A stretch of DNA of 61,839 bases, counting the filler. It is 5 parts of 5 records of this genome, joined end to end, with 100 filler letters (N's around TTAATTAATTAA, not from the genome) between each part and the next. Parts side by side here need not be neighbours in the genome. Positions count along the whole stretch, not along the records: positions 16,915 to 37,586 come from SRR20825010_916; 4 more parts are not named here. One strand, written 5' to 3'. The notes under the pieces were generated by a model. The model did not search any database, was not told the origin of the DNA, and saw only the letters and a list, made by a program, of their open reading frames with translations. Of the stretch, positions 1 through 61,839 are shown piece by piece. How positions within the stretch are numbered: position 1 is the stretch's first letter; each line of letters starts with the position of its first letter. The translations under genes and the position numbers were made by a program.

Positions 1-1
1 G

Positions 2-1201
2 AACGCGAATTTTCTGAAGACCATGGGCTATAGCCTTGAGGAAATTCAGGGGCGGCATCACTCGATGTTTGTCGATGACGCGGTCAAGCAGAGTGCGGAA
101 TACAAGGCGGCCTGGGACGGACTCAGGGCTGGAAAGTATCTGGGCGGCGAGTTCCGGCGTCTGCGCAAGGACGGTAACGGAGTCTGGATCCAGGCGACCT
201 ACAATCCGGTTATGGATGCGAGCGGCAGGCCCTACAGAATCATAAAGTTTGCAACCGACATCAGCGAGCAAAAGCGCCGCACCGTGGATTACGAGGGGCA
301 GATCAACGCCATTCATCGATCCCAGGCCGTCATCGAGTTCAACTGTGATGGAACGATCATCACAGCCAACAAGAATTTTCTGAAGACCATGGGCTACAGC
401 CTTGAGGAAATTCAGGGGCGTCACCACTCGATGTTTGTCGATGAGGCGGAAAAAAACAGCGCCGAGTACAAGGAGTTCTGGGAGACGCTCAATCGTGGAG
501 ACTACCACGCGGCGGAATTCCGGCGGATCGGGAAGGGCGGGCGTGAGGTCTATATTCAGGCGTCCTACAATCCGATCATGCGGCCTTCCGGCGCCCTGGT
601 GAAGATCGTCAAGTTTGCGAGCGACGTGACAAGCGATGTCGTTGCCCGCAAACAGGCCGAATATATCCGCTCCCTGCTTGAGGAAACGGCGTCCGGCGCG
701 GAAGAGCTTTCAGGGTCGGTCCAGGAAATCGCGGAAAGCATGGAGAACACCCGCAGCGTCTCGACCGAGGCGGCGGAGGAAGTTGTCCGTGTCGATAATT
801 CCGCCAAGCGTCTTGATGGAGCCGCGCAAGCGATGTCGGGGATCCTGGAGACGATCAACGATATTGCCGAGCAGATCAATCTGCTGGCGCTGAACGCAAC
901 AATCGAGGCCGCGCGGGCGGGTGATGCGGGCAAGGGCTTTGCCGTGGTCGCGGGAGAGGTGAAAAACCTCGCCAATCAGGCCCAGAGCGCAACCAACGAG
1001 ATCCGGGGCGAGATCGGCAACATGCTGTCGGTATCGTCGGATGTGGTTGGCGCGCTAACGGCGATCCGGACCCGGATCGACAGCGTTCAGTCGCTGGTCG
1101 CGGCAAGTGCGGCCGCGGTCGAAGAGCAAAGTGCCGTGACCGGTACAATGTCCACGAATATGCGGCGGGCGGTGGAAGAAGCCGAAAACCTGCGCGGATA
1201 G
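2..1201 (+). CDS. Soluble PAS-domain methyl-accepting chemotaxis protein (BdlA-like), 5' partial
   Basis: Frame is open from base 2 ([10 protein letters not shown]). Two tandem PAS/PAC repeats (GRHHSMFVD...QA(T/S)YNP), then an MCP signalling core ([31 protein letters not shown]). No TM segment visible. Confidence 0.92.
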
Positions 1202-1263
1202 GATCACGGCGCCAAAGGCCGCCGCGCGCTATCGGGTGCTTGCTGGTTTGGAGCTTTGTCCGC

Positions 1264-2820
1264 CTACCAGCGTGCCTCGAACGCCATGAACCGCTTCTCC
1301 AGCTCCACCTGTGCCCGCGCCTTGTCGCTGTTGCTGATGAAGGCCTTGCAGGGTGCCGCGTCGAAGCCGTTGGTGCATTCCCCGGCCAGTGTGAAAACGC
1401 GGAAATCCTGCCAGAGGGATTCTCCTGTGAGGAAACTCTTCTCCAGGCTTTGCCGCGAGAGCGTCTTGAGCACGCGGTAACCTAGATCATAGCGCTCGGC
1501 CGCGAGCTGGTACTGGCTTGCGAGATCGATGCGTTCCACGCCCTCGTCGTCGGTGGAGAGCATCACGGGGACGCCGGCTTTCAGATAGGTCGGGAAAGGG
1601 TGATCCTTGCCGGCAACGCCGAGGATCTGCTCGTTGCTGGAGAGATTGATCTCCACCGCGATACCGTCCTCCGCCATCCGTTTCAGCAGGGCTTCGCTGT
1701 CTTTTTCGAAGCCGATATCGATGCCATGCCCGATCCGCTGCACACCGGCGATCTCGACCGCTTCCCGGATATGGAAGGTGAGGTCCTTCAGCTCGGTCAC
1801 GCCGAGCCAGAGCTCGCCCGCATGGAGCGACAGGCCGACAGAGCTGTATTTCCGCTTGAAGTAGCCGAAGATCTTCATGTGCAGGGAATAGTCCCGGAGC
1901 GCGACGTGATAATCCTCCGGTGCGACGAAATTGACACCGACGCTGAGCTTTTCCCTGTCCGCGATCATGTAATGCAGCATGACCTGCGCGAAGGTGTTCT
2001 CCGGCGGCTGTGTCCGGATGCTCTGGCCGAGCTGGCGGAGGGTCACGGTACAGCCGGGTTCGGGCGTGCTCCCCGCGCAGCCCATCTGTTCCCGGGCACC
2101 GGCCATGGCGTCGTTCAGGATTTTGGCCCCGGCATCGACCTGTTTGGCGAAACCATGGTCGAGCAGTGCCTTCTCGAAGGCCGCAAGCTCGGCATCGCTG
2201 CCGCCTTTCAGCTTTTGCGTAACACCAAGGGTAGCCGGATTAACCCAGCCGAGGGTCATCATCGGCTCGACATAGACCACGTTCTGCAACGCCGCGTTCC
2301 GCGCGATCCAGGCCAGGCTTTCCGCCTTGTGATCGCCGGAGACGGCACCGAAGCGGGCGAATGTGGAGAAAAACTGGTCATGGCCCGAGCGCTGGTCCCA
2401 GAGCGGATTGGGTCTGAAATTGCGCATCGAGAGATTATCGGTGATGGCCGCGATACAACTGTCGCTCGTCGCGGCATCGCTCATGCGCACCTGGGTTGTT
2501 CCGCCGCAATCGGGCTTGGCCATCGGCGGGACATGGGCGCCGCATTCCGCAATCGCGCGGGCGCCGGGATCGTAACAAAGGTGGAGTTCCGGGTCCGCCG
2601 CCCAGCGAATATAGGCCTCGGCATAGACGGCGCCGGAGAGGTGGGTGTGCAGATCCGCGCCTTTCGGCATTGCCTGCAGGAAGGCGCGGGTCAGCGTGCG
2701 GTCGCCGCGAATGGCTTCGAAATGGGCGCTGGTGCGGCCCTCCGGGCTATCGGGTGAAATACCGGCGCAGCCGCCAAGCCACAGGGCAAGCGCCAGTATG
2801 ATCAAGGTGATCCGCATCAT
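1264..2820 (-). CDS. Adenosine/AMP deaminase family protein, predicted lipoprotein
   Basis: DLHTHLSG, LHAGE, RIGHG and STDD metal/catalytic motifs. Hydrophobic N-terminus ending in the lipobox-like LGGC. Confidence 0.88.
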   Translation of the reverse strand: MMRITLIILALALWLGGCAGISPDSPEGRTSAHFEAIRGDRTLTRAFLQAMPKGADLHTHLSGAVYAEAYIRWAADPELHLCYDPGARAIAECGAHVPPMAKPDCGGTTQVRMSDAATSDSCIAAITDNLSMRNFRPNPLWDQRSGHDQFFSTFARFGAVSGDHKAESLAWIARNAALQNVVYVEPMMTLGWVNPATLGVTQKLKGGSDAELAAFEKALLDHGFAKQVDAGAKILNDAMAGAREQMGCAGSTPEPGCTVTLRQLGQSIRTQPPENTFAQVMLHYMIADREKLSVGVNFVAPEDYHVALRDYSLHMKIFGYFKRKYSSVGLSLHAGELWLGVTELKDLTFHIREAVEIAGVQRIGHGIDIGFEKDSEALLKRMAEDGIAVEINLSSNEQILGVAGKDHPFPTYLKAGVPVMLSTDDEGVERIDLASQYQLAAERYDLGYRVLKTLSRQSLEKSFLTGESLWQDFRVFTLAGECTNGFDAAPCKAFISNSDKARAQVELEKRFMAFEARW

Positions 2821-2953
2821 CCGATCCTTCTTTGTGAAGCTGAAGTCAGAATATCCGCGGATTAAGCGTTATGCACGTTTATGTTGTCGGCTTGACGTGC
2901 TCCAGGCTGATCCTGTTTCGTCAGGTTCGGACCCCGTTCAGGCGTGGCCCCAT

Positions 2954-3343
2954 TCAGGCACGGCGGCGCATGCCGTCGATGCTCAGGGGGCCGGGTCCGG
3001 CGAAAACGAGATAGAGGAACAGGAAGCAATAGAGGATCGCTGCATCGCCGCCATTGTTCACCGGGAAGAAGTCACGCGGTGCGTGTGCGATCCAGTAGGC
3101 GAACGCCATCAGGCCAGAGGCGAGAAAAGCAGCGGGGCGGGTCAGGAAGCCGACGGCAATGAGTGCGCCGCAGATCAATTCTATGAGGCCCGCTGTCCAG
3201 GACATGGAAAACGTGGCGGGGGCGTGCCCTCCGGCGGGAAAGCCGAGGAGTTTCTGCGTGCCATGCGCCATGAAGATCAGTCCGGAGACTGCACGGGTAA
3301 TGCTGAGTATCGTAGGAGCCCAAGGCGTTAACTTGTTCCTCAT
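2954..3343 (-). CDS. DoxX family membrane protein
   Basis: Start moved to MRNKLTPW. HGTQKL, IELICGALIAVGFLTR and GPGPLSID motifs; about 4 TM segments. Confidence 0.88.
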   Translation of the reverse strand: MRNKLTPWAPTILSITRAVSGLIFMAHGTQKLLGFPAGGHAPATFSMSWTAGLIELICGALIAVGFLTRPAAFLASGLMAFAYWIAHAPRDFFPVNNGGDAAILYCFLFLYLVFAGPGPLSIDGMRRRA

Positions 3344-3453
3344 CTGACCCTGTTCCATCCATATGGGGTGAAGATTTCCGGGACCGTAACGCATTGCCCG
3401 GAGGCTGGCAAAAGCTGTCTTGGCCCTGTTTGACCCGGTGCTGCGGCCAGGGT

Positions 3454-3478
3454 GGAACCGCCTGCCCGGACGCACGTT
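3454..3478 (+). promoter_or_regulatory. EcfG/sigmaT general stress response promoter
   Basis: GGAAC-N16-CGTT, about 80 nt upstream of the DUF4112 gene. Confidence 0.6.
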
Positions 3479-3559
3479 TACCTTTGTGACGGCATGTTTG
3501 TTGTGACGGCATGCCTGCTGTGACCGTAAATCTGCCAAACCCGCGGCCCGGAGAGTGCG

Positions 3560-3961
3560 ATGCTTCATGAAAGATCGGCGAAAGTCTCAGAGACAGCCTC
3601 CGGGATAGACCGGGAGCGCGAGATCGAGCGCCTTGAAAATCTGGCCCATTGGCTGGACAGCCGGTTCCGGATCCCGGGCACCGATATCCGGTTCGGGCTG
3701 GACGCGATGGTGGGCTTGCTGCCGGGGATCGGCGATGGCGGGACGGCGTTGCTCTCCTTTTACATTGTCCACCAGGCACGCCGTATCGGCGCGCCCTTGC
3801 CCCTGCGTATCCGCATGACCGGGAATATTGTCCTTGATTTGCTGACCGGAGCGATCCCGCTGATCGGTGACGTCTTCGATCTCGGCTTCAAGGCCAATCG
3901 CCGCAACGTGACCCTGTTGCGGAAGCATTTTTCCGATGAAGGCTCTGGCTCTATTCCTTGA
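3560..3961 (+). CDS. DUF4112 family protein
   Basis: LDSRFRIPGT.IRFGLD...LLPGIGD and GAIPLIGDVFD...KANRRN signature. Confidence 0.88.
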   Translation: MLHERSAKVSETASGIDREREIERLENLAHWLDSRFRIPGTDIRFGLDAMVGLLPGIGDGGTALLSFYIVHQARRIGAPLPLRIRMTGNIVLDLLTGAIPLIGDVFDLGFKANRRNVTLLRKHFSDEGSGSIP

Positions 3962-5378
3962 TCCCGGATCGGGAGCTGTCGTCAGGATCAGGCAACAGAT
4001 CTTCTTCCGCTTCGGGAATGTCGGCGGAGGAAGCGTGGCGCTCCAGCGAGTCTGTCTCGTTTTCCAGATCGCCTTCCGACATGGTCACGGCAACGCCGGA
4101 TTCGGTGCTCTCTGCTGGTGCGCTTTCCTGAGCCGGCCCGGGCGCTGCCGGGGAGCCGTCCATCGAGATCACCGGGACACCCTGGGGAAACACGATTTCG
4201 CGGGCTTCGTCGGGCATCGAGATATTTTCCTCGATCAACGCCTTCTTGACCAACCTCAAGAGGGCGGATCTGATTTTGAAGACTGAATAAGCCCTGCCGT
4301 CGAACCAGAAATAGGCCCGCAGATTCACGGTGGCGCTGCCGAGGGAGTCGACCAGAACAAGTGGCTCCTCCGGTTCTTCCAGCACTGCGGCATGGTCGAT
4401 GAGAACCTTGCGGATGATCTCCTGGGCGGCGGCGATCGAGACATCGTAACCGATGCCGATCGACAGGAATTCCTGCCGGGCCGGGGCCGCGCTGTAATTC
4501 ACGATGGTGTTCTTGAACACCGTCGCGTTCGGGATCTGGATGTGATTGCCCTCGCGGGACATCAGCAGCGTGCTGCGGGTATTCATGCTCTGAACCGTGC
4601 CTTCCTGTCCGCCGACAGCGATGTAATCACCACGCCGGAACGGCTGCCGGATGCTGAGCAGGAGGCTCGCCAGGAAGTTTTCGGCAATGTCCCGGAAAGC
4701 GAAACCGACAATGATGCCCGCCACCCCGGCGCCGCCCAGGATCGACAGGGCAAGCTGGGTCAGCCCCGCGACCTGCAGGACGATATAAAGGCCGATCAGG
4801 AAAACCGGGATCGCGGCGACGCGCGCGATAACGCTGCGCAGGAAGGGGGAGCCGACCCGCGCGCGCAATATCCACTCGATCAGGCGGGCGACGAATATGG
4901 CGGCGTAAAAGGCCAGCGGCAGGATCACCAGCGCCAGAACGATCAGCGGCAGGCTGGCAAGACCGTTGCGCAGGAGTGTTGTGATCTCGGAAATGGCCGG
5001 CCGGAAGGTCCAGTCGATTTCGGGCCTGACGGATATCCGGTTGACGACGGCGACCACATCCTGGGTCTTGGATGCAAGATCACGGGCCCAGGCGCGGTGC
5101 TCGTCCGATCCGGCAATGCCGTCCAGAAAGACGACACCGTCGGTGGCTTCCACCTCGATATCGGGATACCAGCCCGTCGCGTGCAGGATATTTTCGATCC
5201 GCGTGGCGATTTCATCGTCGCGCGCCACCGGGGTGACGGCAACTGCCTGCGCCGCCGCGGTCACGTCACCGGATGGGGCGGAGGCGTCCTGGGCACCCGC
5301 CGGGCCGGCCGGGGCCATAAGACAAAGCATGACGATAGCGAGTATCGCGGCCATGGCCGTCCGGCGCGGGATGATCAT
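3951..5378 (-). CDS. MscS-family mechanosensitive channel with N-terminal BON domain
   Basis: Start moved to MIIPRR, overlapping the yqaE stop. Signal peptide, BON-like DGVVFLDG...VVAVVNRI, and MscS core GFAFRDIAENF...PFRRGDYI...IPN. Confidence 0.85.
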   Translation of the reverse strand: MIIPRRTAMAAILAIVMLCLMAPAGPAGAQDASAPSGDVTAAAQAVAVTPVARDDEIATRIENILHATGWYPDIEVEATDGVVFLDGIAGSDEHRAWARDLASKTQDVVAVVNRISVRPEIDWTFRPAISEITTLLRNGLASLPLIVLALVILPLAFYAAIFVARLIEWILRARVGSPFLRSVIARVAAIPVFLIGLYIVLQVAGLTQLALSILGGAGVAGIIVGFAFRDIAENFLASLLLSIRQPFRRGDYIAVGGQEGTVQSMNTRSTLLMSREGNHIQIPNATVFKNTIVNYSAAPARQEFLSIGIGYDVSIAAAQEIIRKVLIDHAAVLEEPEEPLVLVDSLGSATVNLRAYFWFDGRAYSVFKIRSALLRLVKKALIEENISMPDEAREIVFPQGVPVISMDGSPAAPGPAQESAPAESTESGVAVTMSEGDLENETDSLERHASSADIPEAEEDLLPDPDDSSRSGIKE

Positions 5379-5536
5379 GACCGCTTGGCGATCACCCAAA
5401 CCCCATGAACGATGCCGGGGATGTATCCGAGGATCGTCAGCAGGATGTTCAGCCAGAAATGACCACCGATACCGACGGTCAGAAAGACGCCGAGAGGCGG
5501 CAGAAGGATGGTCAGAAGCAATCGGAGCAAGGTCAT
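5375..5536 (-). CDS. YqaE/Pmp3 family stress proteolipid (53 aa)
   Basis: LLTILLPPLGVFL...FWLNILLTILGYIPGIVHG; GGGGAGAG RBS upstream. Confidence 0.9.
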   Translation of the reverse strand: MTLLRLLLTILLPPLGVFLTVGIGGHFWLNILLTILGYIPGIVHGVWVIAKRS

Positions 5537-5573
5537 GTTGCTCTCCCCCAGGAAATGTTCCAGTTCCCATAAT

Positions 5574-5598
5574 AACGCAGTTCTGGCGATTTGGTTCC
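5574..5598 (-). promoter_or_regulatory. EcfG/sigmaT general stress response promoter
   Basis: Minus-strand GGAAC-N16-CGTT, 37 nt upstream of the yqaE ATG. Confidence 0.65.
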
Positions 5599-5736
5599 CC
5601 GAATGGGCGCAAAGGAGTTTTGGCGAGGCTGTCTGTGCCTGCTCTTCTGCCGGTCTTCCGCAAAGAGCCTCTTGCCAGCCGGGCAGCATTGCCGTCGAAT
5701 GGGGGAGCCACCTCACCAGCCTCTCCCTGGATTGAC

Positions 5737-7002
5737 ATGACTGACGAAATAGCGGCTCTCAAACGGGAGCTCTGCCGCATGGTCGATGACCGGCGCGACG
5801 AGTATATCGGCCTTCTCCGTGACTTCCTGCGCATCCGCAGCGCCAACCCGCCGGGCGACATGCGCGAGGCGGCGGCCTTTGTGCGCGGCGTGCTTGACGG
5901 GTTCGGTGTGCCGCACAGGACGCTCGCGGCCCGTGACGACATGCCGAACATCGTTGGCCGCTGGGAGAGCGGGACGCCGGGCCGTACCCTGGTGCTGAAC
6001 GGACATATGGATGTGTTTCCGGTCAGCAAGGAGACGCTCTGGGACGCGGAGATTGTCGGCGACCGGATCGTGGCCCGTGGCGCTTCGGACATGAAAACCG
6101 GAACACTCGCTTCGATCCTGACCTATGGCCTTCTGCATCCTTACCGGAACTGGCTTGCCGGTAATCTCACCCTGACCGTGGTCTCGGACGAGCAGTCCGG
6201 CGGCCGCTATGGCACCCGCTATCTGTTCGAGGAACATGAAGGCGAAATTTCAGGCGATTGCTGCCTGAACGGGGAGCCGAGCGGGCTGTCCACTCTGCGG
6301 TTCATGGAGAAAGGCACCCTGCGCTTTGCCCTGACAGCCTGCGGGCCGGGCGGCCATGGCGGCTATCCGCACCGGGCGCACAATCCGATCGAGCAGATCG
6401 TGAAGGCGGTTCACGCCATCTATGAGCGCTTTCACCTGAAGCTGGCGGACCTGCCGCCGGAATTCGACACCATCCTGACGTCTCCCGACTCCGTCGCTGC
6501 CGCCGATGCCGCGCTCGGCAAGGGGGCTGCGGAAAATGCATGCCGGATCACCGTCAATGCCGGGATCATTGAAGGCGGGGCCAAGGCAACGCAGATCCCG
6601 ACGGACTGCGCCGTCCATCTCGACATGCGCTATCCGGTGGGCGTGGAGTGCGGCGCGATGCGGCGTGAGCTGGAGGACATTGCGGCGGCCAATGGCTGCA
6701 CCATGACGGTCAACGAGGACCACAGCTATCCCGCCAGCAGCACGGACCCGAATGGCGAGATGGCGACGATCCTGCGCGGCAATATCAAGGATCTCACCGG
6801 CAACGACGCACCGCCCGTCTGCAGCCTCGGCGGCACCGACGCGCGCTACTGGCGCTGGCGCGGCATTCCGGCGGTGATCTGCGGGCCGTCCAATCTCAGC
6901 ATGGGCACGGATGGGGAGCATGTGACGCTTGATGAAGCGATCACGGTCTTCAAACTGCATCTCTGCTGTGCCGCGGACTATCTGGGCGCGGGCGCAAGGT
7001 AG
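5737..7002 (+). CDS. M20 family metallohydrolase (ArgE/DapE-like)
   Basis: Start at MTDEIAALK. LNGHMD, RGASDMK, SDEQ, NGEP, GGHG and GGTDARY motifs. Confidence 0.85.
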   Translation: MTDEIAALKRELCRMVDDRRDEYIGLLRDFLRIRSANPPGDMREAAAFVRGVLDGFGVPHRTLAARDDMPNIVGRWESGTPGRTLVLNGHMDVFPVSKETLWDAEIVGDRIVARGASDMKTGTLASILTYGLLHPYRNWLAGNLTLTVVSDEQSGGRYGTRYLFEEHEGEISGDCCLNGEPSGLSTLRFMEKGTLRFALTACGPGGHGGYPHRAHNPIEQIVKAVHAIYERFHLKLADLPPEFDTILTSPDSVAAADAALGKGAAENACRITVNAGIIEGGAKATQIPTDCAVHLDMRYPVGVECGAMRRELEDIAAANGCTMTVNEDHSYPASSTDPNGEMATILRGNIKDLTGNDAPPVCSLGGTDARYWRWRGIPAVICGPSNLSMGTDGEHVTLDEAITVFKLHLCCAADYLGAGAR

Positions 7003-7024
7003 CTCAACTGGTTGGACCCGGTCA

Positions 7025-8944
7025 TCACCCGTACTGGGACAGCACCTTGAACAGCTGGTCTATCGTGAAGGGCTTGGTCAGGACGTCGTTCATGCCTGCT
7101 TCCCTGAATTCCGCATGGCGCTCGACAAAAGCCTCCGCCGTGAGGCCGATGATGGGGATGTCGTTGTGGGACGCGGCGGCCCGGATTTCCCGGGTCGCTT
7201 CGATCCCGTCCATCTCCGGCATGTGAATGTCCATGAAAACGAAATCGGTCTCGCCCCGCATGACTGCATCCACAGCTTCGCGGCCATTTTCGACATGCCT
7301 GACGGTCTGCCCGAGTTTTTCGAGGACCGCCGTGACCACCATGGCGTTGATGGCATTATCTTCCGCCACCAGAACCCTGTAGACGGGGAGCGTCTGGTTC
7401 TCGCCGGCGGCGGCCAAGTTTGTCGCGTTCGAGCGTTCAAGATCTTCCTCGGTGACGATGCCGAATGGGATGAAGACGTCTATCGTCGTGCCTTCCCCGA
7501 GCGCGCTTTCGATCCCGATCCGGCCGCCCATCAGCCCGACGATCTGGCTGACAATGGCCAGTCCGAGCCCGGTGCCGCCGAATTTCCGGGTGATCGAGCT
7601 GTCTTCCTGGGTGAAAGCGTCGAAAATCGATGCCTGACGATCCGGTGCGACACCGGTGCCGGTATCGGTTACGGCGAAGTGGATGCCGCGTGTTTTTTCG
7701 GTAGCCGGCTCTGAGCCCTGTGCGGGGTCCTGACCGGATTCTGTGACCCGGAGCACGACGCTGCCTGCATCCGTGAACTTCACCGCATTGCTGAGAAGGT
7801 TCCAGAGAACCTGCCTCAGGCGGACGGGGTCGCCGCGCATGTGCGTGGGCGGCAGGATCGTGTATTCGCCCCTGATGGTCAGGCCTTTTTGCCCGGCGGC
7901 GGTCTGGAACGGGGTCATGATCGAGGAGAGCAGCTCCTTCAGATCGAATATCGTGTCTTCCAGTTCCATGGCGCCGGATTCGATCCGGCTCATATCCAGC
8001 ACGTCATTGATGATCGCAAGCAGGGTCCTGCCCGAGGCGACGATGTTGGAGACTTTCCGCTTCTGGTCCGGATCGAGATCGGTGTCTTCCAGAAGCTGCG
8101 CGATGCCGAGCACGCCGTTCAGCGGAGTCCGGATCTCGTGGCTCATGGTCGCCAGGAAGCCGGACTTCGCCTTGTTCGCGGCGTTGGCTCGCTCGACATA
8201 ATCATGGATGGAGTGGGACATGGTCTCCATGTCCCGGGCAAGGCGGCCGAGCTCGTCATTCGAATTTATGTCTATTCTGGAAATCGGTTCCTGACGGGCG
8301 ATGGATTCCGCGGCGAGCTTGAGTTTCAGGATCGGGGTGACGAGGAGGCTGCGGGACACCCAGGCGATCATTCCGGCGACGGCAAGAATGGATGCCAGGG
8401 AGACGATGATCGTCGCCAGCCGGATGTCCTCGACATCCTTGGAGACCACGGTTTCCGGAACCGTCAGAAAGACGACCCAGTCCCAGTTCGGCTTTGCGAA
8501 CCGGGTGGCGCTGAATACGGCGTCATCGCCGGGGGCCGCGTAATGAATTCCGGAAAGCTTGCTGGTAACACTGGAGGCAAGATCCCTCCAGCCGCCGGGA
8601 AAGGCTCCGTTCTCGCAGCCGCCACAGAACAGGGCTGTGCCGTCCCGGTTGAAAATCAGAACGCGCCGCCCGGTCTTCTCGCTGAGATCCCTGAAATCGG
8701 CTGTTGCCTCGGACTTGTATTGATCGACATAGGAGGCCAGGGCGTTCAGCCCCGTGGTTTCCAGAAGCCTGTAGCGGCGGTCGACGAACTGATCGATCGC
8801 GGCTTCGAGCCTCAGATTCATCGCCTGTTGCTCGGTCCGGTAGAGCACGTCCCTCGAATAGGTGAAGGACCAGTAGCCGAACGCGCCCGTTCCCAGCAGG
8901 ACGATGGGAATGATTGCGGCGATGAATTTCGTATAGAGGCTCAA
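7025..8944 (-). CDS. Hybrid sensor histidine kinase (2 TM, HAMP, HisKA, HATPase, REC)
   Basis: [37 protein letters not shown]; receiver AEDN...[10 protein letters not shown]...KP. Confidence 0.93.
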
Positions 8945-10011
8945 TTTCCGGGGCCTTGTTGATAAAAAACATTGTCTTGCGCCAGCTCCAGAACGCCGGA
9001 GGGAATGACGGCGCCAAGTCTGGTGGCGGTTGAGATGTTTACGCCGGCAACAAATCTGCTTGGCCGGGTCACCGGAATATCACCGGCATTAATGCCTGAC
9101 AGAATGGCGCTTGCCGCTTCGGCGGCAGCCCTTCCGTTGAGTTCAGCGGTGGATTGCAGGACGATCATGGCGCCTAGGCGGGCATTTTGGATATCGCCGC
9201 TACTCACGATGGGCACGCCGGTGGTGATAATACCCTTTACGAAATCGACGTTGGATCGATTGGGGCCAGCCACCAACCAGAGGCCGTCCAGGGTATCCTT
9301 GTGTGCTTTGACAATATCCATCGCCAATCTTGTCATCTCGGCGCGACCCTCGGGACCGGGGATATACGGAAAGCCAAGGTCGACTAACTCCAGGACGGGA
9401 AACTGATGTGCCGCGGCACGTAACTGGGCAGCCTGGCTTATCGCGGACGGATATGTCGATCTCAGGATGCCTATGCGGAAAGGGGTATCGCGTTTCGCTG
9501 TCTGCAGGATCTGCGAAACCAGGGCGAGCTGTGATTCGACCGGGACAACATGGCTCTGGCCCGTGATGTTCGATTGGCTGGCCTTGCCCATTTCGCTGAT
9601 GAAACCCTCGCCGACCGGGTCCGTGACATACATGAAGAGCTGGGGGATTTTCGTGCCTTCCAGCAACTCCCGTCCGGCGCGCGTGGCGAGGGTGGCAATG
9701 GTCAGGACAAGATCCGGCGTGCCTTGATCCATCCTGGCTTTCAGCAACTCCTTGGCGCGCTTGGCACCACCGTAGGCATTCAGAATGGTGTAGGAGACAT
9801 TCACGCCGTCCTGATGCCCCAGTTGGCCCATTTCCAGCTGGAGCCATGTGGTCGATTTGTCCAGCAGGGGGGATGACAGGGTCTTGAGGATCACGACGTG
9901 TTTAAGCGTCTCGTCCGCGGGTGCGTTCGCCGGAAGCAGCAAAAAGCAGAAGCCTAGAATGAAAGATTTCAAGTATGTGCGCGTCGGTCGGCTCCCGGCT
10001 GAAGACATCAA
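8941..10011 (-). CDS. Periplasmic substrate-binding protein (ABC_sub_bind-like)
   Basis: Signal peptide; [21 protein letters not shown] and IPV...[14 protein letters not shown] motifs; 4-nt overlap with the kinase start. Confidence 0.75.
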
Positions 10012-10278
10012 AAGTACCCTAATGATGGCTAATTATTTTTAGACTGAACCTTTACGATTGTACGGGCTTCACGAGAAATGCAAAGCACGGAGCTGTGCGC
10101 TGCCCGAAATCAAGAGGGTAGGCTGATCATTGCCGGTGACGCTATCCCGAATCAGCCGGCTCCGGCTGCTTCCTGATCGGCATTCCGGTGTTGCCGATCC
10201 AGCGGCTGCGAAGCCGGCCCCGTTTCTGTAGGCTATACATGTTTCACCCCCGCCCCAAACGTCTCCGCGAGTGATGAT

Positions 10279-11490
10279 ATGACCAACGATACCGCGACCA
10301 TCCGCGCCTCCGCCCAGTTCAAAAAAGCCACCGACGATCTGCGCGCCGGGCACGACAAATTCGTCGGCGAGATCATCACCCTGACGGAGATCCCGTCCCC
10401 GCCCTTCAAGGAAGAGAAGCGGGCGGCGGCTTACGAGGAGATGTTCCGGGCGCTCGGTCTGGAGGATGTGCAGCGGGACGGCATCGGCAATGTCACCGGC
10501 CTCCGGCGCGGGCGCGGCAACGGCCCCATCGTCGTGGCGGCGGCGCATCTGGATACGGTGTTTCCGGAAGGCACGGACGTGAAAGTCCGTCGCGAGGGCA
10601 CCAAGCTGTTCGCCCCCGGCGTCGGTGACGACACGCGGGGGCTGGCGACGTTGCTGGCCTTCATCCGGGCGCTCGATGCGGGCGGGATCGAGACCGAGCA
10701 GGACATTTTGTTCGTCGGCGATGTCGGCGAAGAGGGCAAGGGCGACCTGCGCGGCGTGCGCTATCTCTTCACCGAGAATGCCTATCGCGAACGCATCGCC
10801 TCCTTCTTCACCTTCGACGGTATCGAGACGCAGGATCTGGTCACGGCCGGGGTCGGCTCCTACCGCTACAAGGTCACCTTCAAGGGGCCGGGCGGGCACA
10901 GCCTCGGCGCGTTCGGCACGGTGAACCCGGCCTATGCCCTCGGCAGCTTTCTGGTCGGCATGTCGAAGATAGAGGTGCCGGTCGATCCCCGATCATCCTA
11001 TTGCGCCAGCACGTTTCAGGGCGGCACGTCGGTGAACGCCATTCCCGAAGAGGTCTGGACCGAGATCGACCTGCGGTCTGAATCCGCCGAGGTGCTGAAC
11101 CGGGTGGATGGCGAGGTTAAAGCGCTGATCGAGGCGGCGGTCGCGGGCGAGAATGCACGCGGCGATACCACGAACGGCGAGATCAGCGTCGAGCTCACCC
11201 AGATCGGTAACCGCCCGGCGGGTACCACGGCGCACAACACCACCATCGTCGAAGCCAGCGTCGCCGCCATCAAGGCCTACGGCTTCGAGCCAGCCTTCTC
11301 CGCCTCCTCGACCGACGCCAACATTCCGATGGCGCACGGCGTCCCGGCCGTAAAATTCAGCCATGGCGGCGCGGGTGGCCGCGCACATACGGTCGATGAA
11401 TGGATCGATGTTGAGCCGGAACTCAGCTTGCGTGGCTTGAATGCAGGCCTGCTGGCGCTGGTGGCGACGGCGGGGTTTGTGGAAGGCTGA
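10279..11490 (+). CDS. M20/M25/M40 family peptidase
   Basis: AHLDTVF, GVGDD, VGEEG, GGHS, SSTDAN and AHTVDE motifs. Confidence 0.88.
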   Translation: MTNDTATIRASAQFKKATDDLRAGHDKFVGEIITLTEIPSPPFKEEKRAAAYEEMFRALGLEDVQRDGIGNVTGLRRGRGNGPIVVAAAHLDTVFPEGTDVKVRREGTKLFAPGVGDDTRGLATLLAFIRALDAGGIETEQDILFVGDVGEEGKGDLRGVRYLFTENAYRERIASFFTFDGIETQDLVTAGVGSYRYKVTFKGPGGHSLGAFGTVNPAYALGSFLVGMSKIEVPVDPRSSYCASTFQGGTSVNAIPEEVWTEIDLRSESAEVLNRVDGEVKALIEAAVAGENARGDTTNGEISVELTQIGNRPAGTTAHNTTIVEASVAAIKAYGFEPAFSASSTDANIPMAHGVPAVKFSHGGAGGRAHTVDEWIDVEPELSLRGLNAGLLALVATAGFVEG

Positions 11491-11545
11491 GACTTTCGGT
11501 TGCCGATTAAATACAGCAGGATAAGGAGGCAGATTAGGGAATTCA

Positions 11546-12628
11546 ATGGGGGTGCCTGTGTCTCGATTGGTAAAATACTTTTCTGAGCACAATCAGGATT
11601 TTCTGAACCAGAGAGTTCAGGGGCTTATTGAAATATTTGAGCGGTATGTCGATTCGCAAGAGTGGTATCCGAAGGATTCTCATTGGGGGAACTTAACAAG
11701 AGTCGTTGAGCTTGGATCACTGGCTTCTAATTTGTCTGGGGATTCCGAGGCAGTATTAAAGCTAAAGAATGAAATTGAAAAATTTGTTCGAGGAGAGCGT
11801 CCAGATTTACCTACGTTGTCCGAATTACATTGTGCGGCTTTGCTCAATTCTGTGGGATGGAATCCAAAATTTGTCCCAGAAACGTCATTTAAAACCCCTG
11901 ATTTGCGAGTCGATTGTGAAGGTTTAAGAGCTGATATAGAGGTTGTTCGTTGCGATCAGAAGGTTAGTCAGAATGAATTGATGAGAAAACTTGATATATT
12001 TGCTCAGGCTGTCGACTATCCAGAGGCTGGAAATTTAGCAATTTACTGTGATGTTGAGTTCTCTGAAAAAGTACAGAGTGAAATTCTAGATGCGATTAGC
12101 CAAATTCATATGGGTGAGACTATAGAAATTACGGGGTCGTGGTGTGTTGTATCGGGCTCTCCGGAAAATCGTGAAAAGTTTATTAGTGGTCAGGTAAAGC
12201 CAAATTGGTTGCAAAAAGGTAGCCGTGTTGGAGTGGCTAGAATGCTGCTTCCGGGTGCCAACAGCATTAGAGATGTGCCGCCGCCAACGCTTAAAGTCGA
12301 TGCGTTGATTTTGGATCAGGATTATATGAATCCAATACGACGAAAGGCCGATCGCCCTCAGGGGGATACTAGTCGACCATATATAATCGCGGCAGATGTC
12401 ACCAATCTACCCTTGAAGGCGGAAAAATTAGAGATGAAAATAAAGCCGTACTGGGGTATTTGGGATCATGTTTCTGCGATTTTATTGTTTCATCTTGTAA
12501 GAGATTTCAACGCAGAGTTTTCATGGTGGGCTGTATTTTTACAAAATCCATTTGCACTTCGTCAAGTCGATCCGCCAGATGGATTGGCCGACGGATCGAC
12601 TGCTTTTCAAACAATTAGGCCCATTTGA
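11546..12628 (+). CDS. Low-GC hypothetical protein, possible PD-(D/E)XK-like nuclease fold
   Basis: 360-aa ORF with RBS in a visibly AT-richer block; SE...KTPDLRV...DIEV motif. Confidence 0.55.
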   Translation: MGVPVSRLVKYFSEHNQDFLNQRVQGLIEIFERYVDSQEWYPKDSHWGNLTRVVELGSLASNLSGDSEAVLKLKNEIEKFVRGERPDLPTLSELHCAALLNSVGWNPKFVPETSFKTPDLRVDCEGLRADIEVVRCDQKVSQNELMRKLDIFAQAVDYPEAGNLAIYCDVEFSEKVQSEILDAISQIHMGETIEITGSWCVVSGSPENREKFISGQVKPNWLQKGSRVGVARMLLPGANSIRDVPPPTLKVDALILDQDYMNPIRRKADRPQGDTSRPYIIAADVTNLPLKAEKLEMKIKPYWGIWDHVSAILLFHLVRDFNAEFSWWAVFLQNPFALRQVDPPDGLADGSTAFQTIRPI

Positions 12629-12658
12629 TTTTACTATTTTCGAAGCTTCTGGCGCTTC

Positions 12659-13243
12659 CTATCTCGCCGCCAGCTTCGCTTCCAGCATCTTCTTCACCTC
12701 GGGCCATTCCTTGTCGAGGATGGAGAAATAGACCGAATCCCTCAGCGTGCCGTCGGTGTGGATCATGTGCTGGCGCAGGGTGCCTTCATAGATCGCGCCG
12801 ATCCGCTTCAGGGCGTTCTGGGACTGCTCGTTCCGGTGGTGGGTCTTGAACTCGACCCGGATGCAGCCGAGCGTTTCGAAGGCGTGGGTCAGCATCAGGT
12901 ATTTCGCTTCGGTGTTAAGCGGCGAGCGCTGATAGCGCGGGTTCAGCCAGGTGCTGCCGATTTCCACGCGTGTGTTCTTGGTGTCGATGGTCATGTAGCG
13001 GGTCGAGCCTGCGACTTCGCCGCTGGCGACGTCGACGGTGACGAAAGGCAGGTCGATGCCCTTTTCCTGGTTCTCCAGTGCCAGACGCACATAGGCCGCG
13101 ACCGCCTCCGGGTCCGTTCCCGGCCAGGTCCATTTCCAGATCGCGGGATCTTCCGCAGCCTTCTGCAGGGCAGGGATCGCGGCTTCGCTCATCGGCTCAA
13201 GGCGGACATGTTTGCCGGTCAGGGTGACGGGGGTGACTTTCAT
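12659..13243 (-). CDS. GNAT N-acetyltransferase (RimJ/RimL-like)
   Basis: VEIGSTW...NTEAKYLMLTHAFE...RVEFKT...N..SQ.A..RIGA..EG...RDSVYFSIL. Confidence 0.9.
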   Translation of the reverse strand: MKVTPVTLTGKHVRLEPMSEAAIPALQKAAEDPAIWKWTWPGTDPEAVAAYVRLALENQEKGIDLPFVTVDVASGEVAGSTRYMTIDTKNTRVEIGSTWLNPRYQRSPLNTEAKYLMLTHAFETLGCIRVEFKTHHRNEQSQNALKRIGAIYEGTLRQHMIHTDGTLRDSVYFSILDKEWPEVKKMLEAKLAAR

Positions 13244-13274
13244 TTCGGATGGTCCTTAAGGAGGCAAAGGTGGG

Positions 13275-14693
13275 TCAGACGATGGAGGCGGCCTGTTGCG
13301 GTGCGCCGGCGAGGGTTTCGGCGATGACACCGAGACCGTGGCGCACGATTTTGAGGTCCTTCGGGTTGCCGAGGGAGAGGCGGAGACGATTGCGGCCGGC
13401 GCCGGGGGCGGTGGCGAAGACCTGACCGGAGGAGGCGATGACGCCATGCTCGCCCAGCACCGCTACGGCATCGCGGTCGGTCCAGGGCTCCGGCACGGTC
13501 AGCCAGAGATGCATGCTGGTCGGGTGTCCGGCGAATGCGAAGCCTTGCAGGATTTCGGCGGCGGCGGCCTGACGGCCCCGCATTTCCTCGGCCTTTTCCC
13601 GGGCGAGAATGCCCGCGATACCCCGGTCGACCCAGAGCGAGAAGACTTCCGCCATGGCGGGGGAGGCCATCCAGGTGGAGGCCCGCATGGCCCGTTCCAG
13701 CTTCGGCACCATGGCGCGCGGCGCGCTGACCCCGCCAATGCGCAGGCCCGGCGCCAGTTGCTTGGCGGCGGAGGTGATGAAGATCGTCTGGTCCGGCAGG
13801 TAGTTGGCCAGCGGCGGTGGGGCGTCCGCGACGAGGAAGCGGTAGAGATCGTCCTCGACCAGGATCAGATTGTAGCGTTCCGCGATGGCGGCGATGTCCC
13901 GCCGCCGCTGCTCGCCCATCACGGCATTGGTCGGGTTCTGCAGGGTCGGCATGCAATAGAGCGCGCGCGGCGCGAAACTGCGGCAGGCTTCCTCCAGTGA
14001 GTCCGGGCGGACGCCTTCGGCATCCATATCGACCGGCTGGACCTTGAGGCCGAGCATTTCGGCAAGGGGGACAATGCCGGGATATGTCAGCTTTTCGACA
14101 AGAATTGTATCCCCCGCCTGCACCAGGGCCGCAAAGGCGGCGAGCATGCCGTTTTGCCCGCCCGTGGTGACAATGGCCCGGCTGGCATCGGTGTCGACGC
14201 CAAGGGCGCGCATCCAGTCCGCCGCCGCCTGCCGGTGACGCGGGGCGCCGCCATGCGGGGCATAGGCCATCAGGTTCATCAGGTCGCGGCTGTCGGCGAT
14301 TTCCTTCAGGGCGTCGGAGAAGGCGTCCCGTTCGGTGTTGCCCATCGGCGGAAAGTTCAGTCCGAAATCGATCCCACCCCGGTTCGCACCGGCCGGTATC
14401 TCGCCCATGTCCCGGCCGATCCGGCGGCGCACGAAGGTGCCGCGGCCGACTTCGCCGTCGATCAGGCCGCGCCGGGTGGCTTCGGCATAGGCGCGCGATA
14501 CCGTGCCGACGGTCACGCCGAGCTGATAGGCCAGCTCGCGGTGCGTCGGCAGTTGCGTGCCCGGTTGCAGGGCGCCGGTGGCGATGTCTTCCGCCATGGC
14601 GCGGGCGATCGAGAGATATTTCGGTCCGGGCCGGTCGCTCAGGTCGGGGACCCAGTCCATCGGGCGGCTGTGCATACTTTGTCTCTGTGACAA
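13275..14693 (-). CDS. MocR/GntR PLP-dependent transcriptional regulator (start uncertain, alternative 14660)
   Basis: wHTH LPTHRELA..LGVTVGTVSRAY plus aminotransferase domain PTLQNPT, VEDD, SAAK.LAPGLRIG. Confidence 0.92.
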   Translation of the reverse strand: MSQRQSMHSRPMDWVPDLSDRPGPKYLSIARAMAEDIATGALQPGTQLPTHRELAYQLGVTVGTVSRAYAEATRRGLIDGEVGRGTFVRRRIGRDMGEIPAGANRGGIDFGLNFPPMGNTERDAFSDALKEIADSRDLMNLMAYAPHGGAPRHRQAAADWMRALGVDTDASRAIVTTGGQNGMLAAFAALVQAGDTILVEKLTYPGIVPLAEMLGLKVQPVDMDAEGVRPDSLEEACRSFAPRALYCMPTLQNPTNAVMGEQRRRDIAAIAERYNLILVEDDLYRFLVADAPPPLANYLPDQTIFITSAAKQLAPGLRIGGVSAPRAMVPKLERAMRASTWMASPAMAEVFSLWVDRGIAGILAREKAEEMRGRQAAAAEILQGFAFAGHPTSMHLWLTVPEPWTDRDAVAVLGEHGVIASSGQVFATAPGAGRNRLRLSLGNPKDLKIVRHGLGVIAETLAGAPQQAASIV

Positions 14694-14870
14694 TGTTCCG
14701 ATTGATCGACGATTGAACCGATATTACGCAGGTATTGCATCGGTTCAATCGTAATATTGTATCGATATTGTGCGGCTAAAATGATGACAATCGGCGTGGG
14801 CCGGCATGGATTGCTGGCCGGAGCTTTGACATGATGCGGGCTGAATGACTGCAACCGGGAAGGATGGATC

Positions 14871-15860
14871 GTGACTTTTTCTTTCACACGCGCCGAACTC
14901 GAAGAGACCGCCCGGCTGGTACATCAGCTTGTGCCGCCGACGCCGCAACATCACTGGCCGCTGCTCTCGCAGCGCGTTGGGGCCGAAATCCATGTCAAGC
15001 ACGAGAACCAGACGCCGCTTGGCGCCTTCAAGATGCGTGGCGGGCTGGTCTATATGGACAATCTGAAACGCCGGGAGCCGAAATGCCCCGGTGTGATCAC
15101 GGCAACGCGCGGCAATCACGGGCAGAGCGTCGCTTTCGCGGCGGCCCGGGCTGGTCTGCGCGCGGTCGTCGTGGTGCCGCATGGCAATTCGGTTGAGAAG
15201 AACGCAGCCATGCGCGCGCTCGGTGCAGAGCTGGTCGAGCATGGCGATGATTTCCAGGCGGCGTTCGAGCATGCGGTCTCCCTTGCCGAGGGCGAGGGCC
15301 TGCATCTGTTGCCGAGTTATCATCCGGATCTGGTGCGCGGGGTGGCGACCTACGGTCTTGAGCTGTTCACGGCCTGCCCGGATCTCGACCGGGTCTATGT
15401 GCCGATCGGGCTTGGCTCCGGCATCTCCGGGGTGATCGCCGCGCGGGATGCGCTCGGCCTGAAGACAGAGGTCATCGGCGTGGTGGCGGAGAATGCCCCG
15501 GCCTATGCGCTTTCCTTCGAGCAGAAAAAGCCGGTTTCGACCAACAGCGCGGACACCATGGCGGACGGCGTTGCCTGCCGGGTGCCGGTGCCGCAGGCGG
15601 TCGAGGTGATCTTGAAGGGCGCGGAGCGGATCGTCCGGGTGTCGGAGGATGAGATCAAGGCCGCCATGCGGCACTATTTCACCGATACCCACAATGTCGC
15701 CGAGGGCGCGGCGGCCACACCTCTGGCGGCTTGCCTGAAAGAGAAAGACTCCAATGCGGGTCAAAAGGTTGCGCTCATTCTCAGCGGTGCCAATGTCGAC
15801 CTTGCGCTCTATCGCGATGTGTTGATGGGCGCGAAGACACATGAGGAGACTGCGACGTGA
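14871..15860 (+). CDS. PLP-dependent threonine/serine dehydratase family protein
   Basis: KHEN..P.GAFKMRG, TRGNHGQ, PIGLGSG, TMADG, EGAAA and LSGAN motifs; no regulatory ACT domain. Confidence 0.88.
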   Translation: MTFSFTRAELEETARLVHQLVPPTPQHHWPLLSQRVGAEIHVKHENQTPLGAFKMRGGLVYMDNLKRREPKCPGVITATRGNHGQSVAFAAARAGLRAVVVVPHGNSVEKNAAMRALGAELVEHGDDFQAAFEHAVSLAEGEGLHLLPSYHPDLVRGVATYGLELFTACPDLDRVYVPIGLGSGISGVIAARDALGLKTEVIGVVAENAPAYALSFEQKKPVSTNSADTMADGVACRVPVPQAVEVILKGAERIVRVSEDEIKAAMRHYFTDTHNVAEGAAATPLAACLKEKDSNAGQKVALILSGANVDLALYRDVLMGAKTHEETAT

Positions 15861-16558
15861 CTGAAGAGCTGTTCCGGGATGATTCCTACCTGAAATCCTG
15901 CACCGCGAAAGTGCTGGCATCCGGCCCGGACGGGGTGGTGCTGGATCGCACTGTTTTCTATCCGACCGGTGGCGGCCAGCCCGGCGACAGCGGCACCTTG
16001 ACGGGCAGCGGCGGGACAATCGTCATCACCGAGGCGGTGAAGGGCGGGGACGGCATCCTGCACAAGCTGGAAGAGGGCGCGGCGGTTCCGGCCGTCGGCG
16101 ATGCGGTCGAGGTCTCGCTCGACTGGGACCGGCGCTACAAGCACATGCGGGTTCATACGGCGCTGCATCTGCTCTGTTCCGTCGTCGATGGCGGCGTGAC
16201 CGGCGGGCAGATCGGCGCGGGCAAGGGCCGGCTCGATTTCAACATTCCGGGCGAGCGTCCGGAAAAAGAGGCTCTGACCGAGGCGCTGAACCAGGTAATC
16301 GCGGGCGATCACGCGGTCTCGCTTTCCTGGATCACCGATGCGGAGCTGGAAGCAAATCCGGATCTGGTCCGCACCATGTCCGTCAAGCCGCCGATGGGCA
16401 GCGGCAAGGTGCGGATGGTGAAGATCGGCGATGTCGACTACCAGCCCTGCGGCGGCACCCATGTCCGCTCCACGGCGGAGATCGGCACCATCCTGATCGG
16501 CAAGGTCGAGAACAAGGGCAAACAGAACCGGCGGATCAATCTGACGCTGGTTGAGTGA
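15857..16558 (+). CDS. alaX: AlaX alanyl-tRNA editing protein
   Basis: FYPTGGGQPGD, HTALH and CGGTH zinc motifs; GTGA overlap with the dehydratase. Confidence 0.92.
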   Translation: MTEELFRDDSYLKSCTAKVLASGPDGVVLDRTVFYPTGGGQPGDSGTLTGSGGTIVITEAVKGGDGILHKLEEGAAVPAVGDAVEVSLDWDRRYKHMRVHTALHLLCSVVDGGVTGGQIGAGKGRLDFNIPGERPEKEALTEALNQVIAGDHAVSLSWITDAELEANPDLVRTMSVKPPMGSGKVRMVKIGDVDYQPCGGTHVRSTAEIGTILIGKVENKGKQNRRINLTLVE

Positions 16559-16586
16559 GTAAACAGTACCAAAAGGAAACAGGGAA

Positions 16587-16814
16587 ATGCGGGTTCCAAT
16601 TTACCAGATCGACGCCTTTACCGAGAATGTGTTCGGGGGCAATCCGGCGGCTATCTGTCCGCTTTATAGCTGGCTGACCGATCCGACCATGCAGTCGATC
16701 GCGGCCGAGAACAATCTGGCGGAAACCGCATTCTTCGTTCCCGACGACACAGGCGAGGCCGATTTCCACCTGCGCTGGTTCACACCGGCGGTGGAGGTCG
16801 ATCTGTGCGGCCAT
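16587..16814 (+). CDS. PhzF family isomerase/epimerase, 3' truncated by contig end
   Basis: IDAFT...GGNPAA...NLAETAF...RWFTP..EVDLCGH. Confidence 0.9.
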
Positions 16815-16914
16815 NNNNNNNNNNNNNNNNNNNNNNNNNNNNNNNNNNNNNNNNNNNNTTAATTAATTAANNNNNNNNNNNNNNNNNNNNNNNNNNNNNN
16901 NNNNNNNNNNNNNN
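16815..16914. other. Artificial contig linker
   Basis: N44-TTAATTAATTAA-N44, giving stops in all frames. Confidence 0.97.
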
Positions 16915-17739
16915 AAGGTCAGCGGATCGGGCGGTATTGCGGAAACGAAGCCGCGATATACGAAAGCACAGCTTGAGCACGCCGCCGAGTTGCGAACCAT
17001 TGCGGTTCAGCGGAATCTCATCACCAATCGGCGCAAGGTGCTTGAAGTCGCAGTGCTGCAATGCATGACCGGGTTTCAGAACCAAGTCTCCCTTGCGCCG
17101 TCTCCCCGTCTCCAAGATCACTATGGCAGCGATATGCTGAACAGCATCGAGGAGATCGCCGCCGCGTTCCTGACGAAGTTCCGAGATGCCGGTTTGTCGG
17201 CCTTGCGCTCGGCCTATTATCCGGAAGAAGGCGAAATTACAGAGCCTATTCGGGCGCTGTTCAAACTCTCAGGCGACAAGGCCGCGATCTTCAAGGTTAT
17301 CCGGTCCCTCACGGATGAAGAGCTGGAAGGGCTTCACTCACTGCTCGTTACAGTGACGTTCCACCAGCCCGGGGACGGGATCAAGACAGAAGAAAACGAG
17401 CACAATCTTGTCGCCATCGATGTCAACGCGGACGTGCGGGATAGCTACCTTCCCGACGAAACATTCCTGAAACGGTATAAGTCCGACCGGCTGAAGGAAA
17501 TTGCCGTAGAGAGCGGGGTTGCTCTCAGCGAAAAATCCGTCGCCAAGTCCAAAAAAGGCGATCTGGTTGCACTTCTCACCGGGTGGTTCCGTGCGGTGCC
17601 GTCAGATACACCAGCCGAGCGGGCCAACATGGCAAAGAATTGGATGGACCCGATCATGGCCTTCCCCGCCATCGATCCGGACGCTGTTGAAGAATCGAGC
17701 GACGGGGAAGAAGTCCAATTTCTGGAAGCCGCTGAATAG
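16915..17739 (+). CDS. C-terminal part of a plasmid/ICE ParB-like protein, 5' partial
   Basis: Frame is open from the contig start. KPRYTKAQLEHAAELRTIAVQ, PDETFLKRYK and KKGDLV...W.DP.MAF resemble tails of large ParB-family proteins of conjugative elements; the ParB domain itself is not in view. Confidence 0.55.
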   Translation, partial: KVSGSGGIAETKPRYTKAQLEHAAELRTIAVQRNLITNRRKVLEVAVLQCMTGFQNQVSLAPSPRLQDHYGSDMLNSIEEIAAAFLTKFRDAGLSALRSAYYPEEGEITEPIRALFKLSGDKAAIFKVIRSLTDEELEGLHSLLVTVTFHQPGDGIKTEENEHNLVAIDVNADVRDSYLPDETFLKRYKSDRLKEIAVESGVALSEKSVAKSKKGDLVALLTGWFRAVPSDTPAERANMAKNWMDPIMAFPAIDPDAVEESSDGEEVQFLEAAE

Positions 17740-17790
17740 CGGCTCCCCACAAACCCGGGCGCGATGATCCGGTGCTATAACTGACAGACG

Positions 17791-17816
17791 GCGGCTCCCT
17801 TCGGGGGGCCGCTTTT
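17791..17816 (+). terminator. Rho-independent terminator
   Basis: GCGGCTCCC-TTCG-GGGGGCCGC hairpin followed by TTTTG. Confidence 0.75.
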
Positions 17817-18180
17817 GTTGTTACCGGCACTCTCCCGCAGCCCCGTCTTACGCGATTGAGGCTTTCTTTTTTTGTCTTTCATGGATGGGGAGCGGATTAC
17901 AGAAAGTGCGTAATCAGACCCGGTTTTATGCACATCTGCCTGACCTGGAATACGGGTGGTTCTCGCTTCGCTCGTCGCGACCGTCCCCCTGGTCCGGACG
18001 CGTAATCCGCAATCGCAAGCGCTCGCGGACAAACCACCCTTGAGCGAGTTAGTGTTTGCGTCTCCCCCACGCACAGACTCCTGACATGACATATGCTGAA
18101 CAGAAGGCCCGCGCGCCGCTTCAGCTCACTATGCGGTGCTGAAATCGAAGTCATCCACTCTGATTTTTGCCTATCTGAGT

Positions 18181-18360
18181 GATCTCCAATAATTATTGAA
18201 GATCGACCGGAAAATTATTGGAGATTATCGAAGATTATTGGAAATTATTGATGATTCTCGATGTTATGAGAAATTATCGGAGATTATGGGAAAATATTGA
18301 TGGTTCCCTGTCAAAATTATTGGTGATTATTGAAGTTGCCCCCAAATCTCTAATTATCTC
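18181..18360. repeat. AT-rich array of degenerate 10-bp repeats (RARATTATYG)
   Basis: aaaattattg/gagattatcg/aagattattg/gaaattattg/atgattctcg at 18211-18260, further copies to 18332, and inverted copies at both ends. Confidence 0.8.
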
Positions 18361-18596
18361 TTGTCCCGTTGGCAGGATAGGTGTGGTGGTCCCACTCGAA
18401 TAATCTCTTATACCCCCACACGCCACTTTAGGCTGTCCCCTGCCTTATTCGCATGGCAAGCCATGCTCAACGGGATTTGTATTTTTCTATGGTTTTCGAG
18501 GATAACCGGGACGCTTTAAGAGAGGCGGCCTGACAACTGCACCAAGGCGGAAGGCGACGCGAGAGACGGTGACAGTCGCAGCCGAGTAGCTCACGA

Positions 18597-19010
18597 TTAT
18601 GAAGCGAGTGCTTCCAATACCGGACATTTAGGGACATCGTCGCCACTACAAGACGCTGCGGTCGTTGCGAGCACCCGCTCGATCCTTTGGAGATCGGCGA
18701 TTTTCGCTCGCACATCGGCAAGGTGGCGCAAGGTGCGCTCCTTCACCTCCGCGCATGTCTGGGTTCCTCCATCTACCAAGCCAAGCAGTCCCCGGGTTTC
18801 CTCAATAGTAAACCCCAGTTCGCGGGCGCGCAGGATAAAGCGTAAGCGCGCGACGTGCTGCTCATCATAGACACGGTAGCCCGATGCGGTGCGCGGCGGC
18901 GCTGGCATGAGGTCGATTTTCTCGTAGTAGCGGATGGTCTCCAGGTTGCAGCCGGTCCGCCGCGCCAGCGCCCCGCGCTTCAATCCTCTCCCAGCAACGC
19001 GATCGGTCAT
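18597..19010 (-). CDS. merR: Hg(II)-responsive MerR regulator
   Basis: ETIRYYE HTH, three Cys (QTC, SCSGDDVPKCP); divergent from merT. Confidence 0.88.
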   Translation of the reverse strand: MTDRVAGRGLKRGALARRTGCNLETIRYYEKIDLMPAPPRTASGYRVYDEQHVARLRFILRARELGFTIEETRGLLGLVDGGTQTCAEVKERTLRHLADVRAKIADLQRIERVLATTAASCSGDDVPKCPVLEALAS

Positions 19011-19025
19011 TGCGTCGAAAACCTC

Positions 19026-19056
19026 TTGAGCCTGTAGTTACTACAGACCTTACCTT
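19026..19056 (+). promoter_or_regulatory. mer operator/promoter
   Basis: TTGAGC-19 bp-TACCTT with the palindrome CTGTAGT-T-ACTACAG in the spacer. Confidence 0.85.
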
Positions 19057-19087
19057 ATTATCAGAACAATAGCGAGGACGATGACGG

Positions 19088-19483
19088 ATGGCACTCATAC
19101 GAGCGGAACCAGTGGCACTTCAGTCTGATGACGTTGTGGACCGCAAGAAAAGATGGTTCGCGGCAGGAGGCATCATCGGCGCCATCTTGGCATCGACCTG
19201 CTGTATCGCGCCACTTACTCTTTTGATGCTGGGCGTGTCCGGGACGTGGATTAGTACGCTGACGGCGCTGGAGCCTTACAAGCCGTACTTTGCAGCGGTG
19301 ACGCTCATCTTCATCGGGCTTGGTTTTCGGCAGGTATATTTGAAGGCCAAACCTGCTTGCGTCGATGGATCGTGCTGCGCCAAACCGCAATCCTCCCTCA
19401 TCACCAAAACTGCTCTCTGGCTGGCGACTGCGCTGGTCCTTTTGGCTCTGACAATCAACTGGTGGGCGCCACTCTTCTACTAA
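19088..19483 (+). CDS. merT: Mercuric transport protein MerT
   Basis: LASTCCIAP, LEPYKPYF and cytoplasmic C..GSCC motifs. Confidence 0.92.
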   Translation: MALIRAEPVALQSDDVVDRKKRWFAAGGIIGAILASTCCIAPLTLLMLGVSGTWISTLTALEPYKPYFAAVTLIFIGLGFRQVYLKAKPACVDGSCCAKPQSSLITKTALWLATALVLLALTINWWAPLFY

Positions 19484-19495
19484 GGAGCAAACGAT

Positions 19496-19828
19496 ATGAA
19501 ACGGTCCCTCATTCTCGCGGCCGCCGTGCTCGCTCTCGGCGGACTTGGGGGCTTCAGCTTTACGACTGTCTCTTCCGCTTCAGCGCAGTCCGCGGCCGCC
19601 CAGGTGGCCACGGTTCAGTCGGCGACCTTCGCGGTCGAGAACATGACCTGTGCACTCTGCCCGGTCACGGTAAAAAAGGCGATGGAACAGGTCAGAGGCG
19701 TGCGATCGGTCAAGATTGACTACGCGGCGAAGACAGCAACGGTTGCATTCGATCCGTCGGTCACCACGATCGAAGCCATTGCCGCAGCTTCGGCCAATGC
19801 GGGCTACCCCGCCTCGGTTAAGGGTTAG
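19496..19828 (+). CDS. merP: Periplasmic mercury-binding protein MerP
   Basis: Signal peptide plus HMA domain MTCALCP...AGYP. Confidence 0.9.
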   Translation: MKRSLILAAAVLALGGLGGFSFTTVSSASAQSAAAQVATVQSATFAVENMTCALCPVTVKKAMEQVRGVRSVKIDYAAKTATVAFDPSVTTIEAIAAASANAGYPASVKG

Positions 19829-19838
19829 GCAGGGACCG

Positions 19839-20078
19839 ATGAAAGACGCAACCATACTGAAAACGGGCATCGCAGGCTCGGTAATCGCTGCCATTTGCTG
19901 CTTCACGCCGGTGCTCGTCATAGCACTCGGCGTCGTCGGTCTGTCGGCCTGGCTCGGCTGGATCGACTACGTGCTGTTTCCGACGCTCGCGGTCTTTCTG
20001 GCAATGATGGCCTACGGCCTCTGGCGGCGGCAGCGTGCGGCGGCCTGTTGCTCAAATCAAAGCAAAGCAAACCTCTAA
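19839..20078 (+). CDS. merF: Mercury transporter MerF
   Basis: MKDATILKTGIAGSVIAAICCFTP...DYVLFP with C-terminal CC. Confidence 0.9.
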   Translation: MKDATILKTGIAGSVIAAICCFTPVLVIALGVVGLSAWLGWIDYVLFPTLAVFLAMMAYGLWRRQRAAACCSNQSKANL

Positions 20079-20092
20079 GGAAAAAGCCTGAC

Positions 20093-21523
20093 ATGGCCGA
20101 CTGCAGCACAACCAACAGACAGAAGAACACATACGACCTTGCCGTGATCGGCGCTGGTTCCGCTGGCTTCTCGGCCGCAATCACCGCGGCCGAGGGCGGC
20201 AAGCGCGTCGCTCTGATTGGGCATGGCACCATCGGCGGCACCTGCGTGAACGTCGGCTGCGTGCCCTCGAAAACAATGATACGCGCTGCGGAAGCCCTGC
20301 ATGGTGCCCAGTCGGCGCATCGGTTCCCGGGCCTGCATGGCGAGGCGCATGTCGCCGACTGGGCAGCGCATGTCACCGCCAAGGACGATCTCGTTTCGAC
20401 ACTGCGCAAGAAAAAATATGCCGACCTGCTGCCGGCATACGAGGACGTGACTTACATTGACGAGGGTCACGCGCGGCTCGTCCCCGGCGGAGTCGAGGTC
20501 GCCGGTCGTAAGTTCACGGCACCCAGGGTAATTGTCGCCACCGGCGGGCGCCCGGCCGTGCCCGATATCCCCGGCATCCAAGACGCCCCCACGCTTGACA
20601 GCACATCGCTTCTGAAGTTGGAACAGTTGCCCGACAGCCTGATCTTCCTCGGCGGTGGCTATATCGGTGTCGAACTCGCACAGATGATGGCTCGGATGGG
20701 CGCCCGCGTCACCATCGTCTGCCGCTCGCGCCTCTTGCCGCGCACCGAGCCGGAAGTGTCAGAAGTGCTCACGGCGACTTTGCGCGCTGAGGGTGTCACG
20801 GTTCTTGACGGCGCGACCTACGATACCGCGCGACGCAACGGGGACCGTGCAGTCCTGACCGTGACGGTGGACGGGGCCGAGCTCGATCTGATGGCTGACC
20901 GTCTTGTTCTGACGACGGGACGTGTACCCAACACCGAGGAACTGGGCCTCGCGGAGATAGGCATCGAGACCGACGCACGCGGTGCAATCCGGGTTGGCGA
21001 CGACATGCAGACGACGCAGCCCGGGATCTTCGCTGCGGGTGACGTCACGGACCGCGACCAGTTCGTCTACATGGCCGCTTACGGCGCCAAGCTCGCGTCT
21101 CGCAACGCCGTGCTAGGCGGGGCGGAGCGCTACGACAACGCCGCGATGCCCTGGGTTGTGTTCACCGATCCGCAGGTCGCGGGAGTCGGGTTGACAGAGG
21201 AGCAGGCGCGTGCGGCAGGATATGACGTCATGACGAGCGAGCTGTCGCTCGACAACGTGCCCCGCGCGCTCGCCGCCCGCGACACGCGGGGCCTGATCAA
21301 GCTCGTTGCGGACCAGGCGACCAACCGCCTGCTGGGAGGTGTGATCATGGCGCCGGAGGGAGCGGACAGCATCCAGACGCTCGCGATGGCGCTGAAGGCG
21401 AGGATGACGACCAAGGCGCTTGGTGAGACGATCTTCCCCTATCTCACGACAGTAGAAGGCCTGAAACTCGCTGCGCAAACCTTCGACAAAGACGTAGCGA
21501 AGCTGTCGTGCTGCTCAGGGTGA
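20093..21523 (+). CDS. merA: Mercuric reductase (short form, no NmerA domain)
   Basis: GAGSAG, GGTCVNVGCVPSK, FPYLT and terminal KLSCCSG. Confidence 0.95.
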   Translation: MADCSTTNRQKNTYDLAVIGAGSAGFSAAITAAEGGKRVALIGHGTIGGTCVNVGCVPSKTMIRAAEALHGAQSAHRFPGLHGEAHVADWAAHVTAKDDLVSTLRKKKYADLLPAYEDVTYIDEGHARLVPGGVEVAGRKFTAPRVIVATGGRPAVPDIPGIQDAPTLDSTSLLKLEQLPDSLIFLGGGYIGVELAQMMARMGARVTIVCRSRLLPRTEPEVSEVLTATLRAEGVTVLDGATYDTARRNGDRAVLTVTVDGAELDLMADRLVLTTGRVPNTEELGLAEIGIETDARGAIRVGDDMQTTQPGIFAAGDVTDRDQFVYMAAYGAKLASRNAVLGGAERYDNAAMPWVVFTDPQVAGVGLTEEQARAAGYDVMTSELSLDNVPRALAARDTRGLIKLVADQATNRLLGGVIMAPEGADSIQTLAMALKARMTTKALGETIFPYLTTVEGLKLAAQTFDKDVAKLSCCSG

Positions 21524-21721
21524 GGCAGGGCGGCACGAGCGTTCACCAAGCCAAGCATAGTATAGGGCGTGTACTCATAAACGAGCGAGCGCAGATGACC
21601 GCTTTCGGCGGAACCTTCGAAGACGATCAATCAATCGCGTAGGTCAGCATTGCGGACTTTCCAGACATTGGCCGCATGTCCGCTTCTCATCCGGATAGCC
21701 GAGTAGACCCGTCTATCTCCT

Positions 21722-22960
21722 TCATTCTCTTACGTCGATGCGCACAAGAAACGTGGCTTGACCGATTGCAGCAGCTAGCGCAGTCGCGAATACGATCCAT
21801 GTTCCCAAGGAGGCGACGGCTAAACCTCCGACAAGCGGGAGAACGAAAGCGGGTGCCGTCAGCGCGTTGAAATACCCGCTATAGGCAGGGCGTCGGTCGT
21901 CCGGCGATATCTCCATCAGCAGTCCGATGACCGCAATCGTCAAGCCATTCGCCAATGCGCCGAGAACGAAGAATACGACGAGCAGAACCGGCATGGCTGC
22001 CTCCGGCGGCACGGGTATCAGCAGAAGAACCAGAAGTGCAATTTGCGGAGCCATGCGGGCAACTGCGATCCCGCGCATAAGGCTCAATTTGCCCCGGCTA
22101 TCGCCCCACCAGCCCCATAACGGATTTCCCGCAAGCGCTCCCACGGTCTGGGCACCGAGCAAAAGCGCCACGTTTTCCAAACCTACCCCAAGCCTGTTGG
22201 CCGCGACGATAAAAAATGGAGCGGCAATGAGAACCGCGCCGCCGCACCATTGTGCAAAAACGAAGCGGCGGAACACTGGATCGTCTCGAAACGTCACGGC
22301 CCCCTCTCGCAGATAGGCCGTGAAACTTGTGGCCGCTTTGGTAGGCATTGTCTGTTCGGGCTCTCCCATCGCAGTGAAAATGAAAGACGACACCAACATC
22401 AGGCTCGCCGCGATCCCCAGCACTGCGGAATAGGAGATCGGGAAGTCGAGCGTCCGGAACAGTTTGTCTGCCAACGCGGCGACAAGAAGTGCAACAATCC
22501 CTCCACCGAAGAAGCGGATTGAAAGCATCCGGCTCCGGCGTTCCGACGGAACGGACGGGGCAACAATATCGTTGTAGGGAACGCCGACAATACCACTGAG
22601 GAAGGCATACAGTACCCACAGCACAAGTGTCACTGTACCGAGCGCTGCGTAGGTCCCGCCGAATTTCGCGCCGAGCCAGAGTGCGATTGCGAGCATGGCA
22701 ATGGCCGCCGTTCGTCCAAACGCGCCCACGACATAGAACGGCATGGAGGAAGCACCACGACCGGCGAAATAGCCAACGAAGAGTTGAGGGAGAAGCCAGC
22801 CGAGTCGCAGGATCGTCGAAACCGCTCCGACGGCGACAGCGCTGCCCGTCAGTTGGTAGACCAGCGCCGACATCACTGTTGCGCTGTCCACCGCTGCCGA
22901 ACCAGCCTGGAATGCAGTGCCTGCGCCCGCCACATGCCAAAAGCGGCGGCGGGGGGTCAC
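21722..22960 (-). CDS. MFS transporter
   Basis: About 12 hydrophobic segments; WGWWGDSRG loop; GTG start overlapping the upstream TGA (22957-22960). Confidence 0.8.
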   Translation of the reverse strand: MTPRRRFWHVAGAGTAFQAGSAAVDSATVMSALVYQLTGSAVAVGAVSTILRLGWLLPQLFVGYFAGRGASSMPFYVVGAFGRTAAIAMLAIALWLGAKFGGTYAALGTVTLVLWVLYAFLSGIVGVPYNDIVAPSVPSERRSRMLSIRFFGGGIVALLVAALADKLFRTLDFPISYSAVLGIAASLMLVSSFIFTAMGEPEQTMPTKAATSFTAYLREGAVTFRDDPVFRRFVFAQWCGGAVLIAAPFFIVAANRLGVGLENVALLLGAQTVGALAGNPLWGWWGDSRGKLSLMRGIAVARMAPQIALLVLLLIPVPPEAAMPVLLVVFFVLGALANGLTIAVIGLLMEISPDDRRPAYSGYFNALTAPAFVLPLVGGLAVASLGTWIVFATALAAAIGQATFLVRIDVRE

Positions 22961-23625
22961 GTCCCACTCCAATCCACAGGTTCTACGAACAGGCCAAACC
23001 AAATTGACCAGATACCTAGCCCTATGAAGATCATGCCCAGTAGCCAGCGACGCGGTCGCAACCAGTCCGAAAGCCGATCAAGGGGCCGGGCAAGACCGGG
23101 AACTACGGAGAGCGGTAGGAGTGGGAGCGACAGCGCTAGCGCAAAGACCCCCATCATAAGAAAACCAGTCGTGGCCGACCCGCTGACGGTCGCTGTGCCG
23201 ATAAGCCCAAAAAGGATTGGTGCTGCGCAGGCGGGAATGTTCAGGCCGAACGCCAGTCCCTGAAGCAGCGGGTTGGAGGCAATCTTCCATCGTTCAGGCG
23301 CTAACCCGATGCGGTGGCGCATTATTTTGTCCCATCCCGCGAGTATCGCAAACCCAAAGCCAAGATAAATTGCGCCGAAAGCTAGCCACGCACCGGTCTG
23401 CACCTCGATAAGGCGCTGGCCCAGCACGACGATCAAGCCACCGAATCCGCCCATCACGACGAGCCGTGCCAGAAGAAAGATGAAAGCTGCGCTGATCCGC
23501 TGACCCATCGGGCGGATTCTCTGGCCTCCCAGAAAAAGCATATGTGCGCCGATAGTGCAGGGTTCGATAAAGCCAAGTAACCCAAGGCCGAATGCAAGCA
23601 GCAGCGTTTGATCAGTGATCTCCAT
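22957..23625 (-). CDS. CcdA/DsbD-beta-like membrane redox protein
   Basis: About 6 TM segments with the Cys pair FIEPCTIG and IPACAAPIL. Confidence 0.75.
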   Translation of the reverse strand: MEITDQTLLLAFGLGLLGFIEPCTIGAHMLFLGGQRIRPMGQRISAAFIFLLARLVVMGGFGGLIVVLGQRLIEVQTGAWLAFGAIYLGFGFAILAGWDKIMRHRIGLAPERWKIASNPLLQGLAFGLNIPACAAPILFGLIGTATVSGSATTGFLMMGVFALALSLPLLPLSVVPGLARPLDRLSDWLRPRRWLLGMIFIGLGIWSIWFGLFVEPVDWSGT

Positions 23626-23658
23626 AGGTGCCCTTAAAATCATTAATCTTGGAGCTTG

Positions 23659-23689
23659 ATGCTAGACCTTCCACCAGCAGGAGGCTCAA
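23659..23689 (-). promoter_or_regulatory. CueR-type promoter upstream of ccdA-like and MFS genes
   Basis: Minus strand TTGAGC-19 bp-TAGCAT containing AGCCTCC-N7-GGAAGGT. Confidence 0.75.
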
Positions 23690-23789
23690 GCAACCTTTCC
23701 ATGAGCTGACCGTGGCTGCATTGCAGAAATCATGCATTTCGGGCGCGAAGCGACCGGTCGATCTAACGGACCAAGCCGCAGTGCCTGGG

Positions 23790-24611
23790 GGCAAAGCAGA
23801 CATTGAAGTTTGGCATGCCGGCGTGATTCAAGCTCCGAAGGGGAGTCTTGAACAAGGGACATGCCCTCTCCGACGCCGAATAGCGGTTGATAGCGCCAAT
23901 CCTTCCTTGCATGCCGCGAAGCGTCCCGCGTGTGGATGACAGGCGTGTCCTGAACGGCATTTTCTGGATCTTGAGGTCGGGAGCGCCATGGCGTATCTAC
24001 CCGAGAGCTGGCTCCTACACCACCTGCTACAATCGCTTCGTGCTTTGGCGTTACGCAGGCGTTTGGGACCGTATCCTGACTGCCATATCGCATCGGGACG
24101 ATGCCGAGGTGCAGATGATTGAAGCACGATAGGCCGCGCTCATCAGCACGCAAGTTGCATCCCGAATAGTGCCAGCGAAGGCTTTGGACGTTCGCGTGGA
24201 GGGCTGACGACCAAAATCCACGCCGTTGTCGATGCGAACGGACTGCCGCTCCAAGTTATGATTACTGGCGGTCAGCAGCATCACAGTCTGATGGCATGTG
24301 CTCTACTTGAAGGCCTACCGAGCGGCGGAATGGTTCTCGCCGACGAGGCTTAGGACGCGACCGAGATAAGAACGTTCGTGAGTTCACGTGGATGCTGGGC
24401 GAACATCCCGCCCCGTCGGAACCGGCGCGATCCGATCTGCTTCAGTCCGTATCTCTTGCGTCATCGAAATCACGTTGAGCGGTTCTTCAACAGGATGAAG
24501 CACTGTCGGCGCATCGCTACGCGATATGAGAAACACGCAGCCAACTTCCTTGCCTTCGTCAAGCTCGCTGCCATCCGGGATTGGCTACGCGTTAATGAGT
24601 CCACGGCCTAG
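23790..24611 (+). mobile_element. Degenerate IS5-family (IS427-like) element; transposase pseudogene
   Basis: LSDAE*RLIAPILP...RVDDRRVLNGIFW, GRSRGGLTTKIH, LADEA* and RNHVERFFNRMKHCRRIATRYEK with in-frame stops. Right end GAGTCCACGGCCTAG; left end approximate. Confidence 0.85.
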
Positions 24612-24655
24612 TCATAAGAGAATTGGGCAACAGAAGCCTCCCGGGCTTTGCTACC

Positions 24656-24686
24656 TTGACCTTCCCCCTACAGGAACCCCTATGTG
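24656..24686 (+). promoter_or_regulatory. CueR-type promoter of copA
   Basis: TTGACC-19 bp-TATGTG containing ACCTTCC-N7-GGAACCC. Confidence 0.75.
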
Positions 24687-24719
24687 TGAAAAACAACACG
24701 AGATGGAAGGCCGGTATCA

Positions 24720-27233
24720 ATGGATGCGCAGCATATCAAGATTGCTATTGAGGGCATGACATGCGCGTCTTGCGTGGGGCGGGTCGAAAGAACTTTGGCG
24801 GATGTGAATGGGGTGACGAATGCCTCGGTCAACCTAGCCAATGGGGCCGCGCAATTGGATATCACGGAGGGTGTCGATTTAAATCAGGTCGCTACAGCAC
24901 TTGGAGGCATTGGCTATCCGCTGCGGACCCGGACCGTGAAACTGACCCTTACATCGATGTCCTGTGCCTCTTGCGTTGGCCGGGTGGATCGCGCTCTCGG
25001 CGCATTGTCCGGCGTTCTGGACGTCAACGTAAACCTCGCCGCAGAGAGCGCAGTGGTGACGGTTGCCGAGGGAGTCGTGAACCCACAAGATCTTTTGACC
25101 GCGACGCGCGCGGCTGGTTTTCCGGCGGAGCTGGCAAAGACGAGCGAGGGCATCTCGGCAGCGGCACGCAAGGAGGAAGATGCTCGGCTGATCTCCCGCA
25201 AGACCATGATCGCCGCCCTGCTGGCGCTGCCGGTCTTCGTGATCGAAATGGGCAGTCATTTGATTCCTGGGGTGCATGAGCTGATAACTGGCGCGATCGG
25301 GCAGCAGGTAAGCTGGTATTTCCAGTTCGCGCTGACAACGATCATCCTCGGGGGACCGGGGTGGGTTTTCTTTGCCAAGGGCATTCCCGCGCTGCTGCGA
25401 GGGGCGCCGGATATGAACAGCCTTGTCGCGGTCGGCACTGGTGCTGCTTGGGCTTATTCGGTGGTCGCTACATTCCTGCCTGGCCTTCTGCCCGAGGCTG
25501 TGCGCGCGGTTTATTTCGAAGCGGCGGCGGTGATCGTCGTGCTGATCCTTCTAGGCAGGTGGCTTGAGGCGCGCGCCAAGGGTCGGACCGGGGCAGCTAT
25601 CGAGCGGCTGTTGGGGCTTCAGGTCCGCACGGCCCGCGTGATCCGCGATGGAGAGGCGGAGGAGGTCGAGATTGACGGTATTAGCGTTGGCGACATCCTG
25701 CTAGTGCGCCCAGGCGAGCGCATCGCGCTGGACGGTGAGGTTTTGAGCGGCGAGGCATATGTCGATGAGAGCATGATCACCGGTGAACCCGTACCGGTGG
25801 CCAAGGCCGAGGGCGACGCGGTAACGGGCGGCACGGTCAATGGATCGGGTAGCCTGCACATTCGCACGATGAGGGTGGGCACGGATACGACCCTAGCGCA
25901 GATCATCCGAATGGTCGAAGAGGCGCAGGGCGGCAAGTTGCCGATTCAGGGGTTGGTCGACCGGATCACGTCGTGGTTCGTGCCGGCCGTCATGGCCGTG
26001 GCCGCGATCACCGTAGCGATATGGCTGACGGTCGGGCCGGACCACGACGTGACGCTGGCGCTGGTGGCCGGGGTATCGGTGCTGATCATTGCCTGCCCCT
26101 GCGCTATGGGACTAGCCACGCCAACCTCGATCATGGTGGGTACCGGGCGCGCGGCGGAAATGGGAGTGCTGTTTCGCAAGGGCGACGCGCTGCAGGCGCT
26201 GGCGTCCGTCGATGTGGTGGCGCTAGACAAGACAGGCACAGTGACCGAAGGGCGTCCTGAAATGACCGATTTGGTGCTGGCAGACGGGTTTGAGCACGAT
26301 GAAGTCTTGTCGTTGATCGCTGCGGTTGAGAGCCAGTCCGAACATCCCGTTGCCAAGGCAATCACCCGCGCAGCGCAGGTTGAGGGGGCCGCGCGCGCCA
26401 AGGTGGAGGAGTTCGAATCGATCACCGGCTATGGTGTGCGTGCCCGCGTATCGGGACGTGACGTGCTGGTTGGGGCGGACCGCTTGATGGCGCGCGAGGA
26501 GCTGGATCCCGGTAACCTTGCTAGGGCAGAGGCCGATCTCGCTGCAAAGGGCCGCACCTCGCTTTACGCTGCAATCGACGGGCGAGTAGCAGCGGTGATC
26601 GCCGTGGCGGACCCGGTCAAACCGTCGAGTGCCAGGGCGATCCGCGCACTGCATGCGGCGGGATTGCGCGTGACGATGGTCACCGGCGACAAGCGCGAAA
26701 CGGCGGAGGCCATCGCTCGGGAGGTCGGGATAGACACGGTAATCGCGGGCGTGCTGCCGGATGGCAAGATTGCGGCGCTCGACAGTCTACGCGAGGGCGG
26801 CGCGCGCGTGACCTTCGTTGGCGACGGGATCAACGATGCGCCCGCGCTGGCCCATGCGGATGTCGGTATCGCGATCGGGACCGGGACCGACATCGCCATC
26901 GAATCCGCCGATGTCGTGCTGATGTCGGGTGATCTGCGAGGCATCGTGAACGCATTTCAGGTCTCCCGCCATACGATGCGCAACATCCGGCAGAACCTTT
27001 TCTGGGCCTTCGGCTACAACACAGCGTTGATCCCAGTGGCGGCGGGCGTGCTTTACCCGGCTTTCGGGCAGCTATTGTCGCCGGTTCTGGCGGCCGGGGC
27101 GATGGCCCTAAGCTCGGTCTTCGTTCTGTCGAACGCGCTGCGCCTGCGCCGCTTGCGCCCTGTCATGGACGAGCGGGCGGCCTCGACTGGACCGCGCGAG
27201 ATGGCGGTCCCACAAGAGACCGCGTCATGCTGA
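24720..27233 (+). CDS. copA: Cu(I)-exporting P1B-1 ATPase
   Basis: Two HMA domains (M(T/S)CASC), TGE, CPC, DKTGT, HP, GDGIND, YN and MALSS motifs. Confidence 0.95.
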
Positions 27234-27328
27234 TCCGGGCGCGCGTTTGCCGCCGGCCGAGGATGACACGGGGGCCCATCACAAAAAAGTGGCTGGATAA
27301 ATGCCTTCTGCGAAGCCATCTTCTAAAC

Positions 27329-27673
27329 ATGTCGCAGGTCCGAGCCATCTTTCTTTCAGCCTTAGTGGCGCTTCTTGCCCTAGGCACGGTCACGCACGCG
27401 GTGAGTGCGAACGCGATGGCGTTGGACATCGCGATGTCTGAGGGCGGCGAGATGTCGATGCCCGACTGTCAGGGTTGCCCCGAGGACGGCGACAGCGATG
27501 CGAACACGCTATGCGACCTTGTTTGTACGGCGCCTGTCACGGCCGTCTTGAAAGGCGTGGACATCGCGCAGCCCGCAGCACCATTGCTGCGTCAGGACCG
27601 CCTTCTCGGCATGACGACTCCTCGCGGGCTGCGCGCGCCGCCGGACCCATTTCCTCCTCGACCCTTCATCTGA
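27329..27673 (+). CDS. CutF/CopL/CruR-like Cys- and Pro-rich upstream protein (114 aa)
   Basis: Signal peptide, CQGC, CDLVC and C-terminal LRAPPDPFPPRPFI; directly upstream of a multicopper oxidase. Confidence 0.75.
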   Translation: MSQVRAIFLSALVALLALGTVTHAVSANAMALDIAMSEGGEMSMPDCQGCPEDGDSDANTLCDLVCTAPVTAVLKGVDIAQPAAPLLRQDRLLGMTTPRGLRAPPDPFPPRPFI

Positions 27674-27808
27674 TCCGACGACACACCTCCCGCGAGGGCG
27701 GGTGTGCGACCGTCGCGTCTTCTCTGAGTCCCTGACGGACGCCAGGAGACGCGCAGCCCTTGCGCCATGTGCGCGAGACCAACGGCATGCATCAGATGAG
27801 AGAGATAC

Positions 27809-29245
27809 ATGAGATCTGCATTATCACCGACGCTATCGCGCCGCGGCTTTCTGGCTGGCAGCGCCGCGTCCGGCACAGCATTTGCTCTGCGCCCCGCATG
27901 GGCTGACACGCCCGGTATCTTCACCCTGCGCGCGGCACCGGGTCGGGCGCGTTTGGCGCCCTACCCCTGGGGCGAGAGCGACATCTGGTGCTATGGCGGC
28001 ACCGTGCCCGGCCCCGAGATCCGGGTGCGCCAAGGCGCGCGGCTCCGCATCGTGGTCGACAACGCACTTGCCGAAGACACGACGGTTCACTGGCACGGAC
28101 TGCGGGTGCCGAACGCCATGGACGGCGTGCCGCACCTGACGCAACCCCCGATCGTGCCGGGCGAGAGCTTCGTCTACGAGTTCGACGCGGTCGATGCCGG
28201 CACGTTCTGGTATCACCCGCACCAGCGAAGCTTCGAGCAGGTCGGTCGAGGCCTCTACGGCCCGCTGATTGTCGAGGAAGCGACCCCGCCGCGCGTGGAC
28301 CGTGAACTGGTCTGGGTGCTCGATGACTGGCGCCTGACGCAGGATGCATCAATCGCTGCGGATTTCGGCGACTTCCACGATATGAGCCACGGCGGACGGC
28401 TAGGCAATACGGTGACGATCAACGGTCGGGTCCCCGACGCGGTGGCAGTACGAGCGGGGGAACGGATCCGGCTCCGCCTGATCAATTCTGCCAATGCTCG
28501 CATTTTCGCGCTCGATTTTGGTAATCTTGCGCCGCAAGTGATCGCGCTCGACGGCCAACCGGTCGCGCCGCACTCGGTGCCCGGCGGGCGGCTGGTCCTC
28601 GGTCCGGCCATGCGCGCAGACCTGATGATCGACGTAACCACCGAGCCGGGTGCGACGGTCTCCGTCATCGACCGGTTCTTCGCAAAGGACGCCTATGCCC
28701 TCGTCGATCTGACGGTAGCGGAGACGCCGCTCCGCGACGCGCAGCCCGACTGGTCCATGGATTTGGCCCCGAACCACCTCCCCGAACCAAACATCGGGCG
28801 CGCCCATCGTCATGAGGTGACCTTCACTGGAGGCATGATGGGCGGGATGGTCGAGCGCAAGATGGGCCTTTCTAACGGACGCGGCATGAGGGGTATGATG
28901 AACCGAATGCACGATAGCGGCATCTGGTTTGTCAACGGCGTGGCGGCCGAAGGCCATATCCTCGACCCGATGCTGACGCTGGAGCGCGATGCCTCCCACG
29001 TTATCGCCATGACCAACGCCACGGCGTTCCACCACCCGATCCACCTGCACGGCCATTCCTTCCGAGTGCTCAGCCGCGACGGCACGCCCACCGCACATCG
29101 CGAATGGCAGGACACCGTGCTGATGGCCCCGCGCGAACGGGTCGAGATCGCGTTCGTCGCCGACAATCCTGGCGACTGGATGTTTCACTGCCACATCCTC
29201 GAGCATCAGGCGGGCGGGATGATGGGGGTGATCCGTGTGGCCTGA
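27809..29245 (+). CDS. Tat-exported multicopper oxidase (CutO/CueO-like)
   Basis: SRRGFL Tat motif; HWHG, WYHPH, HPIHLHGH and HCHILEH...M copper ligands; Met-rich loop. Confidence 0.95.
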   Translation: MRSALSPTLSRRGFLAGSAASGTAFALRPAWADTPGIFTLRAAPGRARLAPYPWGESDIWCYGGTVPGPEIRVRQGARLRIVVDNALAEDTTVHWHGLRVPNAMDGVPHLTQPPIVPGESFVYEFDAVDAGTFWYHPHQRSFEQVGRGLYGPLIVEEATPPRVDRELVWVLDDWRLTQDASIAADFGDFHDMSHGGRLGNTVTINGRVPDAVAVRAGERIRLRLINSANARIFALDFGNLAPQVIALDGQPVAPHSVPGGRLVLGPAMRADLMIDVTTEPGATVSVIDRFFAKDAYALVDLTVAETPLRDAQPDWSMDLAPNHLPEPNIGRAHRHEVTFTGGMMGGMVERKMGLSNGRGMRGMMNRMHDSGIWFVNGVAAEGHILDPMLTLERDASHVIAMTNATAFHHPIHLHGHSFRVLSRDGTPTAHREWQDTVLMAPRERVEIAFVADNPGDWMFHCHILEHQAGGMMGVIRVA

Positions 29246-29255
29246 GGGGAGAGCG

Positions 29256-30194
29256 ATGATGAACGAGCACTCAAGGACCGGATCTCCGCTCGGGCGACGC
29301 CAAGCATTGGCCATGCTGGGCGGTGTGGTCCTCTCTGGGCTGTCTCCGGCGCGGTGGGCGCATGCCGGGGGCGCCGTGGCCTCCGCACTGGCTTTTGACG
29401 GCGGTGCGCTTGTCGTCGCGGGCGCGCAGGTGTGGCGGCATGACTTGTCAGGTGGCGCTTCGGCAACATTTCCCACGCCACGCGCCCATATCCGGGCGCT
29501 TGCTTGTCACCCCGCGCGGACCGGGCGGCTCTTCGCGGCGCTGGAGGGCGGCGGTCTCGATCGGTCAGACGATGGCGGCCGGACATGGCACCCGGCATCG
29601 GGAGGCCTGCCGATGCCGCAGGTGACGGCGGTTGCCACCGCGGCGGGCGCTCCGGACACGGTCTATGCCGCCGTCGCGGGCGACGGGCTATGGCGCAGCG
29701 AAGACGCGGGGGAAAACTGGTCCTTCGTGATGGACCGTCCCTGGATCGCCGATGCTGAGCGCGAGGTGCTGACGATCGCCTCTGTCAATCTCGCCTCAGG
29801 CATGGGCGGCATCTGGATCTACGCCGGCACCGAGCGCGGCTTGACCCGCGTTCCCGACTGCTTCTGCCGTTGGCAGGACGTGGTGGCGGGGAACGCGATG
29901 GACGCGCTGGTCGCGGGAACGCCGCCCGCGCCAGAGACTCCGCTGCCCGAGGGCGAGCCCGTATTGGCTCTGACCTCGGCAATGGCTGCCCCAGAACGGC
30001 TCGCTGCGGCGCTGCCCTCGGGACTTTGGGCGTCCTCCGATGGCGGGGTGAACTGGGCGCATAGATCGGGCCACGTCGCGCCCGCGCTCGCCGCTCACCC
30101 GACCGAGCCATCCCGGATCGCCGCCATCACCGCAGACGAGGTGATCCTCAGTCATGACAGCGGGGCCTCATGGGCTGCGCTCCCGACCACGTGA
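29256..30194 (+). CDS. Tat-exported BNR/Asp-box beta-propeller protein
   Basis: GRRQAL Tat-like signal; four S.D.G..W Asp boxes; internal PDCFCRW. Confidence 0.75.
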   Translation: MMNEHSRTGSPLGRRQALAMLGGVVLSGLSPARWAHAGGAVASALAFDGGALVVAGAQVWRHDLSGGASATFPTPRAHIRALACHPARTGRLFAALEGGGLDRSDDGGRTWHPASGGLPMPQVTAVATAAGAPDTVYAAVAGDGLWRSEDAGENWSFVMDRPWIADAEREVLTIASVNLASGMGGIWIYAGTERGLTRVPDCFCRWQDVVAGNAMDALVAGTPPAPETPLPEGEPVLALTSAMAAPERLAAALPSGLWASSDGGVNWAHRSGHVAPALAAHPTEPSRIAAITADEVILSHDSGASWAALPTT

Positions 30195-30205
30195 AAGGAC
30201 ATCAC

Positions 30206-30625
30206 ATGAAACGTCTCGCCCTGGCCATTTTCCTGGCTTTAGGAACCCCGGCGCTCGCAGCCGAGCCCGTGACCATTTGGCGCAGTCCCAGCTGCGGCTG
30301 CTGCGACGCTTATGCCGAATACCTGCGGGCGGAAGGCTTCGAGGTCACCGTGATCGATGATCATGACTTCGTGGCCCGCTCTGTCGCCGCGGGCGTCCCC
30401 AAGCAGGGGGTGGGCTGCCACCTTGCCAAGATCGACGGCTATGTCGTCAGCGGTCTGGTTCCCGCCGAGCTCATCGAGCGGCTGCTTGAGGAACGTCCCG
30501 AAATCACTGGCATTACGCTGCCCGGCATGCCCGCCAACGCACCGGGGATGGCGCCTGAGAAGACCGGCACGCTACGCACTTACTCATTCGGACCCAAAGG
30601 AGTGACGGTCTATGCCGATGAATGA
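30206..30625 (+). CDS. CopG/CutG-like DUF411 periplasmic copper protein
   Basis: Signal peptide, SPSCGCC, GCH and PGMP motifs. Confidence 0.85.
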   Translation: MKRLALAIFLALGTPALAAEPVTIWRSPSCGCCDAYAEYLRAEGFEVTVIDDHDFVARSVAAGVPKQGVGCHLAKIDGYVVSGLVPAELIERLLEERPEITGITLPGMPANAPGMAPEKTGTLRTYSFGPKGVTVYADE

Positions 30626-30721
30626 CATCACACTCACCCCGGAGACAGGCTCGGGCGCTGAATTCTTACACTACCTCGCCGGGTTGGCTGCATGGCGCGA
30701 TGATAACTGGGAGGCAGGCTG

Positions 30722-30862
30722 ATGGGCGACTGTATGAGCCAGATGATGAGCGGGTCCATGATGGGCATGATGCTGGGTGGCGGACTCGTCCTGTTGCTGC
30801 TGATCGTGGTGCTGGTCCTCGCGACGGCAGCGCTGATCAGATATCTGCGGAGGCCCGAATGA
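30722..30862 (+). CDS. Small Met-rich single-TM protein (46 aa), absent from the ORF track
   Basis: MGDCMSQMMSGSMMGMMLGGGLVLLLLIVVLVLATAALIRYLRRPE; GGAGG RBS; ATGA overlap with the next gene. Confidence 0.75.
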   Translation: MGDCMSQMMSGSMMGMMLGGGLVLLLLIVVLVLATAALIRYLRRPE

Positions 30863-31344
30863 CGCGCCGGGCTCCCATCGCAGCGGCCGTCGCTGTTGTG
30901 GCGGCGATCGGTGCGGCAGGCTGGAACGCGGCGGCTCAACAAGCGACGGACGTCGAGAGCCTGACTTTCCTCGGCAAGACGGTCACCGCGGCGCAGTTAG
31001 TGCTTGGGCAGGAGGATTACGCCGCCAATTGCGCCTCCTGCCACGGGGCAAACCTGGAAGGCCAGCCCGACTGGCGCAGGCGGAACGAGAATGGTCGTAT
31101 GCCCGCGCCTCCGCACGATGCGAACGGCCATACCTGGCACCATGCCGACCGCCAGTTGTTCACCATAACCAAGCTCGGTGTGAGCGCCATCGTGCCTGGC
31201 TACGAGAGCGACATGCCCGCCTTCGAGGGCATCCTTTCCGATGACGAAATCGTCGCAGTCCTAGCCTTCATCAAGAGCACCTGGCCCGAGCGCGAGCGCG
31301 GATTCCAGGCCGAAGTGACGGCGAATGACGAGGGCGGGTCATGA
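30859..31344 (+). CDS. Monoheme cytochrome c
   Basis: Signal peptide, CASCH, GHTWHH and distal Met in SDMPAF. Confidence 0.9.
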   Translation: MTRRAPIAAAVAVVAAIGAAGWNAAAQQATDVESLTFLGKTVTAAQLVLGQEDYAANCASCHGANLEGQPDWRRRNENGRMPAPPHDANGHTWHHADRQLFTITKLGVSAIVPGYESDMPAFEGILSDDEIVAVLAFIKSTWPERERGFQAEVTANDEGGS

Positions 31345-31919
31345 GCGACGGAGCCCGTCATGTCGCTCGCCCTGTGGGCGGAAGGTTGCTCGCGATAATC
31401 CCCCTCGCCATCGCTGCGCTGCTCTTCGCCGCCTTATACTGGGGGCTCTGGAACAAGGACGACCGGCTGCCCTCGACGCTGATCGGGCGATCAGTGCCAG
31501 ATTTCGCCCTGCCGCCGATCGAAGGGCGCGACAACGGTCTTTCGTCGGAGGACCTGCGCGGCCAGGTCTCCATCGTGAACGTCTGGGCTTCCTGGTGCGT
31601 GCCCTGTCGCGTGGAGATGCCCCTCCTAGTCGAACTGGCCCAGACCGGGACTGTTCCGATCCACGGGATCAATTACAAGGACGCTCCCGACGCGGCGCTC
31701 GGATTTCTCGCGGAGCTCGGCGACCCCTATACCCGGACCGGCGCCGACCGGAACGGGCGCGTCTCCATCGACTGGGGTGTTTACGGCCTGCCCGAGACCT
31801 TCGTTATCGATGGCGAAGGACGTATCGCCTATAAGCATGTTGGCGCCTTTGACCGCCGCGCGCTGGAGGACGAGATCTTGCCCGTCGTCCGCCGGTTGCA
31901 GGCCGAGGACGGATTATGA
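31341..31919 (+). CDS. DsbE/CcmG thiol:disulfide oxidoreductase
   Basis: TM anchor, NVWASWCVPC and GVYGLPETF. Confidence 0.92.
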   Translation: MSDGARHVARPVGGRLLAIIPLAIAALLFAALYWGLWNKDDRLPSTLIGRSVPDFALPPIEGRDNGLSSEDLRGQVSIVNVWASWCVPCRVEMPLLVELAQTGTVPIHGINYKDAPDAALGFLAELGDPYTRTGADRNGRVSIDWGVYGLPETFVIDGEGRIAYKHVGAFDRRALEDEILPVVRRLQAEDGL

Positions 31920-32437
31920 GGCGGCGTGACCTGCTTGCCGGTGCGCTGGCATTTGCCGCCACGCCCGCCGCCGCACGACCATTGATGCCGTTGCACGAGA
32001 CCCCGCGCGAGATGCTCTCGATGCCCTTCGTGGATGGCGACGGGCGGGACCTGACGCTGGCGGATTTTCGGGGCCGCGTTGTTTTATTGAACGTTTGGGC
32101 CACTTGGTGCGCGCCCTGCCGCGAGGAGATGCCGACACTTGACCGTCTGCAGGCGAAGCTTGGCGGTGACGATTTCCACGTCCTTCCCCTCTCCATTGAC
32201 CGTGCGGGGCTTGGGCCGGTGCTGCGCTTTTACAACGAGATTGGCATCCTACATTTGGGCCAGTACCTCGCCGAAGACATACGCGCGATGCGCGCCCTTG
32301 CCGTCATTGGCCTGCCCACGACTCTGCTAATCGACCGGCAGGGGCTCGAACGCGGTCGCCTGATGGGTCCCGCCGAATGGGACAGCGCAGAGGCGATCGC
32401 ACAATTCCAGACCATCATCGCTGAAAGGAACAGATGA
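31916..32437 (+). CDS. TlpA-family disulfide reductase
   Basis: MRRRDLL Tat-like signal, NVWATWCAPC.EEMP and GLPTT. Confidence 0.9.
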   Translation: MRRRDLLAGALAFAATPAAARPLMPLHETPREMLSMPFVDGDGRDLTLADFRGRVVLLNVWATWCAPCREEMPTLDRLQAKLGGDDFHVLPLSIDRAGLGPVLRFYNEIGILHLGQYLAEDIRAMRALAVIGLPTTLLIDRQGLERGRLMGPAEWDSAEAIAQFQTIIAERNR

Positions 32438-32715
32438 TCATGCCTAACATATCTTATGACCAGGACACCATCCGACCGAGGGGTTTCTCGATTCCATTCG
32501 GACGCCGCGGCCTCATCCTCAGCGCTATGGCGCTGATAGGAGCAGGCTTGTGGCTCAATTGGGGCTGGGTGGCCGCGATCGGCGCTGCCCCCCTGATCCT
32601 TGCCGTCGCCCCCTGCGCCGCCATGTGCGGATTGGGTCTCTGCATGATGGGCGGCTCGAAATCCTGCGCCACCCAAAAGAATTCGGACGCTGGTCCGGAA
32701 ACTGCGAGAGAGTGA
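32434..32715 (+). CDS. Small Cys/Met-rich membrane protein (DUF2933-like)
   Basis: Two TM segments followed by PCAAMCGLGLCMMGG; ATGA coupling. Confidence 0.65.
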   Translation: MIMPNISYDQDTIRPRGFSIPFGRRGLILSAMALIGAGLWLNWGWVAAIGAAPLILAVAPCAAMCGLGLCMMGGSKSCATQKNSDAGPETARE

Positions 32716-32743
32716 TCCTCGCCCCACCAAAAGGAGCAATCCA

Positions 32744-33028
32744 ATGAAAACGATTCAGAAACACGCATTAGCCGCCGTTCTTGGCCTCGGGCTCACCACC
32801 TCTGCGGCTCTGGCGCAGGCCAATGGCCCCGACATGCCCAAGGAGCCGATGCAGGGCATGATGGGCGGCGATATGCAGGGCATGATGCAGATGATGCAGG
32901 CCATGGGTCCGATGATGGAGGCCTGCACCGACATGATGCAGCAGATGGCGCATCATCAACCCGCCCATCCCGACAGTGCGACGCCCCCGGCCGATCAGGA
33001 CACGACCACAGCGCCCGAGGGCGGCTGA
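32744..33028 (+). CDS. Met-rich periplasmic protein
   Basis: AAGGAG RBS, signal peptide, MQGMMGGDMQGMMQMMQAM...C.DMMQQMAHH. Confidence 0.75.
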   Translation: MKTIQKHALAAVLGLGLTTSAALAQANGPDMPKEPMQGMMGGDMQGMMQMMQAMGPMMEACTDMMQQMAHHQPAHPDSATPPADQDTTTAPEGG

Positions 33029-33086
33029 CATCAAGACGCCCGGGCTGCGCCGCCGCCCGGGCGACCACCCTGAAGGACACGATTCG

Positions 33087-33743
33087 ATGCACACCACGTC
33101 CAACTCAGATGTCTTGCGACGTATCCGGCGCCTGCTCTGGGCTGCCGTTGCTATATCCGTTCTGGCTTTCGGCGGCGCGGCTCTCTGGCGCGCCCAGACC
33201 CCTTCCGATCTCCCGGCGCCGCGTGTAACGGGCGAGGCCGCGATCCTGAACGCTTATACGCTGACCGAACATACCGGTCGCACGGTGACGGCAGACGCCT
33301 ATGCCGGGCGCTGGCAACTGGTCTTCTTTGGCTTCACTTTCTGCCCTGACATTTGTCCGACGACACTTGCCTATATGGCCAGCATCATGGATTGGCTGGG
33401 ACCGGAGGCAGACCGCGTCGCGCCGATATTCGTTACCGTGGATCCGGCACGCGATACGGTCGACGTGATGGCTGACTATGTTGCGGCGTTCCACCCCCGT
33501 CTGATCGGCCTGACTGGAACAGAAGCACAAACCGCCGAGGCTGCTGCCAACTTCCTGGTCTGGTACGAGCGGGCCGAGGATGCCGCCGCGCCAGACGGCT
33601 ATCTCATGGCGCATTCCGGATATATCTACCTGATGCGTCCCGATGGCCGATTTGAAACCATCTTCCGGGAGGGTGATCAGCCGCCGAAGAAACTCGCCGA
33701 AGAGATTTCCGTGCGCATCAAGAAGGACGACAGAGCCGAATGA
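33087..33743 (+). CDS. SCO1/SenC copper chaperone
   Basis: FFGFTFCPDICP, TVDPARD and MAHS motifs. Confidence 0.92.
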   Translation: MHTTSNSDVLRRIRRLLWAAVAISVLAFGGAALWRAQTPSDLPAPRVTGEAAILNAYTLTEHTGRTVTADAYAGRWQLVFFGFTFCPDICPTTLAYMASIMDWLGPEADRVAPIFVTVDPARDTVDVMADYVAAFHPRLIGLTGTEAQTAEAAANFLVWYERAEDAAAPDGYLMAHSGYIYLMRPDGRFETIFREGDQPPKKLAEEISVRIKKDDRAE

Positions 33744-34177
33744 AGCTTTTTCTTGCAGCGGCCTCTCTTGCCGTATTCCCCATAGCAGTATTGGCGGAGG
33801 TGGTCGTGACCGACCCCTGGGCGCGTGCCAGCATTCTCGCTTCCCGCCCGGGAGCCGCCTACCTGACCCTCGTCAGCGACATGGACGACCGGCTTTTGTC
33901 GGCCACAACACCGGCAGCCGGTCAGGTAATGATGCACGCCTCCGAGACGGAGACCAACGCCATAACGCGCATGATCCATCTCGATGCACTCGACCTTCGG
34001 GCGGGGCAGACGGTGCGGTTCGCACCCGGCGGCATGCATCTGATGCTGATGGGGCTCACGGCCAAACTCGAGGAAGGCGGACAGTTTCCGCTGACCCTCA
34101 GCTTCGAGCACGCAGGTGACATTACCGTCGAGGTGCCGATCCTCGGCGTCGCATTCACAGCGCCGGAGGCAAATTGA
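33740..34177 (+). CDS. PCu(A)C copper chaperone
   Basis: W.RAS..., MH...RM and PGGMHLML motifs. Confidence 0.9.
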   Translation: MKLFLAAASLAVFPIAVLAEVVVTDPWARASILASRPGAAYLTLVSDMDDRLLSATTPAAGQVMMHASETETNAITRMIHLDALDLRAGQTVRFAPGGMHLMLMGLTAKLEEGGQFPLTLSFEHAGDITVEVPILGVAFTAPEAN

Positions 34178-34791
34178 TGAGGCTCCTCACACTTGTCGCC
34201 GCGTTGCTGATTGCGGGCATCGCACCGGTTGACGCGCATCATCCTGGCGAACGACTCGACGAAGTGATGGCCAAGAAGGAGCCGGGCTTCGAGCCAACCG
34301 ACCTACGCCGCCTGCCGCCGCTGGCGCTGACCGGAGCCGAGGGCGCCAGCCTCAATCTGGTGGATTTCGCTAACCGTATCGTCGTGCTCAGCTTTGCACC
34401 GGAGGGCTGCGGTGCGCCCTGCGCCAATCAACAGGCACTTTTGCAGGGGGTTCAGGAAGCGGTTAACATCACACCGATGCGCGACATGGTCCTGTTCGTG
34501 ACAATGGGCAGAGAGGCGGCGGATGATCCGGGTTGGCAAGCCGGAAACTGGCGTCGTGCGACGCCCACCGATGGCACGGTGGCGGAGACCGCCAGGGCAT
34601 TCGCCGCACTCTCCGCGCACGGGACGGATGCGCCCATGGTCCATATACTCGACCAAGGCGGGCGACATGCGGGCATCTTTCATGGGCCGGGCTTCGGGCG
34701 TATCAACACAGTGCTGTACATCAACGGCTTGACGAACGCGCGACCGCCCGAACCCGGGCTGCTGGACCGGTTGCTCGGAGCGTTCCGGTGA
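34174..34791 (+). CDS. Divergent SCO-like thioredoxin-fold periplasmic protein
   Basis: Signal peptide then HHPG; VVLSF...CGAPC; translationally coupled. Confidence 0.65.
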   Translation: MMRLLTLVAALLIAGIAPVDAHHPGERLDEVMAKKEPGFEPTDLRRLPPLALTGAEGASLNLVDFANRIVVLSFAPEGCGAPCANQQALLQGVQEAVNITPMRDMVLFVTMGREAADDPGWQAGNWRRATPTDGTVAETARAFAALSAHGTDAPMVHILDQGGRHAGIFHGPGFGRINTVLYINGLTNARPPEPGLLDRLLGAFR

Positions 34792-35285
34792 CAGCGCGGT
34801 CGGAGACAGAGATGGTGGCGGGGCGTGACTGGCTAGCCGCGTTGCGCCGGTATTTCGCTTTCACCGCAGTCGCGCATCTGATCTGGGAGTTCGCACATCT
34901 GCCGCTCTACACGATCTGGCTAACTGGAACGACGGGTGAGCTTGTGTTCGCTGCGGTCCACTGCACTGGCGGAGACATCCTGATCGCGCTCAGCGCAGTC
35001 ATGCTGTCCCTGTTCCTTTTCGGTAAGGGAGCATGGCCCGCGGAACGCAGAATTCCTGTCGTTGCGGGCGCGGTCGTCTTCGGACTCGTTTATACGATTT
35101 TCAGTGAGTGGTTGAACATCGAAATACGGGAAGCCTGGGCCTATCGCGACCTGATGCCGGTGATCCCGGTTCTCGGTGCCGGGCTCAGCCCGGTGCTGCA
35201 ATGGATCGTTGTCCCTCTCACCGGTTTCAGTCTTGCAAGGGTGCTCCCGACCGTCCGCCGAAGTCAGGGGACCGTCAATGTTTGA
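34788..35285 (+). CDS. Hypothetical membrane protein of copper clusters
   Basis: GTGA overlap start; about 4 TM segments; WEFAHLPLY, HCTGGD and SEWLN...W.Y...MP. Confidence 0.7.
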   Translation: MTARSETEMVAGRDWLAALRRYFAFTAVAHLIWEFAHLPLYTIWLTGTTGELVFAAVHCTGGDILIALSAVMLSLFLFGKGAWPAERRIPVVAGAVVFGLVYTIFSEWLNIEIREAWAYRDLMPVIPVLGAGLSPVLQWIVVPLTGFSLARVLPTVRRSQGTVNV

Positions 35286-36015
35286 ACTGTCCGGGATCGG
35301 ACTGATAGCTGCGTTTCTTGCCGGCGCAGTTTCCTTTGTCTCGCCCTGTGTGCTGCCGTTGGTGCCCGGCTATATCTCCTATGTCGCCGGGCATACGGCG
35401 AGTTCGATGGATATCGAGCCGTCGGATCGTCGACGACAAGCTGTTAGGATGGGCCTTTACTTCGTCGTCGGGTTTTCCACAATATTCATGGTGCTAGGCG
35501 CAAGCGCGACCGCGATCGGCCAGGTGCTGCTGAGTTACCGGTATGAACTCAACTTTGTGGGCGGTGCTATCGTAATCTTGTTCGGTCTGTTCATGATTGG
35601 CATGGCAAAGATCACAATGATGCAACGAGATATCCGTTTCCACCTGTCCGTTCCGGGTGGAAGGCCTCTTTCTGCTTATGTCCTCGGCCTCGCCTTCGGC
35701 TTTGGTTGGACTCCCTGCATCGGGCCCATCCTCGGTGCCATCCTGACAGCCAGCGCCGCATCGGCTACCGTCCCGGAAGGCGTCGCCCTGCTTGCCATCT
35801 ATTCTGCCGGATTGGGTATCCCGTTCCTCCTTGCTGCCGGCTTTACAGATCGTCTGACACGGCGGTTGCGCACCATTGGCCAGATTGGTCGGCGGCTGCA
35901 TCAAGTGGCGGGACTGGTCATGGTCGCGATGGGGATAGCCATGATGACAGGGCAGCTTTCGGTGCTGTCCTATTGGCTCCTCGATGCTTTTCCGGCCCTC
36001 GGCCGCATCGGGTAG
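35278..36015 (+). CDS. ccdA: CcdA cytochrome c biogenesis/thiol-reduction protein
   Basis: SFVSPCVLPLVPGY and FGWTPCIGPILG. Confidence 0.92.
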   Translation: MFELSGIGLIAAFLAGAVSFVSPCVLPLVPGYISYVAGHTASSMDIEPSDRRRQAVRMGLYFVVGFSTIFMVLGASATAIGQVLLSYRYELNFVGGAIVILFGLFMIGMAKITMMQRDIRFHLSVPGGRPLSAYVLGLAFGFGWTPCIGPILGAILTASAASATVPEGVALLAIYSAGLGIPFLLAAGFTDRLTRRLRTIGQIGRRLHQVAGLVMVAMGIAMMTGQLSVLSYWLLDAFPALGRIG

Positions 36016-36038
36016 CTGCCGCATTCAAATACGGATAC

Positions 36039-36069
36039 TTGACTCCGTACTATAGCACGGACCTTTAGC
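36039..36069 (+). promoter_or_regulatory. Orphan MerR-type operator
   Basis: TTGACT followed by TCCGTAC-TATA-GCACGGA; the -10 element is weak. Confidence 0.6.
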
Positions 36070-36120
36070 CATTCTCCGAGCCAATGTGAAGAAGCGGTGC
36101 ACAATCAGTTGTGCCGCAAA

Positions 36121-36660
36121 TGAAATGGGCTCGGGAACCTGGACAAGTCGCCAAAGTTCAGGGTGTATCCGGTTTAGGTTTAATCTTGCCTGCGTTTCGG
36201 GTTTGCCGCCCCAATTTGCTTCCCCGGGTGTTCTGTGTTCAAGCGCGGAGCGAGGCCGCTTGGTGTTGTAGAACTTGATCCAGTCTTCGATGACCTGTCG
36301 CGCTTGGAAACCGTCCTGAAACTTGGTGAGCGTCGTGATCCAATCGGCACTCGTGAACTGGCTGCCCTGATCCCTGTTCATAATCTCAGGCGCGTCGCGT
36401 TTGGCGAGGGCTTCATCCAAGGCTTTAACGCAGAAGCTGGCATGCATGGTGGTTCGGCCTCCGCCAGGCCAAGATGCGGCGGGTAGCCCAATTCATGACC
36501 CCGACCAGAGAGAGGAAGCCGCGCCGAAAGTGGAGGAAAGTGATGTAGGCGCACCAGACCAGATCTGGCCGGTCGACCGCCATTTCCGCCAGACGCACCA
36601 GAGCGACAATCACTATTCCACGGAACGGCCAACCGTTGCTTTTTATCGACCTTAAGAAAT
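36121..36660 (-). mobile_element. IS3-family transposase remnant (pseudogene)
   Basis: Frameshifted rve fragments VWCAYIT...WATRRILAW, PEIMNRDQGSQFTS and WIKFYNTKRP...TP, with an internal deletion. IR-like end TGAAATGGGCTCGGGAACCTGGACA at 36121. Confidence 0.8.
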
Positions 36661-36741
36661 CAGCCCGATAGATTGCGAAAACAATCAGAAGCAAAAAAAC
36701 CAAATTAGCTGATTCATGTTTTGTTCTTGGCATGATAAAAT

Positions 36742-37143
36742 TTGATTATGCTTTCACTTGTTTACCTTCGTCTGCGCCTCATTGATTCCGAGCGAAACCG
36801 CAATCGGGTTTACGAGATTGAGATCGATCGTGATCTATTTGGCGTCATTACAGTGACGTCACGATTTGGCCGACACGGATCCAAACTGCGGGATGTTGTT
36901 TCTATAGCTCGTAATCTGGATGAAGCATACCGTACCGCCGCTTGTGTTTTACGCCGGCGCCTATCCGCACGGAGGCGTCTGGGAAGTGCTTATGTGCTCA
37001 CGATGGCGGACGGCGAATGCGCACCATTGGTAAGTCATTGGCAGAAAGCCGGCGGCGCGGATCAGCGCGGGGCCGTAATTTCGCGCATTAAACAGCGAAA
37101 ACCCTATGTTTCGCCAGTCGAACTACCGTTATTCGCCGCTTAA
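36742..37143 (+). CDS. WGR-domain protein (start uncertain)
   Basis: RNRNRVYEIEIDRDLFG....SRFGRHGS matches the WGR core, with W changed to F. Confidence 0.7.
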   Translation: MIMLSLVYLRLRLIDSERNRNRVYEIEIDRDLFGVITVTSRFGRHGSKLRDVVSIARNLDEAYRTAACVLRRRLSARRRLGSAYVLTMADGECAPLVSHWQKAGGADQRGAVISRIKQRKPYVSPVELPLFAA

Positions 37144-37442
37144 GGATTTCCGGCAGCTTCTCATCCTGCAGTGTCGAATAGGCCGTCACACGCCGATGCA
37201 TGACACTGAAAACCGTCGAGGGGCTGTGCAAACCTGAAGACATTCAACTGCTTCATCTGAAGGCGGAAAAAAACTGGCAACGACAACCGCAGGAGATTGG
37301 CGCCAGGATGTCTCATACATCACATCTTGGGACACTATCCTCCAAGACCTTGACCCAAATCAATGTACGCATTCGACAACTGACCTAAGTTCCATGAAAG
37401 CGGTGATCTTTTTTTGCACAGCATCCATGAAAGGACGACGCC

Positions 37443-37586
37443 ATGAGACTGACAGTGAAGTTACCCGAATTGGCATTGGCAGGGGTTTTTATCGTATCGG
37501 TGGCCGCGACGGCTATCGCGCACGGTCCCGACTCTCAGGGCAGCGGCCAAGGACAGATGCCGATGATGGACCGTGGCATGATGGGT
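37443..37586 (+). CDS. Exported Met-rich protein, truncated by contig end
   Basis: AAGGA RBS, signal peptide ending AIA-HG, then QMPMMDRGMMG. Confidence 0.6.
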
Positions 37587-37686
37587 NNNNNNNNNNNNNN
37601 NNNNNNNNNNNNNNNNNNNNNNNNNNNNNNTTAATTAATTAANNNNNNNNNNNNNNNNNNNNNNNNNNNNNNNNNNNNNNNNNNNN
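37587..37686. other. Artificial contig linker
   Basis: N44-TTAATTAATTAA-N44. Confidence 0.97.
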
Positions 37687-38867
37687 CCCGCCTGCGCCCA
37701 GCCCCAGGGAATGTTGCTGTGGCTATTGGGCGTGCCGATATCGTCGAGACGTTCAACGGCGGCATCCACATCTTCGCGAATGCCGTTGAACCATTTCATT
37801 TCGTCGAAGACGCCTGTCGCACCGCCCTCTTGGCTGGCCCCATTGTCCGACATGAGGATGAAAAGCGTGTTGTCCCACTGGCCAATATCTTTAAGGAACT
37901 GCATGAGACGACCGATCTGGTCGTCAGTATGTTCCAGCATGGCGGCAAAGGCTTCCTGCAGTCGGGCGGCAAAGAGCTGCTGGTTCTTGCTGAGGTCGGC
38001 CCAGGGCTTCACGCCCGGATTGAGCGGCGCGAGTTTTGTGTTTTCGGGCACGATGCCCATCTGCTTCTGGCGTGCGAACCATTCGTCACGGGCCACATCC
38101 CAGCCGGCATCGAATTTGCCGCGCCATTTGTCGAGATAGGATTGCGGTGCCTGATGCGGTGCGTGCATGGCCCCGAAAGCCGTGTAAAGGAAGAAAGGTT
38201 TTTCCGGCACCAGCGAAGTGATGTCGCGGATCATGCCCATGGACTTGTCCACGATGTCTTCCGACACATGGTAGCCCTGTTCCGGTGTGCCCGGCACGGG
38301 AACAAAATGATTGTCGCTGGTCAGTTCGGGATAAAACTGATCGGTCTCGCCTTGCAGAAAACCGTAATAACGATCGAAGCCTTTTTGCAGCGGCCAGTTG
38401 GTGTAGGGACCGGCGGCTGAACATTCCGACATGGGGGCCAGATGCCATTTGCCAGTGGCGAAAGTGGCATAACCATTGTCACGTAAAATCTCGGCCAGCG
38501 TGCCTGCACTTTTCGGGATGGCACCGCGCATATTGGGAAAGCCGGTATCGAAATTCGAAACGCCGCGCATGCCGACCGCATGCGGATTGCGGCCCGTGAG
38601 CACGCAAGCGCGTGTGGGCGAACACAGCGCTGTTGTGTGAAAGCCGTTGAAGCGCACACCGCCTGCGGCCAACGCATCCATGTTGGGTGTCTTCATGGTG
38701 GAACCGTAGCAACCCAGATGCGAAAAGCCCGTATCATCCAGCACGACGATGACGACATTCGGCGCGTCCTTGGGTGTTTTCGTATCCGGCCACCACGGTT
38801 CTGATTCATAAACCGTGCGTCCGATTTTGCCGCCGAACTCTTCGCCTGATGGAATTTTAGTCGCCAC
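37687..38867 (-). CDS. Cys-type arylsulfatase (no signal peptide), 3' partial
   Basis: GTG start with GGGAGG RBS; PNVV...DDTG, CSPTR..LTGR, GKWHL and SDNG motifs. Confidence 0.92.
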
Positions 38868-39085
38868 TCCAGCCTCCCGCCTGAATTGATGGACACCATT
38901 AAAATGGAGTCTAGGCGGGATGGAGCAGGCTGGAAAGCCAAAAGTTCTCAGCGTTCCGTGTAACGGAACAGCGGACCGGCACTGATTTCCCGAATAAGGC
39001 CACGCGGACAATCCGGCCTATGATGGCCGCGGTCCGTGATCAGATGAAGATGCGCAGGACGGCAAACGGATATTGGCGAGGGACT

Positions 39086-39382
39086 ATGGCGAAGGGGTAC
39101 TGGATTGCGCGACTGGATGTGCACAATGACGAAGGCTACAGGCCTTATGCCGAGGCGAATAATGCCATCTTCAGAAAGTTTGCAGGCAGGGTGATTGTGC
39201 GAGGCGGCAGGTTCGAGTGTCCTGAAGGAAACGCAAGATCGCGCAATGTCGTGGTGGAATTTCCCGACTATGCGACAGCTCTCGCCTGCTATAACTCGCC
39301 GGAATACCAAGCCAATATCAAACGACGAAAACCACATTCCGATGGCGATATTCTGATTATCGAAGGCTATGACGGATCATAG
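39086..39382 (+). CDS. DUF1330 family protein
   Basis: GR..VRGG...EG...R.VVVEFP...A.ACYNSPEYQ. Confidence 0.88.
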   Translation: MAKGYWIARLDVHNDEGYRPYAEANNAIFRKFAGRVIVRGGRFECPEGNARSRNVVVEFPDYATALACYNSPEYQANIKRRKPHSDGDILIIEGYDGS

Positions 39383-39392
39383 GCCCAGCCCG

Positions 39393-39962
39393 TCAGTTCA
39401 CCTTGGTTTCAGCTTCACGGCCACGCTCAATGAGTGTGAGGGTTTTGCCGTCGGTTTCAAACACTGTGACCGAGCAATTATCAGGACGGAAGGAGAGCAC
39501 GCGGGGGTCATTTGTGGCGGCACTTGTTGCGGCATTAATGGCAACGAAGTGGCTGAAAACAACTGTGTCTTCCGCGAGTGCGATGAGAGCGGCGGCGACA
39601 TCGTCGCGCCATTTGGCGAGATCGAGATGGCCTTGGGTTTTAAGCCCCTCTTCCCAAGTACCCGACATGAACTGACGCAGCCACTCGCCGCGAGCTTTCA
39701 GGTCTTCGATGGGTGACGGGATTTCTCCCACACGGGGTTCTATGCGGGCCGTTGCGCCCCATGCAGCGGCAAGCGGATCGCCAGTCTCGCGGCAGCGACG
39801 CAGGGGCGACGAAATGAGCGGCAATTTTTTGCCGACACGTTTTTCAATGTCACGCGCGACTGCTTCCGATTGTGCACGGCCTTTGTCAGACAATCCCGGA
39901 TCGGTGTCAGCGTCCCAACCGGAGGCCGCTTCGCCGTGACGGATCATGTAAAGCTTGGGCAT
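39393..39962 (-). CDS. Histidine phosphatase family protein
   Basis: RHGE, SSPLRRCRET and VFSH motifs. Confidence 0.9.
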   Translation of the reverse strand: MPKLYMIRHGEAASGWDADTDPGLSDKGRAQSEAVARDIEKRVGKKLPLISSPLRRCRETGDPLAAAWGATARIEPRVGEIPSPIEDLKARGEWLRQFMSGTWEEGLKTQGHLDLAKWRDDVAAALIALAEDTVVFSHFVAINAATSAATNDPRVLSFRPDNCSVTVFETDGKTLTLIERGREAETKVN

Positions 39963-39995
39963 CGTGACAACCTTGCAAGAAAAGCGGAAGAAAGA

Positions 39996-40028
39996 CCCTC
40001 ACCCCACCCTCTCACATAGGGAGAGGGC
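39996..40028. repeat. REP-like palindromic intergenic element
   Basis: CCCTCACCCCA-CCCTCTC-ACATAGG-GAGAGGG hairpin; a single copy here. Confidence 0.5.
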
Positions 40029-40046
40029 TTCAAGAGCGAATGTCTA

Positions 40047-41603
40047 TTATTTCGGTGTGAAGATGTTGACGTCCCTACCCGGCTTGTCGGCGGGCGCGAC
40101 AGTGCCCGAACGACCGAGTTGGTCGTTGGTCATCATCTCGTCGAGTGTGGCCTTGTCAGATGGTGTGTGCGCCACAAAACGCGCCCCCGTATCATTCATG
40201 CGGCCAAAAAGAACCGCGAACTCAGCACCATCGCGACCATTGACGACAGCGTAGGTCTCGATCTTGGCATCACCCTTGGGCTGTTCGTTGACAGCGGGAT
40301 GGGCTTCATTGTCCACAATGGCCTGATAGGAGGCAGGGGATTCACGCTTCCACTTGCCCGCGAAAGGGTCGGTGGAATAGAGGCCGAGGCCATGCTTGGT
40401 CACATACCAGCCATTGGATGTGACAAGACCCTTGGTCCCGCGTTTGGCGCGCAACTTTTCGACCATCGTCACAATGGAGAGCATGACATAGGCATTGCCC
40501 GCACCGCCAAAATACGGCAAGCCGCCTGTGACTGTGAGCGGGCGCGGATCGTCCTCGGCAATGCCCAAAGCATCACGACCGATCTGCACGGCGGAAGGGA
40601 AGCAGGAGTAAAGATCGAAATAGTCGATATCGTTGATATTCCATCCCGACATGCCGAACGCCTTCTCGCCCATCATCTTGATGGCTGGCGATGTGTAATA
40701 GTTCACACGCTCGGTGGGGAACCAAATGTCATTGCAATCGGCGGAACCGTGGAGATAGACCCACTTGTCTTCTGCCACACCAAGCTCGCGGGCTTTGGCG
40801 ACCGACATCATGATGACGGCACCGGCCTGATCGACCTGCATGATGGCATTCATATATTTGGTATAGGGATAGCCGACATAACGGTTGGCATCGGTCGGCG
40901 TGGCAATTTCCTCTGCCGTACGGGCGATAGGGAACCAGGCCTGCGGATGTTTGGCCGCCACTTCCGTGAAGGGAGCCATGAGCTTGCCCACGGCCAGCTG
41001 ATGGTCGCGGACCGAGAGACCCTTCTGGCCGCGAATGGCATTTTCAAAGAGCGGATAGATATTGACCGGATATTGCAGCTTGTGTGCCTTTTCGACCGGC
41101 GTGACGCCTTCGCGCTCATAGCCGATGTCGATGCGGGTTTCGGGCACTTCATCATGCCACGGCAGCATGATGCCCTGCCCCAAGGCACGCATCATGGTGG
41201 CGAAGGCTTCCGAACCAGCGACCAGAGCAATGTCGGTCTCGCCATTGGCAATCAGCTCGGCTGTGTGGTTGACCAGCATTTGCGGTGTGTTGCCACCTGT
41301 GGGTCCATAGCAATTCTTGGAGGCATTGGCGCCGAGCATATTGCCGAGCGACTTGGGCGCGTTGTCATAGCGACCGAAAGGCAGACGCTTTGAATCCGGA
41401 CTGTCGGTGATGAAACGCACAACTGTGATGTTATCGACCAGCGGCCAGAGTTTGTCGCCGAGGCCTGTATCCTTGGCAGCCAGACGGGCGGCGTCTTCCA
41501 GAAGATGGAGAGGCGACTTTGCCTTCTCGACATTCTTTTCTTTTTGAACGAGCTGGCCGACACCAACGAGGACGGGTGTGCGGTCTTCCGGCGTGATGGC
41601 CAT
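40047..41603 (-). CDS. Thiolase-like acetyl-CoA acetyltransferase family protein
   Basis: GGNTPQ, DLYSCFPSAV, LTVTGGLPYFGGAGN, and a C-terminal IETY.V extension. Confidence 0.85.
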   Translation of the reverse strand: MAITPEDRTPVLVGVGQLVQKEKNVEKAKSPLHLLEDAARLAAKDTGLGDKLWPLVDNITVVRFITDSPDSKRLPFGRYDNAPKSLGNMLGANASKNCYGPTGGNTPQMLVNHTAELIANGETDIALVAGSEAFATMMRALGQGIMLPWHDEVPETRIDIGYEREGVTPVEKAHKLQYPVNIYPLFENAIRGQKGLSVRDHQLAVGKLMAPFTEVAAKHPQAWFPIARTAEEIATPTDANRYVGYPYTKYMNAIMQVDQAGAVIMMSVAKARELGVAEDKWVYLHGSADCNDIWFPTERVNYYTSPAIKMMGEKAFGMSGWNINDIDYFDLYSCFPSAVQIGRDALGIAEDDPRPLTVTGGLPYFGGAGNAYVMLSIVTMVEKLRAKRGTKGLVTSNGWYVTKHGLGLYSTDPFAGKWKRESPASYQAIVDNEAHPAVNEQPKGDAKIETYAVVNGRDGAEFAVLFGRMNDTGARFVAHTPSDKATLDEMMTNDQLGRSGTVAPADKPGRDVNIFTPK

Positions 41604-41743
41604 GACTTTGGTCTCCCTGACTCACATATATTGTTGGCGGGAGAATAAGCGGTGGGCGCGTGATGTCCAGTGCGGGCACGGTTGACGCTGGGGAATGATG
41701 GTACGCCCCGGGACAAAGCCACCGGGGCGCAACCAAACTTAGT

Positions 41744-42793
41744 TCAAGCGGCTACTGTCTGCTTCAAGAGACGCTCGGCGATCTGGACCGCATTCAGGGC
41801 GGCACCTTTGAGAAGCTGATCACCTGCTGTGAATAGCGCGACCGACTTGCCAGACGGATCTGACAAGTCCTGACGGATGCGACCAACCAGAATGTCGTCC
41901 TGACCGGAGGCGTCTTTGGGCATCGGGAAATAGTTATTCTCCCAATCATCCACGAGGCGCACGCCCGGGGCTGTCTTCATCATTTCGCGGACATCGGATG
42001 CCTTGATCGGCTTTTCACATTCAAAAGTGATCGAAACCGAATGGGCGCGCAGGACCGGCACGCGAACGCATGTGGCAGACACAGCAATGTCGGGATCGTT
42101 GAAAATCTTCTTGGTCTCCTGAATGACCTTTGTCTCTTCATCGTTATAGCCGGTGTCGGGATTAATCGCCGTATTGTGATTGAAGAGATTAAACGCATAG
42201 GGATGGGGAAGAACCGTGTTCTTGTAGTCGCGACCTTCGATATAGGCGCGTGTCGATTCTTCCAGTTCCTCCATGGCTGCGGCACCGGCACCGGAGGCCG
42301 ACTGATAGGTCGAGACGATCAGACGCTTGATACGATTGGTCTGATGCACGGGCCAGAGCGGCGTGATGGAGATGATGGCCGCGCAATTAGGATTGGCGAT
42401 GATGCCCTTGTGGCGGGCCATGTCGGCGGCATTGATTTCTGGCACGACGAGCGGCACGGAAGGGTCCATGCGGAAGGCGGATGAATTGTCCACCACCACG
42501 CAACCAGCCTTGACGGCGATGGGAGCGTATTGGCGCGAAACCGAACCAGAGGCAGAGAAGAGCGCAATGTCCACATCATTGAATGCGTTTTCGCCCAGTT
42601 CCTGAACCGTGATCTCCTCGTTCTTGAACTTCATCTTACGGCCTGCCGAACGCGGCGAGGCCAGCAGCTTCAAACGCGACAGGGGAAAGCCACGGCTTTC
42701 AAGGCAATGGATCATCTCGACGCCAACGGCACCGGTCGCGCCCACAATCGCGACGACGGGAGCCTCGGCGGAGATCTGGAAATTATATGTCAT
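41744..42793 (-). CDS. asd: Aspartate-semialdehyde dehydrogenase
   Basis: GATGAVG, DNSSAFRM, ANPNC, TYQSASGAG, CVRVPVLRAHS and KGAALNAVQIAE. Confidence 0.95.
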   Translation of the reverse strand: MTYNFQISAEAPVVAIVGATGAVGVEMIHCLESRGFPLSRLKLLASPRSAGRKMKFKNEEITVQELGENAFNDVDIALFSASGSVSRQYAPIAVKAGCVVVDNSSAFRMDPSVPLVVPEINAADMARHKGIIANPNCAAIISITPLWPVHQTNRIKRLIVSTYQSASGAGAAAMEELEESTRAYIEGRDYKNTVLPHPYAFNLFNHNTAINPDTGYNDEETKVIQETKKIFNDPDIAVSATCVRVPVLRAHSVSITFECEKPIKASDVREMMKTAPGVRLVDDWENNYFPMPKDASGQDDILVGRIRQDLSDPSGKSVALFTAGDQLLKGAALNAVQIAERLLKQTVAA

Positions 42794-42842
42794 ATTGTCC
42801 TCATTATTACTTCAGTAATGCGCCGCGATAATCGGGAGGCTT

Positions 42843-42879
42843 GAATAAACGAAAAGCCCCGGAATGTTCGACGGGGCTT
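42843..42879 (-). terminator. Attenuator terminator upstream of asd
   Basis: Minus strand AAGCCCCG-10 nt-CGGGGCTT followed by TTCGTTTATTC. Confidence 0.8.
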
Positions 42880-42908
42880 GTTTTCAAGTTCGCGGTGCTG
42901 AATTCAGA

Positions 42909-42989
42909 TCAGACGCACGCCTTCAACACCCCTGCCCCGGTTTTCCGGGTAGATGTGGTAGCTTTGCGTTTGGTTGTCAGCGTCTGCAT
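42909..42989 (-). CDS. Putative asd leader peptide (26 aa, Thr/Lys-rich)
   Basis: MQTLTTKRKATTSTRKTGAGVLKACV with 7 Thr and 4 Lys; lies just upstream of the terminator. Confidence 0.75.
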   Translation of the reverse strand: MQTLTTKRKATTSTRKTGAGVLKACV

Positions 42990-43074
42990 GATGGCGCGGA
43001 CCATAACAGAAGGCCAAAACACCTGTAAAGGCGACCTTTTGACCGATCAAAGCCCCGCGCAGCAGCCAAAAGCC

Positions 43075-43410
43075 TTATTGCTCGGCAGTGTCGTCCTTGA
43101 TGATGGCAAAGAGCGCGTCTCTTAGTTCCGGCGGATGATCAGCAACAGCTTCGCCAACCGCATTGAGCCTGCGGCGAAGATCATAGAGCTGATCAAGCAG
43201 AGACAAGAGCAAAGGCAAGGTGTCTTCCGGCACATCGAAGTTATGACGCAGATCATAGACAAGGCGCACACGCGCGATGTCTATGTCATGAAAGTACCAA
43301 CCGCCTTCATCATCGGGCTGTGGACGCACCCACCGATGCTCAATCCAAGTGGCCAACTCAACCGAATGCAGATCGGGAAAAAGCGAGATAACAGATTCGA
43401 ACTTCATCAC
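43075..43410 (-). CDS. cbpM: Chaperone modulator CbpM
   Basis: W...RWV.P and DIARVRLVYDL...LSLLDQLY.LR; overlaps the stop of the DnaJ-like gene. Confidence 0.85.
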   Translation of the reverse strand: MMKFESVISLFPDLHSVELATWIEHRWVRPQPDDEGGWYFHDIDIARVRLVYDLRHNFDVPEDTLPLLLSLLDQLYDLRRRLNAVGEAVADHPPELRDALFAIIKDDTAEQ

Positions 43411-44315
43411 TTGCTCCCCATATATTTGCGTGGATCAAACGGGTGATGCGGCTTCCACCCTTTAAGAAATTCGTGCAGTTCGGTTTCCTCATTAGCCGGT
43501 AGCGCAACCTTGAGCACGACATACTGGTTGCCACCAGCAATGCCGCGGCCCTTGAGACGGAGTTTGGTACCCGATGTTGAGTTAGGCGGAATTGTAAGCT
43601 GAACCGGTCCCTTGATGGTTGGCACCTCAACCTTTCCACCAAGAACAGCCTCCTGAAGCGTTACCGGCAGTTCAAGATGAATGTCTTTGCCATCACGGTG
43701 GAAGAAGGCATGCGACTGGACGTTCACTTCGATCATCGCATCACCGGCAGGCCCCTGCCCGTAGCCCGGCATACCCTTGCCGGAAAGACGCAATATCTGA
43801 CCGGTCTGAACACCAACGGGGATGGTGACATCCAGCGACTGTCCACCCGGCAAATCAATACGCCGCTTGGCCCCCAGGGCAGCATCAAGAAATGAAACAA
43901 CAAGTGCATAATGCGCATCGGCACCACGCGCGTTAAAGCTGCCGCCGCCCGGACCGGCTTTCCCTCTTGCGCGAAAGGCCTGTTCGAAAATGCTCGATAA
44001 ATCTTCCGGATCGAATTGCGCTCCGGAGCCATATTTCTGGCCGCCCGGCGCATCACCAAAATCACGATAGAAGGGACGCTCCGGTGCCCGTTCCGCTCCC
44101 GAAGCATCGATTTCGCCGCGGTCAAAGCGTCCGCGCTTCTCCGGATCGGACAGTAGATCGTAAGCACTCGTAACTGCCTTGAAGCGATCCTCAGCTTCTT
44201 TCTTGCCCGGATTCAAATCCGGATGATGCAGCTTGGCGAGCTTGCGATAGGCAGATTTTATTTCGTCTGCCTTGGCATCGGGCTTTACGCCCAAAGTTTC
44301 GTAAGGGTCATCCAT
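43407..44315 (-). CDS. cbpA: CbpA-type J-domain protein
   Basis: J domain with HPD, no zinc finger, DnaJ C-terminal repeats (LRLSGKG, LRLKGRG). Confidence 0.88.
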   Translation of the reverse strand: MDDPYETLGVKPDAKADEIKSAYRKLAKLHHPDLNPGKKEAEDRFKAVTSAYDLLSDPEKRGRFDRGEIDASGAERAPERPFYRDFGDAPGGQKYGSGAQFDPEDLSSIFEQAFRARGKAGPGGGSFNARGADAHYALVVSFLDAALGAKRRIDLPGGQSLDVTIPVGVQTGQILRLSGKGMPGYGQGPAGDAMIEVNVQSHAFFHRDGKDIHLELPVTLQEAVLGGKVEVPTIKGPVQLTIPPNSTSGTKLRLKGRGIAGGNQYVVLKVALPANEETELHEFLKGWKPHHPFDPRKYMGSK

Positions 44316-44498
44316 GAAAGACAGCCTAGCACATGGTCTCTAATTACCTCATACGCAAACTACCTAGGATCAAGTCAAAGCGCACTAGTCTACCTGCGCC
44401 AAAGCGACGCTTTCCAATAGCTGTAATTTGGGATCGAAAAGCTTTTCTTTTGAACCGTTCCGGTTCTCAATGGTGCAAAATAATTAGGGGAGTGGAAA

Positions 44499-44789
44499 AT
44501 GACTGTTTTTATCATCGCACAACTTTCTATTCACGACCGTGAAAGTTATCGCCATTACGAAGACGGATTCATGGAGGTTTTTCAGAAATATGATGGAAGT
44601 TTGCTTGCTGTAGACGAAACACCAAATATCCACGAAGGCCATTGGGATGGAACACGGGTTGTTCTGGCATCCTTTCCAGACAAAGACTCGTTCAATGCAT
44701 GGTTTCAGTCGCCTGAATATGTGGAACTGGCCAAGTACAGAAAAGCTGGGTCTGCGGGACCAATCTTGTCCGTTCAGGGATTGAGCTAG
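44499..44789 (+). CDS. DUF1330 family protein
   Basis: EGHW..TRVVLASFP....AWFQSPEY. Confidence 0.82.
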   Translation: MTVFIIAQLSIHDRESYRHYEDGFMEVFQKYDGSLLAVDETPNIHEGHWDGTRVVLASFPDKDSFNAWFQSPEYVELAKYRKAGSAGPILSVQGLS

Positions 44790-44813
44790 CCTGTGCCAAA
44801 CCGGAGGAATTCT

Positions 44814-45230
44814 ATGCTTCAGAAAATTGATACCGAGATTATCAATAATACGCTTGAGTTGGTTGTCGAACGGGTGGGCGATCCAACGCCTCAGGTTTAC
44901 GAGCGCTTGTTCAAGGCTCAGCCCGAAATGGAACCTATGTTTGTCATGGATACTAATGGCGCGGCGCGCGGGCATATGCTGTCAGAAGCTCTCGACGGCA
45001 TTATAGATTTTGTCGGTGGCAGACATTATGCCGACAACATGATCCGCAGCGAAATCGTGAACCATGAAGGCTTGGGCGTGCCGCGCGATGTGTTCGAGTC
45101 CTTTTTTTCAAACATACGCGATACGTTTCAAGACATTTTGAAAGACGACTGGACCTCTGATATGGACAGGGCTTGGACCGCGCTTCTGGAAGAACTGAGA
45201 ACAACTATTGCGGAAGTGGCGCCAATCTAA
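44814..45230 (+). CDS. Single-domain globin
   Basis: VYERLF...PEM..MF, proximal His in NHEGLGV, and W...M..AW. Confidence 0.75.
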   Translation: MLQKIDTEIINNTLELVVERVGDPTPQVYERLFKAQPEMEPMFVMDTNGAARGHMLSEALDGIIDFVGGRHYADNMIRSEIVNHEGLGVPRDVFESFFSNIRDTFQDILKDDWTSDMDRAWTALLEELRTTIAEVAPI

Positions 45231-45300
45231 ACGCTGCCGTCGCCAAGAACCTATTCCACAATTTCGTCTCTCTGTATCGGGGGCAAGCACAAGAAACATC

Positions 45301-45915
45301 ATGGTCAATATCCGCCCCGTCATCAAAACCGACACCCCTGCCCTTTACGATATTGCCCTGAAGACCGGCGACGCCGGTGAGGATGCGACCGCCCTTTACA
45401 AAGACCCTAAGCTTGTCGGCCACATCTATGCCGCGCCTTATGCGATTTTCGAGCCGCAATCCTGCTTCGTGGCAGAGGATGACGAGGGCGTAGCTGGCTA
45501 TATTGTTGGCACGAGCAATACATCAGCTTTTGCTGACAGACTGGAATCTGACTGGTGGCCGCTGCTGAGGCCACAATATGAAGATCCGTCGGACATACCG
45601 TTTGATGAGTGGACAGCGGACCAACTGCGCGCATTCCTGATCCACAACCCGCACCAAACACCGCAACGTATTGTCGACACCTATCCCTCGCATCTGCATA
45701 TCAACCTGTTGCCACGTATGCAGGGACAGAAAATCGGCTATCAGCTACTGGAGCGGTTTCTGGCAACGATGGATATGGCAGGATCGCGCGGCGTGCATCT
45801 GGGCGTGAGCGCAACGAATGAACGCGCTATCCGCTTTTATGAAAATTTCGGTTTCAGAGAAGCACAGCACCGCAAGGATCGCGGCGAGACGATCTGGTAT
45901 CGTATCGCTCTTTGA
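45301..45915 (+). CDS. GNAT N-acetyltransferase
   Basis: YAAPY, YPSHLHINLLPRMQGQKIG and HLGV...N.RA..FY..FGF. Confidence 0.88.
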   Translation: MVNIRPVIKTDTPALYDIALKTGDAGEDATALYKDPKLVGHIYAAPYAIFEPQSCFVAEDDEGVAGYIVGTSNTSAFADRLESDWWPLLRPQYEDPSDIPFDEWTADQLRAFLIHNPHQTPQRIVDTYPSHLHINLLPRMQGQKIGYQLLERFLATMDMAGSRGVHLGVSATNERAIRFYENFGFREAQHRKDRGETIWYRIAL

Positions 45916-46109
45916 ATTCTGTCCCCAAGGCCGATAGCGATTGAGCCAGGCTCAGCTTTCCGCCCGCTTTCTTTACAGATACGATCTGACCAAAGAAGGT
46001 CGCTCGCCGTCACAGGTTCCTGCCCCTTTGGACAAATGGGCCAATGGCTGGACCTGGGCCCAGTCGCTGGGAACCTGACTGCCATCTGGACAGAAATGTG
46101 AGAATAGCA

Positions 46110-46598
46110 ATGGGCGTCAGAAACTATTTGATCGAAGGCGTTTCCGGCACCGGCAAAACCTCCGTCTGTGACGAGCTGCAACGCCGTGGCCACCACGCGA
46201 TACACGGCGACAGAGACCTTGCCTATCAAGGCGATCCCGAAACCGGCGAACCACTCAATGGTTCCGGCCACGTGTATCACATCTGGGACATCAACAAGGT
46301 CAAAGTTCTCATTGCCGAGCAGACTCAGCCAATGACCTTCTTCTGTGGCGGGTCGAGGAACTTTCAGCATTTCATCCATCTCTTCGACAAAGTCTTTGTG
46401 CTCGATATCGATATCGACACGCTGAACCAACGGCTCGCCGCAAGACCGCAAGACGAATGGGGCGGCCACGCGGCCGAACGCGAATTCATCGCGCGCTTAC
46501 ATGCGACACAGGAAGACATCCCTAAAGGTGGCATCATCATCAACGCTACCGCATCGCTCACGCGCGTCGTCGATGAAATTCTGAGCCAGTGCCAATAG
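46110..46598 (+). CDS. P-loop nucleoside/nucleotide kinase-like protein
   Basis: LIEGVSGTGKT Walker A; FFCGGSRN. Confidence 0.8.
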   Translation: MGVRNYLIEGVSGTGKTSVCDELQRRGHHAIHGDRDLAYQGDPETGEPLNGSGHVYHIWDINKVKVLIAEQTQPMTFFCGGSRNFQHFIHLFDKVFVLDIDIDTLNQRLAARPQDEWGGHAAEREFIARLHATQEDIPKGGIIINATASLTRVVDEILSQCQ

Positions 46599-46809
46599 AG
46601 CAGTTACTTGCCTGCCAACGCGTTGAGCGTCTCTCTCCCCTCACCATTTGGTGCCTACCCAAATCTGCGCGAATAGACTCTGAAAAAGGCCGCCGCGTTA
46701 CCAAAGCCCACCATCGCCGCCACCGCTTTCACATTTCGGCGCACCCGCAGTTCCACACGCGCCAAGGCCAAAAGCATGAGGCAGAATAGAATTTTCTTGA
46801 TTTATTTTT

Positions 46810-46833
46810 ATATTTCGATAATTATTGAAATAT
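46810..46833. promoter_or_regulatory. Putative ArsR operator
   Basis: Near-perfect palindrome ATATTTCGATAATTATTGAAATAT overlapping the arsR start. Confidence 0.7.
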
Positions 46834-47176
46834 GGAAATGGAATCAGCTATAGCGGCACTGGCCGCCCTTGCGCAGGACACGCGCCTTTCGATCTTCAGA
46901 GCGCTGGTGCGCGCGCATCAACCCGCCGCTGGTGACGGCGGACTGGCAGCAGGCGAGTTAGCGGAAGCGCTGGGTGTAGCCCCTGCCACGCTGTCCTTTC
47001 ACCTAAAGGAAATGAACCATGCGGGTTTGATCACCTCGCGGCGTGAAGGACGCTCGATCATTTACAAGGCCGATCTGAATGCCATGCGGGCATTGACCGA
47101 TTTTCTGCTCGAAGATTGCTGTCAGGGCGCGTGCGGCACTGTCGGGAAACAACAGAAAGCAAAGGAGTGCGTGTGA
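46832..47176 (+). CDS. arsR: ArsR family regulator (C-terminal CC type)
   Basis: ALAQDTRL.IFR.LV, TLSFHLK, RREGRSIIY and DCCQGAC. Confidence 0.88.
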   Translation: MEMESAIAALAALAQDTRLSIFRALVRAHQPAAGDGGLAAGELAEALGVAPATLSFHLKEMNHAGLITSRREGRSIIYKADLNAMRALTDFLLEDCCQGACGTVGKQQKAKECV

Positions 47177-47652
47177 TGAAAAGACTTCATGTAAGCTTTG
47201 GCACGACAGACCTCGAAAAGTCCGTGGCGTTCTATTCAACGCTGTTTGGCACTGAGCCGACAGTGACGCGTCCGGGCTATGCAAAATGGTTGCTGGATGA
47301 CCCTCGTGTCAATTTTGTCGTGGAAAGTGGATCGGGCAAAACAGGCTTCAACCACGCCGGCATCCAGGTGGATGCCCCTGACGAGTTGAACGAAATCTTC
47401 GACCGGATGAAGCAGGCCGAAGCGCCCTATCTGCCGGAAGGTGTAACCACCTGCTGCTATGCCAAATCGGAGAAAAGCTGGACTGCCGATCCCGATGGCG
47501 TGCAATGGGAAGCGTTCTACACGATGCACCAGACCGAAGAATTCGGAAATGGACCCGAACTTTCATCACTGGCGGTAACAGGCGACGCGTCGGCCTGCGG
47601 CTGCTCCGCTCCGGCAGTGAAACCTGCCGCACCTGCCCCATCCTGCTGCTAG
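47176..47652 (+). CDS. arsI: ArsI/CadI glyoxalase-fold metalloenzyme (C-As lyase-like)
   Basis: RLHV, YAKW...DP.VNF, HAGIQV and TTCCYAKSEKSW..DPDG..WE. Confidence 0.82.
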   Translation: MKRLHVSFGTTDLEKSVAFYSTLFGTEPTVTRPGYAKWLLDDPRVNFVVESGSGKTGFNHAGIQVDAPDELNEIFDRMKQAEAPYLPEGVTTCCYAKSEKSWTADPDGVQWEAFYTMHQTEEFGNGPELSSLAVTGDASACGCSAPAVKPAAPAPSCC

Positions 47653-47689
47653 GGAAAAGCTGCAATGTCCGAACTGCCTACACCGTTCA

Positions 47690-47789
47690 NNNNNNNNNNN
47701 NNNNNNNNNNNNNNNNNNNNNNNNNNNNNNNNNTTAATTAATTAANNNNNNNNNNNNNNNNNNNNNNNNNNNNNNNNNNNNNNNNNNNN
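47690..47789. other. Artificial contig linker
   Basis: N44-TTAATTAATTAA-N44. Confidence 0.97.
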
Positions 47790-47790
47790 C

Positions 47791-48180
47791 AGTGGTGCAG
47801 GTGAAATAGGGCGCATTGACTTGGTATCAGGGCGTTACGAATGCATTGCATTTGTGGGGGGGTATGGCAGGGGCTTAAGCTTTGTTGGCGACTACGCAAT
47901 TTTTGGAATCAGCAAACCCCGGCACGAAAGTTATGTACCCAACTTTCCGCTTCATGACCGTTTGAAGTCGCTGAACTTGCCAGACCGCTGCCAGTTGCTT
48001 GCGGTCAACCTAAAAACAGGCAATGTCATTCAGGCCATTACCTTTGAAGGTGCTGCCCGTGAGTTCTTCGACACGGTTGTAATTCCCGATTGCCGACATG
48101 GCGTAATTATGGCGCTTGATGAAGCCCAACACCCGCAATTTGTTACCTATGAACAAGATGATTGCCTCTTGCCAGCATGA
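47791..48180 (+). CDS. TIGR03032/DUF4915-like protein, 5' partial
   Basis: SGAGEIGRIDL...GYGRGLSF.GDYA..GISKPR...E.FD. Confidence 0.7.
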   Translation, partial: SGAGEIGRIDLVSGRYECIAFVGGYGRGLSFVGDYAIFGISKPRHESYVPNFPLHDRLKSLNLPDRCQLLAVNLKTGNVIQAITFEGAAREFFDTVVIPDCRHGVIMALDEAQHPQFVTYEQDDCLLPA

Positions 48181-48733
48181 GTTGTTAAAGCAGCATGCCG
48201 CATGTGTGGTGTGGTTTACTGGCCTAAGTGGTGCGGGTAAAACCACGCTTGCATTTGCGCTTCAGGAAGCCTTGCATGGCAAGGGTATTCACACGGCAGT
48301 GCTTGATGGCGATAGCTTGCGTCTCGGTTTGAACAGCGACCTTGGTTTTTCGCCCGAAGACCGCAACACCAATGTGCAGCGCACCGCGCAGGTGTGCAAG
48401 TTGATGGTTGACGCGGGTTTGGTGGTAATCGCGTCGCTGATTTCACCCCGTACCCACCACCGCAACAAGGCCCGCGACATGTTCCCGGCTGGGCAGTTTT
48501 TTGAGGTGTATCTTAGTACTCCTCTTGATGTTTGTGAGCAACGCGACCCAAAGGGCTTGTATGCACGCGCACGCCGCGGTGACATTCCCCAATTCACGGG
48601 GGTCAGCGCTGCGTATGAAGTGCCCGAAAGCCCAAGCCTTGTGTTGCAAACCGGCCAACACAGCATTCCGGAATGTTTACAGCAATTGCTTGCAATGTTG
48701 GAGCCAACATTGAAACTGCATTGCCCGGATTGA
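48149..48733 (+). CDS. cysC: Adenylyl-sulfate kinase
   Basis: WFTGLSGAGKTT, LDGD.LR.GL..DLGF, ISP, RDPKGLY and FTG. Confidence 0.93.
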   Translation: MNKMIASCQHELLKQHAACVVWFTGLSGAGKTTLAFALQEALHGKGIHTAVLDGDSLRLGLNSDLGFSPEDRNTNVQRTAQVCKLMVDAGLVVIASLISPRTHHRNKARDMFPAGQFFEVYLSTPLDVCEQRDPKGLYARARRGDIPQFTGVSAAYEVPESPSLVLQTGQHSIPECLQQLLAMLEPTLKLHCPD

Positions 48734-48788
48734 CAATCAAACGGTTTCGGGTAAGGTTAGGTTCCCCAAGCCAGTATGTGGAATCAAG

Positions 48789-49949
48789 ATGGGAATAAAA
48801 ATGGAGGCCTTTCCGGCCCCGGATCAGCTTAAAAATGCAGTGCCAAAAACCGAAGAGCTGCAAACCGAGGAGCTGGCCGAACTGGAAGCGGCTGGCCCCA
48901 ACCTGATCAAGCAAGCTCGCCAAAAGCAAACCGTATTGGTCACCGGGCATGCTGGCTTTATCGGTTTTCACACGGCCAAAGCGCTGATGGAGCGTGGCGA
49001 CAAAGTGATCGGCTTTGATTCCCTGAACAGCCATTACGACACCCGGCTCAAGCGCGAGCGCTTGACCATGCTCGATGAAATTGCAAAGGCCACCGGTTCC
49101 AGGTACCACACTGTTCGTGCTGATCTGTGCGAGGGCAAGGCCCTGCATGAATGCCTGGAAACCTACAAGGTGCAGCGGGTTATTCACCTTGCCGGGCAAA
49201 CTGACAAGTTTTTGTCGCATGACAAACCTGCGGAATGTGTACAAAACAACATCAACAGTTTTGTGTCGCTGTTGGAGGCTTGCCGGCATTTCAAAATTCA
49301 CCACCTTACCTACGCCAGCAGCCATGCTGTGTACGGTGCCGGTTTTCAAAAGCCCATGAGTGAACGCGACAGCGCCAACCACCCGCAACGGCTTGATGCT
49401 GCCACCCAGCGTGCCTGTGAATTGATGGCGCATTCATATAGCCACCTGTTCAATTTGCCCACCACCGGTTTGCGGTTTTTCTCGGTGTACGGAACCTGGG
49501 GGCGGCCTGATTCGGTGTTGTTTGCATTCACCAAACGTATTCTTGAAGGCAAGCCCATTCAGATTTACAACGATGGCCGCAACACCCGCGACTACACTTT
49601 TGTGGCTGACCTGGTGGAGGCCATACTGCGCGCCAGCGACACTCCGGCAGAACCCAACCCTGTGTGGCTGGTTGAAGCACCCGACCAGGCCACCAGCAAT
49701 GCACCCTGGCGAATTTTAAATGTGGGAAATGGTTTGCCCGTTTCCATCGAGGAATTGATTGCTGCGCTGGAGCAGGCGTTGGGAAAAACGGCAGTCAAGG
49801 AATACATTACCGGCCCCATTCTCGAGAAAAGCCAAAGCTGTGCAGACACATCGGCGTTGTTCGAGGCAACCTTCTTCAAGCCAAAAACCCAGCTGAATGA
49901 GGGCATTGCGCAGTTTGTGGAGTGGTACCGGAATTACCATCAAGTTTGA
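48789..49949 (+). CDS. UDP-glucuronate-4-epimerase-like extended SDR with degenerate active site
   Basis: TGHAGFIG, GLRFFSVYG.WGRPD and RDYTFV; the YxxxK motif reads DAATQ. Confidence 0.8.
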   Translation: MGIKMEAFPAPDQLKNAVPKTEELQTEELAELEAAGPNLIKQARQKQTVLVTGHAGFIGFHTAKALMERGDKVIGFDSLNSHYDTRLKRERLTMLDEIAKATGSRYHTVRADLCEGKALHECLETYKVQRVIHLAGQTDKFLSHDKPAECVQNNINSFVSLLEACRHFKIHHLTYASSHAVYGAGFQKPMSERDSANHPQRLDAATQRACELMAHSYSHLFNLPTTGLRFFSVYGTWGRPDSVLFAFTKRILEGKPIQIYNDGRNTRDYTFVADLVEAILRASDTPAEPNPVWLVEAPDQATSNAPWRILNVGNGLPVSIEELIAALEQALGKTAVKEYITGPILEKSQSCADTSALFEATFFKPKTQLNEGIAQFVEWYRNYHQV

Positions 49950-50400
49950 TGGTGTTAAATCGTGCCAACTCGCCTTGCGTGTTGCTTATTTCCTTTTGGG
50001 TTTGCTCGCATTGCGCAAGGCTGGCGTTCAACAGTTCCCCCAAGGCCATGGTTTGGCTTGAAAACGCCCGGCACTTTTTCCAGGTTTGATAATCTTCCTG
50101 ACTTTCTGCAATCAGAGGCGGGTCGCCAAGGTGCGAAGCGTTCCGGGACAGGAAACTGTTTCTCCGCAGTTGTTCTTCTTCAAATGCCTGGTGTCGGCTT
50201 ACCTGGTTTGCCAGCGTTATTTCCTGTTTGCGAAGTTCTGTGTCCAGTCGCTGCGCTTCCTGATGCATGAACTTGCTCACGGGAAGACAGGTTTGTGGGT
50301 GATGAATTGCGCGTGTGTGCACATCTACAGGCGGTAATATTTCCCGCGGCGGCGTGTTGTCGTAAACCAATGGTTGTGTTGAATCGGTGTAAGTTGGCAC
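49876..50400 (-). CDS. Hypothetical protein, helical/coiled-coil
   Basis: Longest ORF filling the gap; Q/E-rich; overlaps the epimerase 3' end by 74 nt. Confidence 0.35.
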   Translation of the reverse strand: MPTYTDSTQPLVYDNTPPREILPPVDVHTRAIHHPQTCLPVSKFMHQEAQRLDTELRKQEITLANQVSRHQAFEEEQLRRNSFLSRNASHLGDPPLIAESQEDYQTWKKCRAFSSQTMALGELLNASLAQCEQTQKEISNTQGELARFNTIKLDGNSGTTPQTAQCPHSAGFLA

Positions 50401-50583
50401 GGGCTGGTCGCTTTTTAAGTGGATTCACATGAACGTTTATGCTTGTTGAGTGGCTGCGGTGGCTTTGCAGGTTCCCCTGTTTTGTCGCAGTGTCGGCAAC
50501 CCGACACTTGGCCCACATCTAATTCCTGTCACATCCCGGTAACAAAGGGATACAAAACCAATACCGTGGCAGGAGACAACACA

Positions 50584-52689
50584 ATGACAGCAGTGCCCTT
50601 TTCCAAGTTATTCAGCGCAACCTTGTTGGCCGCTGCAACCCTGGGTTTGGTGGCTTGCGGCGCCGAGGATCAAACGACCAGCGCTGGCGGCACAAGCGGC
50701 ACGGGCAATTCAACCAGCCCGGCCGAACAGGCCGAACCGCCCGTCGCCTTGTTTGCAAATGCTGCAAATCCCGATTTCAGTGCAAGCCCACGAGAATTTG
50801 ACGCACCCGCCTGCGAAAACGCAGACCAACCCCGCACGGGTGGTGGTGTGTACAGCGTCAATTTGCAATCCGCCAGCGGGCAAAACATTGCGTTTTCTGT
50901 ATTCGAACCTGCAAATATTGATTGTGCCAATGGCAACCCCTTGGTGTTGCATGGCCATGGTTATGGTGGTTCGCGCTCGCAGTCACCCAGTGGAATTCTC
51001 AAGCGCTTGGTCGACAACGGCGCAGGCGTGATCAGCATTGACCAACGCGGTTTTGGTGAAAGCGGTGGCACAGTGCGTGTGCTGGATCCCGACTTCGAAG
51101 GTCAAGACCTGCTGCAAATTCTGGACTGGGCCGAAGCCAATCTTGACTGGCTGCGTTACAGCAACAAAAAACCGGTGGGTGGTAAAAAATTCAACCCGGT
51201 AATCGGCGCCACGGGTGGCAGTTATGGCGGCGGCTATCAGCTGTTGATTCACAACATTGACCCCAAGAAGCGCCTGGACGTGTTGACCCCCGACATTGCC
51301 TGGAACGATTTGCGCTACAGCCTGAACCCCGGCGGTGTCTACGGCATTGAAAATTTTCAGCCAGTGGAAGGCGGGGTCAAACCCATCGGTACTGTTAAAT
51401 CGGGCTGGGCTTTGTTGTTGGTGGCGGGCGGTGAATCGGGTTCATCCCAAAACGACGGGCAAGACAACCTGATCCGAGAAACGCTGTTGCGTGGTGCAAG
51501 CGCCAACCGTTTCCCCGAAGGTGCGCTTGAATTCTTCCGTTACCACAGCCCTAGCTACTGGTGCGATCCTGAAGCTGCTGGCGCTCAAACCTTCCTGCAA
51601 AGTGAAGTAACACCGGGCCTTGCACAAAAAACGCCCGACCCCGTGGACATTCTGTTTACCCAAGGCTTTCGCGACACCCTGTTCAATTTCAACGACGCAC
51701 TGCACAACTTCAGCTGCTACCGCGCACTTGAAGACAAGAAAGGCAAGAAAGCCGATGTACGTTTGATTACCCATCAAAGCGGCCACATCTTGCCCGTGTC
51801 CGCATCCGCTGTGCCCGGTTTGGCCAGCCTGACAGAACAAGGTGTTTTGAATGAAATGGAGTTTCAGAAACCCGGTGGGCCTTTTGCCTGTGGCGAACTG
51901 GGCATTGCGGATGCGCAGTTTGCATTCCTGGTCGACAAATTGTTTACACCCGCCGAGGCCGAAGCAATCAAAGCAGCCGACGCATCCAATGCATTCGATC
52001 TGCTGGCTGCCAACAAGGGCAAAGTGTGTTTAAGCCTGAACGACGATGTGGGGCAGGGCGCCGCGTCTGAAAATGCCGCAGTGTGGGTCAATGAAAATAC
52101 ACTGTTCAACAACCTTGCGCCCAAAGCCAAGGGCCAGGCCACGCAGTCTGCTGTTGGGTCAATCGCGATTGATTTCACCCCAGGCGCTGAACCCACCACC
52201 GTGTTGACCAGCGCAGCCACAGGTATTTTGCGTTACCCCTTCGCGCCAGCGGTCATGCCGATTGAATTGCCCGCAGGTGTGAACACTGTGGCAGGTGTTC
52301 CGACCGCAACTTTGGAAATTGCGCCGCCCGTGGACATGGTCATGAACCCCGTGTGCAGTGAAATTTATGCCGCCACGGCCATGTCGCCCATCGGCTTGGT
52401 GGGGCTGGAGCCCGGTTGTGATCCCATGTTGTTCCTTGGCCTGGGTGTAAACCGCAACGGTGCATGGCGCTTGATCGACGACCAAGTGACCCCAATTCGC
52501 GGTTTTGGCAAACGCCATGTTGAATTGACCGGCGTGGCTGAAAAACTGGCCGAAGGCGAATCATTGGGCTTGCTGGTGTATGGGTACCACCCGCAATACC
52601 CGGCCACCTCATCGCGCGACCTTCTAACGCCAATCGTTGCGCTACGCGGCACTTTGAATTTGCCCGCACTGCAAAATTTAATGCCATAA
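50584..52689 (+). CDS. Lipoprotein alpha/beta hydrolase (CocE/NonD, peptidase S15-like)
   Basis: AGGAG RBS, lipobox LVAC, HGYGG, DQRGFGESGG and nucleophile GGSYGG. Confidence 0.82.
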   Translation: MTAVPFSKLFSATLLAAATLGLVACGAEDQTTSAGGTSGTGNSTSPAEQAEPPVALFANAANPDFSASPREFDAPACENADQPRTGGGVYSVNLQSASGQNIAFSVFEPANIDCANGNPLVLHGHGYGGSRSQSPSGILKRLVDNGAGVISIDQRGFGESGGTVRVLDPDFEGQDLLQILDWAEANLDWLRYSNKKPVGGKKFNPVIGATGGSYGGGYQLLIHNIDPKKRLDVLTPDIAWNDLRYSLNPGGVYGIENFQPVEGGVKPIGTVKSGWALLLVAGGESGSSQNDGQDNLIRETLLRGASANRFPEGALEFFRYHSPSYWCDPEAAGAQTFLQSEVTPGLAQKTPDPVDILFTQGFRDTLFNFNDALHNFSCYRALEDKKGKKADVRLITHQSGHILPVSASAVPGLASLTEQGVLNEMEFQKPGGPFACGELGIADAQFAFLVDKLFTPAEAEAIKAADASNAFDLLAANKGKVCLSLNDDVGQGAASENAAVWVNENTLFNNLAPKAKGQATQSAVGSIAIDFTPGAEPTTVLTSAATGILRYPFAPAVMPIELPAGVNTVAGVPTATLEIAPPVDMVMNPVCSEIYAATAMSPIGLVGLEPGCDPMLFLGLGVNRNGAWRLIDDQVTPIRGFGKRHVELTGVAEKLAEGESLGLLVYGYHPQYPATSSRDLLTPIVALRGTLNLPALQNLMP

Positions 52690-52746
52690 TCCGCCTGTTA
52701 ATTGATTCCATGCAGCGCCCACTTTATGTGGGCGCGCTTATTTCCA

Positions 52747-53406
52747 TTGAAAACACAGGCCAAAGCAGAAGCAGTAGAAAATACCCAAGGTGTGCGCCCT
52801 GCCATGCAGGCGCGCAGTTTGAAAAAAAGGCACGATCTTCTGAAAGCGGGGCGCAAACTGCTGCATACCCGTGTGCTTGAAGAAATTTCCATCAAAGACA
52901 TTTGTGCCGAGGCCAGTTGTACCGTTGGTTCTTTCTACAGCCGCTTTGAAGACAAGGAAAGCTACTTCGATGCGCTGATCGCCGAAAGCTGCCAGGAATT
53001 GCTGATGAGCGCAGCCAGCCAGTTTGACGACCGCAACTGGGTCGGCGTGGGTGGCAAGCTGATTTGCGATGAAGTGGTCAGCTTTCTTGTCGGTATTTTT
53101 CAGGGTGAATACAGTTCAATCCTGACCGAGGCTTTCATTCGCGAATCCAAGGGGTTTATTGAATCAACTCCCATGCGAGATGTCGGTTTTGGCTTCATCA
53201 CCACCGTGTCCAAACCTCTGCTGCCATATATCGACAGTGCTTTTCACCCAGACCCCATGCGGGCCTTGGCTTTTGTTATCCAGGTTGCGTACGGTGCCTT
53301 GCACAATGCACGCCTGCGCGATGCTGGGCCGGTAAAATTCAGAACGGCAGAATTTGAAGCCCGGCTTCAGGACTTGGTCAGTAGTTACCTTGGAATCAAG
53401 TCATAG
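52747..53406 (+). CDS. TetR family regulator (start uncertain)
   Basis: QARS....LL.AG...ISIKDIC..A..TVGSFYSRFEDKE HTH. Confidence 0.85.
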   Translation: MKTQAKAEAVENTQGVRPAMQARSLKKRHDLLKAGRKLLHTRVLEEISIKDICAEASCTVGSFYSRFEDKESYFDALIAESCQELLMSAASQFDDRNWVGVGGKLICDEVVSFLVGIFQGEYSSILTEAFIRESKGFIESTPMRDVGFGFITTVSKPLLPYIDSAFHPDPMRALAFVIQVAYGALHNARLRDAGPVKFRTAEFEARLQDLVSSYLGIKS

Positions 53407-53785
53407 TAATCCCTGTAGTGAAATTACTACTAAATTACATTGATTGACAAAACACGCAACATTTCATGTTACTCCAGTGGTACATTTTTAGATAAGGCGC
53501 TCTAATTTACTAAAACTGTAATTATGGTTTTATTTTTATTGGCGCTGCTTTACACTAATCAAAAAATGAATACATAGCATCAATCAAGGTGCATTACTGG
53601 AGGTGACATGTCTTATTTCTCAATAGGTTCTCGAAGTTCCCCATGAAAGTTGCGCCGCGCCTTTTGCAGGCCGGAACAACTATTCGATTTTTCAGTTGAT
53701 TTTCGGACATTCTCTATGAAGGAGCATGTTCGGCAATAGCAGGTGCTTCCCGCATCTGCCTACTCGATAATTACCTGGGGGCTAC

Positions 53786-55630
53786 ATGAACACACATCTT
53801 TTTAAAAAAACAAAAACAAGCACGGCCGTGCGCAACATGATTGCAGTGGGGCTTTTTGCAGCGGCTGTAATGCCTGCAAGCGCAGCTGAATTTCAAATTG
53901 GTGATTTCGACCTGAGTGTGAACTCGACGGTTTCCGCCGGTACCAGTTTCCGTCTTGAGGGGCAGGACCTTGCACTGATCGGCCGCAACAACACCACGGC
54001 CAGCGGCCAACGTGGCACAGGTTTGTCCAATACCGGCGATGATGGCAATTTGAACTTCCAGAAAGGCGACACGTTTTCCACCATTGTGAAAGGCGTTCAC
54101 GACTTTGACTTGAAGAAAGACAACTACGGTTTCTTTTCCCGCGTGAAGTGGTTCTACGATTACACCTTGAGCAAAAAAGATGTGTTCCACGGCCATGAGC
54201 CAACAGGAAACGCCCGTAACCAGCGTTTGGAAGACAGCGGCTTTCATCCTTATGCACGTTTTGATGGCATCGATTTGCTGGATGCGTTTGGCTATATCAA
54301 TACCGACATTGGTGGAAAACCACTCGACTTGCGTTTGGGCAAACAGGTGATCAGTTGGGGTGAAAGTACATTCATTCTTAGCCCCATTGCAGGCTTGAAC
54401 ACGATCGACGTGTCCGCGTTCCGCCGCCCCGGTGCAGAACTGAAAGAAGGTTTCACTCCTTCTGAAATGTTGTACGCCAACTACGGTTTGACTGACACCA
54501 CCAGCCTTGAAGGTTTTGTGCAATTGAAGTGGCGCAAAACTGTGCCTGAGGGTTGTGGTACTTATTTCTCGACTTCCGATTTTGTTGCCGACGGTTGCGA
54601 TCGTTTGGCGTTTAATGCAAACCCCGTGGCGCCCGGAGTTTTCTTGCCAGATCAAACACAACTTGGAGCCGGCGTATTTGTAAAGCGTGTTGAAGATCGT
54701 CAACCTGATGACGGCGGTCAGTTTGGTCTAGCCCTGCGCAGTTATTTTGAATCGCTGGACGCTGAACTGGGCGTCTATGCCATGCAATACCACAGCCGTT
54801 TGCCACTGGCCAGTTTGAGTAAAGGCAATTTGGGGACAACACCAACGGCTCCAACCGCTGGAACTACATTTGGACCCACTGCAAGCTCTGGTTACGTGAT
54901 CGATTATCCGGAAGACCTTCAGGTATTTGGTGCCAGTTTTGCGACCAACGTGGGCGGTTGGGCTTGGTCGGGTGAAGTTTCCATGGCCAAAGACCTGCCA
55001 ATCCAGATCAACGCGAACGATTTGCTTGCCGCAGGTTTGACCAACGGTGCACCCGGTAGTGCTCCATCTGCTGTGGCAACGCGAATTAACAGTGCACCCA
55101 ACAACACGATCGTCAATGGTTTCGATCGTTTCGATGTCACTCAAATCCAGAACACATTCATTAAAACCTTTGACCGCGCTTTGGGTTCAAGCCAGGTGGT
55201 GTTTGTTGGTGAAGTTGCCGCAATATTTGTAGAGGACCTACCCGAAGTAACGACAAGTAACGCCACTTCAGGCACTCGTTATGGACGCGCTGCAGTGTTT
55301 GGCTCGGCTGGCGCAAGCGGCGACAAAAACGGTTTCGTGACCGAGTTTGCCTGGGGTTATCGCCTGCGCACACAAGCCACTTATCGCGATGTGTTTTTGG
55401 GCACCGACTTGATTCCAAGTATTGTTTGGTCTCATGACGTGGATGGTTATTCACCAGAACCTGGTCAGGCCTTCAACGAAGGCCGTCAGTCGGTTGGTTT
55501 GGGTTTGGGTTTTGAATTTGATGCCAACACAAGGGCTTCAATCAATTACACCACCTTCACCAATGCTGCCAATTACGATGTGCTTCGCGACCGCGATTTC
55601 ATCACGCTCAGCGCATCTTACTCATTCTAA
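53786..55630 (+). CDS. DUF1302 family outer-membrane protein
   Basis: Signal peptide, DDGNLNF, RLGKQVISWGES, and terminal DRDF..LSASYSF. Confidence 0.88.
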   Translation: MNTHLFKKTKTSTAVRNMIAVGLFAAAVMPASAAEFQIGDFDLSVNSTVSAGTSFRLEGQDLALIGRNNTTASGQRGTGLSNTGDDGNLNFQKGDTFSTIVKGVHDFDLKKDNYGFFSRVKWFYDYTLSKKDVFHGHEPTGNARNQRLEDSGFHPYARFDGIDLLDAFGYINTDIGGKPLDLRLGKQVISWGESTFILSPIAGLNTIDVSAFRRPGAELKEGFTPSEMLYANYGLTDTTSLEGFVQLKWRKTVPEGCGTYFSTSDFVADGCDRLAFNANPVAPGVFLPDQTQLGAGVFVKRVEDRQPDDGGQFGLALRSYFESLDAELGVYAMQYHSRLPLASLSKGNLGTTPTAPTAGTTFGPTASSGYVIDYPEDLQVFGASFATNVGGWAWSGEVSMAKDLPIQINANDLLAAGLTNGAPGSAPSAVATRINSAPNNTIVNGFDRFDVTQIQNTFIKTFDRALGSSQVVFVGEVAAIFVEDLPEVTTSNATSGTRYGRAAVFGSAGASGDKNGFVTEFAWGYRLRTQATYRDVFLGTDLIPSIVWSHDVDGYSPEPGQAFNEGRQSVGLGLGFEFDANTRASINYTTFTNAANYDVLRDRDFITLSASYSF

Positions 55631-55657
55631 GAACAGAGACACACTGGAGGAATTTTT

Positions 55658-56539
55658 ATGTTGAAGTTTCAAACAAAACTCACAGCACTGGCTCTGGCAA
55701 GCCTGTTTGCTGTTGGCACCGCGCAGGCGGCGGTCAGCGCGCAAGAAGCTGCAAAGCTGGGCACTACCCTGACTGAATTCGGTGCGGAAAAAGCAGGCAA
55801 TGCTGCCGGCACCATTCCAGCCTACACGGGTGGTTTGACCAAGGCCCCGGCTGGCTACAAAACAGGTCAGCACCTTGTTGATCCGTTTGCCAATGAAAAG
55901 CCTTTGTTCACCATCACAGGTGCCAATGCTGATCAGTACAAGGCGAACCTGTCCCCAGGTCAGCTGGAAATGCTGAAGAAGTACCCCACATTCAAAATGA
56001 ATGTGTACCCCACACACCGCAGTACGGCCTACCCGAAAAAAGTACTGGACGCAGCCAAGAAAAACGCGACCAATGCCAAAACCGAAAACGGTGGCAACAG
56101 CGTGGTTGGTTTCGAGCAGGCCATTCCTTTCCCAATGCCACAGAATGGTGTTGAGGTGATCTGGAACCACTTGACACGTTACCGTGGTGGCGCGGCCAAG
56201 CGCGATTTCGTGCAAGTACCTGTTGAACGCGATGGCAGCTACATCATCAACCGCATTGAAGACACGCTGGTGTTTCCGCGCAACCTGCCCAATTTCTACA
56301 AGGCCGGTGAAGATGAAAACATCAACTTCTACTTCTACCAAATCCTGAAGAGCCCGGTTTCTGTGTCCGGCAACGTGCTTTTGGTACACGACACGCTTGA
56401 TCAGGTAAAAGAAGGTCGCCGTGCTTGGGCCTACAACGCAGGTCAGCGTCGTGTGCGCCGTGCGCCCCAGGTGGCTTACGACTCACCAGGAACTGCAGCA
56501 GACGGCTTGCGCACCACCGACAACTACGACCTGTATAAC
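55658..56539 (+). CDS. DUF1329 family exported protein, 3' partial
   Basis: LG..LT.FGAEKAGNA.GTIP.YTGG, PFP.P..G.E..WN and GQRRVRRAP. Confidence 0.9.
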
Positions 56540-56639
56540 NNNNNNNNNNNNNNNNNNNNNNNNNNNNNNNNNNNNNNNNNNNNTTAATTAATTAANNNNN
56601 NNNNNNNNNNNNNNNNNNNNNNNNNNNNNNNNNNNNNNN
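56540..56639. other. Artificial contig linker
   Basis: N44-TTAATTAATTAA-N44. Confidence 0.97.
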
Positions 56640-56824
56640 CACTGTCAACTTTTCGTGGGCAATTCCAAATAAGTTATCTGAATGACGTGGTATCTCAAGG
56701 TTCCTTGATTCCCACCCGCTAGGATTGTGCCTGTTGAGGCGGGTGGTTTGACGGGCATTTTGCCACTCAATCGCGAGCCTCTCTTTCCCGCCGCGTCCAA
56801 CTTCGCAACGTCTCCAGGCTAAAC

Positions 56825-58471
56825 ATGAACCGTGTCATCTGCACTTCGACATCATCCTTTCAGACGGTTTGTCAAAGACTTTTCCGGACGGCGCTGTGGA
56901 TCACTTGTGCGATCGTGACACTGGCGTCGTCTGGATGGTCGGCTGCGGAAGATCGTCCGAACATCGTGGTGATCATGGTGGACGACATGGGATTTTCGGA
57001 CATCGGACCGTACGGCAGTGAAATCCCAACGCCGCACTTGGATGCGTTGGCCGCAAACGGTGCCAAGTTCTCTCAGTTCTACAACACCGGTCGTTGTTGC
57101 CCGACGCGAGCCACTTTGCTCACCGGGCTCTACTCTCATCAAACTGGGATTGGTTGGATGACAACGGACCAAAAGGTGGAAGGGTATCGAGGTCGACTCA
57201 ATGATCAGTGTGTCACGATTGGCGAAGTTCTTGGGCAAGCCGGCTACTTCACCGCGATGACGGGAAAATGGCATGTGGGTTTCAAGCAGGGAGTCACGCC
57301 TTGGGGGCGAGGGTTTGATCGAAGTTTGAATTTGCCGGCTGGTGGTTTGCACTTTTTCAATCAGACGGGATCCAAGGGAGGCACCAAACTGTTTCTCAAT
57401 GGTCACGAGGTTGCCAAGGACGATCCGCAATTCGATCCACCGTGGTACGGATCCGACCTGTGGACCGAGCAAGGGATCGAGTTCATCGACGAAGCGATCG
57501 CGGAAGACAAGCCGTTTTTCTGGTACCTCGCCCATGTCGCACCCCATTTTCCGTGCATGGCGCCGGAAGCAACGATCGCGAAGTATCGCGGCAAGTACAT
57601 GGACGGCTGGGACAAGTTGCGAGAGGAACGGTACGCGCGCCAGATCCAATCCGGGTTGATTGACGCAAGTTGGAGTTTGGAACCTCGGCCCGAGCAAATC
57701 CCCGCGTGGGAATCGTTGTCGCAAGAAGAAAAGGAACGCTACGACGACATGATGGCGATCTATGCGGCGATGATCGAAGAGGTCGACAAGAACATTGGAA
57801 AGTTGGTGTCTGCTTTGGACAGTCGCGGCAAACTCGACAACACGTTGATCCTATTTTTGTCTGACAACGGCGGCAACGCGGAGGCTGGTGTGAGTGGCCG
57901 ATACGAAGGCGACTCACCGGGTGACCCGCATTCCGACGTGTTCATCGGCCGTTGTTGGGCTCACTTGAACAACACGCCTTTTCGCAAGTACAAGCATTAC
58001 AACCACGAAGGCGGCATCGCGACGCCGTTGATCGCGCATTGGCCGGCCAAGATTCAGCCATCAACCGACCAGAAGGCTTGGATCAAAACGCCCACCCATG
58101 TCATTGACTTGATGGCGACGTGTGTTGATTTGGCGAAGGCGGAGTACCCCACTCAGGTCAAGGGCAACGAGATTCACCCGCTCGAAGGTCAGAGTCTTCA
58201 GCCATTGCTGACAGGTCAAGGCGAATTCGCAGAGCGTGCTTTGTACTGGGAACACGAAGGCAATGCCGCAGTCCGTGTTGGCAACCGCAAGTTGGTTCGC
58301 CAAGGCGCGCGAGGAGAATGGGAGTTGTTCGATCTGGATGCCGATCGAACCGAGCAAGTCAACCTTGCCGCTGAAAACCCTGACGAAGTTTCCAACCTGC
58401 AAAAGCAATGGCGACAATGGGCAAAAAGCCACCAAGTGCTCCCCAAGCCGACTAAAAAGAAGAAGAAGTAG
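56825..58471 (+). CDS. Exported Cys-type arylsulfatase
   Basis: Signal peptide, PNIV...DDMG, CCPTRA.LLTG, GKWH, SDNG and HEGG motifs. Confidence 0.93.
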   Translation: MNRVICTSTSSFQTVCQRLFRTALWITCAIVTLASSGWSAAEDRPNIVVIMVDDMGFSDIGPYGSEIPTPHLDALAANGAKFSQFYNTGRCCPTRATLLTGLYSHQTGIGWMTTDQKVEGYRGRLNDQCVTIGEVLGQAGYFTAMTGKWHVGFKQGVTPWGRGFDRSLNLPAGGLHFFNQTGSKGGTKLFLNGHEVAKDDPQFDPPWYGSDLWTEQGIEFIDEAIAEDKPFFWYLAHVAPHFPCMAPEATIAKYRGKYMDGWDKLREERYARQIQSGLIDASWSLEPRPEQIPAWESLSQEEKERYDDMMAIYAAMIEEVDKNIGKLVSALDSRGKLDNTLILFLSDNGGNAEAGVSGRYEGDSPGDPHSDVFIGRCWAHLNNTPFRKYKHYNHEGGIATPLIAHWPAKIQPSTDQKAWIKTPTHVIDLMATCVDLAKAEYPTQVKGNEIHPLEGQSLQPLLTGQGEFAERALYWEHEGNAAVRVGNRKLVRQGARGEWELFDLDADRTEQVNLAAENPDEVSNLQKQWRQWAKSHQVLPKPTKKKKK

Positions 58472-58571
58472 TCAGGCATGCACAACCTGCTGACGTTGTA
58501 GGCACCGTCGCCAGACGGTTTTTGTATTCTGGTGGACGGGCTGCGTTAGTGCTTGTTATGTCGGGAGAACG

Positions 58572-59729
58572 CTACGCCGTTCTCTTTCGGATGCCGATTC
58601 CGGGGAGGTCGTTGAGGGTCAACTTGCCATCGATCACCTTCACTCCTTCGTAGAGGTCGTTGCTGATCAGGAGGTTGCCGTCGAGATCGGCCCAGTCGAC
58701 GAGTGGTGATAGCTGGGCGGCGGCGGAGACGGCGCACGAGGTTTCGGTCATGCATCCGATCATCACCTTCATGTCCAACGCTCGGGCCAAGGTGATCATC
58801 TTTTGTGCCTCCCGCAACCCGGTGCTCTTCATCAGTTTGATGTTGATCCCGGAATACACGCCTTGGAAGTCGGCCACGTCACCAAGGCGTTGAAACGCTT
58901 CGTCGGCGATGATTGGAAGAGGGCTTTTGGATGTCAACCAAGCTAAATCTTCGACCGCTGTTTTGGGAAGTGGTTGCTCCACAAATTCGACACCCTGCTC
59001 GGCCAACCAGTGCGTCATGTCCAGTGCTTGCTGCTTGTCAGTCCAGCCTTGGTTCACATCGACATAGATCGGCACGTCGGTCACCGACCGAACCGTGTCG
59101 ATCATTTCGCGATCGTTGCCTCCGCCCAGTTTGACTTTCAAGACTTTGAAACGAGCCGCCTCTTCCGTCTTCATCTTCACCACCTCGGGTGTGTCGATGC
59201 CGATCGTGAAGGAGGTGACAGGTGTGTTCGCGGGATTGATGCCCCACAGTCTGTGAAGTGGTTGGTCGACCAGTTTCCCCATCAGATCGTGCATCGCGAT
59301 GTCGACGCAAGCTTTGGCGGCACGGTTGCCTTCTTCGATCGAGTCGACGTAGGCGAGGATCTCATCGAGCAGAAACGGATCGTCAAACGATTCCAGTTTG
59401 ACCTTGCTGAGAAACTGCATCACGGATTGCTGTGACTCACCCAAGTACGGCGGCAGGGAGGCTTCGCCATAACCCGTGAGTCCTTCGTACTGAATCTCAG
59501 TCAAAACGACAGGCGTGGTGTCACGTGAGTTTCCGGCGACGGTGAAGGTGTGTTTGAGCTGCAGTTCGTAGGGCCGGAAGCTCAGCTTCATCTTCCCGTT
59601 TCGAATCAAGTCGGTCGTTGAGTGAGGTGCCGTGGAGGCATCTTGTGCTGCGCCCATGGTTGTCGGCAGTGCGGTCGCCAAGGCACCGGCTCCCAAGCCT
59701 TTGAGAAGGACTCTTCTTCCTCGATTCAT
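58572..59729 (-). CDS. L-Ala-D/L-Glu dipeptide epimerase (enolase superfamily), Tat-like signal
   Basis: GRRVLLKG signal; KVKLG, DVNQ, EQP, ADE, NIKLMK and DLD motifs. Confidence 0.88.
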   Translation of the reverse strand: MNRGRRVLLKGLGAGALATALPTTMGAAQDASTAPHSTTDLIRNGKMKLSFRPYELQLKHTFTVAGNSRDTTPVVLTEIQYEGLTGYGEASLPPYLGESQQSVMQFLSKVKLESFDDPFLLDEILAYVDSIEEGNRAAKACVDIAMHDLMGKLVDQPLHRLWGINPANTPVTSFTIGIDTPEVVKMKTEEAARFKVLKVKLGGGNDREMIDTVRSVTDVPIYVDVNQGWTDKQQALDMTHWLAEQGVEFVEQPLPKTAVEDLAWLTSKSPLPIIADEAFQRLGDVADFQGVYSGINIKLMKSTGLREAQKMITLARALDMKVMIGCMTETSCAVSAAAQLSPLVDWADLDGNLLISNDLYEGVKVIDGKLTLNDLPGIGIRKRTA

Positions 59730-60940
59730 TCCGTGCTCCTGATAATTTCTTTGTAAAAGTCGTTCTCGGGGATGGGCAGGAAGCCATTGGGATCTTCGCC
59801 AATGATTCGGACCGCTCTGACGAAGATGGCAGGGTAGCTGTCAATGAAGTTGGGGTGGCTGCTGTTCATGCTGTTGATGCTCACCCGTTCGCGGTAGCCC
59901 GCTGAATGAATGAACTCATCGTTTCCGATGTACATCGCGACATGAGTGACACGCTCTTTCGATTTGGAGGTTGCTTTCTTTCCAAAGAACAAAAGGTCGC
60001 CCGGTTCCAAAGCGTCCGAAACAAATTCCGTGGTCACTTCCCTGCCGATTTGGGCCTGCATGTTGGAATCTCTGGGGAGTTGGATTCCGTTCATGAAGTA
60101 CACGTTGCAGATCAGCCCGCTGCAATCGATGTTCTTGGACGACATGCCTCCCCACAGGTATGGAATGCCATGGAATCTTCGGGCTGTTTCAACAAGGTTG
60201 TTTTGCAGAGCCTGTTGGAAGAAAACAGTATCGGCCGGGCTGAGTTGGCGGCTATCGACCCAGCCGATTCGTCCATCAGGGTATCGGATCTGAGTGAAGC
60301 CGGACTGCTCGGAGAATTTGCAGACGATGTTTCCAATCACCAGATCCGTCATCGGCATCGATGTCGCGTCGGGAGCACTGTAAGCCAGCCCAGATTGGGC
60401 GGTGAAGATGACTTTTTCTGCGTCGCGATACGATCGGAGTTGCTCCTGATCGATGCGATGGACTTCGGCTGAGTTGACCCAACCGATGTATCCGTCAGGA
60501 ACTTGGATCAGACACTTTCCACGCTCGGTTTTGAGAATTCGGATGGGAGTTCCGAGAAGAGCTTGCGTGACCAGTTCGGTTTTGCTGCTAGGTTCTCGGC
60601 GCAAATGGATCACGGAATTGTTGACCAACGCATTGACCAGCGTTCCAGTTCCGTCTTCGGGAAGGAGGACCAATTGGTCGTCCACCTCTGGGTACTGACG
60701 CTTGAGAGCTTGTGTCACAGCGGCGTATGTTTCTTCACTGGACAAACTTCCATGAACACGCCAGCCAGCATCCACGTTTTCGACATGAACATCCCACCAC
60801 TGAATTCGCTGGTCAGGTGCATGAGTCTGGCGAAGGGACTCCACCAGTTCATTCAAATCGGACTCATTCAGGCCGGGCTGCGTGGGTGTCGGCGGAGCGG
60901 CAAACGCAAAGGCAAACAAGAGCGGTAGAATCAGGATCAT
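59726..60940 (-). CDS. SH3b-NlpC/P60 peptidoglycan peptidase (YkfC-like)
   Basis: Signal peptide, TQALLG...DGY.GWV SH3b repeats, PYLWGG...IDCSG...LPRDS, HVAMY...FIHS; ATGA overlap with the epimerase. Confidence 0.88.
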   Translation of the reverse strand: MILILPLLFAFAFAAPPTPTQPGLNESDLNELVESLRQTHAPDQRIQWWDVHVENVDAGWRVHGSLSSEETYAAVTQALKRQYPEVDDQLVLLPEDGTGTLVNALVNNSVIHLRREPSSKTELVTQALLGTPIRILKTERGKCLIQVPDGYIGWVNSAEVHRIDQEQLRSYRDAEKVIFTAQSGLAYSAPDATSMPMTDLVIGNIVCKFSEQSGFTQIRYPDGRIGWVDSRQLSPADTVFFQQALQNNLVETARRFHGIPYLWGGMSSKNIDCSGLICNVYFMNGIQLPRDSNMQAQIGREVTTEFVSDALEPGDLLFFGKKATSKSKERVTHVAMYIGNDEFIHSAGYRERVSINSMNSSHPNFIDSYPAIFVRAVRIIGEDPNGFLPIPENDFYKEIIRSTE

Positions 60941-61246
60941 CCAGGTGTTTCCGCGAGCTGAGTGGCACGACTATTCTCGTCTTGTCGATTTGCAAATCCG
61001 ATGCGTGGAATGGAAAGGCAGAGGCGACGGTCCGATTATAGGCGAAAGGAATTGGTGTCGACGAACATCAAGGGGGGACATTGTTTGCTCATCGCGGCTC
61101 AGTGGCTTGGCTGCGGCCCAGTGTCGCGTGGAGCGTTTTTTGGATGGATTGAATGCGGATGAGCTGGATCGCAGAGATAGATTGGGGGGAGCCAATCCAA
61201 GACGCTGTTTCTCTTCGCTGTTTTTTTTTCTATCGCTGGCGACACC

Positions 61247-61708
61247 ATGACCAAGATCTCCAAGCGTTCTCTCGATTTTCATTCTGGCGATGAAGTCATC
61301 GCTGAGATCAATCGATTGCAGGAGGGGGGCTACGTTCAAACCAAGAACTGGAACTTGACCCAAATCTGCGAGCACCTCGACGTCATCATGACCGGTGGCA
61401 TGGAAGGGTTCGGGTTCCGAATGCCACGAATTCTTCGGGCGACGGTGCTGAAGTGGATCATCGGTCGAATATTGAAGCAGCGCAAAATGTCGAGCGCACC
61501 AACTTTGGACCGATTGAAACCGAAGTCGCCGGATGGACCCGATGATCCCAGTGTCATCGATCGTTGCATCGAGACGATTCATCGGGCGAAAGCCTTTGAC
61601 GGGTCGATGGAAGACTACCCGTTTGTTGACAACATGACGCCGGATATGTGGCGTCAGTTCATGTGGCTGCACGCGGCCCATCACCTTGGGTTTTTGGTGC
61701 CCAAGTGA
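61247..61708 (+). CDS. DUF1569 (DinB-like) protein
   Basis: WNL.QICEHL and terminal HAAHHLGFL.P. Confidence 0.8.
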   Translation: MTKISKRSLDFHSGDEVIAEINRLQEGGYVQTKNWNLTQICEHLDVIMTGGMEGFGFRMPRILRATVLKWIIGRILKQRKMSSAPTLDRLKPKSPDGPDDPSVIDRCIETIHRAKAFDGSMEDYPFVDNMTPDMWRQFMWLHAAHHLGFLVPK

Positions 61709-61839
61709 ATTTTGGTGCCCAGGTGAAAATGTGTGGATCGCTTGAGGTGCGTGTCTAAGACGCGCGACGTGGCTTGGCAACGAGCGGTGAATGAGTGTTG
61801 GATTGGAATTGTGGCATAGCAGCCTGTTGATTTAGTCGT

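Follow-up and report, generated by a model that had tools for sequence, protein, structure and literature searches.

SecM, VemP and MifM are exported nascent chains whose arrest near the C-terminus opens a helix hiding the SD of the next gene. For copper, the closest described system is CutF (cutFOG) of R. capsulatus, a protein acting in cis only, for which copper- and EF-P-dependent stalling at a Pro motif during export is reported (PMC9973294; 10.1101/2025.02.05.636593); its published description includes four cysteines in the mature part (10.1101/2025.02.05.636593) and a CxxxC motif 45 aa before the Pro motif (PMC9973294). CutF-like proteins are described by a rule set that comprises a size below 150 aa, a Sec (SPI) signal peptide, a central Cys motif that is CxxxC or a variant of it, and a next gene on the same strand behind an intergenic region of less than 1000 nt (PMC8456105; PMC9973294). 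According to the CutF authors, the opening of a stem-loop by a stalled ribosome should be confined to short intergenic regions, and their report leaves unexplained how CutF-like genes with long spacers are controlled (PMC9973294). CruR (Bp2923, DUF2946) of B. pertussis is described as an OFF switch that works with Rho-dependent termination and in which copper relieves the arrest (PMC9426467). Together with ApdA and ApdP, it makes up the RAPP/RGPP arrest class, characterized by R-A/G-P-P near the C-terminus of a small secreted protein; in the reported CruR arrest, the third codon of RAPP occupies the P-site (PMC12992588).

The window, i.e., the whole stretch of 61,839 nucleotides that was analysed, contains a small upstream ORF (uORF) followed by a structured leader and a multicopper oxidase gene, an arrangement that we consider to be probably a CutF-type translational ON switch for the copper oxidase. 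Coordinates are positions of the whole window, and all features listed below lie on the + strand.

24720..27233, +, CopA-type P1B ATPase directly upstream of the uORF (Pfam; context only)
27329..27673, +, CutF-like uORF, 114 aa, stop TGA at 27671-27673 (translation)
27329..27400, +, signal-peptide-like N-terminus, residues 1-24, MSQVRAIFLSALVALLALGTVTHA/VS (read directly from the sequence)
27467..27478, +, CQGC, C47-C50 (translation and A1 alignment)
27512..27526, +, CDLVC, C62-C66 (translation and A1 alignment)
27626..27661, +, arrest-like tail G100-R111, GLRAPPDPFPPR (amino-acid conservation of PPDPFPP)
27665..27674, +, P1 5' arm, made up of the end of codon F113 (its last base pair), codon I114, the stop and the base that follows (folds, repeat, alignment)
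27677..27714, +, P2 hairpin, GACG...CGTC with CACACC/GGTGTG inside (MFE folds)
27715..27752, +, P3 hairpin, GCGTCTTCT...AGGAGACGC (MFE folds and repeat I6)
27753..27790, +, P4 hairpin (MFE folds)
27791..27800, +, P1 3' arm, ATCAGATGAG, containing an SD-like GAG (repeat, folds, alignment)
27798..27811, +, purine tract GAGAGAGA (27798-27805), spacer and oxidase ATG (27809-27811) (sequence)
27809..29245, +, Tat-signal three-domain multicopper oxidase, 478 aa (Pfam Cu-oxidase_3/_2/Cu-oxidase, TIGR01409)
29235..36015, +, about 12 further co-directional, tightly packed genes (ORF coordinates and Pfam)

The uORF and the oxidase lie on the same strand, separated by 135 nt, and the best solved relatives of the oxidase are laccase/copper oxidase chains (4f7k, 6vox, 6vow). 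The genes that follow encode, among others, BNR/propeller-like, DUF411 (CopG/CutG-like), cytochrome c, DsbE, TlpA-like, SCO1/SenC, PCuAC and DsbD_TM proteins (Pfam) as well as small ORFs. Of 22 loci on genome contigs, 19 share the uORF-leader-oxidase arrangement; in these 19 plus L021, where the oxidase is deleted, the intergenic length is 127-138 nt in 19 cases and 108 nt in L017. Plasmid CP104102.1 carries the arrangement together with the same downstream gene order. The upstream copA is not conserved in the relatives, three of which (L020, L021 and L023) have merA upstream. A MerR-type promoter layout (TTGACC, 19 nt, TATGTG) precedes copA in the window; a consensus scan of 24200-27900 found no promoter, and there is no terminator within the leader, which makes an intrinsic attenuator unlikely. 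P1 would directly gate the start of the oxidase only; the ~13-gene operon under copper control of the sequence-only reading goes further than this.

The protein encoded by the uORF, counted from the start common to most homologs, has 114 aa, or 148 aa from an upstream ATG, and is thus below the CutF-like size limit with either start. Its translation opens with MSQVR, a hydrophobic stretch and THA/VS; in the putative signal region, inspected by eye, a basic n-region is followed by some 17 hydrophobic residues and THA/VS, and this region is conserved in alignment A1, as is the HAVSAN segment. The central CxxxC of CutF-like proteins is represented by C62xxxC66, to which C47xxC50 is added, and the C-terminal Pro motif by two Pro pairs, PP 104-105 and PP 109-110, in a tail written as RAPPDPFPPRPFI or GLRAPPDPFPPRPFI up to the stop. 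The sequence-only reading of this DNA had described just such a 114-aa ORF, with signal-peptide-like start, CQGC, CDLVC and Pro-rich tail, and translation confirms it; its proposal of a CutF-like upstream ORF before a multicopper oxidase is likewise supported in silico. Invariant in A1 are C50, C62, C66, P98, D106, P107, P109, P110 and R111; in alignment A3 (149 sequences), C47 never varies and C50 is retained by at least 90%. An AlphaFold2 model of the protein (pTM 0.28) has helices only at residues 2-38 and 56-77, and the product is accordingly modelled as non-globular.

Conservation of the tail was followed at the codon level in 22 sequences, namely the window and 21 loci. The amino acids of PPDPFPP are unchanged in 21-22 of the 22, with two to four synonymous codons used per position, and R111 is kept in 21-22 while third codon positions vary; this codon pattern supports selection on the last 15 residues as a peptide. 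The Arg111 codon itself is CGA in 20/22, a codon that accounts for 8.7% of Arg codons in 11 neighbouring genes. By analogy with CutF, a putative stall site is proposed at which P110 (27656-27658) fills the P-site and the CGA of R111 (27659-27661) the A-site.

A protein search returned 58 homologs of the uORF protein, and a profile search with the family reached at least 603 representative clusters at E<=1e-3; a second profile search against a smaller protein set gave 48 matches, mainly the same close relatives. Counts for distant relatives refer to 148 sequences taken from the best 150 of the 603 profile matches. In this set, CxxC followed by CxxxC is present in 141 of 148, and a terminal PP[R/K/Q] within the last nine residues also in 141, ending one to six residues before the C-terminus in every one of them (five in 84, three in 49). 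The distance from C66 to the second Pro of PPR is 44 residues in the window; the corresponding CxxxC-to-PP distance has a median of 42 among 141 sequences (140 distant relatives and the query). RAPP behaves differently: present in 34/40 close relatives, it occurs in only 7/148 distant ones (from the best 150 matches), and in the 22 sequences of the codon comparison its Arg position reads R in 16, K in 2, Q in 3 and L in 1. Two earlier suggestions thereby lose ground. RAPP had been counted among the arrest motifs, but as such it is not conserved more widely. The protein had been called a hybrid of CutF and CruR for carrying both Cys motifs and both arrest-type motifs; CxxC, CxxxC and PP..PPR together are, however, nothing special given their frequency among the distant relatives, and CutF itself has four mature-part cysteines.

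No Pfam or NCBIfam model matches the uORF protein at curated thresholds. For DUF2946 (PF11162), the gathering score is not reached and the window protein has no match at E<=0.01; 5/40 close relatives match at E<=10 (best 0.13) and 7/149 family representatives at E<=1 (best 0.0079). The number is higher for DUF6153, with 40/149 and a best value of 4.6e-4, still below threshold. In the ESM Atlas, unnamed clusters rank first, and the nearest named ones, DUF6660 and DUF2946 at 0.95, serve as leads only.

At the RNA level, the end of the uORF and the region preceding the oxidase ATG form the inverted repeat I5, in which TCATCTGAT (27666-27674) and ATCAGATGA (27791-27799) are complementary over all 9 nt at a distance of 116 nt. 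The complementarity between the last codons plus stop and the RBS region, pointed out in the sequence-only reading, is thus found as described, as are the extra hairpins in the spacer, which correspond to repeats I10 (CACACC/GGTGTG) and I6 (CGCGTCTTCT/AGGAGACGCG). The purine tract shares two bases with the 9-nt 3' arm and lies partly outside P1 in the window, and the SD, GAG, is a weak one. When the 251-nt region was shuffled with dinucleotides preserved, 319 of 2000 sequences contained a perfect inverted repeat of at least 9 bp, so that the repeat by itself is not significant; a complement of the stop-codon 9-mer within the last 25 nt before the ATG arises in 2 of 20000 intergenic shuffles. 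P1 is present in both the MFE and the centroid structure of a 191-nt fold (z = -2.78; one of 200 shuffles folds as well), with pair probabilities of 0.83-1.0 in a 301-nt context. Two further repeats, I2 (27626-27635/27750-27759) and I3 (27620-27628/27689-27697), which pair PRGLRA codons with the leader, were considered as an alternative fold; both are absent in 20/20 other sequences checked and were rejected as window-specific or due to chance.

Conservation, and not the repeat itself, is the real evidence for P1. The helix, on whose conservation in homologs the sequence-only reading had let its proposal depend, is conserved in the 20 aligned homologous leaders: of the eight core pairs, seven are intact in 20/20 rows and one in 19/20, an additional C/U-G pair is kept in 20/20, and P1 appears in the MFE structure of 19/19 leaders folded individually. 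As to covariation of the 9-bp helix, eight pairs are kept in 19-20 of 20 rows, the ninth, T27674-A27791, is kept in only 14, and none of 11 pairs shows a compensatory change in these leaders. TCAGATGAG is invariant in 20/20 leaders, the 22 nt preceding the oxidase ATG are invariant or nearly so, and in 17/21 sequences the stop-codon arm finds its best duplex partner in the 3' arm. Within P1, the codons lack synonymous variation (CTC 18/TTC 4, ATC 22/22, TGA 21/22), unlike the Pro codons upstream, which vary freely. The support for P1 is one of invariance, which coding or SD constraints could partly explain; in neighbouring genes, 74% of Ile codons are ATC, and TGA is the stop most often used. 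L017 has a C-A mismatch in P1 and a read-through stop. Taken as alignment evidence, these data support a conserved helix linking the end of the uORF to the SD-like region of the oxidase.

The three hairpins enclosed by P1 covary, P4 least. Across the whole structure, 83.8% of cells pair, compared with 31-43% when partners are slid, a comparison in which the structure is favoured over the slid controls since it came from MFE folds of the same sequences; cells changed on both sides number 52 versus 22.9 +/- 3.4 in shuffles, and none of 500 shuffles reaches 52. Both sides are changed in 8 and 10 of 20 rows at the P2 tip pairs and at 7/15 pairs of P3; P4 has the weakest support, with one of five modelled pairs compensatory. 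Part of P4 is missing from L015 and L017, and all of it from L018, whose leader of only 89 nt has one inner hairpin and retains P1. Loops and junctions within the inner hairpins show no conservation.

In the masking model, the effect of a ribosome on P1 depends on its position. With the ribosome at RAPP (P-site 27638), 27-28 nt before P1, the helix persists; it is lost only when PPR or the stop is occupied, and the AUG, unpaired with a mean probability of 0.37 beforehand, then reaches 0.84 and 0.94, respectively. Of the earlier proposal that a stalled ribosome melts the stem, the part concerning PPR or the stop is borne out by this model, and the part concerning RAPP is not. A terminating ribosome opens P1 like a stalled one, so that stalling may not be needed. 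On the basis of published CutF work, from which export, copper binding, the pause and its position, and the direction of regulation are taken, the switch would operate as follows. The uORF would be translated and its product exported co-translationally via the Sec-type signal; the four cysteines (CxxC, CxxxC) would reach the periplasmic side with the tail GLRAPPDPFPP still inside the ribosomal tunnel. Bound copper would prolong a pause at a point four codons ahead of the stop, where P110 occupies the P-site and the A-site holds CGA, a rare Arg codon, and the leading edge of the paused ribosome would cover the 5' arm of P1 (27665-27674). Paired with 27791-27800, this arm would hide the SD-like GAG beside the oxidase ATG; opened, it would permit initiation. 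Without copper, fast termination would let P1 re-form and keep oxidase synthesis low.

The opening of P1 by any terminating ribosome, no less than by a stalled one, is also what would be expected of constitutive translational coupling, where P1 merely ties oxidase initiation to uORF translation, or of an mRNA-stability element whose hairpins protect the message; the small protein would then be a periplasmic copper binder instead of a sensor, and copper control would be transcriptional. We regard this as a rather unlikely account. It agrees with the stop codon being brought beside the SD by P1, with the MerR-type layout before copA, which makes copper-dependent transcription plausible, and with the reported influence of the R. 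capsulatus cutF-SL region on mRNA stability as well (PMC9973294). However, coupling requires neither a conserved peptide, while the last 15 residues are conserved under free synonymous change, nor a fixed position of PP-R, which is fixed relative to the end in the 141 of 148 relatives (from the best 150 matches), and the AlphaFold2 model shows no globular fold. If the switch reading is wrong, the locus is an ordinary CutF-like gene beside an oxidase.

Regulation of the CruR type, in which RAPP arrest at low copper excludes Rho and copper relieves the arrest so that Rho termination turns the operon OFF, would account for CxxC and RAPP, the hallmarks of DUF2946/CruR, and for the long intergenic region (135 nt, compared with the 162 bp given for B. 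pertussis; PMC9426467); the RAPP arrest of CruR is reported to have been demonstrated in vitro (PMC12992588). We nevertheless hold it to be highly improbable: 6/22 sequences have K, Q or L in place of the Arg of RAPP and the motif is rare among the distant relatives, it stands nine residues from the C-terminus and not three, its spacing from CxxC is 52 versus 46 in CruR, the leader is almost wholly base-paired and thus a poor loading site for Rho, and repression by copper makes little sense for downstream genes of detoxification and maturation. Least credible, with hardly any weight in our estimate, is a riboswitch-like leader of about 125 nt that binds a ligand, a protein or an sRNA and beside which the uORF is incidental. 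The conserved multi-helix junction with covariation in P2 and P3 and the near-invariance of the 22 nt before the ATG are compatible with it, but no Rfam family matches 27200-27900 at E<=10, the inner loops and junctions lack conservation, L018 dispenses with two of three hairpins and L015 and L017 with part of P4 while P1 and the uORF are kept, and the uORF peptide is strongly conserved.

Returning to the CutF-type switch, the relatives suggest a wider picture, which we put forward as a tentative and rather doubtful one: that the clade, with its 603 or more clusters, is a distinct and widespread class of metal-sensing leaders outside the curated Pfam models, set apart by three proposed features. 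The first would be PPDPxPP-R combined with a selected slow A-site CGA, fixed three or five codons before the stop; as proposed, this fixed position of the arrest module is what allows the stop codon itself to form the anti-SD strand. The second would be a long-range helix round a multi-hairpin junction, through which a stalled ribosome activates a start some 125 nt downstream. As a third, the mRNA of the uORF may be leaderless, given -35/-10-like boxes that end 6 nt ahead of its ATG, and the two Pro pairs may be successive checkpoints that read the two Cys motifs. The family suggests a simple answer for long spacers, in which the stop codon would pair directly with a remote SD region and hairpins would take up the spacer between them. 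Being compact, conserved and easy to mutate, it could serve for studying how a nascent chain senses copper across the membrane, and the control module moves with a mobile mercury/copper resistance island, including on a Roseobacter plasmid.

Compared with known systems, the arrest of an exported chain that opens a downstream SD helix, as proposed here, resembles SecM, VemP and MifM; in contrast to the switch proposed here, these sense secretion or insertion activity instead of a metal, and their arrest sequences are unrelated. With CruR, the locus shares the long intergenic region, the position at the head of a copper-related operon and, on the preferred reading, control through translation arrest (PMC9426467), and with DUF2946/CruR the conserved CXXC. 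Unlike the switch proposed here, CruR is described as needing neither its signal peptide nor EF-P to act, its RAPP stands three residues from the end instead of ending nine before it, and its downstream gene encodes a TonB-dependent transporter (PMC9426467); the window protein, for its part, has no DUF2946 match at threshold. CopL of Xanthomonas/Stenotrophomonas falls, going by its description only, into a different sequence cluster, SSN cluster 29 (PMC9973294).

The likeness to CutF is one of architecture, motifs and gene order: R. capsulatus CutF is not among the best 150 of the 603 matches, leaving homology to CutF itself unproven, and none of the 148 distant relatives drawn from them ends in the published PPPRL. 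As described for CutF, a small protein (118 aa with a Sec signal in CutF, 114 aa with a putative one here) directly precedes a Tat multicopper oxidase, four cysteines lie in the mature part, and CxxxC stands about 45 residues before a C-terminal Pro motif with Arg (PPPRL in CutF, PPRPFI here, each at the stop); a CopG/DUF411 gene follows further downstream, as in cutFOG (PMC8456105). An SD-occluding helix near the uORF end, within reach of a ribosome at the Pro motif, is likewise predicted here in silico, in a long-range form. The upstream Cys pair is a CxxC in the window, as opposed to C5/C12 of mature CutF, and the tail has a second PP (PPDPxPP). What differs from CutF is the RNA architecture: cutFOG is described with 40 bp of intergenic DNA and one stem-loop (PMC8456105) and with an intergenic anti-SD, CTTC (PMC9973294), whereas in the present family an intergenic region of 127-138 nt (about 135) is spanned by a helix whose anti-SD strand is made of the last two uORF codons and the stop, and whose arms, 116 nt apart, close a three-hairpin junction.

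A heavy-metal island houses the copper cluster (19716-36447), with the uORF between a copper ATPase gene and the oxidase gene:

19716-21523: MerF-like and MerA genes, part of the heavy-metal island
24378-24611 and 36025-36447: transposase/integrase fragments within the heavy-metal island
24720-27233: CopA-type P1B ATPase, 5' of the uORF
27329-27673 (+): uORF, a 114-aa protein by translation
27809 (ATG): three-domain multicopper oxidase, 478 aa, Tat signal, 135 nt 3' of the uORF
3' of the oxidase: about 12 further co-directional genes with small or overlapping gaps, including a BNR/propeller-like protein, a DUF411 (CopG/CutG-like) protein, cytochrome c, DsbE, a TlpA-like protein, SCO1/SenC, PCuAC, a DsbD_TM protein and several small ORFs

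The order from mer through uORF and oxidase to DsbD_TM recurs on the mobilizable Phaeobacter plasmid CP104102.1, a complete sequence in which the same cluster lies 3' of merTPFA, the spacer measures 138 nt and the small gene is annotated "hypothetical protein". Where the window has a 240-aa ORF with a C-terminal cytochrome c domain (30622-31344), this plasmid carries a 160-aa cytochrome c and two small hypothetical genes; the long N-terminal part of the window ORF and the cytochrome probably do not belong to a single gene. A 458-aa ORF on the minus strand (37635-39011) translates into a terminal X run, which implies an N run (masked stretch or gap) in the window near 37640-37690.

Translation confirms the small ORF with its CQGC (residues 47-50) and CDLVC (residues 62-66) motifs, as proposed in the sequence-only reading; the translated N-terminus reads MSQVR, a hydrophobic segment some 17 residues long and then THA/VS, and the C-terminal tail is GLRAPPDPFPPRPFI, followed by the stop. 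A word-indexed protein search returns 58 homologs from Nisaea, Roseovarius, Pseudophaeobacter, Maritimibacter, Pseudorhodobacter and many metagenomes, all of them unnamed or "hypothetical" and none (0/58) with a precomputed Pfam domain. In an alignment of 40 of the 58 (A1), C50, C62, C66, P98, D106, P107, P109, P110 and R111 are invariant, while GLRAPPDPF and the last Ile are conserved to at least 90%. Against 1.84 billion cluster representatives, the A1 profile has 603 matches at E<=1e-3, of which 151 reach E<=1e-10. Among 148 sequences out of the best 150 of these 603 matches, CxxC followed by CxxxC is present in 141, PP[R/K/Q] within the last 9 residues likewise in 141 (PPR in 126 of them), the double motif PPxPxPP[R/K/Q] in 80, TGPP in 40 and RAPP in 7; five residues follow PP-R in 84 and three in 49. 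The last Cys lies 44 residues from the second Pro of the terminal PP in the window uORF, for a median of 42 (n=141 including the query). As most distant matches carry both Cys motifs and PP[R/K/Q], the supposed hybrid of CutF, the copper uORF of R. capsulatus, and CruR, an arrest peptide of B. pertussis, is nothing special and reflects how members of a large family are usually built. At curated thresholds, the uORF protein has no match in Pfam or NCBIfam; below threshold, DUF2946 appears in 5/40 close relatives at E<=10 and 7/149 family representatives at E<=1, and DUF6153 in 18/40 and 40/149, respectively.

A repeat search recovers the complementarity noted earlier between the end of the uORF and the region next to the oxidase start (helix P1), as well as both hairpins noted inside it; the 9-bp inverted repeat joins TCATCTGAT (27666-27674) to ATCAGATGA (27791-27799). 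By itself, this repeat is no more than chance: a perfect inverted repeat of at least 9 bp occurs in 319/2000 dinucleotide shuffles of the 251-nt region, and the window holds a third, chance copy of the 9-mer. Its stop-codon-to-start-region arrangement is rare: in only 2/20000 shuffles do the 25 nt preceding the ATG contain a complement to the 9-mer at the stop codon. In the fold of 27640-27830, P1 closes three hairpins (P2, P3 and P4, in order) in MFE and centroid alike, at -72.4 kcal/mol (z -2.78; equalled by 1/200 shuffles), and its pair probabilities are 0.83-1.0 in a 301-nt context. Two more perfect repeats, of 9 and 10 bp, link the PRGLRA codons (27620-27635) with leader positions 27689-27697 and 27750-27759; they are found in 0/20 other sequences checked.

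The relatives' leaders come from 22 loci of one genome-contig scan; in 19 of these, the uORF is followed by an oxidase homolog of full length (78-100% identity). Among these 19 and locus L021 (oxidase deleted), the intergenic length is 127-138 nt in 19 cases; the exception is L017, a locus with a mutated stop, at 108 nt. Folded alone, 19/19 distinct leaders have an MFE with P1 present and hairpins inside. Twenty leaders were aligned with MAFFT without fitting to structure (A4), and their MFE folds were projected onto the alignment as a pair model; standard pairs fill 83.8% of cells versus 31-43% with the 3' partners slid by 1-3 columns, a control that favours the model since it was built from these same leaders. 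Cells changed on both sides number 52 versus 22.9 +/- 3.4 in shuffles (reached by 0/500), and this covariation lies in the hairpins, with 7/15 P3 pairs and the P2 tip (two pairs, both sides changed in 8 and 10 of 20 rows). The covariation that had been suggested as a check on the helix is absent from P1 (none among 11 modelled pairs in 20 rows); the helix is present in every leader fold, and 7/11 of its pairs are invariant. The helix is conserved as a core region, (C/U)UCAUCUGA / UCAGAUGAG, one base off the 9-mer of the sequence-only reading, whose ninth pair is kept in only 14/20 rows. An 11-bp P1 is present even in the short leader of L018 (89 nt, one inner hairpin), and part of P4 is missing in L015 and L017; these leaders thus identify P1 as the constant part and the hairpins as dispensable or variable.

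The oxidase is missing in L018 (3337-3673), L020 (3313-4380) and L021 (3340-4428), where uORF, P1 and start region adjoin a homolog of the propeller-like gene (window 29235-30194); residues 1-36 in L021 still match the Tat signal of the oxidase. In these three loci the control module has been kept beyond the loss of its usual target. The L017 copy (2995-3474) looks as if it is decaying, with ACG at the conserved uORF start, a deletion in P4, and a TGA to CGA stop change that adds 7 residues and gives P1 a C-A mismatch; its oxidase is still full length. The conserved uORF start position also lacks ATG in L010 (AAG) and L019 (CTG).

Codon usage provides further support for P1. Across 22 sequences (window plus 21 loci), codons -11 to -5 (PPDPFPP) keep their amino acid with 2-4 synonymous codons each and Leu at -14 uses five different codons, unlike the P1 codons, which show no synonymous change (CTC 18/TTC 4, ATC 22/22, TGA 21/22); the C/T variation at the first P1 position gives a C-G or U-G pair either way. 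This support is weakened because ATC makes up 74% of Ile codons in neighbouring genes and TGA is the usual stop there. With the whole uORF and leader searched, the oxidase start region forms its best duplex with a segment that includes the stop-codon arm in 17/21 sequences (exceptions L003, L005, L017 and L020). In most relatives, the sole SD-like triplet is the GAG in the 3' arm of P1, 8 nt before the AUG; the window has an additional GAGAGA beyond P1.

A ribosome covers about 15 nt on each side of its P-site, and the masking model assumes this footprint. In RAPP-type arrest, the third codon occupies the P-site according to passages of PMC12992588, which corresponds in the window to 27638, 27-28 nt before P1. 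With a masked ribosome at this position, P1 stays at 0.83-1.0; with one at P110 (P-site 27656) or at the stop, P1 is gone, and mean unpaired probability rises from 0.03 to 0.40-0.43 in the 3' arm and from 0.37 to 0.84-0.94 at the AUG. Of the two Pro pairs, only the second is thus positioned to affect P1, and RAPP drops out as a helix-opening arrest site. On the simplest reading, there would be a single arrest site at PP-R, with the conserved GLRAPPDPFPP as the segment in the tunnel. At the terminal PP-R (window 27653-27661), Arg is encoded by CGA in 20/22 sequences, compared with an 8.7% share of CGA among the Arg codons of 11 neighbouring genes, and the two Pro codons are often the rare CCA or CCT; in these mutually related sequences, such codons may have been selected to slow decoding where the stall is proposed, which is only a lead.

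Before the uORF (window 27294-27331) the layout is TGGATA, 17 nt, CATCTT, 6 nt, ATG, and in L003-L022 it recurs about 45 nt before each uORF start as TGGACA, 17 nt, a TATxxx-like hexamer, 6 nt, ATG; no SD is visible before the uORF start in these regions, and a consensus scan of 24200-27900 finds no promoter. Should the hexamers act as -35/-10 boxes, the uORF would have its own promoter and a (nearly) leaderless transcript, which would fit the differing upstream gene between loci (copA or merA). At 24656-24686, 34 nt before the copA start, TTGACC and TATGTG flank a 19-nt spacer with an imperfect CCTTCC...GGAACC dyad, the arrangement of MerR/CueR-type copper promoters.

According to passages of the cutFOG papers (PMC8456105, PMC9973294, preprint 10.1101/2025.02.05.636593), CutF is a 118-aa protein with a Sec signal, CxxxC plus two more Cys and the C-terminus PEPEGPPPRL; 40 bp with a stem-loop separate cutF from cutO, and the anti-SD CTTC is intergenic (PMC8456105, PMC9973294). 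Copper on the exported nascent chain is described there as making the ribosome stall longer at PPP, in an EF-P-sensitive manner, and so open the stem-loop for cutO translation (PMC9973294, 10.1101/2025.02.05.636593). "CutF-like" proteins, which number thousands, are defined in passages of PMC8456105 and PMC9973294 by rules (<150 aa, signal peptide, PP in the last 15 residues, next gene on the same strand); the window uORF has these features, the signal peptide being putative, and its assignment to the group is based on the rules and its context rather than on an alignment with CutF. CruR, a DUF2946 protein, has CxxC and RAPP, the latter 3 residues from its end, and governs Rho-dependent termination in a sense opposite to CutF, as stated in passages of PMC9426467. 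A conserved leader structure is described in none of the passages of PMC9973294 matched by text search, where the authors give intergenic lengths only and regard stalling-driven stem-loop opening as probably restricted to short intergenic regions, and is indicated by no title among the DUF2946 papers listed by full-text search.

The sequence-only reading thus appears right in kind, the locus being best described as a putative CutF-type arrest uORF and a helix that would hide the SD, but not in its hybrid, its RAPP site or its gating of a ~13-gene operon: the helix would gate the oxidase start directly, and not the whole cluster. The principle of an SD helix opened by stalling is already published for CutF, and the copper response here is putative; what differs from cutFOG is the RNA architecture, with a spacer about three times longer, an anti-SD strand formed by the uORF's own last two codons and stop, and a helix with a span of 116 nt around a junction of covarying hairpins that it closes.
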